Source: a virus | Lineage: Duplodnaviria > Caudoviricetes | Virus record (IMG/VR): IMGVR_UViG_3300031823_000002 | Coordinates: 57,080 to 121,079 of that record | Reading direction: 5' to 3' (one strand) | DNA: 64,000 nucleotides | Shown here: positions 1-64,000 of the stretch, piece after piece | How positions within the stretch are numbered: position 1 is the stretch's first letter | How the letters are laid out: the number at the start of each line of letters is the position of its first letter | The notes under the pieces: generated by a model | Seen by the model: the letters and a program-made list of their open reading frames with translations, nothing else | Database searches by the model: none | Told to the model about the DNA's origin: nothing | Made by a program: the position numbers and the translations under genes

Positions 1-157
1 CCCCGTCGCACGCTCGATCTGGCTGCGCACGTTCAGGAAAAGCTGATGCTGCTCTCCACTATCCGGCGCATCCGTACACGGGAGTTTTTAATTATTCAGC
101 GCGAGGACGGCGGGGAAGGCGTGGTCGCATGAAAAGCTCTTTAGGAGACAAGGCATA

Positions 158-679
158 ATGGCGCTTGAAGTGGAAATGGAACGCGGCTGGGAATGGCTGG
201 AAGATGCGGCACACGATCTGCGCCTGACTGGCAGTATCGCCATGAAGTTCATCGTGGAAAACGAGCGCAGTGTCGTCATCATGCTCGTGCCTGAGTCGGA
301 GGTCATCAACGATCCCGATCTGAAAACCTCAGTCGCCCAAAAGGTGCGTACGCTGGTGGACTCGATGGACGCGCATACCGTTTACCATCTCTCCGATGCT
401 TGGACGAGTACGGTGAATAACGCCAGCCAGAGGCCGGAGTTAATCCGCAAGATTGAGGAGCTAGGCATTCGCCGCGCCTCTGATCTGGGCCTGATCGAGC
501 GCCGCGAAGCCCTGATGTGCTCGATCAGCACCCGTAACGGCGAAGGTGCGACGCTGCGCTGGTTCTATCGCCGCGATGGGAAACAGATCACCATGGAAGA
601 GCGCGACCGTCCCGGCGGGGCCATGAAAGGCAGATTCTCCCACCTGTTCGACAAAGGGTCTGACCATGATCGGCGATGA
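158..679 (+). CDS. hypothetical phage protein
   Basis: 173-aa ORF, AGGAG upstream, natural composition; no motif recognised. Confidence 0.7.
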   Translation: MALEVEMERGWEWLEDAAHDLRLTGSIAMKFIVENERSVVIMLVPESEVINDPDLKTSVAQKVRTLVDSMDAHTVYHLSDAWTSTVNNASQRPELIRKIEELGIRRASDLGLIERREALMCSISTRNGEGATLRWFYRRDGKQITMEERDRPGGAMKGRFSHLFDKGSDHDRR

Positions 680-1213
680 TTGGTTCATACAGGCGATTGC
701 TGCTGCCATCGCGTTAGGGCTGATCTTCTGGCTGCTCGAACGGCGCGAGCGCAGACGCAGGCAAGGGAAGTAAGTCTGCTAATAGGTGTGCCTACCTTAG
801 TAATCTAAGTCAGTCAGGGTACTTACTGTATTACGGCATAGATGGAAATTAATTTCCTTGGAGTAATGCTCCAAGCATCTTCTCGCCGCTACGCATCTTT
901 TAAAATCCATCGCAACTCTCGCGGATTTTAAATCTCATCAAAACACTGAAAACGGTAACAACCGAACTCTGCATCTGTAACTGCTCTGGTAACTAACAGA
1001 TCAGGCGGGAAGTCTCACACACGAGGCGCAGCTTCTGAATCACACGATGCGTGCGAAGTTGAAAAATATTTACCCTGCCTGTGCAAAACCATGCGCAAGA
1101 CTCTTGACTCAGGAGGATGAGGAAGAGGAACATGACCAAAGTCAGTTAGCCACTCTCATCGTGATGTTAAGGGCCATATGCACAGCCGATCAAGCTTGAA
1201 CCCCACCCGATGA

Positions 1214-1480
1214 ATGTTGGACCCGCAAAAAGATGTGTCACAGCCAGCTTGGCCAAAAGTTGGGAGGCTAGAAGTGTCCGAGCAATTAAGAAAACCCGTG
1301 AAGCCAGTGAGGCCGCGCAACCACTGCAACCGTTGCGGGCTGAACTGGACGCAGCGCAAACCCGAAGACGGCAAACCGCGTGAGTGTCCCGAGTGCCACA
1401 AGCGCAACTGGAGTGATCCGCCCGACGAGCACCCCAACCCCAATCAAGAAGCGGCACCGCAGGCTCGCATGAGCGCGTAA
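1214..1480 (+). CDS. small zinc-ribbon protein
   Basis: CNRC...W...P.ECPEC...W four-Cys pattern typical of small phage Zn-finger proteins. Confidence 0.65.
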   Translation: MLDPQKDVSQPAWPKVGRLEVSEQLRKPVKPVRPRNHCNRCGLNWTQRKPEDGKPRECPECHKRNWSDPPDEHPNPNQEAAPQARMSA

Positions 1481-1721
1481 CCTGCCGTATAACCTGTGTT
1501 ACTTCCGGGAGAGTAAGTCAGTGGCCGAGTTATTCGTAATTACGCGGAGCAACAAACAACCTTACCGGTTGCACCCGAGGTACGGCCATGCGCAGCCTTG
1601 ACGAACTGTACTGGGACAGCCACTGCAATGAGCGCTGTGGCTGCAAGAGCCTGAAAGAGGCGTTGGCCAAGCATCCGGAATTACGCAAGGCCAGAGACGG
1701 CGATGAAAGCGAGGCAAGTTC

Positions 1722-1979
1722 ATGCCAGCCGAATACCTCATCCTCAAAAACCGAGTCGCACCGATAGAGCGCTGCCCCGACTGTGGGGCGTACCCCTTCG
1801 ACTGCTTCATGCGCGGCATGGTGAAGAGCTACTGGCGGGCCTTCTGGGGGCGTCCCTGCTGGTGTGTCATCTGCTCCCAGTGTAAAGAGATCGTGGGCTA
1901 CGAGTTGGCCTGCCCGCGCAACTCCCTGCGGCGCACCCTGTACGACATCTTCACCTCGTTCAGAGCAAGGCGCTCGTGA
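1722..1979 (+). CDS. small Cys-rich hypothetical protein
   Basis: CPDC and CSQC motifs; GAGG upstream; stop overlaps the next start. Confidence 0.6.
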   Translation: MPAEYLILKNRVAPIERCPDCGAYPFDCFMRGMVKSYWRAFWGRPCWCVICSQCKEIVGYELACPRNSLRRTLYDIFTSFRARRS

Positions 1980-2245
1980 TGATCCAACCCATTCACCCAA
2001 AAGAAAGGACTATCCCCATGGCCTACATCCGCGAACGTTCGAACGGCACCAGTGTCGTCCATCCCCATAAACTCCGCGCCATGCTGAAAACTAAAATCTC
2101 CGAGCTACTCACCCGCTACTCACTGGACGAGGTGTTGAGCGAAGTCGCTGCCCAGCGGCCCAGCTTTGACATCCACATCTGTCCAGCCAAGACCGATACG
2201 GTCCCCGGCACCAAACCCGAAGAACAGGAAGCAGTGGAGGTCTAA
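1976..2245 (+). CDS. hypothetical protein
   Basis: ORF in a tightly packed + strand run; start may be ATG 2018 after AAGGA. Confidence 0.55.
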   Translation: MMIQPIHPKERTIPMAYIRERSNGTSVVHPHKLRAMLKTKISELLTRYSLDEVLSEVAAQRPSFDIHICPAKTDTVPGTKPEEQEAVEV

Positions 2246-2247
2246 CG

Positions 2248-2526
2248 ATGCCCTGCGGCGGCGTGTATCCAGTCCGTATCATTCCCGACGATGGCGGCAT
2301 TCGACCCGCCACCATGACTCCCGCAGAGAAGCGCACCTGCTTCTGGTGCCGCAGACCGGGTGCAGGGCACTTCTATGAAGAGTGGGACGCGTACGTCCAC
2401 GCCGCCTGCTTCCTGCATGATCTGCGTAACCATCCGGACGGTGAAGCTGCCATCGCACTGATCCATGGGCACCAGATTTACCTCGACACCACCGCTGACC
2501 AATATCCCGTGCTGACGCCACAATGA
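2248..2526 (+). CDS. hypothetical protein
   Basis: GGAGG SD upstream; CxxC; ATGA overlap with next gene. Confidence 0.6.
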   Translation: MPCGGVYPVRIIPDDGGIRPATMTPAEKRTCFWCRRPGAGHFYEEWDAYVHAACFLHDLRNHPDGEAAIALIHGHQIYLDTTADQYPVLTPQ

Positions 2527-2768
2527 GCAGAGGGCGTGACACGTTGCTGGCGGAAATTAAAAACGGGGGTAAGGAATCGCCCTGCCCCCTGTGCGGATTA
2601 CCCCGTGTCAAGCGCAGCGACTACATTCGCTGCTGCCGGTGCGGGACCAACTGGGTAGAGGGTGATCCGCTGGACAAAGACCCACGGAATTTCCGCCAGC
2701 GCAGGTTGATCGACGATATGCAGGCCATGCAGATTAAAAAGAGGGAGGAGCCGGATGGACGAAGCTAA
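2523..2768 (+). CDS. small zinc-ribbon protein
   Basis: CPLC...CCRC motifs; translationally coupled. Confidence 0.6.
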   Translation: MSRGRDTLLAEIKNGGKESPCPLCGLPRVKRSDYIRCCRCGTNWVEGDPLDKDPRNFRQRRLIDDMQAMQIKKREEPDGRS

Positions 2769-2979
2769 GCAGTTCTCCGTCGATGGAGACGAGGTCGTGA
2801 TCCGCATCAGCGCCGATGACTACGACTGGCTCCTGATCATGATGGGCTTTGCCGTGGGCGCGGCCTGTGAGAAGGATCGGGGGATGGCGTACCGCTTTCT
2901 CGATCTGATCAACCGCGTGAACAGGGGAAATCCCAACTTCATACCGTACGAGATACCGCAACACCTGAAAGGAGACTAG
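2755..2979 (+). CDS. hypothetical protein
   Basis: GGAGGAG SD; packed operon. Confidence 0.6.
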   Translation: MDEAKQFSVDGDEVVIRISADDYDWLLIMMGFAVGAACEKDRGMAYRFLDLINRVNRGNPNFIPYEIPQHLKGD

Positions 2980-2988
2980 GCAATCCGT

Positions 2989-3192
2989 ATGGCCCACTAT
3001 CAGGTCTATCTGCGCGGCGGCGTGACCACCGAAATACAGGTCGAGAAGAACATCATCGTCAACTCCACCAAGCTGGAGAACGCCATCGGGTTGAGCTTCG
3101 CAAGGTTCAGCGCATGGGTCAAAGAGAAGGGCGGCGAGATCGTTCTGGTCATGGAGCCACCCTCTCTGGAAAGGATCAGCAAGTTATGGTGA
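2989..3192 (+). CDS. hypothetical protein
   Basis: 67-aa ORF filling the operon gap. Confidence 0.55.
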   Translation: MAHYQVYLRGGVTTEIQVEKNIIVNSTKLENAIGLSFARFSAWVKEKGGEIVLVMEPPSLERISKLW

Positions 3193-3854
3193 CAACACAG
3201 AAAAAGCCCGCAGCCTCCGGCAGGGTAGAAGTTCAGGACGAATTAAAATTGCGCTGGCCCGAGGGCTGGAAGCGAACCCTGATTGAGTTGCGTAGGGGGC
3301 AAAAGCGATGGGGCAAGACCTCTTCCTACTACCACCAGAGCGTCATCAGGGAACTGACGCTGATGGGTGCCACCGCCATCCTGATCACCCATTGGCCCAA
3401 CGACAAGGAGCGCATGGACCCCGGCGTTGCCGTGTGGTTCTCGCTGGTCAAGGAAGACTACTCATGGCAGACGCTGCTCGATCTGCCGCCCGCGCCCACA
3501 CTGGACGAGATCGACCGCGCCTTCCGCGACAAGGCGAAGCCCATCCACCCCGACCGGACGGACGGCGGCGATCCCGAGATGTTCAAACGGATGGGTGAGG
3601 CCAAGAGGCGGGCCAGAGATTGGGTTCTGGGCGAGAATGCGGGCCGTCATGAGCATGTGATGGCGCTGGACCTTTACACCAGCATCCACTCCAATCTGGC
3701 CGGACTCGCGCAAGCCTTCAAGGCGTTCCGATCCTTGCAGCGTCTGGGTATGCCCACCATTCTGGAGCGCGTGCTGGAGGGAGCTTTGAAGGGCGTACTG
3801 CCTATGACGGCATCGGGAGGTGCCAATGAGCCTCGTACTGAACGTTCCGCATAA
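3186..3854 (+). CDS. J-domain (DnaJ-like) protein
   Basis: LDLPPAPTLDEIDRAFRDKAKPIHPDRTDGGDPEMFKRMGEA: J-domain helices with HPD motif; start set at in-frame ATG 3186. Confidence 0.8.
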   Translation: MVTTQKKPAASGRVEVQDELKLRWPEGWKRTLIELRRGQKRWGKTSSYYHQSVIRELTLMGATAILITHWPNDKERMDPGVAVWFSLVKEDYSWQTLLDLPPAPTLDEIDRAFRDKAKPIHPDRTDGGDPEMFKRMGEAKRRARDWVLGENAGRHEHVMALDLYTSIHSNLAGLAQAFKAFRSLQRLGMPTILERVLEGALKGVLPMTASGGANEPRTERSA

Positions 3855-4299
3855 CCCGCAAGACACGATCACCTCACTTCAGCGCGAACTGCATGACCGA
3901 ATCCTGCGCATTCGCGAACTGGAAGATGAACTCGACAAAGAGAAGCTGCGCAACCGGGGCGTCGAGGTCAGCGCCGCAAGCCTGCGCAACATTCTAACCC
4001 CGCTCTACAACGCCATTGGCGGCATTCTCGGCCATATAGACGCCATGGATATCACCGCCACGGACGGACGCAGCAGCGAAGACGACAAGGTGTGGGAGTC
4101 GTGGAAACAGAAGCTGGGGGGAAAGACGGCAGCGGCCATCGACGCGCTGCGCATGCACGGCCCCATGACACAGGCACAGTTACGAATTCAGCTAGGCTGC
4201 GCGACGCGTACGGTCACCAACGTAGTCGGAGCACTGAACAAGGCCGCGCTCATCAACAAGGCCAACGGAAAGATCGCGCTCAAGGAGTTGTACAAGTGA
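3820..4299 (+). CDS. coiled-coil + winged-HTH protein
   Basis: N-terminal heptads; C-terminal GPMTQAQL...TVTNVVGALNKAALI winged-helix pattern. Confidence 0.65.
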   Translation: MPMSLVLNVPHNPQDTITSLQRELHDRILRIRELEDELDKEKLRNRGVEVSAASLRNILTPLYNAIGGILGHIDAMDITATDGRSSEDDKVWESWKQKLGGKTAAAIDALRMHGPMTQAQLRIQLGCATRTVTNVVGALNKAALINKANGKIALKELYK

Positions 4300-4498
4300 C
4301 ACTCTGGACGTTGTGCAACCCACACAGCTTGTCTATGGTGATCGAAATCATAGGCGTTCAAACGGTGCGAGCTACCTTCCCGGCGATCCCCGGCTGCGAA
4401 GGAGAGGGCACCCATCTCGATCCTTGGAAAGCACGCGATATGGCGATCCTCAATTGCGCACAGTCAATTGTGGCGAAGCTGCAATCGGAGTAAACGTC

Positions 4499-4738
4499 AT
4501 GCATATTCAGGTCGTCAGCACAGAAGGTGGAAGACACGAACTTATCACGCTCACTGAACCAGTGACGATTTTGTGCGGCGAAACATTGGACCGTTTAATC
4601 TGCGGAGCCACGGAACACTGGTTCAGGAAAGACGGCACCTACGACGGTTGGGGCATGAATCTGGCCGACACCAAGATGACTCCAGAGGAAATATCCAAGC
4701 TTGTCGATGAGGTCGAGAAGGGCCGGGTGTTCCCGTAA
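4499..4738 (+). CDS. hypothetical protein
   Basis: ATG 4499 after GGAG (MHIQVVST...); C-terminal part of track ORF 4313..4738. Confidence 0.55.
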   Translation: MHIQVVSTEGGRHELITLTEPVTILCGETLDRLICGATEHWFRKDGTYDGWGMNLADTKMTPEEISKLVDEVEKGRVFP

Positions 4739-4755
4739 AGAACACGGAGGCAACG

Positions 4756-5121
4756 ATGGGTCTAAGCACACACAACTTCGACACAGAGCTTTCCATCTGG
4801 GCAAAGGTTCACAGGATTCACAACTCCCATCCGGGGAAGGTTCTCCTTGACGGTCGGGAGGTTTGCCTAGAAAAGCTCCACGGCAACTTGTCTGACACCT
4901 TCGAACCAATAGCAAGGAAGAGAAAGATAAAGCCGCCAGAGAACCGGCCCCGGTCGGCAGATTGCCTCGTTCACCGCAATGCGGAGTTTGCCCAAGCGCA
5001 TGCGGAGAGGCTGGAGCGCCTGACCGGCGACCACTGCGAGGTTAGGAAGTACGGACCTACCCTCTTCAAGGTGATCCGGTATGACGCCAGCGGCAAGTGG
5101 GTCTTGAACTGTTCTTACTGA
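4756..5121 (+). CDS. hypothetical protein
   Basis: GGAGG SD, 121 aa. Confidence 0.6.
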   Translation: MGLSTHNFDTELSIWAKVHRIHNSHPGKVLLDGREVCLEKLHGNLSDTFEPIARKRKIKPPENRPRSADCLVHRNAEFAQAHAERLERLTGDHCEVRKYGPTLFKVIRYDASGKWVLNCSY

Positions 5122-5278
5122 GGAGAGAAGCGATGCGTGTTCTGTTGATAGACGAAGAAGCCAAGGAAAAAGTCGCGCAGGTGATGTCCTATGCGCGACA
5201 GCACATCTACCACCCCGGCACAGATACCAAAGTGCCGGGAGGCCCCACTGTTATGGTGCTGGCCGAGGAGTTGACGCA

Positions 5279-5536
5279 ATGAGTGACGATAAGGAAATTA
5301 AAACGCATACATCTGAAGACGACGAGTACTTAGAGCGGGCGAAGAAACGCGCCTTGGCCTACCTCGATCAGCTACACGATCCGGCGCAGGCATTCACGTC
5401 GATGCTCAGCGACATGACCAAGAACCCACATTTTAGGAACCATGCAGGCAACATGATCGGCACGGGGATGATGCTGATTCCCGGCTGGATCACCAACCCG
5501 GTCGAGGTGCGACGCTGGATTGAGGGCTATCGCTGA
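5279..5536 (+). CDS. hypothetical protein
   Basis: GAGGAG SD; last + gene before a convergent - gene. Confidence 0.6.
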   Translation: MSDDKEIKTHTSEDDEYLERAKKRALAYLDQLHDPAQAFTSMLSDMTKNPHFRNHAGNMIGTGMMLIPGWITNPVEVRRWIEGYR

Positions 5537-5537
5537 G

Positions 5538-6215
5538 TTATTTCTTAGTCTTTTTCTTAGCTCTTGCGACCCTTGTGACTGGTTCCGGTTCTGGTTCAGG
5601 TTCCGGCTCCGGCTCTTCTTCTTCCGACTCTTCCGGTTCCTCTGGCTCTGGCTCTTCAGGCTCCGGTTCGGGTTCCGGTTCAGCCGGTGGTTCCGGCTCA
5701 GGCTCCGGCTCTGGTTCAGGTTCAGGCTCAGGCTCTGGTGTTGGCGGTTCCGGTATAGGAAGCCCAGCCAGCGTCAGCAACTGGACGTATCCCTCCTGTA
5801 CCATCGCGTCTAACTCTTCCTGTGTATGCTGGCCAACCCGCACGCGGTCGTCGCCGATGTCAACCGCTTCCCCCGGAGCCGCTTCCCCGGATTGCATACT
5901 GGGCAAGGAAACCCAGTAGAACGTTTGTTCGTTGACGCTGATCCGCCAGATGGCGCAGTAGCCAATCTCACCGTCCGGGACATGGCCAAGCTGCATCATC
6001 CCCCATTCGTCATAGCCAGCGATATCCGCCAGCCAGCCGCGAAAGCTGGCACGCTGCATCTCCAGTTGTTCACCGGGAGCCACACCTAGTGCTGTGAGAA
6101 TTGCATTGGAGTTCGGCCTGCCTTCCTCCATGCGCATGGTGGCGTCTTGAATCTTGAGCATGTCTTCGCGACGCATTGCTTCTGCGAACTCTTCCAGTGT
6201 TGCGACCTGCTGCAT
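5538..6215 (-). CDS. hypothetical protein with (Pro-Glu)n repeat and basic C-terminus
   Basis: GGAGG SD; long PEPEPE tract followed by RAKKKTKK. Confidence 0.75.
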   Translation of the reverse strand: MQQVATLEEFAEAMRREDMLKIQDATMRMEEGRPNSNAILTALGVAPGEQLEMQRASFRGWLADIAGYDEWGMMQLGHVPDGEIGYCAIWRISVNEQTFYWVSLPSMQSGEAAPGEAVDIGDDRVRVGQHTQEELDAMVQEGYVQLLTLAGLPIPEPPTPEPEPEPEPEPEPEPEPPAEPEPEPEPEEPEPEEPEESEEEEPEPEPEPEPEPVTRVARAKKKTKK

Positions 6216-6266
6216 ATATCAACCTCCACTGCCTATAGTAGGTCTAGAAGCGAACTTATCCGACAC

Positions 6267-6467
6267 TTATTGTCCCCAGATAGATTCTTGCTCTTCACGA
6301 TGCGCGGCCAGCACGCGGCTGCGGTGCGGCGCAGGGAGATAGACCATGCCACCCATGCCACCGGGTTTAGGAGCGAGGCACTTGCCCGACACGGCTGCGT
6401 TGCACTCTGGACACCTGATAGAGAGGGTCTCGTCATCATAGTTGTCGAAGTCTAGGTGCAAGTCCAT
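6267..6467 (-). CDS. small zinc-finger protein
   Basis: CPEC.A..G.C...PH.SR pattern; repeated GAGG SD tract upstream. Confidence 0.65.
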   Translation of the reverse strand: MDLHLDFDNYDDETLSIRCPECNAAVSGKCLAPKPGGMGGMVYLPAPHRSRVLAAHREEQESIWGQ

Positions 6468-6506
6468 TGTTCCTCCTCTTCCTCCTCTTCCTCTTAACTA
6501 CTCTAG

Positions 6507-6536
6507 TTATCCACAAAAGTTTTCCACTTATGCACC
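6507..6536 (+). promoter_or_regulatory. DnaA-box-like cluster in a divergent intergenic region
   Basis: TTATCCACA (6507-6515, perfect), TTTTCCACT (6520-6528), TTATGCACC (6528-6536). Confidence 0.4.
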
Positions 6537-6599
6537 AGCGTTCTTGACTTAAGGCGCAGCTTAGGCGCATGTTAGCAGAGTCGTGAAGGCTTATTCACC

Positions 6600-6794
6600 A
6601 TGCCGCTGTTGGAAAAGATTTACATGCAGGAGAGAATCACTGACCTGCTCGTTCGCTTCTGGGGGTTGGGCAAAGAACTCAACGCCGAGGAGAAGGACAC
6701 GCTTCTGACGGCACTTGACGCAGAAAATAAATCCATTCGCGGGCCGATCCATGTGCGAGCACTGGAACGGCTCCGGGAGATGGGGATTGAGTAA
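6600..6794 (+). CDS. hypothetical protein
   Basis: first ORF of the + strand block. Confidence 0.55.
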   Translation: MPLLEKIYMQERITDLLVRFWGLGKELNAEEKDTLLTALDAENKSIRGPIHVRALERLREMGIE

Positions 6795-6796
6795 AC

Positions 6797-7015
6797 ATGC
6801 CAGCCGACAAGGACGCGCCCTGTGGACGCTGCCACATGCCTCTGAGCGAGCACTGTCCGGGGGATGTGGTTCACGGCGGCATCAAGTGCCGCACTCGCCA
6901 CTGCCTTGCGCCGTTGTGTGACTGCATAGACTATGTGGAGACGAGAGATGCCGCGATCCAAGCCAAGGCCGAGAGCCGAATCGCAGACCGAGGACGTAGA
7001 CCTGAAACAGCGTAG
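6797..7015 (+). CDS. small Cys/His-rich protein
   Basis: CGRC.....EHC...C....C.C..Y pattern. Confidence 0.55.
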   Translation: MPADKDAPCGRCHMPLSEHCPGDVVHGGIKCRTRHCLAPLCDCIDYVETRDAAIQAKAESRIADRGRRPETA

Positions 7016-7250
7016 AAAACGCGCCAACGACTGGAAGCTATTCCGCCGTAACAACCTCTTTACACAGAAGCGGCTGGCCGAAGTGATCGGCGTGTCGCGT
7101 CGCACCATCCAACAGATCGAGGGCGGTCACATTACGCCGCGTGACGTGACGCTGCGCCGCTTCGCCGTCTTTAAACAAAAGTGCAAAGTCAACGCAGATT
7201 TAAATCTGCAACTTGTAGAAGGAGAAACTGATGGCAACGGAAGTAGATGA
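6933..7250 (+). CDS. XRE/Cro-family HTH regulator
   Basis: FTQKRLAEVIGVSRRTIQQIEGGHITP; true start uncertain. Confidence 0.85.
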   Translation: MWRREMPRSKPRPRAESQTEDVDLKQRRKRANDWKLFRRNNLFTQKRLAEVIGVSRRTIQQIEGGHITPRDVTLRRFAVFKQKCKVNADLNLQLVEGETDGNGSR

Positions 7251-7629
7251 GTACGTCGAACCCTTGAGTGGCGAAGAGATTGTGATCGATCTGTGCTCGC
7301 GGATCGCTGAAAAGCTGCGAGCGGATTGCAACCTGAGAGAGAGCGATGCCTACAGCGGCGGCTACATGGCCAAAGTAACTGTCCATCTGGAGGCTTACGG
7401 GATGGATACGGCCAACGTGGACGTGACAGTTGCAACCGGCAAGCCACAGGACACCCCGGATGAACTGCTCGACACCGAGTACGAGATTCCCCGCGAGGAA
7501 GCTCTGAACAAGGTGCGCGAGCGCTCCGACCAGCCGGTGCCCACGCTCACGAGCGAAGGCGGTCAGCCGGTGGTAAAGCAGCGCCGTTACGTGAGGGGCG
7601 CTGAGAAGGTGGGCGGGGGAGCAAATTAA
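7231..7629 (+). CDS. hypothetical protein
   Basis: AAGGAG SD, 132 aa. Confidence 0.7.
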   Translation: MATEVDEYVEPLSGEEIVIDLCSRIAEKLRADCNLRESDAYSGGYMAKVTVHLEAYGMDTANVDVTVATGKPQDTPDELLDTEYEIPREEALNKVRERSDQPVPTLTSEGGQPVVKQRRYVRGAEKVGGGAN

Positions 7630-7653
7630 AATTTTCCGCGCACTGTTACGCGG

Positions 7654-7698
7654 CGTGCGGCAGTCTTCGAGGGAACGGGAAGCCCAGACTGCCGCACG
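7654..7698. repeat. perfect 13-bp inverted repeat (hairpin)
   Basis: CGTGCGGCAGTCT (7654-7666) / AGACTGCCGCACG (7686-7698), intergenic. Confidence 0.8.
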
Positions 7699-7718
7699 TA
7701 TTCCGCCGAGGTTCAGCG

Positions 7719-8054
7719 ATGACCGACGACCAGATGAATGCGTTTGTCGAACGTTTTGTGCTATCGTTCGAAAAAATAGGGACAGCGCTGGAGGGTCTGG
7801 ATGAAACCTACCGACGACACCTCGACAAGCTCTACCCGGCCCGCGCAGAGCGCCGGGAAGCGGTCGTTACGCGGGTCCAAACCGAAGAAGACCGCATCCG
7901 CGAAGCCCAAGGCTCAAGCGCGAAGCCACTCGACCAATGGCTCAGCGAAGTCGAAGACGAAGAAGAAGAGCGGGAATATATTGGAGTTCGCGAGCGGGTC
8001 TGGCTCGACGGTCAAAAGCGTAGGCAAACTGAAGAGAAACCAGCAGGGGATTGA
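7719..8054 (+). CDS. hypothetical protein
   Basis: GAGG SD; helical charged 111 aa. Confidence 0.65.
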   Translation: MTDDQMNAFVERFVLSFEKIGTALEGLDETYRRHLDKLYPARAERREAVVTRVQTEEDRIREAQGSSAKPLDQWLSEVEDEEEEREYIGVRERVWLDGQKRRQTEEKPAGD

Positions 8055-8676
8055 TCGCTCGGCAAATGCCCTCAAGCGCATCCGCGTCTCCCCGGAACAA
8101 CTGGCGCTCGCCCCCCAGATCACGCCCCTGCTGAAGCAGGCCGCAGGTGGACTGCAACAGGTCATTACGGCACTGCGCTTCTCCGCCGATACTCTCGCGC
8201 TGGCGTTCCTTGAAAAGTACGACTCTATCCCGACTGGAGATCGCGAGTACCTGTCGATTGAGTCCATCGCTCTGGCGGCGGGAATCGACATCACCCACCT
8301 ACTGGGATCGATCATGGTCTCCCTTCAGCAGCACGCGGTCAACGCGACACGGATTATCGCCATGACGAATCACCCCAAGATTACGGAGGCCAGAGTTGCG
8401 TACGGCATGCTTCCGCTGGGTGAACGCGACCGCACGGCGCTGGATACGGCGATGGGATTCCTGCCCAGCCCCAAGGGGCCGACCTTCATCGGCAAAGCCA
8501 TTTTCGGTTCCGGCAAAAATACGATGGATCAGCAGCGGAGTGATGAGGACGACGATCCGGGAGACGATGGTGATGGCCCCGATCTGGACAAGCTCTTTCC
8601 ACCTGCAAACACGATGCAGAATAAATTAACCGCGATCCGGCAGAGAGCGTTACCGCCTCCCCCGAATCAGCAATGA
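7801..8676 (+). CDS. putative terminase small subunit
   Basis: helical protein immediately upstream of TerL; product assigned by synteny only; start uncertain. Confidence 0.45.
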   Translation: MKPTDDTSTSSTRPAQSAGKRSLRGSKPKKTASAKPKAQARSHSTNGSAKSKTKKKSGNILEFASGSGSTVKSVGKLKRNQQGIDRSANALKRIRVSPEQLALAPQITPLLKQAAGGLQQVITALRFSADTLALAFLEKYDSIPTGDREYLSIESIALAAGIDITHLLGSIMVSLQQHAVNATRIIAMTNHPKITEARVAYGMLPLGERDRTALDTAMGFLPSPKGPTFIGKAIFGSGKNTMDQQRSDEDDDPGDDGDGPDLDKLFPPANTMQNKLTAIRQRALPPPPNQQ

Positions 8677-8744
8677 ATTTTTTAATTGCGGCAGCGTTTC
8701 CTTCTTGACGCCTGCCGAAAACAAGCTTAAGTATTGATTCGATA

Positions 8745-8817
8745 GGGACACAGGCTCCTCTTCTCAGAGAAGGGACAGGCAATGGCTCTGGCGACAACGC
8801 CAGAGCCATTTCTATTT
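8745..8817 (+). terminator. leader motif + intrinsic terminator-like hairpin upstream of terL
   Basis: GGGACACAGG, then perfect 13-bp stem AATGGCTCTGGCG-acaa-CGCCAGAGCCATT and TCTATTT. Confidence 0.65.
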
Positions 8818-8824
8818 GCGGCTC

Positions 8825-10978
8825 ATGTACTCCAACAGAACCATCGTCGATAACTTGGAGCAGTTCGAAGCGCAGGAACGGTGGATGCCTATCTACCACA
8901 CCTACGACGAAGTGCGCGAGTTCATCGCCTACATCGACTCGCTGACCAAGATCGAGTCGAACTCCAAGACCAGCTATATCTCCGTGGTGAAGCCGATCAG
9001 CAGCCAGCGCCAGAAGGACATCGCCCGCTGGGTGGAAAACGAGCAGGTGTTATGCGGCTTCGACAGCAGCTACTGGGAGCAGAACTACGCGTGGGTCTGC
9101 GACGAAAAAGGGCAGATTTTTAAATTTCATAATCGCAAATCGCAGGATGTGTTCGACGCTGTCATCGCCGACTTCGATGAGCGGCAAGTCTCCATCGAAT
9201 TACTGATCCTGAAGGCGCGGCAGGTGGGCATCTCCACCAAGACGGCGCTGAAATTTATTCACCGGCTGATGTTCATTCCGCACACGCAGGCGGTGATGGC
9301 GTCGGTGATGAAGGAAAAGTCGGAACTGATCGGGCGCATCCTCGATACCGCATACAATCGTTCGCCATGGTGGCTGGTGCCGCGCCGCATGCCGAAGCGG
9401 TCGTTCGACAACGGCTCCATCCTTTCCATTCAATCCGGCATGCAGGCCACGGGACTGGCGCAAGGCTGGACTCCCACCTGCGTCCATGTTTCCGAGCTTG
9501 CCGACGTTCCGAATCCTAAGGTCACCATCGAGGAAGGATTGTTCCGCGCCGCGCACTCATCCAGAAACCTGTTCATGGTTCTCGAAGGAACGGGTGGCGG
9601 CAACACCGGATGGCTGGCGGAGACATGGAGAGCGGCGAAAGCGGATTGGCCCAAGGGGCTGGCTCGTCTGTTTCCCATGTTCATCCCTTGGCCTATGTGC
9701 CCGGACATCTATCCGGAGCCGGACTGGCTCAGAAAATTCCCCGTGCCCGCCGAGTTCGAGAGCCGCCAGATGCATGACATCACCCGGAAGCACGTAATCA
9801 AGTGCGAGTCGTACATCCGTAACACGCCCTACCTCGCCAAAATCGCTGGCACTGGCTGGCGCATGCCGGTCGAGCAGAAGTGGTTCTGGCAGTTCTATTA
9901 CGACGCGGCCTGCAAGAACCACACGCAGAAGACGTGGTCTGCGCAGATGCCCGCCGACGATTATGAGGCGCTGACCGGCGTGCATGACACTGTCTTCGAT
10001 CCCGAAGTGCTGGCCGAGGTAGAAGACCGCATCTACGAAGTCGAATCCGACGACTACAAGCGCAAGCGCAAACAGCCGGTCGAGATATACGCCATCACCG
10101 GCCACGATGTGGACGAGGTCTTCTACCCGCCAGAAGAGCGCATTGACTGGGAAAAAGAAGTGGTACGCGTCGAGTGGGACTCGTATCGCGGCCACCACTA
10201 CGAGTGGGACATGATTCCGCTGCTCACGCTGGACGAAGACAACGAGCGGAACACTCTGGACTACCTGCTGATCTATGAGTGGCCCAAGAGGGGACAGCGC
10301 TACTCCTGCGGGATCGACACGGCAGACGGGCTGGGCAAAGAAGACGAAGAGCGCACCTGCCTGTCGGTGGCCAAAAACCGCTTTGGGGGAGACTGCGACC
10401 AGCAAGTCGCTGAGCTTACGTCGAATCGTATTAACTCCGCGCAGGTCGTCGCCTTTGCCGCCTGCGTAGGAGCGCTGTACGGGCCAGCCTGCCCGGATGC
10501 GAGGGGTATGAAGTACTGCATCGAGCAGATTCAGGGGCCGGGAGACACCTGCCAACACCAGTTGAAGATGATGGGCTTCTTCAACCACCATATCCCACGC
10601 CGCTACGACTCGAAAAAGATCAGAGACGAGTCATCGAGAAAAGAAGGCTTCTATGCCAGCACGTGGTCCATCCCCCTGCTCATGACGCGATTCGTCGAGG
10701 CAGTGAATGGCGGCTGGTACGAGCCACGGTCGAAGTGGCTCATCGAGGAATTGCGCACGCTGGAGCGCCACGTCACTACCAACAAATCAAAAATGGAGCA
10801 CCAGACCGGCAAGTTTGATGATCGCGTGCGCGGCGCGGCGATGTCGTACTTCACCGCGCACGACATGGACGTGCTGACGGATCGGGCACAGAAACGCTAC
10901 GCGCTGCCGGTGAACAAGCGGCCCGTGGCCTACAAAGCGGCGTGTAGCGCCAGTCGGGCATCCGTGGGGAATTGGTGA
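8825..10978 (+). CDS. terL: terminase large subunit
   Basis: Walker A LILKARQVGISTK, Walker B VHVSE, coupling motif LEGT, nuclease GIDTADG and DDRV. Confidence 0.93.
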   Translation: MYSNRTIVDNLEQFEAQERWMPIYHTYDEVREFIAYIDSLTKIESNSKTSYISVVKPISSQRQKDIARWVENEQVLCGFDSSYWEQNYAWVCDEKGQIFKFHNRKSQDVFDAVIADFDERQVSIELLILKARQVGISTKTALKFIHRLMFIPHTQAVMASVMKEKSELIGRILDTAYNRSPWWLVPRRMPKRSFDNGSILSIQSGMQATGLAQGWTPTCVHVSELADVPNPKVTIEEGLFRAAHSSRNLFMVLEGTGGGNTGWLAETWRAAKADWPKGLARLFPMFIPWPMCPDIYPEPDWLRKFPVPAEFESRQMHDITRKHVIKCESYIRNTPYLAKIAGTGWRMPVEQKWFWQFYYDAACKNHTQKTWSAQMPADDYEALTGVHDTVFDPEVLAEVEDRIYEVESDDYKRKRKQPVEIYAITGHDVDEVFYPPEERIDWEKEVVRVEWDSYRGHHYEWDMIPLLTLDEDNERNTLDYLLIYEWPKRGQRYSCGIDTADGLGKEDEERTCLSVAKNRFGGDCDQQVAELTSNRINSAQVVAFAACVGALYGPACPDARGMKYCIEQIQGPGDTCQHQLKMMGFFNHHIPRRYDSKKIRDESSRKEGFYASTWSIPLLMTRFVEAVNGGWYEPRSKWLIEELRTLERHVTTNKSKMEHQTGKFDDRVRGAAMSYFTAHDMDVLTDRAQKRYALPVNKRPVAYKAACSASRASVGNW

Positions 10979-11367
10979 TGAAAAATACGCAGCTAAGAAA
11001 TAAGGTCGTGTACTGGGTGGACCGGAACCAGCAGCTTTACATGGGCCTGCCGGAACAGTTTCCCGCGCCGTTCGGGATGGAAAGAATCATCTGCGTCACT
11101 GCCCAGCAGGCCGAGTACTGGTCGAAGCGTATGCGCGAGCAGGAGCGGGTCAGAGAAGAGGCGAAGGACGAGGAGCGCGAGAAGGTCGAGGGGCCGATCC
11201 GCAAAAACCTGCGCAGCCACATCCTGCATCTGGCCGGGAATGCCCGCAACAACATGAACCGCGATTTTCTTCTGATGCACCTTCGCCAGTACGACCAGCG
11301 TGCGGACCTCACGAAGACAAGGCGGACCAGCTATCTGCACAGCGAAGCGTTTGAGCAAGGGCGTTAA
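10972..11367 (+). CDS. hypothetical protein
   Basis: ORF between terL and portal. Confidence 0.7.
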   Translation: MVMKNTQLRNKVVYWVDRNQQLYMGLPEQFPAPFGMERIICVTAQQAEYWSKRMREQERVREEAKDEEREKVEGPIRKNLRSHILHLAGNARNNMNRDFLLMHLRQYDQRADLTKTRRTSYLHSEAFEQGR

Positions 11368-11369
11368 TT

Positions 11370-13469
11370 ATGCCGGTCATTCTCGAAAGCACGGGATACG
11401 TAAATTCGGCCAGTGATCGGACGTACTGGGCTGCGCCGAAATTCGAATCGCATCCCAGCGCTATCTTCGGTTGGGTCGAGGAGCAGATTCAGGAAGGCGA
11501 AGGCTTTTTGGAGGGCCAGCAATGCTATCGGGAATGGGCCTCCAACCTGCGCGTGTTTAATGCGATCTTCCGCGATACCACCAAATCGAAGCTGGTCACC
11601 AACGAGCTTAAGTACGACATCCGCAAGTTCTGCGAGACGCTGGCGCAGGTAAGAGAGATCGCCGGGTATGCCTCCGACTTCCCCGGATTTAAAAAGATGG
11701 CCGACATGCTGACGAGAGTCTCCAAGGCCGTCTATCACGAATCCGATTTCCCTTTTCAAATCCTCAAGGCTCTCCAGTACGCCAGCGTGATGGGTATCGG
11801 CTACCTGTGGCCCAAGGTGCGAGCCGACGAGTACGGCTATGGCGAAAGGAAGATGGAGTTCGACGCGCTGGGATTGCTGGATGTGGTTCCGGTGCAGATA
11901 CCGCCACGCACCAATAACGTACAGGACGCATACGCGATCACCCTGTACGACTACATGCCCATCGCGGAGGCGTGTACAAGATTCCCACTGTTTCAGGGTG
12001 ATATTCAAACGGTCGGCCCGCGTAACTTCAGTACACGCTTGCAGGCCCGCCGCCTCGACTTTGCGGAGCGCACCCGCTACGGTCAGCAGGGCAGGAGCTT
12101 CGGTGATCTGTACGCGGAAATCCGTTGGACGTTCATTCGTGACACCCGCATCAACACCACCGGCTACGAGCTTCCCATGGGGGATTTGGGAACGACGTGG
12201 TTCTACAAGGTGCCCTTTGTCGGCCAGCAGATTCTCGGCGGCGTCTTCAACGGACAGCCCTACATGCGCTCCGCCACTCCGGAAGACTGCCGCGTCTATC
12301 CCAACCTGCGGCTGATCATCACTTCGTCCGGCATGAACAAGCCGATGTACGACGGCCCCGGATTCGACTGGGATTCGAAGATGCCGGTCATTCAGTACAC
12401 CGTGGACGACTGGGCATGGGAGCCGCTGGGCCGCTCGCTGGTGGGTGATGTTTCCACGATTGAAGTCACTACGCGCAAGATCGAGCGCAAGATGGACGCG
12501 GTCATCACCGTCACGCTCAATCCGCCGCTGGGCTACAACAATACGGAAACCGGTGGCCCGAAGATCGAGCACTTCGACATCTTTGAAGAGGATGTTCGTC
12601 TGGGCGTGGATGGCAAGCCGCGTGAGACGTTGCAGTCGGTGCTACCCGACAGCGTGCGCGTCGAGGGCGAACATTTTAATTTCCTGAAGTACCTGAAGGA
12701 AGCCAAGCAGAGCCAGCTTGGCCTGACCGATCTCGGCAACCTTCAGAATATGAAGATGAATCTCGCCAACGACACCGCAGATAAGATGCTGGAGTCGATT
12801 GGACCCATTGCCAAAGGCATCGCGGCCCGCATCGAGCGCGGCAACAAGGCGGTTGGCCAGCGGATGAAATTCCTGATCCTTCAGTGGTTCGACGTACGCA
12901 GGATCATGGAGTACGTAGGTCCGGAGAACGTGGCTCCGGAAACCTTCGATTACAACCCGGACGATCTTGTTCCCAGCCACATGCCCAACGAGATGGTCTA
13001 CGGGAATTATCCGGAGGGCGCGTCGCAGTATTCGCAGCTTGATCGAGCGCGGTGGTTCGCCCGGAATATCCGGCTCATCTCCGCACCCAGCACATTGCTG
13101 AAGATTACCCAGATGCAGCGTCAGTTGATGATGCTGCAACTGAAGCGCGGTGGTGCGCCGCTCTCATGGCTCACAGTGTTCCAGAATATGGACATCGCGA
13201 ATCCGGAACGGGAGATCGAGAACAGCTTCAAGGAAGATGCCAAGCTGCAAGAGATGAAGATCATGGAGCAAATTTCCATCATGGCGAAGCTGAAAGCCAT
13301 GGGTATTGACCCGCAGGCACTGGGCGGCGGCGAAGGCGGTGGTGGCGGTGGAGCAGCCAAGGGACAAGGCAAGGGCGGCGGGAGACCATCGAGTGCGCAG
13401 AGAGCGCCGCGACTGGGAACCAAAGGTGCTGCCGGTGGTCAGCCACGCACCGTAGTGAAAGAGTCGTAA
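11370..13469 (+). CDS. portal protein (putative)
   Basis: 699 aa, follows terL and precedes scaffold/capsid; A..MGIGY motif; Q/M-rich helical C-terminus as in podovirus portals. Confidence 0.75.
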   Translation: MPVILESTGYVNSASDRTYWAAPKFESHPSAIFGWVEEQIQEGEGFLEGQQCYREWASNLRVFNAIFRDTTKSKLVTNELKYDIRKFCETLAQVREIAGYASDFPGFKKMADMLTRVSKAVYHESDFPFQILKALQYASVMGIGYLWPKVRADEYGYGERKMEFDALGLLDVVPVQIPPRTNNVQDAYAITLYDYMPIAEACTRFPLFQGDIQTVGPRNFSTRLQARRLDFAERTRYGQQGRSFGDLYAEIRWTFIRDTRINTTGYELPMGDLGTTWFYKVPFVGQQILGGVFNGQPYMRSATPEDCRVYPNLRLIITSSGMNKPMYDGPGFDWDSKMPVIQYTVDDWAWEPLGRSLVGDVSTIEVTTRKIERKMDAVITVTLNPPLGYNNTETGGPKIEHFDIFEEDVRLGVDGKPRETLQSVLPDSVRVEGEHFNFLKYLKEAKQSQLGLTDLGNLQNMKMNLANDTADKMLESIGPIAKGIAARIERGNKAVGQRMKFLILQWFDVRRIMEYVGPENVAPETFDYNPDDLVPSHMPNEMVYGNYPEGASQYSQLDRARWFARNIRLISAPSTLLKITQMQRQLMMLQLKRGGAPLSWLTVFQNMDIANPEREIENSFKEDAKLQEMKIMEQISIMAKLKAMGIDPQALGGGEGGGGGGAAKGQGKGGGRPSSAQRAPRLGTKGAAGGQPRTVVKES

Positions 13470-13487
13470 GATTAAACTTCCGGGAGA

Positions 13488-13772
13488 ATGGTCATGGCAA
13501 TAAAGCTCCAGACGCAGAACGATTACCTGCTTACCGAAGTAGTTATCGATATACCTCCTGACCGAACGGAGCAAAATAAGCTGCTGAGCGAGATTGATGC
13601 CCTGATGAGGGCGTCGCGTGGCACAGGTAAAGTGGTTGCACAGTACTCCAGCGGCGGATTAAACGGAATTAACGTGGAGCAGCGATCAAAAATTCGCGGC
13701 GCAGTCGCAGATAGAGTGCGCGACCTCGTTGGTATCGAGAGCGTAGAAATTAATAATGGCTACCATAAGTAA
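13488..13772 (+). CDS. hypothetical protein
   Basis: GGGAG SD, 94 aa. Confidence 0.65.
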   Translation: MVMAIKLQTQNDYLLTEVVIDIPPDRTEQNKLLSEIDALMRASRGTGKVVAQYSSGGLNGINVEQRSKIRGAVADRVRDLVGIESVEINNGYHK

Positions 13773-13776
13773 GATG

Positions 13777-13807
13777 CTGCGCCTAACTGCGCCTAATCTG
13801 CGCCTAT
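13777..13807. repeat. three tandem CTGCGCCTAW repeats (putative operator)
   Basis: 13777-13786, 13787-13796, 13798-13807; inverse copies at 6550-6570. Confidence 0.7.
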
Positions 13808-13862
13808 CTTCCATACCTTTGAGTTAAGCTCGCAAGTATTGCAGATTCTGCAAAATAAAATC

Positions 13863-13980
13863 TTGACGACAGGGAATAGTTAGGCTTAGGTTTTTATGAA
13901 GATAAGTTGAGACGCAGACTCCTCAGTAGGTACTGGGATAGGTCATGGCTCTGGCGGAAACGCTAGGGCCATTTTCATTT
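13863..13980 (+). promoter_or_regulatory. sigma70-like promoter + leader motif + terminator-like hairpin upstream of head genes
   Basis: TTGACG-N18-TAGGTT; GAGACGCAGA (13909); ATGGCTCTGGCG-gaaa-CGCTAGGGCCAT then TTTCATTT. Confidence 0.6.
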
Positions 13981-14011
13981 GACCTAGCCCCAACCGAAAA
14001 AGGAGACTACC

Positions 14012-14116
14012 ATGGCCGGTCGTCGTCGTCACACCGCTGCTGTAACCCACATCAGGAAAGTCACCCGCAAGCGCCGCACCCGTCGTAGCGGCAAGCGGTC
14101 AGCCATCAAGGCGTAG
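14012..14116 (+). CDS. 34-aa Arg-rich protamine-like peptide (absent from ORF track)
   Basis: AAGGAG SD; MAGRRRHTAAVTHIRKVTRKRRTRRSGKRSAIKA. Confidence 0.7.
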   Translation: MAGRRRHTAAVTHIRKVTRKRRTRRSGKRSAIKA

Positions 14117-14143
14117 TTGTAGCCCACCGTTCGAGGTCAATCG

Positions 14144-14464
14144 ATGGCTACAGCACCGCCAATGCCGGATCAAGGAGCGCAGGGAGCGCCGCCACCCCCG
14201 CAGGGTGGTGGTGCCCCTCCTCCTCCTCCCGACCAGAATGGGCAACAGCCCGGTCAGGGAGATCAGCCGCAGTCTTCGTTTCAAGCTCCCGCAAATCCTA
14301 TCCAGATACTCCTCGCGAAGTGGTCCAAGGTGGCCGAGCAAATGGCCGGTGCCGATCCTCGTCTCGCGGCGGGTGCGCAGAAGGTGCGCGAGGGCATTCG
14401 GGACATGCAGCAGGCCATGATCACGCCACAGCAACCGACGCCACTGGGGCAGCAGCCTCAGTGA
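14144..14464 (+). CDS. Pro/Gln-rich head-region protein
   Basis: GAGG SD; low-complexity P/Q protein typical before scaffold genes. Confidence 0.7.
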   Translation: MATAPPMPDQGAQGAPPPPQGGGAPPPPPDQNGQQPGQGDQPQSSFQAPANPIQILLAKWSKVAEQMAGADPRLAAGAQKVREGIRDMQQAMITPQQPTPLGQQPQ

Positions 14465-14502
14465 TCAACCAACCACCTGTTTATTTCCGGGAGAAATAAC
14501 AT

Positions 14503-15483
14503 ATGCCAACCGTTGAAGAGGTTTTGAGACAAAGCGGATTCACCAATGAGCAGATTGCGGCGCTCGATCAGCGGGCAGTCACCGCCTTCTCCGGGGTTCT
14601 CACTGAAGCCACTAAGGCGCAGAGCGCAGCGGAGCAGCAGCGGGCGGAAGCCAAGGCCGCGCAGGACGCAGCCGAACTGGCACAGCGTAGCAATATCGAT
14701 TTTTATGAGAATCGCATCGCGCCTTCGTTGACCGCATGGGAAGAAGAAAAGCAGCGGCTCGAAAACGACCGCGCCAAGGCGAACGCGGAAGCAGCCTTCT
14801 ATCGCGTGCAGGCCGAAGAGGCCAAGAAGACCGGCTTTATCCCTGCCGAAGCTCCCGGATTCGATCCCGCCAAGTTCGCTCCTCCTGCAAATGGCAATGG
14901 TCAGGTCCGCGACCCGAATAACGGTCGCTACGTGGCTGGCGTACCCGGTGCGACCCCCGGTTCCCCAACTTTCAATGTGAATGAGTTTGCTGCCAAAGCA
15001 GGTGATGCCATGGGCATCATCGCGGATATCAACTGGAACTACCAAACATTGTTCGGCAAGCCGCTCCCCGTTTCCCCAACGGAATTAATTAGAAAGGCCG
15101 ATGAACAAAAGCTCGATCCGATGACGTACGCGTCCCGGATATTTAATTTCGACGCCCGCCGACAGGAGCTTCAGAAGCAGGAACAGGAAGCCCGCGATCA
15201 GAAGCTTCGCGAGGAAGCAATAGCTCCGTACGAGCAAAAGCTCAAAGAGAAGGACGAGGAGTCCAAGAAGGCTTTGGCTAACAAGGATCGCGAGTGGGCG
15301 GAGCGCACCGGCAACAACCCCGATATCCGCAGGCCGCAGGACAACGCCCAGATGTCATCCATTGCCAAGGCGGCGAAAACCGACCCCGCGAATTTCGATC
15401 CCTTGTTATTGAACGATCAGCAGCGCAGGTCGCTGACCGCGCAGATGATCCGCAAGGACATGGAAGCCAATACAGCCGCGTGA
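14503..15483 (+). CDS. capsid scaffolding protein (putative)
   Basis: charged coiled-coil protein directly upstream of the capsid gene. Confidence 0.6.
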   Translation: MPTVEEVLRQSGFTNEQIAALDQRAVTAFSGVLTEATKAQSAAEQQRAEAKAAQDAAELAQRSNIDFYENRIAPSLTAWEEEKQRLENDRAKANAEAAFYRVQAEEAKKTGFIPAEAPGFDPAKFAPPANGNGQVRDPNNGRYVAGVPGATPGSPTFNVNEFAAKAGDAMGIIADINWNYQTLFGKPLPVSPTELIRKADEQKLDPMTYASRIFNFDARRQELQKQEQEARDQKLREEAIAPYEQKLKEKDEESKKALANKDREWAERTGNNPDIRRPQDNAQMSSIAKAAKTDPANFDPLLLNDQQRRSLTAQMIRKDMEANTAA

Positions 15484-15532
15484 CCTGCGGCGGACGAAGT
15501 TTTGAAGTTACCGACGATAGGAGATATCAGCC

Positions 15533-16774
15533 ATGCCGACCGATCCGCTTTACAACGAGATAGACGCCAGTAACTTAGAGTCTGTCCGGCGCAATGTGGT
15601 ATTCAACAACCTATTCGTCGGCACCCCTTTTCAGGCGAAGCTGCGACGCGCTGGCGTATGGGACGAGTTCCTTGGCGGCGCGGGCATGATGGAAGGCATC
15701 CTGTACGGTCGCACCCAAGGCGCGGCTGTCAATCCCGGCCAGACCATCACGGTCACCCGTCAGCAGATCAACACCGGAATTAAATTCCTGCCGAAGGCGT
15801 ATGCCACGTGGTATCCGCTCGACGACTGGGAGATGGATGACGGCTCGGGCACGGGCGGAGTGATCAACTCCGGCCCATCGTTGATCGTTGACTCGTACCA
15901 GCTATACATGGAGAACCTTGTCCTGACCATGAACACCATGCAGGAGATGGACTCCTTCCGGCACGGTCAGGCGTCATCGGCATTCATCACCGATAACCGG
16001 ACCAAGACTATCAACGGTCTGGACGAGGCGCTGAACAACGGGATCGATCCGTCGGTCTACGGCAACGTCTACAAGTCCTACGGCGGACAGCAGCGCAACG
16101 GCAACGTCGGCGTCGCGCTGAACTCGACACCCATCTACTGCGGCACTCCAACCGGAGGCACCGGCCAGATCGACTTTGCGGTGCTGATGCAACTGTGGTC
16201 GCAGTGCAAGGTGACGGGCGGCTCTCCCTCTCTGGGTATCACCAACGTGTTCGGCTTTAAGGCGGTCGCTATCGCACTCGATGCGCAGCGCCGCGATATT
16301 TCGAACACGCGTCACGATATCAAGTGGGATGGGCTGAACTTTAACGGTGTGGATATCTACGCCGATCCTCTGGCTCCTTCGGCGCAGGCACAGAACTACA
16401 TCGCGCTTGGGTCGGCGGTCGGAGGTGGACAGGGTAACGCCAGTCTGGTGGATGGTGTTGGATCGAGCACCACGACCGTCGCTTTCACTACGCCGCAGTT
16501 CGTCAACCCGACGACTGGCGCACCGATGCCGGTATCGCCGACAGGATCGGGATTGCCGTCCAACCAAGCCATTTCACCGGGTGAGGTTCTCTACTTCTTA
16601 GAGCCGGAGTCATTCAAGATCAGGCCGACTAATAAGAAGGGCTGGAACTTCGGACTGCGCCGTGCGCCGATGCCGAACAACGTAAGCATCGATGCCTTGT
16701 TTATGAGGCTGGGTATCAACCTCTACAACACGCAGCCGCGCCACAATTGCTACGCATTCAGCTTCTCCGCATAA
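15533..16774 (+). CDS. major capsid protein (putative)
   Basis: 413 aa, AGGAG SD; INGLDEAL...YGG, LNFNGVDIYAD and C-terminal NTQPRHN patterns typical of HK97-fold capsids; synteny. Confidence 0.8.
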   Translation: MPTDPLYNEIDASNLESVRRNVVFNNLFVGTPFQAKLRRAGVWDEFLGGAGMMEGILYGRTQGAAVNPGQTITVTRQQINTGIKFLPKAYATWYPLDDWEMDDGSGTGGVINSGPSLIVDSYQLYMENLVLTMNTMQEMDSFRHGQASSAFITDNRTKTINGLDEALNNGIDPSVYGNVYKSYGGQQRNGNVGVALNSTPIYCGTPTGGTGQIDFAVLMQLWSQCKVTGGSPSLGITNVFGFKAVAIALDAQRRDISNTRHDIKWDGLNFNGVDIYADPLAPSAQAQNYIALGSAVGGGQGNASLVDGVGSSTTTVAFTTPQFVNPTTGAPMPVSPTGSGLPSNQAISPGEVLYFLEPESFKIRPTNKKGWNFGLRRAPMPNNVSIDALFMRLGINLYNTQPRHNCYAFSFSA

Positions 16775-16804
16775 CGCAAGTAAGAGGGTTCTTAGAAGGA
16801 AACG

Positions 16805-17644
16805 ATGCCGCAGCAGCAGATCATCCCGACATGGTTGGCATGGAACAACGCTAACTTTGCCACCGAGTCCGGCATTCAGGACTTTCGTACAGGGCAGAAC
16901 TTCCCTGCCGGTGGACTAGGTCTGGGTGACTACTTCGATGCGACGGAAAAGGAAGCCAACACCGCATCCTTCCTTCAGAATGGCCTACTTCACGCGGGTC
17001 GATACCGTCTCGTTCAGGTGGATTCCGGTGCCACGGTTGCCAATGTAAAGACCGGTACGGTCGGTTTTATACGTCCCGGTTCTTTTTTGCAGGCGATAGC
17101 GATTGCCGTTCCCGGCACGGGCGGGACTCCCGGTACTTACAACATCCTAGCGACACCGGGCAGCGGCGCAGGCGTGGGCGCGGCGATTCAAGTGGTCGTC
17201 GGGCCGACAGGCGGCATTCAGTCAGCAAGCGTACTTAAGGGCGGATTTAATTATGTATACGCCGCTCCTCAATTTGACCTGACGATCACTGGTGTCACGG
17301 GTGCGGTCTTGTTATCGCGCCTGAATTCTTCGCCCAATATCGTGACCAGTTCAGAAGCGGGACTTGAGCCACGTCCGGTCGTGTTTCTGAATGCAATCAC
17401 GCCGGGGAGCTTCGGCTTCGTACAGGAACTAGGTCTGGCCACTGTGTTGTGCGGCCCGACTGCTGGCTCTGGTGGTAATGGTCAGGGCGACTGGGTGAAC
17501 GTCACCCTCGCCAGCGGAACTGTAACGGCCACTGCCCTGACCGGGTCGCCGACTGGGCTGACTGTCGGGAAAGCGTTGGAGCCGGTTTGGGCCAACACGA
17601 TGTTGAAAATCTATTTGACCAATGTTCCGGTGGTTCAGGACTAA
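16805..17644 (+). CDS. capsid decoration-like protein, paralogue 1
   Basis: MPQQQIIPTWLAWNNA N-terminus; follows capsid gene. Confidence 0.6.
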   Translation: MPQQQIIPTWLAWNNANFATESGIQDFRTGQNFPAGGLGLGDYFDATEKEANTASFLQNGLLHAGRYRLVQVDSGATVANVKTGTVGFIRPGSFLQAIAIAVPGTGGTPGTYNILATPGSGAGVGAAIQVVVGPTGGIQSASVLKGGFNYVYAAPQFDLTITGVTGAVLLSRLNSSPNIVTSSEAGLEPRPVVFLNAITPGSFGFVQELGLATVLCGPTAGSGGNGQGDWVNVTLASGTVTATALTGSPTGLTVGKALEPVWANTMLKIYLTNVPVVQD

Positions 17645-17654
17645 GGAGCAAGTT

Positions 17655-18482
17655 ATGCCACAGCAACAAATCATCCCGACTTGGTTAGCTTGGAATAATG
17701 CCAACTTCGCGACTGAGTCTGGCCTTCAGGATTTAAGAACTGGGGCGAACTTCCCCGCTGGCGGCTTAGGTCTGGGCGATTACTTTGACGCGACGGAGAA
17801 GGAAGCGAACGCTGCATCCTTTGCCGCAAACGGCTTACTCCATGCGGGCCGGTATCGTCTCGTGCAGGTTGATTCGGGAGCGACAGTCGCCAACGTCAAG
17901 ACTGGCACGGTCGGCTACGCACGTGTTGGCTCGTTCGTTCAGAGCGTACTTGTCTCTGTTCCCGGCACAGGCGGAACCCCCGGCACGTATAACATCCCGG
18001 CTACACCGGGAAGTGGTGGCGGCAGCGGCGCGGTACTCACGGTCGTCGTCGGATCGACCGGCGCGATCCAGTCTGCCAGCGTGGCTCAGGGTGGATTTAA
18101 TTATGTCTCTCTGCCTACTTTCCCGCTGACTCTCACAGGTGTGACCGGCGCTACGCTGTCAGCGCAATTAAATTCTTCAGGCAATATCGTAACCAGCCAA
18201 GACAAGGGTGTCCCAGCGCGTCCCGTGGTCTTCCTGAATGCGATCACGCCGGGAAATTTTGGATTCGTGCAGGAGTTGGGTCTGGCCAATGTGCTGGCTG
18301 GCGCGGCTGCTGGCAGCGCCGGTGTCGGTGACTGGGTGAATGTCGGCGCAGGCGGAACGGTAACGACCACTGCGGCGACTGGGTCGGCGATTGGAAGCAC
18401 TATCGGGAGCGCGGTCGATGTGGCGGTTGCGAACTCGACGTTCAAAGCCTACCTGTCTGAGGTTCCGGTAGTTCAAGACTAG
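17655..18482 (+). CDS. capsid decoration-like protein, paralogue 2
   Basis: AAGGAG SD before ATG 17655; colinear with paralogue 1. Confidence 0.6.
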   Translation: MPQQQIIPTWLAWNNANFATESGLQDLRTGANFPAGGLGLGDYFDATEKEANAASFAANGLLHAGRYRLVQVDSGATVANVKTGTVGYARVGSFVQSVLVSVPGTGGTPGTYNIPATPGSGGGSGAVLTVVVGSTGAIQSASVAQGGFNYVSLPTFPLTLTGVTGATLSAQLNSSGNIVTSQDKGVPARPVVFLNAITPGNFGFVQELGLANVLAGAAAGSAGVGDWVNVGAGGTVTTTAATGSAIGSTIGSAVDVAVANSTFKAYLSEVPVVQD

Positions 18483-18495
18483 GGAGCGAGTAAAG

Positions 18496-19353
18496 GTGCC
18501 GCAGCAGCAAATCATTCCGACTTGGTTGGCGTGGAATAATGCCGACTTTAGCACGGCATCGGGCGTTGGCGACCGACGCACAGGAGAGAACTTTTCTGCT
18601 GGCGGCTTGGGTCTTGGGGACTATTTTGATGCTACGGAGAAAGAGGCGAATGCCGGTTCCTATTTGCCGACCGGTCTTTTGCACTGGGGAAGATATCGGC
18701 TTGTACAGGTGGATTCCGGCGCGACTGCGGCGAATGTAAAAACGGGTACGCCCGGTTTTATACGTCAAGGCTCTTTCTTGCAGGGTATACAAGTTTTCAA
18801 TGCCGGTTCAGGCGGCACTCCCGGCACCTACACGATCCCCTTCCCAGCGGGTTTGCAGTTTGGCTCGGGCGGCGTCATCCAAGTGGTTGTTGGAGCGGCG
18901 GGAAGCATAACTTCAGCCAGCGTGCTTCAAGGTGGGCAGAACTACGTAGGAGCCTTCCTGATCCCTGCGACACTCCTGACCGCCGCCATACCGGGACTGA
19001 CTGGACAGGTTTTATACACCCAAATGGGTGGCTTTTCTCCCAATCTTCTGACCAGCTTCGACCAGCTTCTCAATGTACCGGGACAATCGTTTCCCCAGAC
19101 TCGTCCATTCGTCTTTTTAAATTCGATCACTCCGGGCAACTTCGGTTTTGTTCAGGAGCTTGGCTTGGCTACCTGCTTAGCTGGTTCAGTGTTTCCATTT
19201 GCTGCACCCAGCGCCCAAGTCGTAGCGTCCTCAACGGGATTCGGCACGGGCGCTGTGTTGGGCGTTTATCACATGGGCGCATCTCTCGATTGGGCGCAGC
19301 CCGGACAGCTATTCAGAATGATTATTCAATTTATGCCCCCATGTCAGGACTAA
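18496..19353 (+). CDS. capsid decoration-like protein, paralogue 3
   Basis: GTG start; same N-terminus; more diverged C-terminal half. Confidence 0.6.
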   Translation: MPQQQIIPTWLAWNNADFSTASGVGDRRTGENFSAGGLGLGDYFDATEKEANAGSYLPTGLLHWGRYRLVQVDSGATAANVKTGTPGFIRQGSFLQGIQVFNAGSGGTPGTYTIPFPAGLQFGSGGVIQVVVGAAGSITSASVLQGGQNYVGAFLIPATLLTAAIPGLTGQVLYTQMGGFSPNLLTSFDQLLNVPGQSFPQTRPFVFLNSITPGNFGFVQELGLATCLAGSVFPFAAPSAQVVASSTGFGTGAVLGVYHMGASLDWAQPGQLFRMIIQFMPPCQD

Positions 19354-19365
19354 AGGAGCGGGTTT

Positions 19366-19707
19366 ATGCAACTTACATTACTTAGAGGCTACCCCGATTT
19401 TGTCGGCAAGCGGGCGACGTTTGTCGGGTGGGAAAACGGACCCGCTTCGTATAACCAGACGACTGGCGATGTAATCAGCCTGCCGCAACGAAACTACTAC
19501 ATCGATGCGGTTGCAGGCGGGGTCAACAGCATAAACCTGACCACGGGTGTGATGGGCGGCTTCTATGTCAGGGCGCAACCCTCCGGGGTGGGGCCGCGAA
19601 TGACGTGGGCGCTGTTCTGGTTCACGCCAGCGGGGGTGCCGGTCGCAAACGGCGTCAACCTCTCAGGCGAGCAGGTACAGATCGGCGGAAATTGCGGCCA
19701 GTACTAA
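19366..19707 (+). CDS. virion structural protein (putative)
   Basis: AAGGAG SD; GPASY..TG pattern; head operon. Confidence 0.6.
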   Translation: MQLTLLRGYPDFVGKRATFVGWENGPASYNQTTGDVISLPQRNYYIDAVAGGVNSINLTTGVMGGFYVRAQPSGVGPRMTWALFWFTPAGVPVANGVNLSGEQVQIGGNCGQY

Positions 19708-19816
19708 GGCGCAACACGAAGTCTCGACCCCTCCCGGAAGAGACACAGGCAAACGCCCTTGCGGGGGAGCAATCTTCGCAGGGGCGTTTGAGTTATAGGG
19801 GCAAAGGAGAAACGTT

Positions 19817-19933
19817 ATGGCGAGACGCAAGAAGGTATCGGTCCAGTGCGATAGCGATATGGGGCAGGGTGAAGAAGCTCCGGTGAAAAAGACCACGCGG
19901 AAGAAGACACGCAAGCGGGTGTCGAAGAAATAA
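19817..19933 (+). CDS. 38-aa basic peptide (absent from ORF track)
   Basis: AAGGAG SD; MARRKKVSVQCDSDMGQGEEAPVKKTTRKKTRKRVSKK. Confidence 0.65.
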   Translation: MARRKKVSVQCDSDMGQGEEAPVKKTTRKKTRKRVSKK

Positions 19934-19942
19934 AGGAGCGCA

Positions 19943-21181
19943 ATGTCTCTGGGGTCCATGCGGCAAGAGTTACTCGGCATACCGGGTTCGAACTTCGGTC
20001 TTGTGACCACTCGAATCAATGAGGCTCTTGCTGCGATTCAAAATGAGAACGTGTTCTCCTTCCAGCTTCAGGTCAACGGGTGGCTTACTCCCGGCCTGTT
20101 GGGCGGGCCGACGACTACCTTTCTCAGCCCCGGCCTGATCACGATCAAACCGTACACCAACACGGTTACTGGCGATCCGGTAGCCTCGCAGATTTGGCAG
20201 GCCACCATTTTTAATCCGCCCTTATTGACCCAGCAGCAAATTCGCGTGCCTTACTACTCGCTGTACAACATCATCGCGCTGGGAAATAACGGCACCGTTT
20301 CTTATGCGAACATCATCAGCCCCGGCTCCGGGCAGACGCCGGGGACTTATGCGGTCCCGGTGATCGACGGGGCAGGCGTGGGCGGCGGCGGCATGGTTTC
20401 GATCACCGTAGGGTCGGACGGGACGGTAAGCATTCCTCCGGTGGTGCTGGCTGCGGGAAGCGCGTACATCATGCCGATCATCGACTTTTCCCAAGGCGGA
20501 AATCCAGCAGCCTTCAATGTCGGCTTGCAGGCAGTGCTGACGCTGGATCGGCCATGGACGGACCCGAATCAGTTAAACGCGGGCTACCTGATCTATCAGG
20601 CTTACTTTCCCGCGCCGCCCGGATTTAAACGTTGGTACTACATTCTCGACACCACGAATAACAACTGGTTGGACTGGTGGTCGTACACACAGGTCAATCT
20701 CTCGGAGAAGGATGCGCAGCGAGTTAATTTTCTACAGCCCACCAATGTGGTTCCGTATGGCATGGATACGCGGCAGGGAAGCGCAACTCTCGGGCAAATG
20801 CTGTACGAGTTATGGCCACATCCGATTATGCAGTTACCGTACACCTTCGGTTGTCAGACGAACTGGCCCGCGCTCCAAGCTCCGGGCGACACGGTCCCGT
20901 TCCCGCTGACCGACGAACTGGTCAAGATGCGGGCTTACGAAATGATGTACCTCTGGAAGGAATCCCAGAAGGGCGATGAGATGGAGCGCGGATCGGGAGC
21001 CAATTGGCAGTTTCTGGTGCAGGCGATGCGGGCGGAATACACAGATCGGCTCAAGAGAATTCGCATCATGGATCGCCATTTGGTCGATCTCTACTTTACG
21101 AAGATGCGCAGAATGCCAATGAGTCAGCAGGTGTGGGGCACGGTGACAGGTCAAGCCAACGTAGGCGGCTGGAACAGCTAA
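19943..21181 (+). CDS. head-tail adaptor/neck-like protein (putative)
   Basis: INEAL..I N-terminus and ELWPHP motif typical of adaptor/tubular proteins; internal PGSGQTPGTY module. Confidence 0.5.
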   Translation: MSLGSMRQELLGIPGSNFGLVTTRINEALAAIQNENVFSFQLQVNGWLTPGLLGGPTTTFLSPGLITIKPYTNTVTGDPVASQIWQATIFNPPLLTQQQIRVPYYSLYNIIALGNNGTVSYANIISPGSGQTPGTYAVPVIDGAGVGGGGMVSITVGSDGTVSIPPVVLAAGSAYIMPIIDFSQGGNPAAFNVGLQAVLTLDRPWTDPNQLNAGYLIYQAYFPAPPGFKRWYYILDTTNNNWLDWWSYTQVNLSEKDAQRVNFLQPTNVVPYGMDTRQGSATLGQMLYELWPHPIMQLPYTFGCQTNWPALQAPGDTVPFPLTDELVKMRAYEMMYLWKESQKGDEMERGSGANWQFLVQAMRAEYTDRLKRIRIMDRHLVDLYFTKMRRMPMSQQVWGTVTGQANVGGWNS

Positions 21182-21227
21182 GGGATCACATGAAAACCTC
21201 TTTAGGTGAGAAGAACGGAGAAGCGGC

Positions 21228-23612
21228 ATGAGCGGCGGCTATGGCGGCACCGGACAAGCAGCACTTCTGCGCCAGAATCAGCAGGTAGCTCTGTTCCAGC
21301 AGGCGACAAATATTGTTGGTAGGGCGAGCATTGCCATCCAGCCGGAGCGTCTTTCGTTTCCGACCTCGTTATCCGTCCAGATTTATTTCACCGACGTAAA
21401 CGGCAATCCGTCCAGCCCCGGCGCGTTTGAGGTGGATGTCCAAGCATCGGACCTCGATCAGGATTCGCAGTATTACACCGCCAGCACATGGACCGGCCCT
21501 CTGAACGCAGGAGATGTGGGCCGAATTGAACTAGGCTCGATCCTCGCCAGATATGTCCGCATCGTAGTGAAGTCGCTGACCAATGCTGTCTACACGACCG
21601 CATACCTCACCAGCTTCGCAGGTGGCGGTGGCGGCGGCAGCAATGGCGGTGGCGGAGGCAGCGGCCCTGCATTGCAGGTCAACGGAACACCGACTGCGGA
21701 TCAGGCACTTTTAAATCTGGTGGCCGGTCCCAATGTGACCATCGCCGACAACGGAGGCGGTGCTGTTCAGATTTCTGCTGCTGGTGGCGGAGCGCCCTCC
21801 GGCCCTGCTGGCGGCGATCTGACGGGCACGTATCCCAACCCAACTGTGAATGGGATTGCTGGCGCTGCCTTGCCAGCCAACTTCTTAGCGAGCGGCGCAG
21901 CCAGTCTACCCGCTGTCACGATGACGGGCGCACCGTTCGTAGGGACCGCCATCACCGCCACGCCGCTCCTTCTTCTTAGCCCAAGCGGCACACCTGCTGC
22001 TTCGACGTGGATTGCAGCCGGAACTTTCCTTGGCATCAACTCACCGACTGGCTTCTCAGGAAATTTAATCGATACCAAGCTCAACGGTGTTACCGTCTTC
22101 AGCGTAGGACAGGCGGGCGGGGGAAATGTCCAACTCAGCACAACGTTTCAGGTCATTCCGAATCTCTTCACAGCGACTTCAAACTCGCTTCTCGCGTGGT
22201 TTAGCGCCACAACGATAACAGGCGCTCGCGACACGACCCTTGGCCGCGCAGCGGCAGGCATACTGCAACTGAACGCCGGATCGACGGCAGGGAATACAGG
22301 CCAGCTTAACCTTGGTGCAATTCAGTTGATCGGTGGGACGGCTGCTGCATCGGTATCGCAGTTGCTCTGCACCACTCCGCCGTTTACGGCAGGTACGGCC
22401 ACGACTAACTTGCCGGTTCTTTATCTCAATAGCAGCGCGATCTTACCGACATGGAGCACTCTTGGCACCATACTCGGCATCAATGCTCCAGCCGGGTTTG
22501 CCGGGAACTTTATCGACCTCCGTCTCAATGGAGGTGCCTCTGGTTTCGCTGTCGCTAACAACGGAACAACGAGCGTTGCGAATTTAAATATCGGCACATT
22601 CTTCACCGGGCTGGCTTCTCTCTCAAGAATGGGGATGAACAACGCGACGTATCTGGCGTGGTCGTCCACCACCGGTACGTCGGCAGGGATGGATACAACT
22701 CTCTCCCGCGCCAATCCCGGCGTACTGCAACTCGCCAGCAGCGCGACGCAAGGGAATAACGGTGAACTTGATCTCGGCTCCCTTCAGGTGATTGGCGGCA
22801 CCGCTGCGGCGTCCGTGTCACAGATGTATTGCACCACGCCACCGTTTACAGGTGGCACCGGCACGACAAATTTCCCAGTGTTGTACCTGAATAGCGGTAC
22901 GACACAGCCGACAACCTTCAGCGTGAGCGGCACAGTCCTTGGGATCAACGCTCCCGCTGGATTTACCGGGAACCTCGCGGATTTCCGCGTCAACGGAGGA
23001 GCAGCAGTACTTAGCGTGAACGCAGCCGGAGGCGTCACAACCCCTAGCTCTGTCTCGGCTACTGGCGGCTTCGGTGTTACTTCTACCGTAACGATAAATT
23101 CCACACTTACCCGATTCCAAAATGCTTACGTTTTGGGATGGTCGTCCACCACTTCCATCGTATCGGCATCGGACATAACTCTCTCCCGTGTTGCTGCTGG
23201 CATCCTTGGCGTAGGTGCGGTAAATGGAGCCGGAGTCCAAGGTACGATTCAGTTGGGCCAGATCATGGGCGGCGGCGGTACGCCCAGTATTGCGGCAGGT
23301 GCAGCCGCTGGGACAGCCCCAACGGTCACCATCGTCTCCAATAGCTCCAATCTGGCGGGCAGTGTCAGCGTCACGATTGGCACGGCACCCGTTGGTGGTG
23401 CGCCGATCCTGACCATCACCTTCGCAAACGCCTTCACCTTCGCCAACGCTCCTTTTAGCATGCTCACACCCGGCAACGCCAATAGCGCCGCACTGACCGG
23501 CCCGACACAGGTCTACACAACAGAGACTACGACCACGATTGTCATCAACGCTGGAGCAACCGCGCTGACAGCGGGCACGCAATACGTCTGGAAGTATCAC
23601 GTAGTCGGGTAG
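21228..23612 (+). CDS. tail fibre-like protein with internal repeats
   Basis: G/A/T-rich; PSGPAGGDLTGTYPNPTV motif; three internal repeats (LGINAPAGF.GN..D.R.NG ... DTTLSR). Confidence 0.7.
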   Translation: MSGGYGGTGQAALLRQNQQVALFQQATNIVGRASIAIQPERLSFPTSLSVQIYFTDVNGNPSSPGAFEVDVQASDLDQDSQYYTASTWTGPLNAGDVGRIELGSILARYVRIVVKSLTNAVYTTAYLTSFAGGGGGGSNGGGGGSGPALQVNGTPTADQALLNLVAGPNVTIADNGGGAVQISAAGGGAPSGPAGGDLTGTYPNPTVNGIAGAALPANFLASGAASLPAVTMTGAPFVGTAITATPLLLLSPSGTPAASTWIAAGTFLGINSPTGFSGNLIDTKLNGVTVFSVGQAGGGNVQLSTTFQVIPNLFTATSNSLLAWFSATTITGARDTTLGRAAAGILQLNAGSTAGNTGQLNLGAIQLIGGTAAASVSQLLCTTPPFTAGTATTNLPVLYLNSSAILPTWSTLGTILGINAPAGFAGNFIDLRLNGGASGFAVANNGTTSVANLNIGTFFTGLASLSRMGMNNATYLAWSSTTGTSAGMDTTLSRANPGVLQLASSATQGNNGELDLGSLQVIGGTAAASVSQMYCTTPPFTGGTGTTNFPVLYLNSGTTQPTTFSVSGTVLGINAPAGFTGNLADFRVNGGAAVLSVNAAGGVTTPSSVSATGGFGVTSTVTINSTLTRFQNAYVLGWSSTTSIVSASDITLSRVAAGILGVGAVNGAGVQGTIQLGQIMGGGGTPSIAAGAAAGTAPTVTIVSNSSNLAGSVSVTIGTAPVGGAPILTITFANAFTFANAPFSMLTPGNANSAALTGPTQVYTTETTTTIVINAGATALTAGTQYVWKYHVVG

Positions 23613-23626
23613 GTAAGGGAGGACTT

Positions 23627-25000
23627 ATGAGTGGTGGCTATGCCGGAACAGGACAATCGACGCTTTTGCGCCAGAACCATCAAATAGCCCTGTTCCAGCA
23701 AATGACAGGCATTGTTGGCGCGGCGAGTATTGCCGTGCAACTGGAGCGCGTTCGCCTTGCGGCCCCCACCTCAGTTGCTGTCCAAATTTATTTCACCGAC
23801 GCGCAGGGAAATTCATCCAGCCCCGGTGCCTTTGAAGTCGATATTCAAACCTCCGACCTCGATCAGGACTTGCAATACTGCACTGCTAGCACATGGACTG
23901 GTCCTTTGAACGGTGGCAACGCGGGCCGGGTTGTGCTGGGGCCGGTCTTTGCCAAATACGTCCGGATATTTGTGAAATCGCTGGCCAACGCCTCCGTGTA
24001 TACAACTGCCTATCTCACCAGCTTTGCAGGCGCAGGGAGTGGCAGTAATGGTGGCGGCGGAGGTGGAGGAGGTGGTCCTGTGTTACAAGTCAATGGCACG
24101 CCGACCGCAGATCAGGCGCTACTCAATCTGGTGAATGGCCCCAACATAACCATCACCGATGAAGGCGCAGGAGCCGTTCAGATATCAGGCACGGGCAGTC
24201 TCAGCGGAAATGCTCCTCCGTTCTTCCGGTATTTTGGCGACGGCTCCGACGGCTCATGGACGGACCTTGTTCCCGCTATCGGCCTCTTTGAAAACTGGTA
24301 TACGACTTTCACCCTCAATGCTGGAGTCACGCTCACTGCCGGATCGGGTGGGCAGTATCCGATGGTCATCCGTGCCACACAGAAAATTACCATCGCGGGG
24401 ACCATTACGATGCCCGCATTGCGGCCTTTCCCGATGGGCTTGGGCGGAGGCACGGGTGGTGGTGGTGGTGGTGGCGCTGCGGCGGGTACGGCGGGCACAT
24501 TCATGGGCTACGCGGGATCAAATGCTGGCACGGGCGGGGCGGCGGGCGGCATCGGGCTTGTGGGTGCGGTCGGCAATACGATGCCTCCCAATACGTTGCG
24601 CTTTGTACTCACGACGATGGGTTTCCCCGGTTCTCCGGCCAGCGTCCCAAATACACAAATTGGTGCATACGGTGGAACCGGAGGAGGGCAGGGCGGATCG
24701 AGCGGTGGGGCTGGCGGCGGTGGCGGGGGCGCGGTGTTCCTGATTGCCCCGATCATCGATTTTCAATCGACAGCCGTCATCAACGCTCCCGGCGCTGCTG
24801 GGACGGCAGCTTCCGGCGCTAGTATCGGCGGCGGTGGCGGTGGCGGTGGCGGACTTGTCATTCTCGCGGCTGCGACTTTCCTGAATCAGGCGGGCACGAT
24901 CAACCTCCAAGGCGGTGCTGGCGGAGCGAGCGGTGGCACCGGCTCCGGTGCTGGCGGTGCTGGCGGAGTTGGCAACTTTAGATTCATGACCATCAGTTGA
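23627..25000 (+). CDS. glycine-rich fibre-like protein
   Basis: N-terminal ~185 aa paralogous to 21228..23612; FGDGSDG and GGGGGG..I Gly-rich domain. Confidence 0.7.
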   Translation: MSGGYAGTGQSTLLRQNHQIALFQQMTGIVGAASIAVQLERVRLAAPTSVAVQIYFTDAQGNSSSPGAFEVDIQTSDLDQDLQYCTASTWTGPLNGGNAGRVVLGPVFAKYVRIFVKSLANASVYTTAYLTSFAGAGSGSNGGGGGGGGGPVLQVNGTPTADQALLNLVNGPNITITDEGAGAVQISGTGSLSGNAPPFFRYFGDGSDGSWTDLVPAIGLFENWYTTFTLNAGVTLTAGSGGQYPMVIRATQKITIAGTITMPALRPFPMGLGGGTGGGGGGGAAAGTAGTFMGYAGSNAGTGGAAGGIGLVGAVGNTMPPNTLRFVLTTMGFPGSPASVPNTQIGAYGGTGGGQGGSSGGAGGGGGGAVFLIAPIIDFQSTAVINAPGAAGTAASGASIGGGGGGGGGLVILAAATFLNQAGTINLQGGAGGASGGTGSGAGGAGGVGNFRFMTIS

Positions 25001-25012
25001 GTCGATGACTTT

Positions 25013-25495
25013 ATGGATAAAGAGCGGGCGCGAAAGCTGATCGAACAACACGAAGGGCGGCGGAACCGGGCCTATGCCGATACCAAGGGAATTATGACGA
25101 TTGGCATCGGATTTAATTTAGAGCAACTGAGTGCCCGTGCCCGTATCGAAGCGCTCTTGGTGGATTACGACGCACTGTTCGACCGGCGCTGTGCGCTGAC
25201 CGATCCGCAGATCGACCAACTGTTCGGCAGCGATCTCGATACTGCTCTCACGGAAGCGGCAAAACTGGTGCCGGATTTCTGGAATCATCCGGAAGATGTG
25301 CAACTCGCCGTCGTGGACATGATTTTTAATTTGGGCGGGCCGCGCTTCTCCGGGTTTGTGAAGTTCATCGCGGCACTGAAGGCGAAGGACTATCTGACGG
25401 CAGCGGCGGAGATGGCTGATTCCAAGTGGGCGCTGGTCGATGTTCCCAACCGTGCTGCCAACGACATCGCACTGGTACGCGGGTGCGCGACGTGA
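25013..25495 (+). CDS. phage lysozyme (GH24, T4-lysozyme-like endolysin)
   Basis: HEGRRNRAYADTKGIMTIGIGFNL (E-x8-D-x5-T triad), DMIFNLG, SKWA...PNRA. Confidence 0.92.
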   Translation: MDKERARKLIEQHEGRRNRAYADTKGIMTIGIGFNLEQLSARARIEALLVDYDALFDRRCALTDPQIDQLFGSDLDTALTEAAKLVPDFWNHPEDVQLAVVDMIFNLGGPRFSGFVKFIAALKAKDYLTAAAEMADSKWALVDVPNRAANDIALVRGCAT

Positions 25496-25502
25496 GGAGC
25501 TT

Positions 25503-25766
25503 ATGAACCCGGTAGATAGACTCAAAATGGTATTCGGCATTCTCTTACTGATGAGTCTTGTCACCCTCGCTATCGCCTTCGGCATTGGGCGGGTAGAAGA
25601 GAAAACCAGTTATGGCCTGATGCCTATCATCACCACCCTGTCCACCTTAGCCGGTCTATTTGGTGGCTGGGCGTTCCGCGAGACCAACGATAATCCGCCA
25701 CCGCGACTGAAACAGCCGCCGAAGGACAAAGGAGAATCAGATGACTCCCGCAATGGAGAAGGCTAA
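25503..25766 (+). CDS. holin-like membrane protein
   Basis: two hydrophobic segments and a charged C-tail, next to endolysin; GAGGAG SD. Confidence 0.55.
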   Translation: MNPVDRLKMVFGILLLMSLVTLAIAFGIGRVEEKTSYGLMPIITTLSTLAGLFGGWAFRETNDNPPPRLKQPPKDKGESDDSRNGEG

Positions 25767-26079
25767 GCACTGGATCGTAACCACCGCCGTAGCCATGCTG
25801 GGCGGCGGCGCTGCGGCTGGATTTTCTGCCGCGATGGACCCGACAAAGTACCACTTTCCGCAGGACTTCGGCTCCGGGAAGCTGTGGAAATACGTCTTCA
25901 TGGGCTGGGCGCTGACCTTCGGTGGCGTCCTCATCCACTCCCCGCTTGGCCAGAAAGTAATCGCCATTTCCAAGCAGAGTAAGGAACAACTGGATCAGAC
26001 GCAAAAAGACTTGGATCAGGCCAAGGCGGATTTAAAATCTGCCGCCGCTGCGAAGCCAGCGGACAGCGCTAAATCTTGA
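25741..26079 (+). CDS. membrane protein (holin/lysis-associated)
   Basis: two hydrophobic segments plus C-terminal coiled coil; AAGGAG SD. Confidence 0.5.
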   Translation: MTPAMEKAKHWIVTTAVAMLGGGAAAGFSAAMDPTKYHFPQDFGSGKLWKYVFMGWALTFGGVLIHSPLGQKVIAISKQSKEQLDQTQKDLDQAKADLKSAAAAKPADSAKS

Positions 26080-26091
26080 TGACACCGTAGT

Positions 26092-26202
26092 TGGAAGCGG
26101 TGTATAAATGCCGGTAAGACACGCGCTCTGCGAGATATCGACGAGCAATAGGCGGCGGCTTCCCGGTGAAACATCAACCCGGAAGCCGCCGCTTTTCGTT
26201 TT
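26092..26202 (+). promoter_or_regulatory. promoter-like element + leader motif + intrinsic terminator
   Basis: TGGAAGCGGTGTATAAAT, AAGACACGCG (26116), 12-bp stem GCGGCGGCTTCC/GGAAGCCGCCGC then TTTTCGTTTT. Confidence 0.65.
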
Positions 26203-26223
26203 GCGGCAAAGGAGAACTCACTC

Positions 26224-26448
26224 ATGAAGCGGAAAAGACATTCAACTGAAGGGTCAAAGGCGGGGCAGGCTGCTGATTTCGGAAATCTGCCCACTCACCC
26301 GAACGCGCCAGAGAAGGCGACCTCCAGAAGGGATGTGGCGAATTCCTTCGTGAGTGGAGGCGGTAGGGAAGGGCACGTCGGACACCGTAAGGGCATCGGC
26401 AAAGGCAAGGCCAGCCGTCGCAGGAAGGCCGTAATCGCGAAGAAGTAG
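26224..26448 (+). CDS. small basic protein
   Basis: AAGGAG SD; K/R-rich. Confidence 0.65.
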   Translation: MKRKRHSTEGSKAGQAADFGNLPTHPNAPEKATSRRDVANSFVSGGGREGHVGHRKGIGKGKASRRRKAVIAKK

Positions 26449-26613
26449 ATGCCTGTCGAGAGCTTCAGCAGTCCGGAAAAGTATCGCAAGTACCGGGCAT
26501 TCGTGCATATCCACGGCATACCCACGCACGCAAAGCGCGTGTGCATTCAGGGCAAGTGCCACACGGTGAAGCACTCGACGAAACGCAAACACGGACGAAA
26601 GAGGCTGTCGTGA
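26449..26613 (+). CDS. 54-aa basic His-rich protein (absent from ORF track)
   Basis: MPVESFSSPEKYRKYRAFVHIHGIPTHAKRVCIQGKCHTVKHSTKRKHGRKRLS; abuts previous stop; GTGA overlap with next gene. Confidence 0.55.
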   Translation: MPVESFSSPEKYRKYRAFVHIHGIPTHAKRVCIQGKCHTVKHSTKRKHGRKRLS

Positions 26614-29555
26614 AATGGCTGCTAGCAGCGCTTCTATCCCTGTTGTCGTTTCCTCTGGTGCGGGCGCAGACGCAGAGCGCTCTCCCGGTCATCGGCTTCT
26701 GCGTGAATGGCGCGAAGCCCGCCATCACCAGCGGGCTGGCCTCCAGTAACTTCAATCAAAATTTAATTCCGAAATGTACGGTATCTGTATTTTTGGCCGG
26801 GACCACCTCCCCGGCCACGATCTACGCTGATCCAAGTCAAACTCCACTCACGAACCCGTTCACCGCCAACCAAGATGCTTCGTGGCAATTTTACGTAGCG
26901 CCAAGTGCTCCGGGTCAGGCTTACGACATTACTCTTTCAGGCGGCATTCCGCCGAATACTTACACTTCGCCACGAACGCTGGTGAACTGGCTCCCCGTGG
27001 GTGGCGGCGGCGGCGGAGGTGGCGGGGGCGGTCCAACCGTTCCCATGAACCTGATGGCGTTCGGTGCAGTGCCGGATGAACGCGATATCTATGATGCCGG
27101 GGTTTCGGGAGCAGCACTTACTTCGAACACGGCCCAATTTACGCCCTTGGACAACAAGCGTATCTTCCTAGTTCCCGATGGAGCGCAGGGCGTGCTCTAT
27201 GCGACCTATGTCTCTGGGGGAACGCCAACGGGAACCACCGGACAGACCTGTGCAGTCACCGGCTTCAATGGCGGCGGCTCCAACACGTCGGGCGTGATCT
27301 ATCTCAATGGCACAAACACCTTCGCTGCCAATGCCACCATCTACACCAGCCCAAGCTACGGAACCGGGTTCACCAGCGCACCCACTTCCGCCACGCTGAG
27401 CGCGGGTGGTCCGAATCCCGCTACGTCCTGTTCAGGCGCGATCACAATTACCTCGACCATGGTCACTTATCCGATGCTGACCACGGCAACTTATGTCAAC
27501 GCAACCACGATGGCATTGGCAGCACCGGCCACGACGAATGGCACAAATCTGCACGTGAGCATCGGAACCGACAACGCGGGGGCAATTCACAACTGGATCA
27601 CTGCCTGCCAAGCGGCTGCACAGTCCGTATCCTGCTACGCACCCGCTGGTCAGTATCTAACGACACAGACAGCAACGGTCACGCATCCGATACGCCTTCA
27701 GGGTGACGGGGCATATGCGCAATTTGGCTCTGGATCGACCTTCAGCCAATTCTATCCGGTGACGCCTCCATTCCTGACGGGGTCGATCTTTGTGGAAGCT
27801 GGTTTAGGCATTGACGCCTTCGATATCGATTCGCAGGCTGCTGCGGTAAACATCTTCGATATCGGTGTACGCTTTGCCCCTGCCATTGCTTTCTGGAATA
27901 CAGGGCACGGCTTTAACTCTTCGCCATCGGCTACCTTCGGCGGCTTCCCGGTTTGGGGTGTGATGAGCTTCTCGTGGGAGCGCGATTCGGTCTGGGGGCA
28001 GGATGGCAATCACTATGCATGGATGATCACCAACTCTGAAGCGGGAAGGCTGATCGGCCTTAGCTCGTGGGGCGGCGGTGGTTTGTTCTGGACTGCGAAT
28101 ACAAATCAATGCTGTCCCGGCAATTCGACCGTCGATCAATTTGTAGCGGGAGTCGGCGTGGGTGGTGCGGCTGGCACGACTCCGACAGGCGGTGCTGGCG
28201 GTATCGTGCTCTATAACCAGCCGACCACGTCTGCGAATAATAACCTGATGTGGATCATGCGCCCGAACATCGGCGTCTATCCGATTACCGGCTTCTCCCC
28301 GGCTGGGAACGTCGTCCTGAGCTTCAATCTGCCTCCAGTATCGCCATCGCAGCCGCAATATTACCTCGACGACAATCAAAGAAATATCTATATGGCGGCG
28401 ACTGACTTCGAAGGCAGCGCTGGTGGCGGATCACGCTTTCCTGTGCGGCCTTACGACTTCGCCATCTTTGGAGAAAGTACCGGCTTTAGTTTCATTCCGC
28501 TGCAATTTGCGATTGCCCCGAACACTCTGAACGGGGCAGCGTATGCCTACAATGCAAATCATCACAGCCCTACGGTTCCCATCATGCAGGTTGGAGATAC
28601 CGGCAGAGGAATTGGAACCAACTTCGAACTCGGACTCCTGCAACCTTTAGCAGGCCCGACCAGCGTACAGGGATTAGGGATCGGGCAGAGTCTTGCGCGA
28701 GGAGATTCGCTTGCGCTGCTCTTCAATTACGAAGGCGACAACTCACCGAATAGCTGGATTCAGTTGGGCATCTATGACGATAGTCCTCTGCTCATTTCGC
28801 CTGCGGGATGGCTGGGGATTATGACTGGCCCTCCCTCAACTACAGCGTTGCCGACTACGCCTCTTCAGGTGGGCACGAACGCAGGGAACCCGATCCCGGC
28901 GAATACAACCGCTGCGAGATTCTATGCCAACAACTCATCGATCAGCACTCCGGTTGTCGGGGTAGAGACGGATTCGGTGATCAATGCTCCAGCGGTCTTA
29001 GAAACATTTCTGGCCCCGGATGCTTCACCCTCAGCGGGCGCATTTCCTTTTACCTGTACCGGCGTGGATATTGCTACAGCCGGGGACTGCCTGATCTTTG
29101 GCATACACTACGTCGGCCCCGGAGACCCCGGAAACTATGGCGATATTCATCTGTTTAACAGCCCCGGCGACATCGTTATCGATTCATCTGGGCATGTCGG
29201 GATCAACACCGGGGAAACACCATTGACCTACACGATGAGCGTGAATGGCCCTCTCGAATTTGGTCAGCTTGTGAGCGGAGGACACCCGAGTATCACGGGT
29301 TGCAACCTCAATAGCGCAGTCGGCACTCAGGTAGCAGGCACGTTCGCTTCCGGGACTTCCGGAACATGCACGGTCACGGTCACTCTGAGTATCGCAGCGC
29401 CCAACGGATGGTCGTGTGGCAGGCCCAGCGACTTGACGACGCCAGCGGATACATCAAGCTGGCAGCAGACAGCCACCACAACCACAACGGCAACACTGGC
29501 AGGAACCACGGCCTTAGGAGACGACATGATCTGGGGACCGTGCGTGGCGTATTAA
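26610..29555 (+). CDS. tailspike/depolymerase-like protein 1 with signal-peptide-like N-terminus
   Basis: GTG start after GAGG; MKWLLAALLSLLSFPLVRA|Q; IYADP..TPLTNPFTAN; FGAVPD...TDNAGAI...YAPAGQY beta-helix entry pattern. Confidence 0.65.
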   Translation: MKWLLAALLSLLSFPLVRAQTQSALPVIGFCVNGAKPAITSGLASSNFNQNLIPKCTVSVFLAGTTSPATIYADPSQTPLTNPFTANQDASWQFYVAPSAPGQAYDITLSGGIPPNTYTSPRTLVNWLPVGGGGGGGGGGGPTVPMNLMAFGAVPDERDIYDAGVSGAALTSNTAQFTPLDNKRIFLVPDGAQGVLYATYVSGGTPTGTTGQTCAVTGFNGGGSNTSGVIYLNGTNTFAANATIYTSPSYGTGFTSAPTSATLSAGGPNPATSCSGAITITSTMVTYPMLTTATYVNATTMALAAPATTNGTNLHVSIGTDNAGAIHNWITACQAAAQSVSCYAPAGQYLTTQTATVTHPIRLQGDGAYAQFGSGSTFSQFYPVTPPFLTGSIFVEAGLGIDAFDIDSQAAAVNIFDIGVRFAPAIAFWNTGHGFNSSPSATFGGFPVWGVMSFSWERDSVWGQDGNHYAWMITNSEAGRLIGLSSWGGGGLFWTANTNQCCPGNSTVDQFVAGVGVGGAAGTTPTGGAGGIVLYNQPTTSANNNLMWIMRPNIGVYPITGFSPAGNVVLSFNLPPVSPSQPQYYLDDNQRNIYMAATDFEGSAGGGSRFPVRPYDFAIFGESTGFSFIPLQFAIAPNTLNGAAYAYNANHHSPTVPIMQVGDTGRGIGTNFELGLLQPLAGPTSVQGLGIGQSLARGDSLALLFNYEGDNSPNSWIQLGIYDDSPLLISPAGWLGIMTGPPSTTALPTTPLQVGTNAGNPIPANTTAARFYANNSSISTPVVGVETDSVINAPAVLETFLAPDASPSAGAFPFTCTGVDIATAGDCLIFGIHYVGPGDPGNYGDIHLFNSPGDIVIDSSGHVGINTGETPLTYTMSVNGPLEFGQLVSGGHPSITGCNLNSAVGTQVAGTFASGTSGTCTVTVTLSIAAPNGWSCGRPSDLTTPADTSSWQQTATTTTTATLAGTTALGDDMIWGPCVAY

Positions 29556-29567
29556 CGGGGATTTTGT

Positions 29568-32144
29568 ATGACAAAAGAAGCTGTCGCGAATTGGTTGAGA
29601 GTCGTACTTTTATTGCTGTTCCTGTCTCCAATACTGGTGCAGGCGCAGACGCCGCCGAGCGTTCTCCCTCTCTCCGGTTACTGCATCAACGGCTCGAAAC
29701 CTTCCATCACCAGCGGTCTGCCTTCCAGCAACTTCAACCAGAATTTAATTCCAAAATGTACAGTGGCAGTATTTTTAACTGGGACCACAACTCTGGCCAC
29801 CATCTACGCTGATCCGAACCAGACTCCACTCACCAACCCGTTTACCGCTAATCAGGACGGGTCGTGGAAATTTTATGTGACTCCGGCGACGCCGGGTGAG
29901 ACCTATGACGTGACTCTCTCCGGTGGCACTGCGCCGAATACTTACAGTCCATCGCGCACTCTGGCTGGTATGTATTCCCCACTGAATCGCGCAGGTGACC
30001 AAGCGACCGGGCCGCTCTACTTTATGAACACCGGTTACGCACCGGATGGGTTGATCGATCTACGCTCAAAACAATGCGGCGCAGTGGGAAATTTCGTCTC
30101 ACTCACACCAACAGCCACCATTACTCTCGCCACTCCGACGACTCTGACTTTAAGCTCTGCCATCTTGACCCCGGCAGTGACAGGGCAAACCGTAGTGGTT
30201 CACGGCGCAGGAGCTTCGGGTGGGCCGCTTATCTCAACGATCACCTACGTAAGCCCGAACAGCGCCACGCTGACCACCGCCGCACAGACCGCCGTTTCCA
30301 ACGCATTCCTCGGGATGGGGACCGATGACAGCACAGCCGTTCAAAGATGCACGACCGCAGCGGGCCAGCAGTCTAAAGGCGTAAAAGTATCAACCTCTGC
30401 AACTCCAAACGGCTGCTATCTGGTAACGAAGTCTATCGACGCGGGCATGCTAGGAGGGTTTTACTATGTGGGCGATTCGCCGACATGGGGATTCGGTCGC
30501 TCCACGATCTGCCACGCGCTCACTGAGCCATATCCGGTATTGGACTTCACCGGCTCGTCCCGCAGCGGGCTGAACAATGTGAATGTAGGAGCAGTCGGCG
30601 GTGATCCCTCTAACTCGCTGGCGACCTTCGGGTATCTTCAAGCACCGGCAGTAGGGGGAAATTCTCCCCTAGTCGCACGACTGCTGGGAAGCACTATACA
30701 GGCAGGAAATACTCCCGGCTCAGGGGCATGCGGGATAGCAGGCGGCTTTGACCTAATCGCCCTAGTCAACACGCAATGCAGCAGCAACTATGTGGGCGCA
30801 GTGCTGGGCAACGGATTCGGAACGACGACTCCAACCTCAAAATTCCACACGATTGGTCCGGGCTACGGAGCCACGCTCATCCAGATCATGAACTCATCCA
30901 TCATGGGTTCGCTGGACTCGCCGCTGGAACTGGAAGGCTCATCCGCTTGGGACGTTGGCTCAAACACATATGTCACAACCGTCAAGCCTATAAACAACAC
31001 CGGCACGTGGTCGAATGGCGCGATCATTCGCGTGGATCAGCCGGGAAACTATGAACAAAATCGGCTAACCATGCACGCTCTACGCACGGAAAACCAAGCC
31101 GGGTGGCCGGGGATGACTTCCCTGATGCTGAACGCTTACGGCTTGAAAGAGTGTTCGATTGAAGCGAGCCTTAACAGCAACCCGAATGGCTACGCGATTG
31201 GCGGGGGACCGAACGCGCAGATTGGTTTCTGCTCGATCAACGTCGATACGAACAATTCCACTGCCTTCAATCTTCCGGGAGGAATGATCAATTCCACGGT
31301 GAGGTTGAGTTATGGAGAGGGCAGTTTCGGCACCATCGGCCCCGGAGGACAAGGCTTTACCGGGAATTCGATCTATAGCTGGTTCACGTTTGCTCAGGTG
31401 GTGGCGGGCCTGTCACCGGTTCATCAGTCGAACATGATATGCACTGTCGCCAGTGGGGGAGGCGCTTGCCAGTGGGATGGCGGCTTCCAGATGACGGGAG
31501 GACTGATTGCAGGGGGCGACATTACTACCGCAGGCGGACTTTCTACAGTTGGCAATGTGCTCATCGCGGGTGTAGTGGGCGCGGGCATGATGTCGAATCT
31601 GGTGCGCAATTCATATGACTTGTCCCAACCGAACTGGGTAGTCACGACAGGCACTTGCACCGTCGCCAGCGGATGCATGACGCTCAACCAGCCAGACGGA
31701 TTCGGCACCAATACCGCTGTAGAGATCACGACCACAGCGCCGGTAACGTTTGAAGATACCAACACCGCGAACCCGCTGAACAGTGCCTATACCTATCTTG
31801 CCTGCGCTCACCTGAAAGGCGCGACCGGGACGGAGACGGTGGCTGTCAACGCTTTTGAATTGGGCATCGCGTTCAATCTGACACCGACTTGGGCATGGTA
31901 TTGCTCACGAGACTCGCGGTCCATTAACTATCAGGCCGTTTTTAACCTTGGGGTGAACGCGGCAGCGGGCGAAAAGATTTGGGTCGATGCAATGCTCACC
32001 GTTTTCTACGACACGACATTTCGTGGAAATTCAGTCCCGTGGACAGGAGCCACGCCCGCTTACTATCCGACGGGAGCGGTTGCGCAGTCTACAGGCATAC
32101 CCGCTGTCGTGGCCGGAAATAGTGTGCTGAGCGCGAGTCACTAA
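29568..32144 (+). CDS. tailspike/depolymerase-like protein 2 with signal-peptide-like N-terminus
   Basis: N-terminal ~125 aa paralogous to protein 1; GAVGN...GTDDSTAVQ pattern; C-terminal CBM-like NLVRNSYDL..W. Confidence 0.65.
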   Translation: MTKEAVANWLRVVLLLLFLSPILVQAQTPPSVLPLSGYCINGSKPSITSGLPSSNFNQNLIPKCTVAVFLTGTTTLATIYADPNQTPLTNPFTANQDGSWKFYVTPATPGETYDVTLSGGTAPNTYSPSRTLAGMYSPLNRAGDQATGPLYFMNTGYAPDGLIDLRSKQCGAVGNFVSLTPTATITLATPTTLTLSSAILTPAVTGQTVVVHGAGASGGPLISTITYVSPNSATLTTAAQTAVSNAFLGMGTDDSTAVQRCTTAAGQQSKGVKVSTSATPNGCYLVTKSIDAGMLGGFYYVGDSPTWGFGRSTICHALTEPYPVLDFTGSSRSGLNNVNVGAVGGDPSNSLATFGYLQAPAVGGNSPLVARLLGSTIQAGNTPGSGACGIAGGFDLIALVNTQCSSNYVGAVLGNGFGTTTPTSKFHTIGPGYGATLIQIMNSSIMGSLDSPLELEGSSAWDVGSNTYVTTVKPINNTGTWSNGAIIRVDQPGNYEQNRLTMHALRTENQAGWPGMTSLMLNAYGLKECSIEASLNSNPNGYAIGGGPNAQIGFCSINVDTNNSTAFNLPGGMINSTVRLSYGEGSFGTIGPGGQGFTGNSIYSWFTFAQVVAGLSPVHQSNMICTVASGGGACQWDGGFQMTGGLIAGGDITTAGGLSTVGNVLIAGVVGAGMMSNLVRNSYDLSQPNWVVTTGTCTVASGCMTLNQPDGFGTNTAVEITTTAPVTFEDTNTANPLNSAYTYLACAHLKGATGTETVAVNAFELGIAFNLTPTWAWYCSRDSRSINYQAVFNLGVNAAAGEKIWVDAMLTVFYDTTFRGNSVPWTGATPAYYPTGAVAQSTGIPAVVAGNSVLSASH

Positions 32145-32179
32145 AGTGAGCGAATTTTATTTTTGTGCGGAGGTGAAGA

Positions 32180-32434
32180 ATGGCGGCACTTACCACAAAG
32201 CAGCGTAACCGGCTTCCGAGCAAAGTCTTCGCTCTGCCGGGGCGGCACTATCCGCTTGATACCGCCAATCGCGCCCGCAGCGCGTTGTCCCGTATTTCCG
32301 CACACGGTACGCCGCAGCAGAAAGCTATCGTGCGCAGGAAAGTGCATGCGCGTTATCCGGGCATCGCGGTGAGCGGGCTACAGAAGGGCAACAGAAAACA
32401 TGGACAGCGCAAGCGCGTCAGCGCACGGAGGTGA
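32180..32434 (+). CDS. small basic phage protein
   Basis: GGAGG SD; LTTKQRNRLPSKVFALPGRHYPLDTANRARSALSR is a recurrent phage motif. Confidence 0.75.
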   Translation: MAALTTKQRNRLPSKVFALPGRHYPLDTANRARSALSRISAHGTPQQKAIVRRKVHARYPGIAVSGLQKGNRKHGQRKRVSARR

Positions 32435-32640
32435 ATGTGGCTAGCAACGAAGTGAATGTAAACAATCAGGAGTCGGTGTCATGGGATACCGATCCCGACA
32501 GACGGGGAGGGAGCCGCGATCCGCAGCATTCGCCTAGCCCCGGCACCAAGCGTCTCAGGATAGTGACCAGCGTCGATCCGACCGTCGCGGCCAGACCGAA
32601 GCTGAAGTACACCAAGAAACCTCCCTACAAGCGGGATTGA
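32431..32640 (+). CDS. hypothetical protein
   Basis: coupled ORF with GGAGG SD. Confidence 0.5.
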   Translation: MNVASNEVNVNNQESVSWDTDPDRRGGSRDPQHSPSPGTKRLRIVTSVDPTVAARPKLKYTKKPPYKRD

Positions 32641-32653
32641 AAGGCGGCAGACC

Positions 32654-32947
32654 ATGGCAAGGAAGAAGAAAGGTGCGAGCGTGATGCAGAGTCAGCCCGC
32701 CTCGATTGGTGGCGGCAGCGACCGGATGAGCACGGACATCTCCTCGGCGGAGAACGGATTCATCGTCAATGTTTCCGGCGAAACAGGCGGGAAGACTCCC
32801 AGCTACTTCAGTAAACGGTTCATTGCCACCAGCCGTCCGGCAGCGCTGCGGATCGCGAATCACCACATGGCCGGTGCCGGTTCCGCGAAGGGCAAAGGTG
32901 GCAGGAAGAAGGGCAGAGGCGGCTTGCTCAAAAAGAGTCTGGCCTAG
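32654..32947 (+). CDS. small basic protein
   Basis: K/R-rich termini. Confidence 0.65.
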   Translation: MARKKKGASVMQSQPASIGGGSDRMSTDISSAENGFIVNVSGETGGKTPSYFSKRFIATSRPAALRIANHHMAGAGSAKGKGGRKKGRGGLLKKSLA

Positions 32948-32965
32948 CCTCGCTGGTGCGTAGCG

Positions 32966-34288
32966 ATGCCGAACTATCAGTGGATTAATTTCGTCACGGG
33001 CCGGGGTGAGCTAGCTCAGCGGCTGTACGACGAGAACAAGGTCTGGACGACCGATCCGGAGTTGGGGATTTATATCCAGCAGGCGCTGCGCATGTTCAAT
33101 GCGCTGACCTACACATGGAAAGTGGATTATGTCTTCAATCCCAGCACGCTGTGGAATTCGCTGGGCACACTGCCAGATTCACCGCGAGTGCGCACGCTGA
33201 CCGATACCGACTGCTATACGCAGATGGAGTACATGCTCTTGGAGCCGCCTTCAGGTGGCTTTTGGACCGGCACTCCGCAATTCGCTATCGCTGATTTCGC
33301 GCAGGCGCTGCAAGGACGCAGAGATGAAGTGTTGCAGGTATCGAACTGCAACCAGCAACTCATGGCGAACATCGCGCTGACGCCGGGTACGCGGCGCACC
33401 GTGCTGTCTGACAATGTGATCGAAGTCGCCAGAGTGCGCTATCTACCGATCCCGTCATTAGGATCACCAGCCACGCTCTTCCGCGACGACACCGTTGCGC
33501 AGGAGTTTTACGAATACGGCTTCATGCAGGCGCAGCCGAATACACCGCAGACGTTCATGCTTTCGTCCGAGCCGCCGCTGTCTTGGGATGTCGATATCCC
33601 GCCCAATCTGCCGGGAACGTACGAGGCCGTTACCCTCCTGTCGGGTCAGGCATTCGTTCCACCAGCAAGTACGCCGCTGAATATTCCTGACGACTTCATG
33701 TGGATGCTGATCTGGGGAGCGATGTCCGACCTGCTGGGCCGGGAGTCGGAAGCGGTAGACAGGCAACGCGCCGACTACTGTCTGAAGCGCTACTTGGACG
33801 GGATGAAGTTAATGCTCAAGTCGCCATGGATCATGCTGGCGAATGTTACAGGCGTGCCTGTGACCACGCAATCCATCGTGGCGGCTGATCGTTATACGCC
33901 GGAGTGGGATTCCAGCCCGACGACCTTCGGCCCCTTCATCGTGACGGGTGGCATCGATTTCTTTGCCTCGCCGCAGGGCACCAGTATCGGTTTAACCGTG
34001 TTAGGAAATGCGCCTGTACCGGTCGCGGATACCGATTTTATTCAGGTGTCGCGCAGCAACTGGAACACCATCCTTGATCTGGCGCAGTGCTTCGCCTGCT
34101 TCAAGATGGGCGGCGAAGAATTTCAAGCAGCACTGGAACTGGAAGCGCGGGCGGTACAGGCGTGCGCTGCGGAGAACTCGCGGCTGAAGAGCACGGGAGC
34201 CTTCGCCGACATTCTGGTCCAGCGCGGTCTGATGCAAGAGGTCGATCAGGAGCGGTACGCAACGGCAGCACCGGCTCCGACGAGGTAG
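32966..34288 (+). CDS. tail adaptor/tubular protein (putative)
   Basis: WTT.PEL..YI..AL N-terminus, IPDDF...LIWGA motif; synteny. Confidence 0.55.
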   Translation: MPNYQWINFVTGRGELAQRLYDENKVWTTDPELGIYIQQALRMFNALTYTWKVDYVFNPSTLWNSLGTLPDSPRVRTLTDTDCYTQMEYMLLEPPSGGFWTGTPQFAIADFAQALQGRRDEVLQVSNCNQQLMANIALTPGTRRTVLSDNVIEVARVRYLPIPSLGSPATLFRDDTVAQEFYEYGFMQAQPNTPQTFMLSSEPPLSWDVDIPPNLPGTYEAVTLLSGQAFVPPASTPLNIPDDFMWMLIWGAMSDLLGRESEAVDRQRADYCLKRYLDGMKLMLKSPWIMLANVTGVPVTTQSIVAADRYTPEWDSSPTTFGPFIVTGGIDFFASPQGTSIGLTVLGNAPVPVADTDFIQVSRSNWNTILDLAQCFACFKMGGEEFQAALELEARAVQACAAENSRLKSTGAFADILVQRGLMQEVDQERYATAAPAPTR

Positions 34289-34297
34289 CGAGGGTCT

Positions 34298-37200
34298 ATG
34301 CCTCCACAAAATTACGGACGGGACAAAAACGGCGCTCGCTTCGATCTGATCAGCGGCATGACCACGATGATCCCCGCAGATTTAATACAGCAAGGGCAGG
34401 GGTTCCCCTATCTTCAGAACGTAAGGCGCAATCTTGCCGGACGTACCGTCTCACGGCCTACCCTCTCTGGCAATTTTCTTACCGGCACCATCTTACCGCC
34501 CACCTCCATGATTCTCATGGACGACCCTTATATGGTGACGCCGCCAGCGCTGGGGCCGACTACGTATGTGCTCGTCCTCGGCGCGTCGGGATTTTTGTAT
34601 GTCAACACGACGCAGTTAGTGTCCGGGCTGACCGGCCTGCCGCTGAGCTTCATCATCTTCGGGCCGAACACTACGCCGCAGCCATGGTGCTATGTAGCCG
34701 ATGGGTCCATGGCGGTCACCATCCCGAATTATCCGGCCACGATTTATGGGAACCCTATTGCCGGAATGGTGAAGGTGCGTTCCGACAAGACTGTCTACAA
34801 GACGGGGATCGCGGAGCCGCAGGTTGCGCCGAATGTCACACTGACCCAAGGGGCGGGTCCGAACTGGACGATCTATCGGTACGTCTACCGCTCCTCCGTC
34901 ACAGGAGCTATTTCCAATCCGTCTCCGGAATCCGGAGCGCTGGTGGCGGAGCAAGGTACGGATATCGGTGGTCCGGTCAATGCAACAGCTACCGGGGTCA
35001 CGTACAACGCCTCTCAGTATGAGCCGAATCCAGAAGATGCCGATCAGCTTCGAACCAGCGGGAATGTGGGTGGAGGCGTCCTGACGGATTTCATCATCGT
35101 GACCGGCTTCGGCCTAGACGTTCCGGAGAATGTGCCCATCCAAGGCGTGACTGTTTCGATGAATTGGTATGGACAGAACGCCGGAGCGGGCCTGCTGTTC
35201 AATGTGTCCCTCTACTATCAGGGCAATCAGTTTGGGACACCGAAATCTCCGGGCATATCCAACACTGGGCCGGATGACACAACGGCCACCACGACGCAGG
35301 GAAGCAACATTGATAGCTGGGGCGCAACTCTGAGTCCGGGAGTGGTCAACGATCCCACCTTTGGCTTCGGCGTGCAGATCGAGGCGGTCGTTGCCGACAG
35401 CACAAACAGGTCGTTCATCAACAGCTTCACGATCACGGTGTACTACGCCGACCAGAATGCCACGGTCACTGCAACTTCTTCTCCTGACCCGCAGGTGGAT
35501 AAGATCGACTTCTACCGCAGCGATCCGGGCTTGGATGACTTCACCTACGTAGGGACGATTTTAAATAGTGGCGCTGCGGCTGGACTGAGCGACACTCTGA
35601 GCGATCTGGCGGTTGCCGCCAATCCCACCTTGGAGTTCGATAACTACGAGCCGTTCCCATCTATCGACCTGCCGCGTTCGGGAATCTGTAATGTGGCGGC
35701 AGTGAGTCAGTTTGTGAGCGGCGTCCAGATCGCCTCTCCGGGCAGCGGGCAGATAGATGGAACCTACACAATCCCGGCAACCGGTGGTGGCGGGACAGGA
35801 GCGACGGTCCAGATCACGATTCTAGGCGGAGTCATCACAACAGCCGCAGTACACACTGCTGGTTCCGACTACACCTCAACGCCGACATTCCTAGTCCCGA
35901 CGACTACCGGCACGACGGGAACTCTGGCCGCTAGCATTAGCCCGGTCAATCCGGGAGCACCGAACGTAACGTGGGTATCAGGGGATCACTTCAATGTGCG
36001 CTGGCTCCCCGGCGATATCCTTCTTCTGGGCGGTTATCCCGGCTCCACGCAACAGATTGCTTGGACGCTCTACGCCCGCCCTATCTCGACGACGCAGTTG
36101 CAGGTGTATCAAAGCATCATTGATCCAACCACCGGCATCCCCAGCTTCAATTTTCCTGCGGCAGGAAGCAACCTGACCTTTGAGATCAGCGCAGCGACAC
36201 TGGCAGCGCAACCCAGTCCTGTCATCTGGGGGCCGACGCCGGAAAATCAGGGATCATTTTATTTCGGCGTGGACCTGCTGAATCCCGGTGATCTTGTGTG
36301 GTCGAAGGGAAATAATTTCGACTCCGCTCCCGACACCAACCGCATGATCGTTACTTCGCCTTCTGAAGTGCTGATGAATGGAACGATCACGTCGGAGCTG
36401 AGCACGGTGTTCTCGACCGAACGCTTCTGGCTCATTTATCCGAACTTCGCCAACGCCATTGCCACCGTGACCGGGACAACAGGCCCGCAGTGGACGCTAA
36501 CGCAGGCGCAGGCAAAGCGTGGGCTGTATATGCGCTATGCGATTTTCGCTCTTGGTTCGATGATTGCGTACCGAGCGAAGGATTGCATTGCGGTGTCGAT
36601 GGGCGGAGGCCCGGAAGAATCGATCACCGACGCTATCTATAACCTGTTTCCCCATGGTGGAGCCGTCCCTCAGCCGGTCGTGATCGCCGGGATTACCGTG
36701 TATCCGCCCGATGACACCAAGCCAGCGGCACAGACCATCACCATGACGCCGAGTTACCTGTTTTATAACTACCAAGATACGACCGGCACGCCAAGGACAT
36801 TGGTCTACGACCTTGAAGCGAAGGGCTGGAGCGTAGACGTTTACACTCCGACCGTCAATTGCCATCTATCCACTGTAGCCGGATCGAATGCCCGACTTCT
36901 GACCGGCTGTTCCGATGGCACTGTGCGCGTGATCGGCGAAGGTCTGCCCACTACGGAGACAGGTACGTCGATCCTCCTGACCCGCGCAGAAAATGGTGGT
37001 GATGCACGAGCGCTGAAGCGCATAGGAGACATATTTTTTAAGGCGGAGCTTTTCTCCAGCGCCCCGGTAAGTTTGCAGTTCTGGGAGTCACAGTTTGTAC
37101 GGCAAATTGCGTCAGGGTTTGCTCCGACCACTCTCACTGGAACGACGGGCATTGTGACGTATTACACCGTCGATTTCACATCGGGCCTTGCTTTCGACGT

Positions 37201-37951
37201 AGACAATATCGGCGCAGTACTTTCGTGGCCCCTTGGCAGTAATAACATTCTCGACTTATGGCAACCCAGTTGGACAGAGTTACCGGAAGTTACGCAGGAC
37301 CGGCCATCGGACTGGGACGATGGCGGGACTTCAGGCAATAAATATGTACAGGGCTTGCTGCTCGAATGCGACACGTTCGGCTTCTCCAAAACCTTTCAGG
37401 TGGAGTCCGACGACGGCGTAATGCACACGCCTGTGCCCATGCCTTTCACGCAGAATGGGCAGGCGATACGGTCGTTTACCTTCAATCCTCCGTTCACCGC
37501 GCACATGATCCGCATTGTTTCGACCGATGGGGTGGCGTGGAGGTTTGCGCCGTCTGGAGGCTGGTCGGCTTCATGGATCACCCAGCCCTATCCAGAGGCT
37601 AGCTCTTCGTGGACAACGCAGATGTCGAGCTTGGGGCTTCTGGGCTGGAACCATATTTACCAGATCAATCTGGCCTACATTTCAGCCACGCCGGTTACGC
37701 TGACGGTTAGCACCGATCAGGGACCGTTTACGCTCACTTACCCTCCCAGCACGGGGAATGTACCGTCGAAGATTCTGCTGAAGTGCCCAAGGAATAAGTG
37801 GAAAGTCGTCTCCTTTACCGCCACATCGACCGCCGCATTTTCGCTCTGGAAAGACCTGACGGAAGTGTGGGTAAAATCGTGGGGAAGTACGAGTGAGTAC
37901 CAGAAATTAAATCCCTTCGGCGGTGACTCATCGCCTGCTGCTCCAATTTAA
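34298..37951 (+). CDS. tail nozzle/tubular-B-like structural protein (putative)
   Basis: 1217 aa beta-rich; LQNVR near N-terminus, LVWSK, TLVYD...WS propeller-like motifs; precedes ejection genes. Confidence 0.6.
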   Translation: MPPQNYGRDKNGARFDLISGMTTMIPADLIQQGQGFPYLQNVRRNLAGRTVSRPTLSGNFLTGTILPPTSMILMDDPYMVTPPALGPTTYVLVLGASGFLYVNTTQLVSGLTGLPLSFIIFGPNTTPQPWCYVADGSMAVTIPNYPATIYGNPIAGMVKVRSDKTVYKTGIAEPQVAPNVTLTQGAGPNWTIYRYVYRSSVTGAISNPSPESGALVAEQGTDIGGPVNATATGVTYNASQYEPNPEDADQLRTSGNVGGGVLTDFIIVTGFGLDVPENVPIQGVTVSMNWYGQNAGAGLLFNVSLYYQGNQFGTPKSPGISNTGPDDTTATTTQGSNIDSWGATLSPGVVNDPTFGFGVQIEAVVADSTNRSFINSFTITVYYADQNATVTATSSPDPQVDKIDFYRSDPGLDDFTYVGTILNSGAAAGLSDTLSDLAVAANPTLEFDNYEPFPSIDLPRSGICNVAAVSQFVSGVQIASPGSGQIDGTYTIPATGGGGTGATVQITILGGVITTAAVHTAGSDYTSTPTFLVPTTTGTTGTLAASISPVNPGAPNVTWVSGDHFNVRWLPGDILLLGGYPGSTQQIAWTLYARPISTTQLQVYQSIIDPTTGIPSFNFPAAGSNLTFEISAATLAAQPSPVIWGPTPENQGSFYFGVDLLNPGDLVWSKGNNFDSAPDTNRMIVTSPSEVLMNGTITSELSTVFSTERFWLIYPNFANAIATVTGTTGPQWTLTQAQAKRGLYMRYAIFALGSMIAYRAKDCIAVSMGGGPEESITDAIYNLFPHGGAVPQPVVIAGITVYPPDDTKPAAQTITMTPSYLFYNYQDTTGTPRTLVYDLEAKGWSVDVYTPTVNCHLSTVAGSNARLLTGCSDGTVRVIGEGLPTTETGTSILLTRAENGGDARALKRIGDIFFKAELFSSAPVSLQFWESQFVRQIASGFAPTTLTGTTGIVTYYTVDFTSGLAFDVDNIGAVLSWPLGSNNILDLWQPSWTELPEVTQDRPSDWDDGGTSGNKYVQGLLLECDTFGFSKTFQVESDDGVMHTPVPMPFTQNGQAIRSFTFNPPFTAHMIRIVSTDGVAWRFAPSGGWSASWITQPYPEASSSWTTQMSSLGLLGWNHIYQINLAYISATPVTLTVSTDQGPFTLTYPPSTGNVPSKILLKCPRNKWKVVSFTATSTAAFSLWKDLTEVWVKSWGSTSEYQKLNPFGGDSSPAAPI

Positions 37952-37956
37952 ATTTT

Positions 37957-38418
37957 ATGAGTACAAGCAGCACAACGTCGCCTACCTTCGCTCCCAAGAT
38001 CGAACCGTCGATCCCCCGCGACGTGCAGCGCCATCTGCAACTGATTTACCAGACGCTCAGCGATCATACGGCAGCATTTCAGGCGCTACCCAAGGCGACC
38101 AGTACCGCGCCGGTCACCCATCAAACGTTTTTCCCAAGGGTCTCGCCGAATATTCCCCGTGATGTGCAGCGGCATCTGCAATTAATTTACGGTGCGATCA
38201 ATAATCATGCCGCCGCATTCAGCCAGCTTCCGAAAGTACCGACGACGGCCCAGCAGGCAGCCGCGCTCCAAGCAGAATCGACCTCAAAAACATTCTTTCC
38301 GCGCATCGAGACGACGATTCCGCCCGAAGTACAACTGCACCTGCAACTTATCTACGGGAAACTCGGCAACCACGCGCAGGCATTCGCGTTCTATAAGCAG
38401 AACATGCCCACGAGCTAA
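37957..38418 (+). CDS. protein built from three ~50-aa repeats
   Basis: TF.P.I...IP..VQ.HLQLIY..L.NH..AF repeated three times. Confidence 0.75.
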   Translation: MSTSSTTSPTFAPKIEPSIPRDVQRHLQLIYQTLSDHTAAFQALPKATSTAPVTHQTFFPRVSPNIPRDVQRHLQLIYGAINNHAAAFSQLPKVPTTAQQAAALQAESTSKTFFPRIETTIPPEVQLHLQLIYGKLGNHAQAFAFYKQNMPTS

Positions 38419-38433
38419 GGAATGAATTCTCCG

Positions 38434-38537
38434 TTGCTTAACCGGCTGGAAGCGGCGTATTATCGGCGCAAAGAGACACGCGATCCCCGTGCGGACAGTC
38501 GGCGGCTCAACCTAACTGGTTGAGCCATTTGTCGTTT
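38434..38537 (+). promoter_or_regulatory. sigma70-like promoter + leader motif + terminator-like hairpin upstream of ejection genes
   Basis: TTGCTT-N18-TATTAT; GAGACACGCG (38473); GGCTCAACC-taact-GGTTGAGCC then ATTTGTCGTTT. Confidence 0.6.
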
Positions 38538-38549
38538 ATGGAGGAATAA

Positions 38550-39059
38550 ATGAGCTTCTGGTCTTCCATGTTCGGTGGTTCGAATCCGACTTTAAATTCC
38601 GGGATCAACCAAGCGGGTCAGGTTGCCGGATTCGGCACCAGTCAAGGCGAGGGGTTGCTCAGCAGCGCCGGGAACTTTTTCCAGACGCTGCTGGGCGGTA
38701 ATCCGGCGCAGACAGCGAAGCTGCTGGCCCCGCAGATTCAGGCAAACAGCCAGCAGGCGCAGCAGGCCAAGCAAACCATGGCGCAGTTCGGAAGCCGCTC
38801 AGGCGGGACCAACGCTTCAGCCCAGACGATTGACGACAAGACCCGCTCCAACATCAACGACATGATTTCGAAGCTCACTGGACAGGCGGCGACGGGCGCG
38901 GCGAGCACCGGATCGAACCTGCTCAGCACCGGAATAGAAGCGCTAAATCAGCAGGTCGGTTTCAGTCAGGACCAGATGCAGAACTGGGCGAATTCCATCT
39001 TCGGGCAGGGCATGGCAGGCGCGGCTGGCTTTGGCGAGTCGGCAGCGCTGGGCGCTTAA
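38550..39059 (+). CDS. DNA ejection/pilot-like protein (putative)
   Basis: G/A/Q/S-rich, MSFWSSMFGG start; GGAGG SD; podovirus synteny. Confidence 0.6.
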   Translation: MSFWSSMFGGSNPTLNSGINQAGQVAGFGTSQGEGLLSSAGNFFQTLLGGNPAQTAKLLAPQIQANSQQAQQAKQTMAQFGSRSGGTNASAQTIDDKTRSNINDMISKLTGQAATGAASTGSNLLSTGIEALNQQVGFSQDQMQNWANSIFGQGMAGAAGFGESAALGA

Positions 39060-39080
39060 GCAAGCAGGAAGGGACGCACC

Positions 39081-39467
39081 ATGGCAACCAACGCGTTTAT
39101 GGCAGGCTTCAACCTGAGGAAGAACAAGACGGGCGACGACAGCCAGACTCCCGGTACTGGAGCCAGTGGGGCGAGAGGGAAGGCCAGCGGTGGCGGGATT
39201 CCGGGCCTGATCAGCGGAGCCATCCAGAAACGTCAGCAAACCAAACAGCAAACCAAGCGGTCCCAGAGCACGCTGAAGGGGGCGCAGTCTCCAAGCGACG
39301 TTTCTACGACTACACCAGACCTTTCAAGCGCCACGATTCCTTCTTTCAAAAAAGGTGGGCGCGTGAAAAGGACCGGCTTAGCGTTCGTGCATCGCGGGGA
39401 GCGGGTCATCCCTGCCAAGCGTTCCCGTACGAAGAGGTCCAGCAAACGGACAGTCACCAAGCCCTAA
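39081..39467 (+). CDS. basic virion-associated protein
   Basis: PSFKKGGRVKRTGLAFVHRGERVIP motif common in phage internal proteins. Confidence 0.65.
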   Translation: MATNAFMAGFNLRKNKTGDDSQTPGTGASGARGKASGGGIPGLISGAIQKRQQTKQQTKRSQSTLKGAQSPSDVSTTTPDLSSATIPSFKKGGRVKRTGLAFVHRGERVIPAKRSRTKRSSKRTVTKP

Positions 39468-39482
39468 TATGCGGAGCGCACA

Positions 39483-41828
39483 ATGGCCAGTTCGGCATTT
39501 CAACTCGGCTGGGAAGCCGGGCATCAGAAGAACGTGGAGAAGCGCCAGCGCAAGCAGGCGCTGAGTGATGAGGAGCGTCGGGCTACGGTCGCCACCCTAT
39601 ACGATCAGGGGGATAAACTCTCAAAGCTGGCGTACTCGCTCCCGGAAGGCAGCGCGGATCGCGAAAAGGCGATGAAGCAGTTAACCGATGTCGAGCAAAG
39701 CATCCAGCAGATTTATCACCCTGACAATAATCCCGGCGCGATCCAGAAAGACTGGCACCTGCTCACCAGTTTAGTTACCGGGAAGAAGTCCGCCCCAACC
39801 GTTGCTCCGCAGGGTCAGGAGAGCACAACTACGACCTCTGACATGACCCTTCCGTCCGGAACCGCCACTGCACCTGCTGGGCGGAGCAGTGATTCTCTGG
39901 CCACTGCCGACTTATCAGAAATCTCTTTACCCACCGGGCCGGTAACCATTCCGGGAACTGGCAGCACTACCAAAGTCACGACCCCGGCTCTGGCCACTTC
40001 GGAAGCAATGGCAATTCCTACGCCAAAAATAAAGGGGCTGGTCGCGCCCGGAAACGTGCCTATCTGGAATCGCCCCACCGTCAAGAATGACGATGGCACG
40101 GTCAGCAGTGAATTCTCTACTTCCTTCATCGATGAAAATAAAAACAGCCCCTACTTTGGCAAAGAAGTTCTGGTGCCGACGGTTGTGGATGGCAAGTTCC
40201 TGACGCCGGATGGCAAGAAGCCACCTGTGGGCAGTCAGGCTGAACACGACATGACGGAAAGAGCCAGAACTCATTACGAGCAGACAGGACAACATCTGGG
40301 TGTTTTCGATAGTCCCCAAAGTGCCGATAAGTATGCAGCACAGCTTCATAGCCGTGGAGAGAGAGCCAGACCGGATGCCGCCGCCTATCAAACGCCCGCC
40401 CAGCGCAAGCAGCAGGCGCAGCAGGACGCCGCAAGAAAGAAGGCGGAACTGGCGGTAGCGGCAGCGGGCGAACCTCCCACCGCAGACCCAAAGAAACTTT
40501 TGGCCGATGCGCGTGCGCAGGTAGCAGCACAGAGAGCCAGAATCGACGCGTACATGGAGGATTGGAATCGGAATCATCCGGACGCGACAGAGGAACAGCA
40601 GAACGCGGCAAGGCAGCGCATCTTTGAAGGCGTAGCCGGATTTAAAACGACAAACGCCAAGATGCTATGGAAGACAGGGAGGTTTGGACCTAAGGGCGAA
40701 CTTACTACCGTTCTGGTCAATTCGGCGGACCCCGATGCCGTTATGCAATACACAGACGGAACTCCGGTTCCGCCAGAGTTGGCGCGAACATTTGTCGAGC
40801 AGAAAGGCTCCGCGAAGGGCCTGACCTTCCTTAAGCTAACGGGACAAGTGAAAGACGCGGACAGTGGGCACGTGTACGACCGGGACAACCCCGATAATCC
40901 ACCAGAAGTGACCGCGATGTTCAAGGGGTACGACAGAACGGACGCCATCCAGAAGGCGTTCGCCATCCAGTTAGCCGCAGAAAGAGGTAAGGGATACAAC
41001 GATTCGAGGTGGGTGAATGTCTTAGACCAGCAGACGGGCCAGACGACCTCAGTGCAATATTCCGAATTCAGAAAAGACCCTTCCCGCTACGTCATCGCAA
41101 GCGAATACGACAAGTGGTCGCCACGCGTCAATATGCTGGAAGACCTGCGCGGATCGTCGCGGATCGTGCGCGACTCCATTAAGAAGTTGCAAGCTGAAGG
41201 CGGCTTTAACTGGCAGAGCGACGCGGTGGTAGCACTTCAGCAAGCGCTCAGCGAGGAGCATCCGCAAGGGGCGATTCAGAAGTTGATCGCTACAAATGCT
41301 CTCGGCACTCTGACCCCAGACCAGCAGCACTATTTAATTTCAACCGCTGCGCTGATCGAACAGGCGATGGGCATGCGGTCCATTCTTGGCGCGGGGGCTG
41401 GTTCGGACGATGTGCGTAGGGCGATTACAAACACGATTCCCGGACTGCTGACGCCCAGTGCCGACTTCGCTATCAACCAGATGGATGTTTTCGATGGAAC
41501 GCTGGAGCGCGTACATCGCATGATCCCTGCCAATATCAAGCTGCAATACAACCTTGGCGATGCGGAGTGGACGGTGCAAAACAAGCCGTCTCCATACTCG
41601 GAAATCGAACAGGGTGGTGGCGGTGGTACAGCGCGGCCAGCGACAGGCAGGGGTGGCGGGGGCGGCGGAGCGGCTACTACAGGCGGTGGAGCGCCGCTTC
41701 CAGACACCTTCAGAGGAGCGAAAGGGTCGAGAAGTCTTCAGGGAGCCATAGGGGCGATGCCGGGTAAGTCGCAGGCGGAAGTAATAAAGACCTTACACGA
41801 CAATCAGTACAGTTACACGTTGCCATAA
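39483..41828 (+). CDS. internal virion/ejection protein (putative)
   Basis: 781 aa; EVLVPTVVDGK...EQTGQHLGVFDSP..A..YA module; synteny. Confidence 0.6.
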   Translation: MASSAFQLGWEAGHQKNVEKRQRKQALSDEERRATVATLYDQGDKLSKLAYSLPEGSADREKAMKQLTDVEQSIQQIYHPDNNPGAIQKDWHLLTSLVTGKKSAPTVAPQGQESTTTTSDMTLPSGTATAPAGRSSDSLATADLSEISLPTGPVTIPGTGSTTKVTTPALATSEAMAIPTPKIKGLVAPGNVPIWNRPTVKNDDGTVSSEFSTSFIDENKNSPYFGKEVLVPTVVDGKFLTPDGKKPPVGSQAEHDMTERARTHYEQTGQHLGVFDSPQSADKYAAQLHSRGERARPDAAAYQTPAQRKQQAQQDAARKKAELAVAAAGEPPTADPKKLLADARAQVAAQRARIDAYMEDWNRNHPDATEEQQNAARQRIFEGVAGFKTTNAKMLWKTGRFGPKGELTTVLVNSADPDAVMQYTDGTPVPPELARTFVEQKGSAKGLTFLKLTGQVKDADSGHVYDRDNPDNPPEVTAMFKGYDRTDAIQKAFAIQLAAERGKGYNDSRWVNVLDQQTGQTTSVQYSEFRKDPSRYVIASEYDKWSPRVNMLEDLRGSSRIVRDSIKKLQAEGGFNWQSDAVVALQQALSEEHPQGAIQKLIATNALGTLTPDQQHYLISTAALIEQAMGMRSILGAGAGSDDVRRAITNTIPGLLTPSADFAINQMDVFDGTLERVHRMIPANIKLQYNLGDAEWTVQNKPSPYSEIEQGGGGGTARPATGRGGGGGGAATTGGGAPLPDTFRGAKGSRSLQGAIGAMPGKSQAEVIKTLHDNQYSYTLP

Positions 41829-41829
41829 A

Positions 41830-44262
41830 ATGCCAGCCACGAACAAAACCGATCCCTTCGCGGCTCTGCCGGACACTTCGGTAAAGGTGGATAACTACAA
41901 TCCCGCCGCCCCAATGCCTGCGGCTGGGAACACCGACCCGTTTGCTCATCTGCCCGACACCAGCCCCATGGAGGACAATCCCGCGAACGAAGGCACTTAC
42001 TGGATGCGGGATAAGTCAGGTAAGCAGACCAAGATCGCTTACAGCAGGGTGCCGCGAGCTACTAAGGCCGGTTACCAGCTAGTGGATACAAAGTCCTATC
42101 TTGGCGACCTGTCGCATGATCCCAAGTTGACTAAAGGGGGAGTCCTCGTTGTCGGCCTGAACGCGGATAACGCACCGATATTTGCCCCCGTAGAAGGGCC
42201 GGAGTCCGGCGCGTGGGGCCGATTCGGATCAAGCATGTGGCAGCAGGTTAAAAGCGTGCCCCAAGGCGTCTACCGCGCATTTGCCGACAAGCCACAGGAT
42301 GCCGAGGAAGCAGAATTCTTGAATCAGCCGGGAAACACTCGCGCCGATCTGGCACTCAGGCGGTTACTTATTCAACCGCAGGTGGCGCAAGGGAAAAAGG
42401 CTTACGAAGCGTGGAAGCAGGTGAAGAACCCTGTGTCGTCGCTGGCGACCCTCATGACGTATGGGCCAAGCGATGATCCGGATGACGATGTCAACCGCGC
42501 ATCACTGGCGCTGGGGCGCACGATAGCAGCCGCGCTTCCGGGGATTGGACCCATGTGGGCGGGAATCGCGGAGAAGGCTGGCCAGCAGGCCGGGATGGGC
42601 GATTGGGCTGGCGCAGCGGGTAGTGTAGCCGGTGGCGCTGCCGTTGAAGAAGCTCCGAAAGTATTCGGCAAAGCCGTGCGCAGCGAGTACGTCACGCGCA
42701 AACTGCCTAAGGGCAGCATTAACCGGATGATCAGGACTGGAGCGGGTGATGTGAAGTTCGGCAAAGACCCCGCCGAGGGAATCCTCTCTGAAGGGATCAC
42801 CGGCAACAGCCTTAAGTCGGTAAGCGATCAGGTTTCACAAAGGCTTAAAACGGTGGGTCAGCGTATCGATACCCTAGCTCAGAGTCAGGCGTACGCGGGA
42901 AAGACCGTGGATACAGCATCGGCGCTTCAGCCGCTGGATGAGGCGATAGCTAAAGCCGCCAAGGAAGGCCCGGACGCGCTGTACGAAAGATTGAAAGAAG
43001 CCAAGCACGATATCACTTCTGAGTGGACGCAGACTCCAAACCCTAAAGCTGTTGGAGGTATGGAGCGGACTCGTGTCGGTCCCAAAAATATGACGATGTC
43101 TCCGTATGACGCCCTGAAGTTTAAGCGGCTGGTTGGGGACAGAGTCAAGTGGGATGCGTCCCTGCCGTATCAGGATGATGTCAACAAGGCGATGGCCAAG
43201 GTGTACGGGGCGGTCGATGACAAGCTGGATGCCACTCTCGGGAAAGAGTTCGAGAATTTAAATCAGACATACTCCAATTTGGTTGGCGCAGCCAAGGCGC
43301 TCCAGCGCAGAATCCCGGTGGCTGAACGGAACGCGAACTGGAATCTGTCTGACATTGCGCTTGCGGGAACCGGGCACCTCCCGATAGCGGTGGTAAGGAA
43401 AATCGCCATGTATCCGGCGATCAGAACGCGCTGGACGCAGGGTGCGTACAGGATGCAGGACTTCCCGAAGGTAAGGGGAGCGGGAGCGGTAGCCAGCGCG
43501 GCGGCGGCGAGTCAGCCGCAGCAACTGGACGAGAAATACTGGCGGCAGTACCCGCAGTTTCGCGAGAAGGAAGCAGCGGAGACACCAGCGGCAGCGGCAG
43601 CGGCAGATGATGGACGCGACCCCTTTGCGACGCTGGCCGACACTTCAGACCAAAACCTCTTTAACCGTGCCGCCACGGCGTACGATCTCGATCCAAATCT
43701 CATCTACGCAGTGATGGGTCAGGAGAGTGGCGGCAAGTCTGGAGCCGTCAGCGTTTCAGGAGCTACCGGCCTGATGCAGCTTATGCCGGATACGGCCCGG
43801 AAGTATGGGGTGACCGACGCCACAGACCCTGAGCAGAATGTGATGGGAGGCGCTCACTATCTTCGCGATCTCCTAGACAGACATAACGGCAACGTCGCGG
43901 AGGCTCTGAAGGATTATTACGGACGCGGTACTCCGCCTCCCGGTTTCCCGTCTACCGATGAATACGCGCAGTCGGTCTTACGGCGATACGATTCGTTCTC
44001 ACAGCCGCCGCCAGAACCCGCTCCTCTCCCAGTTGTAAGGGCAGAAGCCGCAAAGCGGAAGCCGTCTCCGATGATACCGGCACCACCGACACCAGTACCG
44101 ATACCGGGTGCGACACCTGAAGAAGTCGCGAAGGCGCAAGCGATGCTTGGAATGCGCAAAACTTATTCGTACACCGCTACCGGTCCCAACAACCACAAGA
44201 TCGGCAGCGATGACGGCGTGACGTGGTTCGATATTCAATCCGGGCAGCAAATAGGACAGTGA
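41830..44262 (+). CDS. ejection protein with lytic transglycosylase (SLT) domain
   Basis: AVMGQESGG...AVS..GATGLMQLMPDTA...DPEQNVMGGAHYLRDLL (about 43660-43990). Confidence 0.9.
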   Translation: MPATNKTDPFAALPDTSVKVDNYNPAAPMPAAGNTDPFAHLPDTSPMEDNPANEGTYWMRDKSGKQTKIAYSRVPRATKAGYQLVDTKSYLGDLSHDPKLTKGGVLVVGLNADNAPIFAPVEGPESGAWGRFGSSMWQQVKSVPQGVYRAFADKPQDAEEAEFLNQPGNTRADLALRRLLIQPQVAQGKKAYEAWKQVKNPVSSLATLMTYGPSDDPDDDVNRASLALGRTIAAALPGIGPMWAGIAEKAGQQAGMGDWAGAAGSVAGGAAVEEAPKVFGKAVRSEYVTRKLPKGSINRMIRTGAGDVKFGKDPAEGILSEGITGNSLKSVSDQVSQRLKTVGQRIDTLAQSQAYAGKTVDTASALQPLDEAIAKAAKEGPDALYERLKEAKHDITSEWTQTPNPKAVGGMERTRVGPKNMTMSPYDALKFKRLVGDRVKWDASLPYQDDVNKAMAKVYGAVDDKLDATLGKEFENLNQTYSNLVGAAKALQRRIPVAERNANWNLSDIALAGTGHLPIAVVRKIAMYPAIRTRWTQGAYRMQDFPKVRGAGAVASAAAASQPQQLDEKYWRQYPQFREKEAAETPAAAAAADDGRDPFATLADTSDQNLFNRAATAYDLDPNLIYAVMGQESGGKSGAVSVSGATGLMQLMPDTARKYGVTDATDPEQNVMGGAHYLRDLLDRHNGNVAEALKDYYGRGTPPPGFPSTDEYAQSVLRRYDSFSQPPPEPAPLPVVRAEAAKRKPSPMIPAPPTPVPIPGATPEEVAKAQAMLGMRKTYSYTATGPNNHKIGSDDGVTWFDIQSGQQIGQ

Positions 44263-44263
44263 G

Positions 44264-47200
44264 ATGGCTCCAGTAACCGCTTTCGACAATATGGACGACG
44301 AGCCAAGAGGGCCGGGAACGGCTGATCCGCTGGGCATCAGCCCGCTCTCTCTTGTCAAGAGAGCACCCGCCAAGGCAGATGATCCGCTGGGCATTTACCC
44401 TCTCCGCGTCCTGAAGCAAGAGGCGGCTCTGCGCAAGCCTAAGCCTATCGCACTGTCTGCAAAAAAGATCGTGCTTCCGCAGGGGTACACGCTGGATACC
44501 CCGGCAACACAGGGAAAGACGTTTACGGCAAAGGCGGCAACGCCCACTCCTGCGGCTGCGGCTACTACGGCGTCTACTCCGCCGCCAGCATCTTCTCCGC
44601 TTGAATGGCTGAGTCAGGCCGGAACGTCAGTGCTTCACGGCGTCGGCTTGCCCACGCCCAGCGAAGCAGCCAGAAAGCTGGGCGAGCATCCAGTCAAAGA
44701 AGGGTTGAGCTATATCCCCCTCATTGGTGGCCCCCAGCGGATCGTCGAAGGGGCCAAGGCGCTGTGGAGTGAGGCGCAGAGAGTCAAGGGAGAAGAGGAC
44801 GAAGCAACCAAGGCGCTGAACACTCCGGGAATACCGGCTCCGCAAAGAGCGGCGGCTTTTGCTTCCCATGAACTCTCAGCGCTTCCTTTTGTTGGCCGCT
44901 TAAAAGACGAAGCTCTGGACGCAGCTATAAAAGCGGGCGCGGAACCGGTCACTCCTACGGAAGACATCACCGATCCCAAAAAGTATCTCAGGAATTTAAA
45001 AATCGTGGCCACTAGCCCGGTAGTACTGGGCACAACAGCGGCTGCGGCGGCGCAGGCGGGTTTAGCGGCAGTGGATGGCTACAGGGCACTCAGTGACGCC
45101 TACGCGCATAAAGCCAGCAGCATGCAGCCTGAGATTCTTGATCCGCAGCAGCGTGCCTTACCCGCCAGTGCGGAGCCGCCGACCATTGAGGGGCGTGTTG
45201 CCCCACCTGCTGTACCGCCATCGGGTGCGCCGCGTGCAGCGCTGCCCGCACCGACCGAAGGCTTGTCGCCTGCGGAACAGCAAGTAGAGCAGGGAATTCT
45301 AGATCGCATTAAGGAACACCCCGAAACAGAAGCACAGGTGCGGAGTGATCTACAGGAAGTTCCACCGGAAAACAGACAGGCGGTTCTAGACGCGATCAAT
45401 CGAGAAGGGGTCGAGGCGTACCAGAGGGGCGACAAGAAAGCTGCGGAAAGAGCAGTGCAGCACGCGTGGATTCTCAAAGGGATCATGCAGGCAGAAGCGC
45501 GTGCGGCGCGTGCTGCACGTGCGACGGCTGCGGCGGTTACGCCTGCTGCGGAAGCCGCTCCAGTAACACCGGCTACGCCCATCGTTTCTTCCGACCCGCG
45601 CCTCGCTCGCCGGACCACAGAGCCAGCGACAGAAGAGCCGCAGGGGACGCTCTTTGCTACCCCCGAAACAGGCGTCACTCCTGAGGTATCACCTGCGCCA
45701 ACGCGTAGACGTGCTCCGGTCGCGACCGCTGAAGCAGAACCGGCGCAGGGAGCGCTGTTCGACACTTCGGAAGCAGAGTCCGCGATCACGCCAGCACCGG
45801 TTACTACGGAAACTGCGCCAGCGGAGGAGCCGGAAGCTACCACGACGCCCGCCCCGGAGACAGCGGCAGAACCTAAGTCGGGATATGTCCGTGAGGTTGC
45901 AAAGAAAGTTAGAGGGGCGAAAGCGGCGACTGCTGCGGTGGCTAGGCCCAGCGCCGAGGTGGAGCCGGACGAAAAGGAAAAGACAATTGGGATAACTGCA
46001 CCAGTGGGCTATGTAGGCCCGCAGGGCGAACGTGCGTGGGTTGCGGAGTACGGAAAGGGAAAAGAATTTAAAACTAAGGCGGAGGCAAAGCAGGCTGTCG
46101 CCAAATGGGAAGCCGGGTTGATGCCGATTGAGGAGTTCCATGCGCAATCTACCGCAGAGCCGCCTGCGACTCCAACAGCCGTCGCGCCAGTGATGGAACC
46201 GGAAGCGTCTGCGGCTGAACAACCGGCCACGCCATCGCCAAATCTACGCAGACAGCGTTGGTTGTACGAAGATGCAAATCGCAAGCTGGAGGAATTGAGA
46301 AAGCAGAATCCGAACACGCCATCCGCCTACCGTGCGCAGGCGGGCGCAGTTAAGAAAGCCTTCAATCGTCTTGCCAAGCAATACACAAACGAGTTTCCAC
46401 AAGATACGGAGCGGCAAGGATTGGCGGACTGGCTCAGGAAAAAGCCGGAAGACTCTATCGTGCCGCCAGTACCAGAAGAGGCCGTAGCCGCCGAACCCGA
46501 GACTCCTGCGCCTACACCGCCTACCCCCGCGCCAACTGCTAAGCCAATCACAGTAAACCGTCTTTCAGGGATGGTGTGGGAAGTTCCGGGCACGGATTAC
46601 ACCATCCACTATCTCGGTGATGACAAGTTCGATGTCCGCAAGGGCGGTGAACATATCGGTACAGCGCCGAGTGTGGGCGATGCTAAGGCTCAGATACAGG
46701 CACATCAAGCGTCAGCTTGGGAAGCACCGACGCCCGGTGAACTCGGGGCCACGGCGAGGACGAATAAAGCACGCCGCGAAGCTCTCACAGCCGCGCCGCC
46801 AACGGGTCCGAATACGGCGGTGGTGAAAGGCGCTCTCACGAACGCCGGTCTGTACGACCCGGCCACTGCGCGAGTTGTCAATCGCGCCGTCCAACAAAAT
46901 TTAATCCCGTCGCCTGAGAAGCTGGACGAGGTACTCCGGATTGCTAAGACGATTAAGGGGCTGAATCCGAAAACCACGAATACGGCGGCGGCGATTGAGG
47001 CCAGTAAATATGGCAGCATGGCAGCGCTGGGAGATTTGGCTGCGGCCAGTGAAACGGATCATCCAGCGGGTGTCGTTGCACGGGCGAGGGAGGTCAAAAC
47101 TGCGACGTTGGATACGCCTGCCGATTCGTACGTGTCGATGGCCCGCGTCACCGGAGGCAAAGTCAAGATCGGTGCTGATCCGAAAGCGCTGGCCGAAGTG

Positions 47201-50200
47201 CTTGGCTCCAGCCTCTACGGGAAAAAGCCGGTTGAAGTTGTCACCAAGGAACTGCTCCAGAACGCATGGGACGCGATCCGGCCTGAAGCTTGGCATCCCG
47301 GCAAACCTCCGAAGGATTTTGTGGGGGAAGTCACCGTCGATTTTGATCAATGGAACCGCAGCATCACGATCAGCGATAACGGCTCCGGCATGACCCGCAA
47401 GGAACTGGAAACTGTTTTCACTAACCTTGGAGCCACGGGGAAGCTCTCTCAGGCGGGGGCATCTGGCGGCTTTGGGATCGCAAAAGCGGCACCGTTCATG
47501 ATGTCGAAGAAGCTGACGGTCACCACGGTCACCAAAGAGGGCGGGAAATTCGTCGAGCACTCGTTCACGTCCACTCCGGACGAGATCGTCGGCAAAGGCG
47601 TGGAGGTCAGCACCAGAGAACTGCCGGAATGGCTGGACGATAAAAAGACCGGCACCGTCATCACGGCGCAGTTCGACGAGGATAACTGGGAGCCATGGGT
47701 GGCGGAGAGGTTTGCCCGTAAGTCGCAGCGTTCGCTTAGCGCACCGGGAACGCTGCGCGTGAACGGCGACGAATACGGCGGCACTTCAGGCGCGAAGCCG
47801 GTTGCAGCGCTGGAGCCGTCTCCCGTGGGCAGCATGACGAGGCCCGGAGCCGATATCGACCTGTTCGCCAGTTCGGAAACGGAAGTGCCTAGCTGGGGTG
47901 CGGTTTCCGTCGAGGTAAATAACAACGGAATCTACCAGTTCGACATGGAGGTATATGCGCCCGTCGAAGGGATGCAGGTGCCCAAGCGTGTCGCGGTGAA
48001 CGTGAAGGCGAATGTTAAGGAGCGCGATCCGGATTATCCGTTTCAGGCGAACCGCGAGGCGTTTCGCGATGAGCAAACAGGCAGGGACTTGAAGGAACTC
48101 ATCACGCAGAAGATTTTTGCACCGCAGGCTTCCAAGCATAGGCAGGAGATTTCCGATGCAATACGCGACCTGCCCACCATCAAAGTCGGTGCGACAGAAA
48201 TTCCGGTCTTCGATTCAGGCAGGCGGCTTACGCCCGACGAGATGCAGCAGTTGCAGTCCGACCCGGCATTCATCGATCTCGCGCACACCATCAATCAGGT
48301 CACGCAGGATGCAATCGCCAAGCTCGCGACCGCTGACCTTCCCAGCAACCTGAAGGGGCTGGGAGGAAAAATTAAAAAGATTGGCATCGTGCTCTCCGAC
48401 AAGCTGCACGGAGTTCACATCACCAATCCTGTGGACGAAAGCGATACCTACCTGTTCGTGAACCCGTTCCAGAGCCTGAAGGATGATGCGGAGCGTGCCG
48501 CCAGCCAAGTCTGGCATACGATTAAACATGAGATCGTCCACGACAAGGTGAAGGGCCATCACGAGACTTTCACCAGTACTGAGGCGGTGGTAGCTGGGGC
48601 GCTGGGAAGTAAGAGCGAACTGGCCGGAATCCAGCAACTGGAGGATGTATATGCCAACCCCGATGACCCCGAAAGAATACGCCCAGACCTTGGTTCAGCG
48701 ATACAACTCTATGAGGACTCACGTAAGCGACCAGAAGTTACAAAAGATATTTTTGGGGGCGAGGGACTCGCTGGCGGCGCTGCCCCCGCAGATGCAGGAC
48801 GAGATGAAAGTCGCCTACGACCTAGCCCAGAGGGAACTCTTCCCGGATATGTCCAGCCTCTGAAGGCGAGAGAGTCGGGGAAGCCCACAGAGGTCAAAAC
48901 CGAAGAGCGCAAGCCTGAGCCGGAATGGCTGAAGCGCAGTGCGCAGCAATACATCTCTCGACGCGGGAGTCCTCACCACGAAGCACCTGCCGGGACTCGC
49001 GACGCCCGCGCTATGGACATCGCCGACGCCTACGAGGCAATGGAGCATAATCCAAACGACCCGGCAGTGAAGGCTTCCTACGACGCCTTCAAAAAGGACA
49101 TCGACAAGCAGTGGGATTTTGCCGTCAAATCCGGCGTTGATTTCGAGCCGTGGACGAAGCCGGGACAGCCCTACGCCGACTCCGCTGCGATGAAGGCCGA
49201 CGTAGACGATAACGCCCACCTGTTCTTCTTCACTGGTGGAGAGATGCCTGCGGACCATCCGCTGGCAGCGGTCGATCCTAAGACCGGGTACACGTACAAC
49301 GACAAGCTGCGTGCGATTCACGACCTGTACGGTCACGCGGTGCATGGCTGGCAGTTCGGTGAGCGTGGCGAAGAGAACGCATGGATCACGCATTCGCAGA
49401 TGTTCTCGCGGCAGGCGATCCCGGCCTTGACCAGCGAAACGAAGGGGCAAAACAACTGGGTCAACTTCGGGCCGCACATGCGCCGCGCAGACGGCACGCT
49501 GATTAAGAAAGGCGAGGAGGGTTGGCTCGACCGTCCTCAGCGGCCCTTCGCGGAGCAGAAAGCAGGACTGCTGCCGAGGCGCTACCACTACCGCATCGAT
49601 GCGCCGCTGTCCTTTATCAGCCCGAACACTCTGAACATCCCCGGCGTCACCGAAGCACAGCGTCAATTTAAGTCAGACATCCACAACCGGTTCATCGATC
49701 AGGCGCACACCTTGGCCGACGACATGGGCATGAATGTTGTCGTCGAATCAGCGCTGGGATCGTGGAAGGGTGGAGCCGAAAACTCCATTGCGATTCGTTA
49801 CCCGTTCGGCGCTGACCCCGATCTGGTGAAGTACTACGAGGCGAACCTTGGGCGCTTGGGTTACCAGTACGCGACGGCGCGATTTACTCCGGATGTAAAC
49901 GGGAAAGATACGCTCCATCAGTTCTGGGTACAGAGTGCAAATGCCGATGCGAGCAAGATAGCGAGCTTACTCTTAGGGAATAGCATCGAAAATAGTACAA
50001 TAATTCCAGCAGAGGACGGTTACATCGTCACGCTGATCGACCCCAACGATGGGCTGCGTGAATCTGTCAGGAACCTAAAGAACGAACTGGGAGTAAAAAG
50101 TGTTGAAAATAACCGAGGTGCTGCGGAATTTCCCGGCAACTACACAGACCGAGACGCCGCAGGAAGAGACTTTCAATCAGCGATTGAAGAGATTGAGCGT

Positions 50201-51640
50201 AGAAGGCCATCCCTCCGGAGACTTCGTAGAGGGTTCGAGTCAAGGCCCGGTTACAATCTTCTCCACCGAGCCATCCGGGAAGCCCAAGAGCTAGTTCCTG
50301 CCGAGCCAGCGCCGGTTTCGGGACCGGGCACGCTGGAAGAAATTAAAAAAGAAACAAAACGGCTGCAAGGCCCACGCGGTTCGACTGTGCCGCTGATGCG
50401 CTCTGTGCTGTTGCCGCGCTACAAGATGATTGAAGATATCGCGGCGCATCTTGAAGACAACACCCGCAAAACTCTGGACCAACTGTATCCCGGTGGAACA
50501 ACCGCCGAGCACAGGGCCATGGTGAATCGGGCAGTGCGGATCGCCAAGGACGAATTAAAATACCAACTCGCTCAGGAGAACAGCGGCGCGGACTGGTACA
50601 AGGACGACATCAGAGGCCCCGCGAACTCCCTGATGTCGGAAATGAAATTACTGCATCCTGAACTCAGCGATCCGGTGAACGAGCGAATGTTTTTACTCCA
50701 CGTCGCGGCCACTTCGCCGGGTAAGACTGCGGCCTTCGATAACGTCAACGTCGCCGAGCAGGCGTACAACCTCTACAAGAAAAGGGGCGAGATACCGCTA
50801 CGGCAGGAAGACGGGACGCCGTGGGGAGCTTACGGACATGCTCCGCTCAAGACCGCTCAGGGCCTGCTGAGGTATTTCGATGGCGACGTAGGCAAGGCAA
50901 TGGAGTGGATGCTCACCAAGCACCCGCTGAAAGAAGTTGAGAATGTGAAGGCGAGGTCTGGCTACAGCAGGGACACTGTGAAAAATGCGCTGCCGCCAGA
51001 TTACGACCCGGATGCGGTGTACGGCGCGTACATTCTCGGCGAGAAGGTCGGCCCCTTCTTCATGAACCTGAACGGCATCTCCACGGAGTTGACCGTGGAT
51101 CGCTGGTTTATGCGGACATGGAACCGGCTGATGGGCACGCTGATCAATAGTGAAGGAAAGCTCCAAGACGTACCACGGGGCAAGAACGAGCGGGCTGCTA
51201 TGGTCGATGCCATCGACAAGCTGGGCAAGGAATTTGGCCTTGAAACCAGTCAGGTGCAAGCCGCACTCTGGTACTACGAGCAGGGACTTTACTCGCGGTT
51301 AGGACAGAGGGGAACCTTCGGAGGAACTTATGCCAGCGCAGCGAAAGATGTCTTCAACCTTCGATCTGAAGGTTTTACAAGCCAAGGCGAGAGAGATGCT
51401 GCGCAACGGGACGATGCCCTCCGAGGGAGCGCTGGAGGCGGCGCTGGCCCGCCTGCGGAAGGAGTACGGCCCGAAGATACTGAAGGCGAGGGAGTTGGAT
51501 CAACGGGAGAACTCTTCGGAGACACCTCCTTCGACTTCGGAGAGCCAAAAGTGATCCCGATTCAGGAAGCAAAGAGGATAGCTGAGCGGCAAAAGCCACG
51601 TGAGAAGCTTGCTGCCAGTCGAAAAGACAGGAGTCAGTGA
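44264..51640 (+). CDS. large polyvalent ejection-type protein (GHKL ATPase and further enzymatic domains)
   Basis: KELLQNAWDA, ISDNGSGM, GGFGIA (Bergerat fold); HEIVH; RAIHDLYGH; C-terminal KVGPF...TVDRW...VQAALW. Confidence 0.85.
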   Translation: MAPVTAFDNMDDEPRGPGTADPLGISPLSLVKRAPAKADDPLGIYPLRVLKQEAALRKPKPIALSAKKIVLPQGYTLDTPATQGKTFTAKAATPTPAAAATTASTPPPASSPLEWLSQAGTSVLHGVGLPTPSEAARKLGEHPVKEGLSYIPLIGGPQRIVEGAKALWSEAQRVKGEEDEATKALNTPGIPAPQRAAAFASHELSALPFVGRLKDEALDAAIKAGAEPVTPTEDITDPKKYLRNLKIVATSPVVLGTTAAAAAQAGLAAVDGYRALSDAYAHKASSMQPEILDPQQRALPASAEPPTIEGRVAPPAVPPSGAPRAALPAPTEGLSPAEQQVEQGILDRIKEHPETEAQVRSDLQEVPPENRQAVLDAINREGVEAYQRGDKKAAERAVQHAWILKGIMQAEARAARAARATAAAVTPAAEAAPVTPATPIVSSDPRLARRTTEPATEEPQGTLFATPETGVTPEVSPAPTRRRAPVATAEAEPAQGALFDTSEAESAITPAPVTTETAPAEEPEATTTPAPETAAEPKSGYVREVAKKVRGAKAATAAVARPSAEVEPDEKEKTIGITAPVGYVGPQGERAWVAEYGKGKEFKTKAEAKQAVAKWEAGLMPIEEFHAQSTAEPPATPTAVAPVMEPEASAAEQPATPSPNLRRQRWLYEDANRKLEELRKQNPNTPSAYRAQAGAVKKAFNRLAKQYTNEFPQDTERQGLADWLRKKPEDSIVPPVPEEAVAAEPETPAPTPPTPAPTAKPITVNRLSGMVWEVPGTDYTIHYLGDDKFDVRKGGEHIGTAPSVGDAKAQIQAHQASAWEAPTPGELGATARTNKARREALTAAPPTGPNTAVVKGALTNAGLYDPATARVVNRAVQQNLIPSPEKLDEVLRIAKTIKGLNPKTTNTAAAIEASKYGSMAALGDLAAASETDHPAGVVARAREVKTATLDTPADSYVSMARVTGGKVKIGADPKALAEVLGSSLYGKKPVEVVTKELLQNAWDAIRPEAWHPGKPPKDFVGEVTVDFDQWNRSITISDNGSGMTRKELETVFTNLGATGKLSQAGASGGFGIAKAAPFMMSKKLTVTTVTKEGGKFVEHSFTSTPDEIVGKGVEVSTRELPEWLDDKKTGTVITAQFDEDNWEPWVAERFARKSQRSLSAPGTLRVNGDEYGGTSGAKPVAALEPSPVGSMTRPGADIDLFASSETEVPSWGAVSVEVNNNGIYQFDMEVYAPVEGMQVPKRVAVNVKANVKERDPDYPFQANREAFRDEQTGRDLKELITQKIFAPQASKHRQEISDAIRDLPTIKVGATEIPVFDSGRRLTPDEMQQLQSDPAFIDLAHTINQVTQDAIAKLATADLPSNLKGLGGKIKKIGIVLSDKLHGVHITNPVDESDTYLFVNPFQSLKDDAERAASQVWHTIKHEIVHDKVKGHHETFTSTEAVVAGALGSKSELAGIQQLEDVYANPDDPERIRPDLGSAIQLYEDSRKRPEVTKDIFGGEGLAGGAAPADAGRDESRLRPSPEGTLPGYVQPLKARESGKPTEVKTEERKPEPEWLKRSAQQYISRRGSPHHEAPAGTRDARAMDIADAYEAMEHNPNDPAVKASYDAFKKDIDKQWDFAVKSGVDFEPWTKPGQPYADSAAMKADVDDNAHLFFFTGGEMPADHPLAAVDPKTGYTYNDKLRAIHDLYGHAVHGWQFGERGEENAWITHSQMFSRQAIPALTSETKGQNNWVNFGPHMRRADGTLIKKGEEGWLDRPQRPFAEQKAGLLPRRYHYRIDAPLSFISPNTLNIPGVTEAQRQFKSDIHNRFIDQAHTLADDMGMNVVVESALGSWKGGAENSIAIRYPFGADPDLVKYYEANLGRLGYQYATARFTPDVNGKDTLHQFWVQSANADASKIASLLLGNSIENSTIIPAEDGYIVTLIDPNDGLRESVRNLKNELGVKSVENNRGAAEFPGNYTDRDAAGRDFQSAIEEIERRRPSLRRLRRGFESRPGYNLLHRAIREAQELVPAEPAPVSGPGTLEEIKKETKRLQGPRGSTVPLMRSVLLPRYKMIEDIAAHLEDNTRKTLDQLYPGGTTAEHRAMVNRAVRIAKDELKYQLAQENSGADWYKDDIRGPANSLMSEMKLLHPELSDPVNERMFLLHVAATSPGKTAAFDNVNVAEQAYNLYKKRGEIPLRQEDGTPWGAYGHAPLKTAQGLLRYFDGDVGKAMEWMLTKHPLKEVENVKARSGYSRDTVKNALPPDYDPDAVYGAYILGEKVGPFFMNLNGISTELTVDRWFMRTWNRLMGTLINSEGKLQDVPRGKNERAAMVDAIDKLGKEFGLETSQVQAALWYYEQGLYSRLGQRGTFGGTYASAAKDVFNLRSEGFTSQGERDAAQRDDALRGSAGGGAGPPAEGVRPEDTEGEGVGSTGELFGDTSFDFGEPKVIPIQEAKRIAERQKPREKLAASRKDRSQ

Positions 51641-51797
51641 ACCCAGCGCGACGTGCCCGCCCCACGTCAACAGGGAAGGCCAGCAGTCCAACCCGGAAGC
51701 AGTGGAGCGAGAGCGCCTGCGCCTTTCCTATTATTGCTTAGGTGCGGTTTTAAGCATCCAATGTTTCTGCCGGGAGGGGTTGAGATCGAGGTGTCGC

Positions 51798-51986
51798 ATG
51801 ATCTCAATTCTCATCACGATTATTATCGTCGCGCTTGTACTGGGACTGCTGTTCTGGGCGTTGTCGTTTCTGCCGATCCCGCAGCCGTTTCTCAATATCA
51901 TCAAGTTTGCGATTGTGCTGGTGTTCGTTATCTGGCTGCTGTACACGCTGCTGCCGCTGGCTGGGGCGCATCCGATGCTGCGCTAA
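51798..51986 (+). CDS. small two-TM membrane protein
   Basis: GAGG SD; MISILITIIIVALVLGLLFWALSFLPIPQPF... Confidence 0.7.
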   Translation: MISILITIIIVALVLGLLFWALSFLPIPQPFLNIIKFAIVLVFVIWLLYTLLPLAGAHPMLR

Positions 51987-51995
51987 AATTATGTC

Positions 51996-52904
51996 GTGAA
52001 CTCCCCGGAACTGTTAACCGGCTTTGAGCGCTGCGGACGCATCCCGTACTGGGGTAAGAGTTGGAAGTTCCGCAAATTGAAGCCGGTGGAAATACTGGAG
52101 GCCGGGGTCCATGCCGGACTCACGGAACTCACCAGAAGTGATTATGGTGAGTTAGCCGGGGAAGAGGTCTACGGCTTTGGCTCCGATCCCGGCATCGATT
52201 CCAAGCAATACGACCAGCACACCGAGGTCGTACATCTGGCCTGCATCGCCGATATCGTCACGTCCGCGATCCGCCGACCCGCTGGCGATCCATGGGTGCC
52301 AGCGCCGCCAGTCGATCACTGGAAGTCAGGCTGCTACCTTTCGCCTCAGCGAAATTACCTGCGCCGGATCGTCTTCGTCACAAGCTGGAGCGACGACAAG
52401 CATTACAGCCTCTGCCGCTCGTGGGAGAGCCTCGCTGAAACCTGTTTTCACAACCTGCCTATGCAGTTGGTGGTTGTGCATCTGGGCAAGCACCTAAACG
52501 GGAAGTATCACTCCTACTGGTCGCACGGCCTGCGCCACCCGGCCAACAAAGTACTGCGCTTCCGCAAGCGGAATAACACCGCTGAGCCGTTCAAGGAATC
52601 GTGGATCGAGGTCTGGCGCGAGGACTACGACGATATCTCCACACACGACTGGCTACAGGGAATGCTGGCAGACGGCGTGCTTCAGGATTGCTTAAAGAGG
52701 TACGACATCCCGGTGCCGAAAGAGGAAGCGCGGGAGCGCATCAAAGCGCTGGCGCTGAAGAAGCTGGAAATGATCCGCAATACGACCGAATTGCCGGATC
52801 AGCAGATGAGTACCTGCGATTGGCCCGCGCCTTGTGTTTTCCGCACGCCCTGTCACGCCCAGCAGGAGCCGGGTCCGGCGTATGGGTTCATCCGGATCAG
52901 CTAG
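51996..52904 (+). CDS. Cas4/AddB-like PD-(D/E)XK-fold protein (putative, catalytic motif unclear)
   Basis: N-terminal L..FERC.R..YW plus C-terminal CDWPAPCVFRTPC gives a 1+3 Cys Fe-S staple arrangement. Confidence 0.5.
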   Translation: MNSPELLTGFERCGRIPYWGKSWKFRKLKPVEILEAGVHAGLTELTRSDYGELAGEEVYGFGSDPGIDSKQYDQHTEVVHLACIADIVTSAIRRPAGDPWVPAPPVDHWKSGCYLSPQRNYLRRIVFVTSWSDDKHYSLCRSWESLAETCFHNLPMQLVVVHLGKHLNGKYHSYWSHGLRHPANKVLRFRKRNNTAEPFKESWIEVWREDYDDISTHDWLQGMLADGVLQDCLKRYDIPVPKEEARERIKALALKKLEMIRNTTELPDQQMSTCDWPAPCVFRTPCHAQQEPGPAYGFIRIS

Positions 52905-53533
52905 TGCCACGCACCGCCCGCGACCGTACTCTCATTCAGGAACTTGTTCTCGTCTTCCTCAGCGCCCCCATCGCCTTCTACCGGAAGCTCGACCCCGATA
53001 GCGCCACCCCCTCCGCGAGAACTCAAGGTATTGGCCGGGTGAAGCTCCTGCGGGACAGGCATTCGCGGCACCTGTGGCGGTGGCGGCTGCGCCGGGATGT
53101 CATACCGGGGCGGATTGGCGTACGACAGCGGCTGATCGCCCACGATCTGTTCCAGCGTCGGCGCGGAAACGACTCCGTACGAGGGTGCGCCGGGGAACTC
53201 CATCATTCCCATTGGATTCTTGAGGGCTAGGATGATGCGCTGAAGCGACGGAATCTCCGCGCTCACGACCGCGTACTTGGCAGCAGCTTCGGCGCGTTCA
53301 AGGATGGCCTTTGCCAGCCGCTTCTCTGCCGTTTTAAGGGCCGAGGAGAACTCCCGTGGGCCTGAGACCCCTTTCCTGCTCCGCGAGGGCTTAGAAGCGG
53401 CCTTGGCGGCTTTTGCCTTGGCCTTGCGCTCCCTCTCCCAGCGCTCTTTAGCCGCAGCGCTCAAAATCTTGGACCGCTCTTCCTTGGTCAGCTTCGAAGG
53501 TGCCTGTTTTTCGGGGGTCTGTTCGTCCGCCAT
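52901..53533 (-). CDS. hypothetical basic/coiled-coil protein
   Basis: AGGAG SD; LTKEERSKILSAAAKERW motif. Confidence 0.7.
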   Translation of the reverse strand: MADEQTPEKQAPSKLTKEERSKILSAAAKERWERERKAKAKAAKAASKPSRSRKGVSGPREFSSALKTAEKRLAKAILERAEAAAKYAVVSAEIPSLQRIILALKNPMGMMEFPGAPSYGVVSAPTLEQIVGDQPLSYANPPRYDIPAQPPPPQVPRMPVPQELHPANTLSSRGGGGAIGVELPVEGDGGAEEDENKFLNESTVAGGAWH

Positions 53534-53602
53534 GGCTGAATTCTCCTGTGAGTGGGACTTATGGCGCAGTTAGACGGAATTTAATTCCCACTTACTCACA
53601 AG

Positions 53603-54340
53603 TCAAGGGGTTTTAGCCAGCTTCCACTCTTTGGGTAGCACGCCGAAGGGGTGAGTAAATTGTTCTTCTCCGACTACACCGCCCCACTTGGCGCGGTAAT
53701 ACTCACGATACAGCGGGAAAGTAACACTGTTCAGGTGGCGCAGATAGGCATCACTGTTGATCGTCTGGCTCCCATGCCCCTCCGGGCCGTGTTTTACCAC
53801 GATTCCCGAACTGATACGCTCCCAGCCAGCGAGGTCCATGCGCCGAAAATAGTCATTGTCGGAAAAGTAGGCGGCAAAGGTGGTGTCGTAACCGCCTATC
53901 GCCCCATAGACTTTTGGGTTATAGACGCATAGTACGTCGTGCAGGGTGTAGATAACTCCCCATTTAGGATGAGGAAGAGGAGGAAGAGGATTATTGATAG
54001 CGCGAGCATACTCCAGCAGCTTCTCGCATGCACCTTCCGGGATAACTGCATCGTTATGCATGTGTATGCAATAAGACTTGCCCCGGCGCAGCGTCTCTTC
54101 GAGTTCCCAGTTCATGCTCTGGGTGAATGACAGCGGAACAGGCGGACGAAAGACTTTGACCGGGGGCAACCATCTCGCATATGCGCCGTTCTCGGTCGGA
54201 ACCATGATGTTTGCGACCATGCCGTCCGGGGAATTGTCGATGATGGTCAGATCGTCGTGCAGGCAGGTGACCGAATTTACCGCGTTTATCAGCAGGTCAG
54301 GCCGGTTTACGACAGGAATAAAGGCCGCAAAGTCAGACAT
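53603..54340 (-). CDS. glycosyltransferase family 2
   Basis: IPVVNR..LL, IIDNSPD, MHNDA, IGGYD..F..YFSDND. Confidence 0.85.
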   Translation of the reverse strand: MSDFAAFIPVVNRPDLLINAVNSVTCLHDDLTIIDNSPDGMVANIMVPTENGAYARWLPPVKVFRPPVPLSFTQSMNWELEETLRRGKSYCIHMHNDAVIPEGACEKLLEYARAINNPLPPLPHPKWGVIYTLHDVLCVYNPKVYGAIGGYDTTFAAYFSDNDYFRRMDLAGWERISSGIVVKHGPEGHGSQTINSDAYLRHLNSVTFPLYREYYRAKWGGVVGEEQFTHPFGVLPKEWKLAKTP

Positions 54341-54388
54341 GGTGAGATTCTAAAATTTAATTTCAGTCGCTACCAGAGTCTTTCCGAA

Positions 54389-54904
54389 TCATGGCGCGAT
54401 CCAGATGGTGTCCACTACTTCGACGCCGGGAATCAATTCATCGACGATGCGCTTCACATCCGGCCAGCCCGCGAAGCCGTAATCGTGGCCGCAGAAGGTT
54501 CCGCCTTCGGCCAGCAGCGGTTGCCATGCCATGATGTCCTGCCGCACGTTGTATTCATCATGGGCAGCGTCGATAAAAATCAGGTCGAAACGCCGACTGA
54601 GCTTGACCGCCTTGCGAGCGGCCCAGATCGAAGCGTGGTTCATGGGGCGCACGTTGGTTAGATGGGCGGTGTTGGCGCAAAACACGTCGTAGTACCAGCC
54701 ATCCGTACCGCATTCGGACCAGATATCGACGGAGTAGACTCGCGCCTCCGTGTTCTCGGCCAGAGCGCATGTACTGCGCCCTTTGTAGCTTCCGATCTCC
54801 ACGATGCTGCCGCCCTTGGGAACCTTCGCTGCCGCTTGCGCCAGCCAGAGCAACTCGGTTTCGCTCATCCAACCCGGAATCGTCAACGCCTTCTCGATGT
54901 TCAT
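54389..54904 (-). CDS. class I SAM-dependent methyltransferase
   Basis: IVEIGSYKGRST, YSVD, FDLIFIDAAH.E..V..D, GG.FCGHDY. Confidence 0.9.
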   Translation of the reverse strand: MNIEKALTIPGWMSETELLWLAQAAAKVPKGGSIVEIGSYKGRSTCALAENTEARVYSVDIWSECGTDGWYYDVFCANTAHLTNVRPMNHASIWAARKAVKLSRRFDLIFIDAAHDEYNVRQDIMAWQPLLAEGGTFCGHDYGFAGWPDVKRIVDELIPGVEVVDTIWIAP

Positions 54905-55470
54905 ACGCCCATCCCACTCGTCGGTACGTTAATAATAGGGGCAATCTCCGGGAAAGCGATATAGGAATAACGCTCTTTGAGGGCATCACAAAAGATGCCG
55001 TCCAGCGTGTACTCATCCCGGTTGGGCCACTCCGCGATCTCCCGCTTGATGACCATGTTGGCGGTATCGACATGGCAGCAGCGCGGGTCTTCGGAGAAGA
55101 AAATCCGGCCATGGCGCAGGATGGGGAAGACGGCCCAGTCAGGACGCGCCTGATCGAGAGCGCGGTAGATATCGGTGAGCGCGTCGGAGCGCTGGAAGAA
55201 GTTGTCGTCGTCCAGATAGATGCAGTAGTCGCCGGTCGCCAGCCGCCAGCCGATCCCACGGGGCGTGTTCCCGAAATTGCCGTAACGCTTGCCCAGACAG
55301 ACGATCTGGCGGTCGGGGTGCCGGATGGAATTCAGGAGATCGGAATTAAGGGGACCGCCGTCCACGACGACGATGTGTTGCCACAGGTCCAGTTGGGTTT
55401 CGATGGACTGGCAGCAACGAAAGAGACTGTCACGCTGAAGCGTGGCGGTGATAATGCTGAACATCGGCAT
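54901..55470 (-). CDS. glycosyltransferase family 2
   Basis: FSIITAT, IVVVDGG, ATGDYCIYLDDDN. Confidence 0.88.
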   Translation of the reverse strand: MPMFSIITATLQRDSLFRCCQSIETQLDLWQHIVVVDGGPLNSDLLNSIRHPDRQIVCLGKRYGNFGNTPRGIGWRLATGDYCIYLDDDNFFQRSDALTDIYRALDQARPDWAVFPILRHGRIFFSEDPRCCHVDTANMVIKREIAEWPNRDEYTLDGIFCDALKERYSYIAFPEIAPIINVPTSGMGV

Positions 55471-55485
55471 AACAGCCTCATTGTC

Positions 55486-55788
55486 TCATTCCTTTTTGAG
55501 ATCGCCGCTTGGTTCAGCGGCTTGCTCTATGAACGTCATCATGGCCTCTGCCGCCTCCGTCCGACTGGCATTGGACGTGACATAAAACGTATCCGCGCCG
55601 CGATCAGGAAAGATCAGCAAGACGAAGCCGTAAGTGGGGAATGCTTCGGTGAGGGTGGCGGTTAGTTTTCCGCCAACCTCCTTCAGCGCGGCTGCTAGCT
55701 CAGGATCAGGACTATCACCTATGCGCATGCGAAGCTTACCTTCTCCCGAGATCGCCTTCGTGAACTTCGAAGTCTTGGGGCGTGTCAC
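55486..55788 (-). CDS. hypothetical protein
   Basis: GFVLLIF...YVTSNA.R pattern; packed operon. Confidence 0.6.
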   Translation of the reverse strand: MTRPKTSKFTKAISGEGKLRMRIGDSPDPELAAALKEVGGKLTATLTEAFPTYGFVLLIFPDRGADTFYVTSNASRTEAAEAMMTFIEQAAEPSGDLKKE

Positions 55789-55913
55789 CTTTCTTGATAT
55801 GCATCGCTAGGTGTAACGCCTGCCAGCGCCGCCGCAAGTCGGTGCGGTGCATTTCCTTCGGTGGCACAGCTTCGCAAAACATGCAAAAGGTTGGAACCCC
55901 GAAGCCGCGTCCG

Positions 55914-56813
55914 CTACGACGAATAATGCTGGCCAAGAGCGAGAATGACCCTGCGGGCAAACTGGCGTGGAGCGACATCATGCTCGTCCGCAGCATGGCT
56001 GAGGAAACCTTTGATGTTTCCGACTGCATCAGCGACTGCAATCGTTTCGGCAAACGAGGCATCATGGGAATTACCGTGCCGCTCGGTTGCGTGGACTGTG
56101 TGGGCTGCTGTTCTTTGCGTGCTGCCATTGGCGTGTATTAGCTCCTCAGTGGTGGCTGGAAGGATTTGAAGTCCGCGTGGATCGACCTGATGTTTGCGCT
56201 TAAGGTGAGCCGCCAAGAATTTCAATGCCTTAAAAGTGTTGGGGCATTGCGGACACTGAACCCTGCCGTTCGAATTCACGGCTACCTTCGGATTCACGAT
56301 GACCCCATTGGTTCGTTGTTCGATCCGTTGTTCTTGGCGACGCTCCAGCGCAACTTGAGTCTTGAGGTGATTGCGCCCAAGAACGCCATGCTTGAAACGG
56401 CGGTGCTTCCCAAGTTCGGTTGCCGTAGGAAAGTCAATCTTTCGGTGTAGGCTTTGCATGCATTCCGGACAACGAAAGATACCTTGCTGAGCAAGAGCCG
56501 CGTAGTGTCTGGCAGCTTTATCGGAAGAGACGTTTACGGTTGCCTTGTCAATCGCCGTGTTGAGCTTTTTCTTTTTTGCATAACTGGCTTTGATCGCTAC
56601 CTTGGCTTTCTTCCGTGCTTCGGGCGAATGCCAGCCGCTATCGGAGCGCCTCTTTAGCTGCGACGCTTTAATGTTTTCCTTACGTTTCTCAATAGCCTCT
56701 GGGGGCAGCGGCTCTCCGTTTCGCAAGAGATTGTGAGCCATCGCCATGTGGGACGATAAGCCAGAGTTACTCTTGAACTCTTTCTCGCATTCAGGAACTG
56801 GACATTTTGTCAT
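55914..56813 (-). CDS. protein with three C2H2 zinc fingers
   Basis: CPVPECEKEFKSNSGLSSHMAMAH; CPEC...FPTATELGKHRRFKH; CPQCPNTFKALKFLAAHLKRKH; AAGGAG SD. Confidence 0.85.
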   Translation of the reverse strand: MTKCPVPECEKEFKSNSGLSSHMAMAHNLLRNGEPLPPEAIEKRKENIKASQLKRRSDSGWHSPEARKKAKVAIKASYAKKKKLNTAIDKATVNVSSDKAARHYAALAQQGIFRCPECMQSLHRKIDFPTATELGKHRRFKHGVLGRNHLKTQVALERRQEQRIEQRTNGVIVNPKVAVNSNGRVQCPQCPNTFKALKFLAAHLKRKHQVDPRGLQILPATTEELIHANGSTQRTAAHTVHATERHGNSHDASFAETIAVADAVGNIKGFLSHAADEHDVAPRQFARRVILALGQHYSS

Positions 56814-56901
56814 TAACTCTCCTTTACTTCAATTCAGTCTGTTTACTTGTTTTTGTTCTAAATTAAATTCAAATTTTCTCAGTTTGAAGGGGAACAAGGT
56901 G

Positions 56902-58122
56902 TTACTGCTTTGCGAGTGCTTTTCGAAACCACGCGTCAAAGCGGGGCCAAACGTTACTCCAGTCGAGTTGACTAGGCTGATTCACCCTCTTCCCTAGAAA
57001 ATACTCTATCCTGCCCACCCAGTCCTTAGCGTCAAAGATCGGGCGGTAGCAGTTGTACACGCCTTCCAAATGAAGACGAACTGGATTTATTAACAGGTCT
57101 TGGTCTACAAAATCAACTGCGCCTGCGTATTTTCCGTGAATGCAGGGTGTGCCACAAAACAAGCTCTCGGCTATCGGATAGCCAAAACCCTCACCCGCTC
57201 CGATCCCAAGGGTGACATCGCAAGCCGAGTAAGCTTGGGCCATTTCGTCATCGTCCAGATAGCCCAGCGAGAACATGGCAGTGTCAGCGAGTCCGAAGTC
57301 CACCAGCAGGGCAAAGAGCGACCAGTAGTTCTCCATCTTGTCGGTATGAATCCAGAATCTCGCCTTGGGGTGATGACGATGGAGGAGCATCTCGCAAATC
57401 TCCGCCCACAGTCCCCAGTCCTTGCGGGCCTGATTGGTGGCGACCGCGCCGATCAGGATTTCGTCCTCCCGAATCGGTGGCGGCGTTGTGCCACGCAGGT
57501 TGCCGCAGCCAGTCAGCGACGTGAAGTTCTTACGCGCCTCGCTCCGGTCGCGGGGGTAGAAGATCGCAGGGTCGATGCCGTGCGGGATCGATCCTAAGTC
57601 TCTTTCCTGTGAACGCTCGTTCCCCAGAGAGCGGCGGATGATGTCTTCGCTCCACTGTCCGTAGGCCAGAATACGGTCGAAGCCTAGAAGGCTCTGGACG
57701 AGCGGGTAGGAGAGCGTGTCATGCGGCCCTTCAGCATCGACCGGATTGTAAATCCAGCGCTCGATCTTGGCGGAGGTGAGAAATTGCTTCAGAGGTTCGA
57801 CCCCGCACATTACGTTGGGCCGCGAGAACCAGCCGAGACGACCGGCGTCCCAGACAAAGAGAATGACGCCCGCCTGTTTACCGGCCCAGTCCGCCCAGAC
57901 CTCGGGAAGCGTAGGGAGGACAAAGTCGGCCATGCCTTCAACTGCGTACTGGGGAAATTTAAATCTCTGTGATCCGGGGCCACCATAGCCAAAGCTGGCG
58001 ATGCGGCAAACGTCTTTAAGATTCGCGTCAGCTCGTATAGCGATTTCGCCAGCAATTCGGCCCAATCCTGTTCCTGCGGACACAGCGTCGCTAACGATCA
58101 GCACAGGGGTTGGTGCGACCAT
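56902..58122 (-). CDS. glycosyltransferase family 4 (GT-B)
   Basis: TGLGR, IPHGID, VATNQARKD, YSACDV.....GEGFGYPIAESLFCGTP. Confidence 0.9.
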   Translation of the reverse strand: MVAPTPVLIVSDAVSAGTGLGRIAGEIAIRADANLKDVCRIASFGYGGPGSQRFKFPQYAVEGMADFVLPTLPEVWADWAGKQAGVILFVWDAGRLGWFSRPNVMCGVEPLKQFLTSAKIERWIYNPVDAEGPHDTLSYPLVQSLLGFDRILAYGQWSEDIIRRSLGNERSQERDLGSIPHGIDPAIFYPRDRSEARKNFTSLTGCGNLRGTTPPPIREDEILIGAVATNQARKDWGLWAEICEMLLHRHHPKARFWIHTDKMENYWSLFALLVDFGLADTAMFSLGYLDDDEMAQAYSACDVTLGIGAGEGFGYPIAESLFCGTPCIHGKYAGAVDFVDQDLLINPVRLHLEGVYNCYRPIFDAKDWVGRIEYFLGKRVNQPSQLDWSNVWPRFDAWFRKALAKQ

Positions 58123-58129
58123 GCAGGCC

Positions 58130-58158
58130 AGTCTAGGACGGCGTCCCTAACATGTCAA
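58130..58158 (-). promoter_or_regulatory. sigma70 promoter (leftward)
   Basis: minus strand TTGACA (58158-58153)-N17-TAGACT (58135-58130); ATG of GT4 gene 7 nt downstream. Confidence 0.75.
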
Positions 58159-58189
58159 GCGTATTTACGCATCCATACGCTTACTTGTG

Positions 58190-58218
58190 TTGACACTGAA
58201 ACCGGGTGGTTTTATTCT
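58190..58218 (+). promoter_or_regulatory. sigma70 promoter (rightward; likely reads into the TIGR locus)
   Basis: TTGACA (58190-58195)-N17-TATTCT (58213-58218); ATG 6 nt downstream. Confidence 0.8.
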
Positions 58219-58224
58219 TGAAGT

Positions 58225-58497
58225 ATGGGACAAACGGCGGTAGTAAGAAAACAGCAAACGAGGGCGACAAAAGTGGCCAACACCTTAACCGAGGCTGAGG
58301 TACTCAACATCATGAAGGCCGAACAGGGGGCACAGTCCCTCCGTGAATTCGCGGCCACGATTGGCGTCACCCCGGCATACATTTCGGACATCTACAACGG
58401 CAGGCGTCACCCCGGCGCGAAGGTTCTGGATCATTTCGGCATTGGCAAAACGAGCCAGATTATCGTAGAGTACGTATTCTTCAGAAAGAAGAAATAG
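58225..58497 (+). CDS. XRE/Cro-family HTH regulator
   Basis: SLREFAATIGVTPAYISDIYNGRRHPG. Confidence 0.88.
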   Translation: MGQTAVVRKQQTRATKVANTLTEAEVLNIMKAEQGAQSLREFAATIGVTPAYISDIYNGRRHPGAKVLDHFGIGKTSQIIVEYVFFRKKK

Positions 58498-58515
58498 CCG
58501 GGAGGGCAATCCCCC

Positions 58516-58740
58516 ATGCCCATGATCGAACTGCATGAAGGCTTCTACGTCCGTATTGGCAGCGACATCGCATTTGCGGTAGTCAAGGCAAGCGAGGACG
58601 GAAAAGCGTGCTCTGCGTTTACCGATGGCCAGTCAGCCGTGGATGGAGGCTTCCTCATCCCCTACAAGGCGTCCGAGGTTTGCGAGCAACTGAACGACGC
58701 CGAGGAAGAGCTTTACGGCGAAGAAGGGGACGAAAAGTAG
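58516..58740 (+). CDS. hypothetical protein
   Basis: GGAGG SD, acidic 74 aa. Confidence 0.65.
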   Translation: MPMIELHEGFYVRIGSDIAFAVVKASEDGKACSAFTDGQSAVDGGFLIPYKASEVCEQLNDAEEELYGEEGDEK

Positions 58741-58741
58741 G

Positions 58742-59080
58742 ATGCCGCGTCACGTCTTCGTTGGGGACGCCGTACATCTGAAGCAGTCTCCCTGTCCCGT
58801 CTGCGGCCACAAGCTCGACGGCCTCACCCCCGCCAAATTTGACACCCCTCCTGCCAAGCAGGACGACTGGGTTCCGACCAACACCTCTTTCAGTATCTGC
58901 ATCTACTGCGCATCCATGCTCCGTTTTGAGGGTGAACGCAAACTGCGCAAAGTCACCCCTGAAGACCTCGTGGAACTGCTCAACGCTGAGCCGGAACTCT
59001 TCAGCCTGCTGCATAAGATGGCCGACTTCGCGAACGGGATGATCCGGGATCGGCAGCGCAAGAACTACAGGAAAAACTGA
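58742..59080 (+). CDS. zinc-ribbon protein
   Basis: CPVC...SICIYC. Confidence 0.65.
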   Translation: MPRHVFVGDAVHLKQSPCPVCGHKLDGLTPAKFDTPPAKQDDWVPTNTSFSICIYCASMLRFEGERKLRKVTPEDLVELLNAEPELFSLLHKMADFANGMIRDRQRKNYRKN

Positions 59081-59403
59081 TGCAGGCCAGCGACAGGCTC
59101 AAAACGGTGCTGGGGCTGGGAGACGTGGTCGCCCTGTTCCCGGTGCTTAAGGATTGGAGCACGGATGAGCTACGGGCACTCCTTCGGGATATTGAGGAGT
59201 ACGCCTCTGTGAGTCACAAGGCCATCGATAGAGCGTGGGAAACGGTCGCGTTGTCGCCCAACATTTTCCTGAGTGAAGCGTTGTCGAAGACGGTTGACGA
59301 GTATCGCGACGAAAAGAAGATAGAAGTGATGCAGATTATGTCGGAAATTAGTTCGGTGGCGATGTTCTATTTGAACCAACGTGGAATTAAAATTCCCGAG
59401 TGA
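59080..59403 (+). CDS. hypothetical protein
   Basis: TGATG coupling; stop codon lies inside the first array repeat. Confidence 0.65.
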   Translation: MQASDRLKTVLGLGDVVALFPVLKDWSTDELRALLRDIEEYASVSHKAIDRAWETVALSPNIFLSEALSKTVDEYRDEKKIEVMQIMSEISSVAMFYLNQRGIKIPE

Positions 59404-61325
59404 ACCAATGGGTATGAGAGCGCCAGAGCCTGAGAGTGAAAACCAATAGTTGTGAGCGTGCCAAAGTTTGGGAGTGAACCATACTAATTGCGAGTGCCAT
59501 GATCAATGAGTGAACCGGGCAGGACGAGCGTGCCATGAAGGACGAGTGAACCACATCCAGCGCGAGTGCCATGATTGAAGAGTGAACCAATAATTGGGAG
59601 AGCACCAGAAAGAGGGAAGTGAACCAACGCTGGGAAGAGTGCCAAAGTACGGGAGTGCCAACCATATCCTCTGAGGGTGCCAAATATCGAGCGTGAACCA
59701 AATACGACGTGCGTGCCAATGTAGATGAGTGGGAACCAATATGTGGGAGCGTGCCATGAAACAAGAGTGGGAAAACCAAGTCTGCTGAGAGGGCCAAGAA
59801 AGGTGAGTGCAGCCAAATCTGATGAGAGTGCCAAAGGTGGTGAGCGAAAACCAGAGTGCTTGAGCGTGCCCGGAAAAGTGAGTGAAACCGACTCTACAGA
59901 GGGTGCCAAAATACGGGAGTGAAACCGACTACGGCGTGAGCACCAAAACCCATGAGTGAACCGGAGTTTGTGAGGGTGCCATATCCGGGGAGTGAACCAA
60001 GTGCAAGGAGAGTGCCAAGGTTCATGAGTGAACCACAAACAGCGAGAGCACCATAGGAGTTGAGTGCAACCACGAAGGCTGAGAGTGCCATGAACTCCGA
60101 GTGGAAACCAAATTACGGGAGCGTGCCATATCCGGCGAGTGAACCAGCGAGTAGCGCGAGCGCCAAAGTCTGGGAGTGAACCGATGAGCATGAGCGTGCC
60201 AGAGGTGAGGAGTGAAAACCAATGATGTTGCGAGTGCCGAAAGTCAAGAGTGCAACCCATGTCAAGTGATAGCGCCAAGGGTTGAGAGTGAAACCATATT
60301 TGCCGCGAGTGCCACGCATCGAGAGTGAACCATACATGATGCGAGCACCATGTAATGTGGAGTGAGCCGAAGTAATTGCGAGCGCCAACTACTCAGAGCG
60401 AACCGAATCAGGAGAGAGTGCCAAGAGACGAGTGTGAACCAAATTCATGGAGAGTGCCAAGGGTCGGGAGTGTCCAGCCAGACATTCCGCGAGCGCCAAA
60501 GTCTGGGAGCGGAAATACAACCATGAGCTATGCGAGTACCGGGAGTCCCGAGTGAACCAATGAAGAATGAGAGTGCCATGATTAAGGAGTACCAACCAAA
60601 GGAAGTGAGAGTGCCATTTAGCTGGAGTGAGCCATACGTGACGCGAGTGCCATAGTACCTGAGCGAACCAATGAAACGGAAAGCACCAAAAGGACAGAGT
60701 GAACCAGTTCTTGCGCGAGCACCAAAATCGATGAGTGAACCAGATAACCGGCGAGTGCCAGAAGATGAAGAGTGAACCATCATCGAGGAGTGTGCCAAGG
60801 TTAATGAGTGAACCGTACAGAGGAGAGCACCATAGTTGAGGAGTGAACCAGCGTCAGTGAGCCGCACCACAGTGGAAGAGTGAACCGAGAAAGCGGAGGA
60901 GCACCAACGGAGTGGGAGTGAACCAACGTCAAGGAGAGTGCCAATGTGCCAGAGTGCAACCATGATCGTGGAGAGCGCCACTGAACTGGAGTGAACCAAT
61001 CATGCCGCGAGCACCAAGACGAGTGAGTGAACCATCAACAAAGCGAGTGCCAGAAGTAGGGAGTGAACCGATACTGAAGAGTGCGCCCAGAGATGCGAGT
61101 GAACCACAAGGTATGCGAGCACCATAGGCTAAGAGTGAACCAAACATAGCGGAGAGCACCATGAAAAGGGCGTGAACCATCAAATCGGAGAAGCACCAGA
61201 AGACGAGAGTGAACCAGAAATCCAGAGAGCACCATATGATGAGAGTCGAACCAAGCTGTGAGGGAGCACCAGAGCGGAGAAGTGAATCAAAATCGTAGAG
61301 AGCACCATCGTTCAGGAGTGAAAAT
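59398..61325 (+). repeat. TIGR-like dual-spacer array 1 (52 units of ~36 nt plus a partial unit)
   Basis: alternating GAGTGAACC (length-variable) and GMGAGYRCC (almost always 9 nt) repeats, each followed by a variable ~9-nt spacer; parsed by hand. Confidence 0.9.
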
Positions 61326-61328
61326 CAG

Positions 61329-62222
61329 ATGAGCACCACGCCGATCATTGAAGCCATGGAGCCGCTCAAACGGCTCACGAAAGATTTAGCCAAAGCAGCC
61401 GTCACCCTGTCACCCCACGAAGCGCGGTTTCTGGTAGACGCGTATTACATCATGCAGCACAACCGTATTTCCGCTGCGCATCAGGTACGCACGCTGGACA
61501 AAGGCGATGAGCCGCACAGCGTGATTGACTGGTTCGCAGTACAGAGCGAGATGCTGGAGAATCAGGTCAAACGCGCTCTGGATAAGTGGACCGACGGCCA
61601 GCCGGTCGCGGTCTGGGCGAAGTCGATCTGCGGAATCGGGCCGGTGATCGCGGCAGGGCTGGAAGCCAACATCGATATCAGCCGCTGCGAAACGGCAGGA
61701 CATATCTGGTCGTTTGCTGGACTGAACCCGGATATGAAGTGGGAGAAGAAAACCAAGCGGCCTTACAACGCTTCACTCAAAACCCTGTGCGCCTTTAAGC
61801 TGGGCGAGTCGTTCGTCAAGGTGCAGTCCAACGACAACGACATCTACGGCAGAGTCTTCGTCACCAGAAAGAAACAGGAAGCAGAGTGGAATGAAGCCCT
61901 GAAGTTTGCCGATCTGGCCAAAGAGAGAGCCACCAGCGTTAACAAGAAAACCGATGCCTACAAGGCGTACAGCGTGGGCAAGCTGCCCCCGGCCCACATC
62001 CATGCGCGGGCACGGCGCTACGCGGTAAAACTGTTTTTAGCGCATTACCATATGGTGGCCTACTTCGTGCATCACCAGAAGCTGCCGCCCTTTCCCTACG
62101 CCTTCTCGCACCTCGAAGGACACATCCACTTCATCGCGCCACCCCACGCCGATCTGGTGGATGGCCTGCTGCCTGCGCTCAAAAAGTACGAAGACGAACT
62201 GCGCAAGCGCGGGGAAAAATAA
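61329..62222 (+). CDS. Nop-domain / IS110-Tnp-like RNA-binding protein without a nuclease domain (TasA-like)
   Basis: coiled coil then SICGIGPVIAAGL...IWSFAGLNP...YNASLKT...G..FVK...Y...K...HIHARARRYAVKLFL; no N-terminal DEDD RuvC; no SG catalytic serine after AGLxP; lies between two arrays. Confidence 0.85.
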   Translation: MSTTPIIEAMEPLKRLTKDLAKAAVTLSPHEARFLVDAYYIMQHNRISAAHQVRTLDKGDEPHSVIDWFAVQSEMLENQVKRALDKWTDGQPVAVWAKSICGIGPVIAAGLEANIDISRCETAGHIWSFAGLNPDMKWEKKTKRPYNASLKTLCAFKLGESFVKVQSNDNDIYGRVFVTRKKQEAEWNEALKFADLAKERATSVNKKTDAYKAYSVGKLPPAHIHARARRYAVKLFLAHYHMVAYFVHHQKLPPFPYAFSHLEGHIHFIAPPHADLVDGLLPALKKYEDELRKRGEK

Positions 62223-62237
62223 AAATCCAAGCGACTG

Positions 62238-63309
62238 GAGAGCACTATAAAGAGGGAGTGAATCATAAATTGGGAGAGTGCCAGACATGGTGAGTGAACC
62301 ATGATTGCGGAGAGCACCATAAAAGAAGAGTGAACCAGAGTTCGAGTGAGCACCAAGAGTCCAGAGTTCGAGTGAACACCAAGAGTAGAGAGTGAAACCA
62401 GAAATCCGGAGAGTGCCAAGAATAAAGAGTGAACCCAGTGGTGGGAGCGTACCAATGATCTGGAGTGAATCCAACATCGCTGCGAGTGCCAGAGTACAAG
62501 AGTGAACCATCATCGGAGAGAGGACCATCTTACGGGAGTGAAAACCAAACATCGCGAGAGCACCCAGATCAGTGAGTGAACCAAGAAGCGTGGGAGTACC
62601 AGTGTCACTGAGTGAACCTAGTGGTGGGAGAGCGCCAATGTGTTGGAGTGAACCAGACAACCGGCGAGCACCATAGTGCAGGAGTGAACCACGGTCGAAG
62701 AGAGTGCCAAAAAGAGCAGAGTGAGCCATACGTGAAGCGGGTGCCATAGTACCTGAGCGAACCAACTAGGCATGCGAGTACCAATTCAAGGGAGTGAGCC
62801 AAGTCCCAAGAGAGCGCCACGAGGCAGGAGTTGAACCAGAATTGTTGCGAGCACCACATTAAGCGAGTGAACCAGCTTTAATGCGAGTACCAAAGCCAGC
62901 GAGTGAACCTGTGTACCAGAGGGCACCCAGATGAGTGAGTGAACCAATTATCACGCGAGCACCAGCGTCAAGGAGTGAACCATCATCAAAGCGAGCACCA
63001 CCGCACGGGAGTGAACCATACATCGAGAGAAGCACCAGAGAATCGGCGTGAAACCAAATTTGAGGAGAGTACCAGAGTTTGGGAGTGAGCCATTCAAAGA
63101 GAGCGTACCAAAGTGTAGGAGTGAACCGCACCACGGGAGAGTACCAGAATCAGGGAGTGAAACCATCTCCAACGCGAGCACCAATGTGCCTGAGTGAACC
63201 AGCGATCACGGCGAGCACCAAGACCAGAGAGTGAACCATCAATGAAGCGAGTGCCCAAACGAGAGAGTGAACCATCTCCCATGAGAGTGCCAGAAGTAGG
63301 GAGTGAGCC
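62238..63309 (+). repeat. TIGR-like dual-spacer array 2 (28 units plus partial end units)
   Basis: same two repeats and 9-nt spacers as array 1; first full unit at 62256. Confidence 0.9.
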
Positions 63310-63572
63310 AAAGAAGTATCCCGGAGAAGAGAATGGTTAAGATCGTTTTTGCCGCAACTTTGCCCAACGAATTGTTGCAGTCATTTTTGCAAACGATTCG
63401 CGATTTTGATATGGAGCACGACCCCAACCATGAGGGCAAGGTCCAGATTGAAATGTTGACCGAGTCTGACTGGCCGGTGGACAAGATGGCCGAGGTTCTG
63501 AGTTCGTTCACCCCCAAGCCGCAATTTATGTACGTCGAAAAATTCGATAAAACAGGCGAGTCTAAAAAATGA
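63303..63572 (+). CDS. hypothetical protein
   Basis: ORF right after array 2; start GTG 63303 or ATG 63333. Confidence 0.6.
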   Translation: MSQRSIPEKRMVKIVFAATLPNELLQSFLQTIRDFDMEHDPNHEGKVQIEMLTESDWPVDKMAEVLSSFTPKPQFMYVEKFDKTGESKK

Positions 63573-63901
63573 TCCACATGTTACAAGTCCTGTGCGGTCC
63601 AAAGCGGCACGCAATCTACGGCATCATGTACGACGACAAGGACATATCTCCAGCGGACGCGATGAAGGGGCTGGAGCTTATGGTCGAGGAAGATATAGCC
63701 CTTGGCAAACTCAATCGCCGCTGCGAAGTTTGCGACAAGCCTGTATTTAAATTCTTATACGAAGACGGCATCAGCAAAGAACAGGACTGGGCGAAGGCAA
63801 AAGCAATTTCTGAGCGGTTACAGGCCGAACAGATGGTGGCACGAGAATTCGCGCTGCGTTGGAAAGGGAGATGCACGTGGTCTGCGTGGATTGCTTCGTA
63901 A
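63569..63901 (+). CDS. hypothetical protein (Cys-containing)
   Basis: ATGA overlap; LC..RHA...CEVC pattern. Confidence 0.6.
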   Translation: MIHMLQVLCGPKRHAIYGIMYDDKDISPADAMKGLELMVEEDIALGKLNRRCEVCDKPVFKFLYEDGISKEQDWAKAKAISERLQAEQMVAREFALRWKGRCTWSAWIAS

Positions 63902-64000
63902 AGCTCGTTCAGGAGCACACCGTCATACTCGGCGGATCGATACGGCACGGAGTGGTGATCGAATGAGCATGATGTGGTTTGGGAAATGGCACCCTGCACC

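What the first reader, a model, noticed from the sequence alone, without database searches (positions are those of the whole stretch)
59398..61315. Repeat asymmetry predicts which repeat is the loop and which is the processing edge
Seen: the GAGTG..ACC repeat tolerates internal insertions (GAGTGAAAACC 59434, GAGTGCCAACC 59653, GAGTGGGAAAACC 59765, GAGTGTCCAGCC, GAGCGGAAATACAACC). The GMGAGYRCC repeat stays at 9 (rarely 10) nt, and spacers stay at 9+/-1 nt. Both repeats typically begin G(A/C)G and end CC, and most spacers start with A, giving a twice-per-unit CCA. Inference: each unit has two equivalent protein-binding boxes (dimer symmetry). The elastic repeat is the internal loop and the rigid repeat is the cut site. 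Fixed spacer length argues for selection on a guide rather than a neutral satellite.
Basis: partly seen in the sequence, partly recalled or inferred. Interest (0 to 1): 0.7.

Follow-up and report, generated by a model that had tools for sequence, protein, structure and literature searches.

The report
Phage TIGR-TasA guide RNA arrays

Summary
Window 59398-61320 holds 53 copies of GAGTGAACCA (E) alternating with 52 copies of GMGAGYRCCA (L), separated by 8 variable bases. A second array lies at 62225-63310. A third lies outside the window.

The gene between the two window arrays (61329-62222) encodes a nuclease-less Nop-domain protein. Its model matches the solved TasH and TasR structures best. 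An identical sequence is listed in Table S1 of the TIGR-Tas paper, PMC12045711. So this is a dual-repeat TIGR-TasA system, which is already known.

The loop/edge assignment is reversed. The elastic repeat E carries every published mark of the edge repeat:
- a 4-nt gap with complementary ends;
- covarying pairs 3:8 and 4:7 across 45 related loci;
- the outermost position, often as a half repeat, at 96 of 116 array ends;
- the same xyG^Ay'x'CA layout as the mapped TaTasR and SpTasH edges.

Most insertions sit exactly at that G^A cut site. RNA ends could not be checked because no RNA run was listed. No targets were found. Interest is low to moderate: three arrays with 94 guides in all, 31% of edges elastic.

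The parts
59080..59403 (+). Upstream ORF of 107 aa with no family match. Its TGA stop codon lies inside the first E repeat of array 1.
   Evidence: ORF list. No Pfam or PHROG match. Sequence read.
59398..61320 (+). TIGR array 1. It has 53 edge-type repeats (GAGTGAACCA, elastic at G5^A6) alternating with 52 loop-type repeats (GMGAGYRCCA), with 8-nt variable spacers. That makes 52 predicted 36-nt tigRNA units. It starts with a full E and ends with the 5' half-edge GAGTG at 61316-61320, 8 nt before the tasA start codon.
   Evidence: Parses. TRF. Motif counts.
61329..62222 (+). tasA, 297 aa: coiled coil (helices 29-57 and 64-89) plus Nop domain, with no nuclease domain. Y257 and H265 align with the tigRNA-processing dyad Y289/H296 of SpTasH.
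   Evidence: Pfam Transposase_20 E 7.6e-5, residues 98-135 only. phrog_4285 E 4e-45. AF2 model pLDDT 86.9. Foldseek top hits are TasH 9w04_B at 1.5e-6 and TasR 9mty_B at 2.3e-6. Profile search: TasR 1.2e-23, TasH 1.9e-13. Y257 is nearly invariant and H265 invariant in 23 homologs. An identical sequence is in Table S1 of PMC12045711.
62225..63310 (+). TIGR array 2. It begins with the 3' half-edge ATCCA (62225-62229) directly after the tasA stop codon TAA (62220-62222). Then come 59 repeats from the L at 62238 to a full E at 63301-63310, about 29 units. A 26-nt tandem duplication at 62335-62393 breaks the register once.
   Evidence: Sequence read. Parse. TRF.

Best explanation
This is a dual-repeat TIGR-TasA system of a 121-kb tailed phage.

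Arrays and units. Three arrays lie on the coding strand: two flank tasA in the window and one is about 62 kb away. Together they encode 94 guide units. Each unit is predicted to mature into a 36-nt tigRNA, 5'-AACCA-N8-GMGAGYRCCA-N8-GAGUG-3'.

Assignment. The elastic repeat GAGTGAACCA is the edge repeat. It is cut between G5 and A6. Its two halves, taken from neighbouring copies, pair with each other (3:8 and 4:7) at the ends of one tigRNA. The rigid repeat GMGAGYRCCA is the internal loop repeat.

Mechanism. A TasA dimer binds box D (xG) and box C (CCA) of the edge and of the loop, one on each protomer. TasA probably cuts the precursor itself with its Y257/H265 dyad. The two spacers then pair with opposite strands of an adjacent 16-18-bp DNA site. 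Because TasA has no nuclease, the likely outcome is binding and repression, not cleavage.

Why the edge is elastic. Extra bases at the centre of the edge are tolerated because they fall at the cut, between two neighbouring ribonucleoprotein units.

Shown here: the anatomy, the family membership of the protein, the covariation and the array-end pattern. Inferred from the literature: transcription, processing, the exact cut site, DNA binding and repression.
For: Protein.
- The fold and profile match solved TasH and TasR before IS621.
- No DEDD or nuclease domain was found.
- An identical sequence is listed among the Tas proteins in Table S1 of PMC12045711.

Array geometry.
- 10-nt repeats with 8-nt spacers give an 18-nt half period and a 36-nt unit.
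- This is the geometry of the SpTasH tigRNA in Table S3, AGCCA-N8-AAGACAACCA-N8-AAGCG.

Conservation.
- 65 of 81 related loci scanned (80 plus L001 and L002, less the duplicate L032) have TRF-detectable arrays next to the gene.
- 56 non-redundant parses (55 related loci plus this genome) gave 45 with two clearly different repeat types.

Edge assignment.
- (a) Gap end bases: U..A in E against A..R in L. The rule is published.
- (b) Across the 45 loci, E-type 3:8 is G:C 28, A:T 9, T:A 4, G:T 1, mismatch 3. E-type 4:7 is C:G 39, T:A 6, and the centre is GA in 45 of 45. L-type 3:8 is G:C in 41 of 45, and 4:7 is A:A in 35 of 45.
- (c) Positions 4 and 7 enclose only 2 nt, so they cannot pair within one copy. 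This fits pairing between different edge copies, as drawn for TasR (legend of Fig. 6G).
- (d) Within this genome, all 6 E copies with C at position 4 follow an E copy with G at position 7. That gives G:C between copies, whereas C:A within the same copy would be a mismatch in all 6.
- (e) Array ends, 59 arrays: at the left end E-type 50 (31 as 3' half only) against L-type 9. At the right end (57 counted) E-type 46 (27 as 5' half only) against L-type 11. All six ends of this genome's arrays are E-type.
- (f) By eye, about 21 of the 28 longer E copies carry the extra bases between G5 and A6 (list).

Function from papers.
- 36-nt processing in the middle of the edge.
- Tandem-spacer targeting.
- The Y/H dyad cleaves the edge.
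- TasA acts as an RNA-guided repressor.
Against: - There are no RNA data for this phage: no RNA run was listed. Transcription, processing and the cut site therefore rest on homology.
- In the TasR structure the loop interior is A-rich and contacts no protein. In stem-loop arrays the loop equivalent can vary in size. An elastic loop is therefore not impossible. 10 of the 28 longer E copies are simply extra A's.
- Elasticity is not a family trait. In the other loci 22 of 759 E-type and 23 of 735 L-type copies deviate from 10 nt.
- 20 of 116 array ends, 3 of 45 3:8 consensus pairs and 11 of 56 loci (ambiguous types) do not fit cleanly.
- The six C4/G7 cases are partly paralogous and are not six independent events.
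- No + strand terminator-like site follows the arrays, unlike the typical loci in the paper.
- No target was found in the phage's own genome or in 605 kb of related loci above a permuted-pair control.
Confidence: 0.85

Rival explanations
1. It is a TIGR-type guide array, but GAGTGAACCA (elastic) is the internal loop and GMGAGYRCCA (rigid) is the edge that gets cut.
For: - In the TasR structure the loop interior is A-rich and makes no base-specific protein contacts.
- Loop equivalents in stem-loop arrays can vary in size.
- The E interior is UGAA, and 10 of the 28 longer copies only add A's.
- 9 left and 11 right array ends among related loci end in the L-type.
Against: - The published phase rule gives the opposite assignment.
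- Compensatory changes at 3:8 and 4:7 occur only in the E-type.
- The 4:7 pair encloses 2 nt and can only form between copies. This is borne out by 6 of 6 C4 copies following G7 copies.
- Half repeats at array ends are E-type 58 times and L-type 6 times.
- The mapped TaTasR and SpTasH edges have the E-type layout, and their loops have the L-type layout.
Confidence: 0.1
2. The arrays act as DNA, not RNA. They would be iterated binding sites (centromere-like or origin-like iterons) for the helix-hairpin-helix protein encoded between them.
For: - The arrays flank the gene.
- The only Pfam hit is a helix-hairpin-helix segment of Transposase_20.
- The TIGR paper notes ParB-like genes beside some TasA loci.
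Against: - The protein's fold and profile match RNA-binding Tas proteins.
- All 49 exact E copies are on one strand, the coding strand.
- The inter-copy base-pair covariation is a feature of RNA.
- No ParB-like neighbour was found among the seven flanking ORFs scanned.
Confidence: 0.03
3. The arrays are a neutral or decaying satellite, or they encode a repeat protein.
For: Long open frames exist on the minus strand, up to 264 aa.
Against: - Repeat positions are nearly invariant while the spacer positions between them are nearly random at fixed length.
- Period changes of 1-6 nt break every reading frame.
- The + strand has TGA in every E copy.
- The same architecture is kept beside homologs of only 50-60% identity, with different repeat sequences.
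Confidence: 0.02

Closest known systems
Dual-repeat TIGR-TasA systems (Faure et al. 2025, PMC12045711; FpTasA is the characterised example)
   Same: - Solo Nop-domain protein with a coiled coil.
- Arrays upstream and downstream of the gene.
- Two alternating short repeats with box D and box C, fixed short spacers and a 36-nt unit.
- A half edge repeat at array ends.
- An identical protein sequence is in the paper's Table S1.
   Different: - Array size. There are 52, 29 and 13 units here. The paper gives 'most often 5 to 15'. TIGRFinder reports 65,635 tigRNAs in 4,126 dual-repeat arrays, about 16 per array by my division.
- One array is about 62 kb from tasA.
- 31% of edges carry extra bases.
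- No terminator-like site follows the arrays.
SpTasH TIGR of Salicola phage CGphi29
   Same: - 10-nt repeats and 8-nt spacers.
- The mature guide is AGCCA-N8-AAGACAACCA-N8-AAGCG (Table S3), so the edge is xyG^Ay'x'CA and the loop is xAGAxxACCA, as in E and L here.
- The Y/H processing dyad aligns.
   Different: TasH has an N-terminal HNH nuclease and cuts DNA. This protein has no nuclease domain. Identity in the structural alignments is about 19-21%.
TaTasR TIGR (PDB 9mty)
   Same: - Best sequence-profile match, E 1.2e-23.
- Edge UGCG^AGCCA with an extra pair at the gap ends.
- The dimer reads edge and loop symmetrically.
   Different: - TasR carries a RuvC nuclease.
- It uses 9-nt repeats and 9-nt spacers.
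- It has W where this family has Y257 (alignment).
IS110-family bridge-RNA recombinases (IS621, PDB 8wt6)
   Same: The coiled coil and Nop/Tnp RNA-binding domain are shared. This is why databases call the protein a 'transposase'.
   Different: - No DEDD/RuvC domain and no single two-loop bridge RNA.
- The match is much weaker: E 3e-5 by profile, TM about 0.4.
Archaeal box C/D sRNPs (Nop5)
   Same: A dimeric Nop protein with two guides per RNA, flanked by C and D boxes, as argued in PMC12045711.
   Different: No K-turn/L7Ae or fibrillarin partner. The target is DNA, not RNA. The guides are arrayed and cut out of a precursor.

Membership tests
TIGR-Tas (dual-repeat) | Tas protein with coiled-coil and Nop RNA-binding domain | tested here: met
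   - AF2 model pLDDT 86.9.
- The ten best Foldseek hits are all TasH or TasR chains, E 1.5e-6 to 1.3e-5.
- Profile search: TasR E 1.2e-23, TasH 1.9e-13.
TIGR-Tas (dual-repeat) | Two distinct alternating 8-12-nt repeats with about 9-nt spacers next to the tas gene | tested here: met
   E and L alternate strictly. 155 of 190 repeats are 10 nt and 173 of 187 spacers are 8 nt (9 nt in the TIGRFinder register). The arrays abut both ends of the gene.
TIGR-Tas (dual-repeat) | Box D at the start and box C (CCA) at the end of both repeats | tested here: met
   Among modal-length copies:
- G3 is present in 66 of 66 E and 87 of 89 L.
- C8, C9: E 63 and 66 of 66; L 89 and 88 of 89.
- A10 is present in 54 of 66 E and 82 of 89 L.
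TIGR-Tas (dual-repeat) | Edge repeat with an extra base pair between half edges, supported by covariation | tested here: met
   - E-type 4:7 is U:A here and C:G in 39 of 45 loci.
- E-type 3:8 is G:C, A:T or T:A in 41 of 45 loci.
- 6 of 6 C4 copies follow G7 copies.
TIGR-Tas (dual-repeat) | [quoted passage not shown] | tested here: inconclusive
   All six array ends here are E-type. Three of them are half repeats. In relatives, half repeats at array ends are E-type 58 times and L-type 6 times. However, no + strand terminator-like site was found in 57500-64000.
TIGR-Tas (dual-repeat) | Y/H dyad in the C-terminal loop that processes pre-tigRNA | tested here: met
   Y257 is nearly invariant and H265 invariant in 23 homologs. 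In the profile alignment they align with the Y..GH of SpTasH. The dyad is described in passages read.
TIGR-Tas (dual-repeat) | Array transcribed and processed into 36-nt tigRNAs bound by Tas | not testable with these tools
   No RNA holder was listed. The 36-nt length follows only from the geometry 5+8+10+8+5.
TIGR-Tas (dual-repeat) | Tandem-spacer recognition of a DNA target | not testable with these tools
   The host is unknown. There were no matches better than permuted spacer pairs in the phage's own genome or in related loci.
TasA subtype | No HNH or RuvC domain fused to the Nop domain | tested here: met
   The protein is 297 aa. Its only Pfam hit is Transposase_20 at residues 98-135. The model consists of helices from residue 18 onward, starting with the coiled coil.
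IS110 transposase | N-terminal DEDD (RuvC-like) catalytic domain and a bridge RNA | tested here: not met
   No DEDD domain hit. phrog_2199 aligns only its positions 128-266 to residues 7-135. IS621 is a weak match. No Rfam family matched in 58000-64000.
CRISPR-Cas | One repeat of about 25-36 nt, spacers of similar size, and cas genes | tested here: not met
   There are two 10-nt repeats and 8-nt spacers. No Cas family appeared among the neighbours scanned.

The most novel reading that the evidence does not exclude
The extra bases sit in 31% of the edge repeats, mostly exactly at the G^A centre. They may be junction scars. On this reading TIGR arrays gain, lose or shuffle whole tigRNA units by breaking and rejoining at the middle of the edge repeat. 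The unit that moves would then be 3' half-edge, spacer A, loop, spacer B and 5' half-edge.

Three observations fit this:
- The pairing partners G7 and C4 stay together across one unit rather than within one repeat copy.
- The same series of variant edges recurs in array 3 and in array 1 with diverged spacers.
- Half edges mark array ends.

If true, this would bear on how TIGR arrays grow, which the 2025 paper calls an open question.
Probability: 0.12. Interest if true: 0.6.

Novelty: already known. Interest (0 to 1): 0.3.

Why it matters
The locus is a natural TIGR-TasA system of a kind published in 2025, so it adds no new kind of system. Its value lies in the detail.

- It carries one of the larger guide sets seen in my sample. 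Its 105-repeat array is the longest among the 56 parsed loci.
- The guides are spread over three arrays, one of them far from tasA.
- It is a natural experiment in edge-repeat length. About a third of its edges carry 1-6 extra bases at the predicted cut.

That makes it a convenient substrate for two questions: how Tas measures its cut, and whether tigRNA length is fixed from box C, from box D or from both. In this family, length tolerance marks the edge, not the loop.

Tried and rejected
- RNA evidence: no RNA holder was listed for 59300-63400.
- Rfam at E up to 1 on 58000-64000: no match.
- tblastn of the protein against the phage collection: no match at 1e-5. Relatives came from IMG/VR instead.
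- Coding reading: rejected. The + strand has TGA in each E copy, and length changes of 1-6 nt shift every frame.
- Terminal-repeat reading. The arrays lie near the record's end, but the 'direct terminal repeat' is an exact 127 bp. I take this as a probable assembly overlap, so I gave position near the end no weight.
- Own-genome targets. I tested 78 units in the E phase and 77 in the L phase, with two target geometries. The best hits had 2-5 mismatches of 18, the same as permuted spacer pairs.
- Targets in 605 kb of related loci: the same negative result.
- Using target hits to tell the two phases apart therefore failed.
- Pairing between neighbouring copies across all loci. This gave only a modest signal: forward 75 of 108 against reverse 64 of 108 at 4:7, and 87 against 74 of 106 at 3:8. 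It was noisy because variant copies were mis-assigned. I rely on the cleaner counts.
- Not attempted: scanning public collections with single 18-mers. By my estimate chance matches would outnumber real ones in collections of hundreds of gigabases.
- Dropped before counts:
  - L003 (a piece of the window itself) and L032 (same contig as L001).
  - 16 loci without TRF arrays.
  - 9 redundant or unparsed loci.
  - 11 loci with ambiguous repeat types: L008, L034, L042, L045, L048, L049, L052, L056, L063, L065, L080.
Full report
**1. The observation**

The region is a strictly alternating array on the + strand. I use 10-nt repeats that include the trailing A, and 8-nt spacers.

Array layout:
- Array 1 runs from 59398 to 61323 with 105 repeats (53 E = GAGTGAACCA, 52 L = GMGAGYRCCA).
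- Array 2 runs from 62238 to 63310 with 59 repeats.
- A third array of 26 repeats lies at genome 54152-54617, about 2.5 kb upstream of the window start.

Lengths:
- E is elastic. Of 96 copies, 66 are 10 nt, 28 are longer (11-16 nt) and 2 are shorter.
- L is rigid. Of 94 copies, 89 are 10 nt.
- Spacers are 8 nt in 173 of 187 cases.

Exact GAGTGAACC occurs 49 times on the + strand and never on the - strand of the 121,079-bp genome, always inside the arrays. By my arithmetic a random 9-mer would occur about 0.5 times per strand.

Spacers are diverse. 152 of 156 8-mers are distinct, and only a few units are duplicated.

**2. What it is**

The gene between arrays 1 and 2 (61329-62222, 297 aa) is labelled 'transposase' in databases:
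- Pfam Transposase_20, E 7.6e-5, residues 98-135 only.
- phrog_4285, E 4e-45.
- Source names.

It has no DEDD domain. The evidence that it is a Tas protein:
- An AlphaFold2 model built on 23 homologs has pLDDT 86.9.
- Its ten best Foldseek matches are all chains of TIGR-TasH and TIGR-TasR complexes, E 1.5e-6 to 1.3e-5. IS621 follows at E 2.7e-3.
- A profile of the family finds TasR (9mty) at E 1.2e-23, TasH at 1.9e-13 and IS621 at 3e-5.
- A full-text search led to Faure et al. 2025 (PMC12045711). I read its sections on discovery, processing, targeting, structure, stem-loop arrays and discussion, two methods sections and the figure legends.

That paper describes the same anatomy:
- A Nop-domain protein (TasA when it has no nuclease) flanked by arrays of two alternating 8-12-nt repeats with about 9-nt spacers.
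- Processing into 36-nt tigRNAs cut in the middle of the 'edge' repeat.
- An internal 'loop' repeat.
- Two spacers that pair with opposite DNA strands.

An identical protein sequence is listed in the paper's Table S1. The system is therefore already known, and this protein is already catalogued.

**3. Conservation**

- The family is large: 4,350 proteins at E <= 0.001 among the candidates scored.
- Of 81 related loci scanned (the 80 plus L001 and L002, less the duplicate L032), 65 have TRF-detectable arrays of period about 36 next to the gene.
- 56 non-redundant parses (55 related loci plus this genome) succeeded.
- All share 10-nt repeats and 8-nt spacers, but the repeat sequences differ between loci.

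**4. Which repeat is the edge**

The evidence points the other way.

(a) Published phase rule.
- The TIGRFinder preprint is 10.64898/2026.09.09.750476. I read the abstract, sections 5, 10, 12 and 21, and some passages.
- It assigns the edge to the repeat whose 4-nt gap between box D and box C has complementary end bases.
- E has UGAA (U..A). L has AGYR (A..R).

(b) Covariation across loci. In the 45 loci with two clearly different repeat types:
- The E-type reads GA-x-y-G-A-y'-x'-CA.
- Its 3:8 pair is G:C in 28, A:T in 9, T:A in 4 and G:T in 1, with 3 mismatches.
- Its 4:7 pair is C:G in 39 and T:A in 6. This type was picked out by 4:7 complementarity, so 4:7 is not an independent test.
- The L-type keeps G:C at 3:8 in 41 of 45 and is A:A at 4:7 in 35 of 45.

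(c) Geometry. Positions 4 and 7 enclose only two bases, so they cannot pair within one copy. They can pair between the 3' half of one edge and the 5' half of the next, as drawn for TasR (Fig. 6G legend).

(d) Pairing between copies within this genome. All 6 E copies with C4 follow an E copy with G7. That is a G:C pair between copies, whereas each C4 copy has A7 itself, a mismatch. Some of the six are paralogous.

(e) Array ends. An array of n units needs n+1 edges.
- Among 59 arrays, the outermost repeat at the left end is E-type in 50 (31 as the 3' half only) and L-type in 9.
- At the right end (57 counted) it is E-type in 46 (27 as the 5' half only) and L-type in 11.
- In this genome all six ends are E-type: half edges AACCA (array 3 start), ATCCA (array 2 start) and GAGTG (array 1 end), and three full copies.

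(f) Mapped guides from the literature. Table S3 of the 2025 paper gives synthetic mature guides.
- TaTasR: AGCCA-N9-UGAAACCCA-N9-UGCG.
- SpTasH: AGCCA-N8-AAGACAACCA-N8-AAGCG.
- Their edges are thus ..GCG^AGCCA, the same xyG^Ay'x'CA layout as E. The SpTasH loop resembles L.

(g) Position of the insertions. By eye, about 21 of the 28 longer E copies carry their extra bases between G5 and A6, the predicted cut. Three have them one base to the left, and four have them elsewhere (list).

**5. Points against, or open**

- No RNA data exist for this phage.
- The TasR loop is A-rich and free of protein contacts. Loop equivalents vary in size in stem-loop arrays. 10 of the 28 longer E copies only add A's.
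- Elasticity is peculiar to this genome. Elsewhere 22 of 759 E-type and 23 of 735 L-type copies deviate from 10 nt.
- 20 of 116 array ends and 11 of 56 loci do not fit or are ambiguous.
- No + strand terminator-like site follows the arrays. Array 1 ends 8 nt before the tasA start codon, so the arrays are probably read through with the flanking genes. This is inference.

**6. Mechanism**

Inferred from the papers:
- The arrays are transcribed with the + strand genes.
- TasA dimers bind box D and box C of one loop and of two half edges.
- The precursor is cut at G5^A6.

The cut is probably made by TasA's own Y257/H265.
- These residues align with the Y289/H296 dyad shown to process pre-tigRNA in SpTasH. 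I read passages of PMC13421893.
- The primary paper, Yang et al., Mol Cell 2026, was seen only as a reference.
- Y257 is nearly invariant and H265 invariant in my alignment.

The predicted product is 5+8+10+8+5 = 36 nt. TasA has no nuclease. A TasA was shown to act as an RNA-guided repressor in the preprint. From the second preprint, 10.64898/2026.08.11.744272, I read passages only.

Extra bases at the edge centre lie between adjacent ribonucleoprotein units, which would explain why they are tolerated.

Targets remain unknown. Neither the phage's own genome nor 605 kb of related loci hold matches better than permuted spacer pairs.

**7. Verdict**

This is a known kind of system and a catalogued protein.

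Features worth recording:
- 94 guide units in three arrays, with a 52-unit array, the longest of the 56 loci parsed.
- An array about 62 kb from tasA.
- Unusually elastic edges.

Noticed in passing
genome G000:C1:54135-54617 (outside the window, about 2.5 kb before its start): A third TIGR array of 26 repeats (13 units) sits between two unrelated + strand genes, about 62 kb from tasA. It starts with the half edge AACCA. It shares a series of variant edges (GAGTGAGCC, GAGCGAACC, GTGTGAACC, GAGTGTC(C)AGCC) with window 60360-60480, but the spacers have diverged.
   Followed up: partly
window 62335-62393: A 26-nt tandem duplication (2.3 copies, 90% matches, TRF) inside array 2 puts two E-type repeats next to each other. 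It is the only break of alternation in that array.
   Followed up: no
window 61329-61338 and 62220-62229: The tasA start codon lies in an L-like word (ATGAGCACCA), and the first 8 residues are disordered in the model (pLDDT below 50). The tasA stop codon TAA is followed within two bases by a half edge. In at least seven related loci (for example L001, L015, L021, L025, L046, L053, L077) TAA directly abuts the half edge GCCA.
   Followed up: partly
window 59398-63310, spacers: Spacers are A/G-rich and C-poor, and the bias depends on position. In the spacer after L, C is 2-14% at positions 1-4 and 7-8, and G is 46% at position 3 and 52% at position 7. The cause is unknown. It may be a target preference or avoidance of pairing with the G-rich repeats.
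   Followed up: no
genome ends (window 63874-64000 and genome 1-127): The record's 'direct terminal repeat' is an exact 127 bp. That looks like an assembly overlap of a circular or circularly permuted genome rather than a physical end.
   Followed up: no
related loci L010, L022, L034, L068, L071; L081; L065: Some relatives use CCG instead of CCA as box C in both repeats. L081 has a 34-nt period with a shortened second repeat. L065 gave the same consensus (GAGAGAACCA) for both repeat types, so its phase could not be assigned.
   Followed up: no
related loci L016, L017, L019, L020, L013, L055 and others: In loci whose edge has A:T or T:A at positions 3:8, the loop keeps G:C. The first base pair of box D/box C therefore differs between edge and loop. 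The 2025 paper states that these motifs almost always co-vary between the two repeats.
   Followed up: no
window 8816-10978, 41830-44262, 44264-51640, 53603-58122: Phage context:
- terminase large subunit;
- a tail or internal virion protein with a transglycosylase domain;
- a 2,458-aa ORF;
- a minus-strand cassette of glycosyltransferase-like and methyltransferase-like genes just upstream of the + strand block (HTH gene at 58225-58497) that carries the TIGR locus.
   Followed up: no
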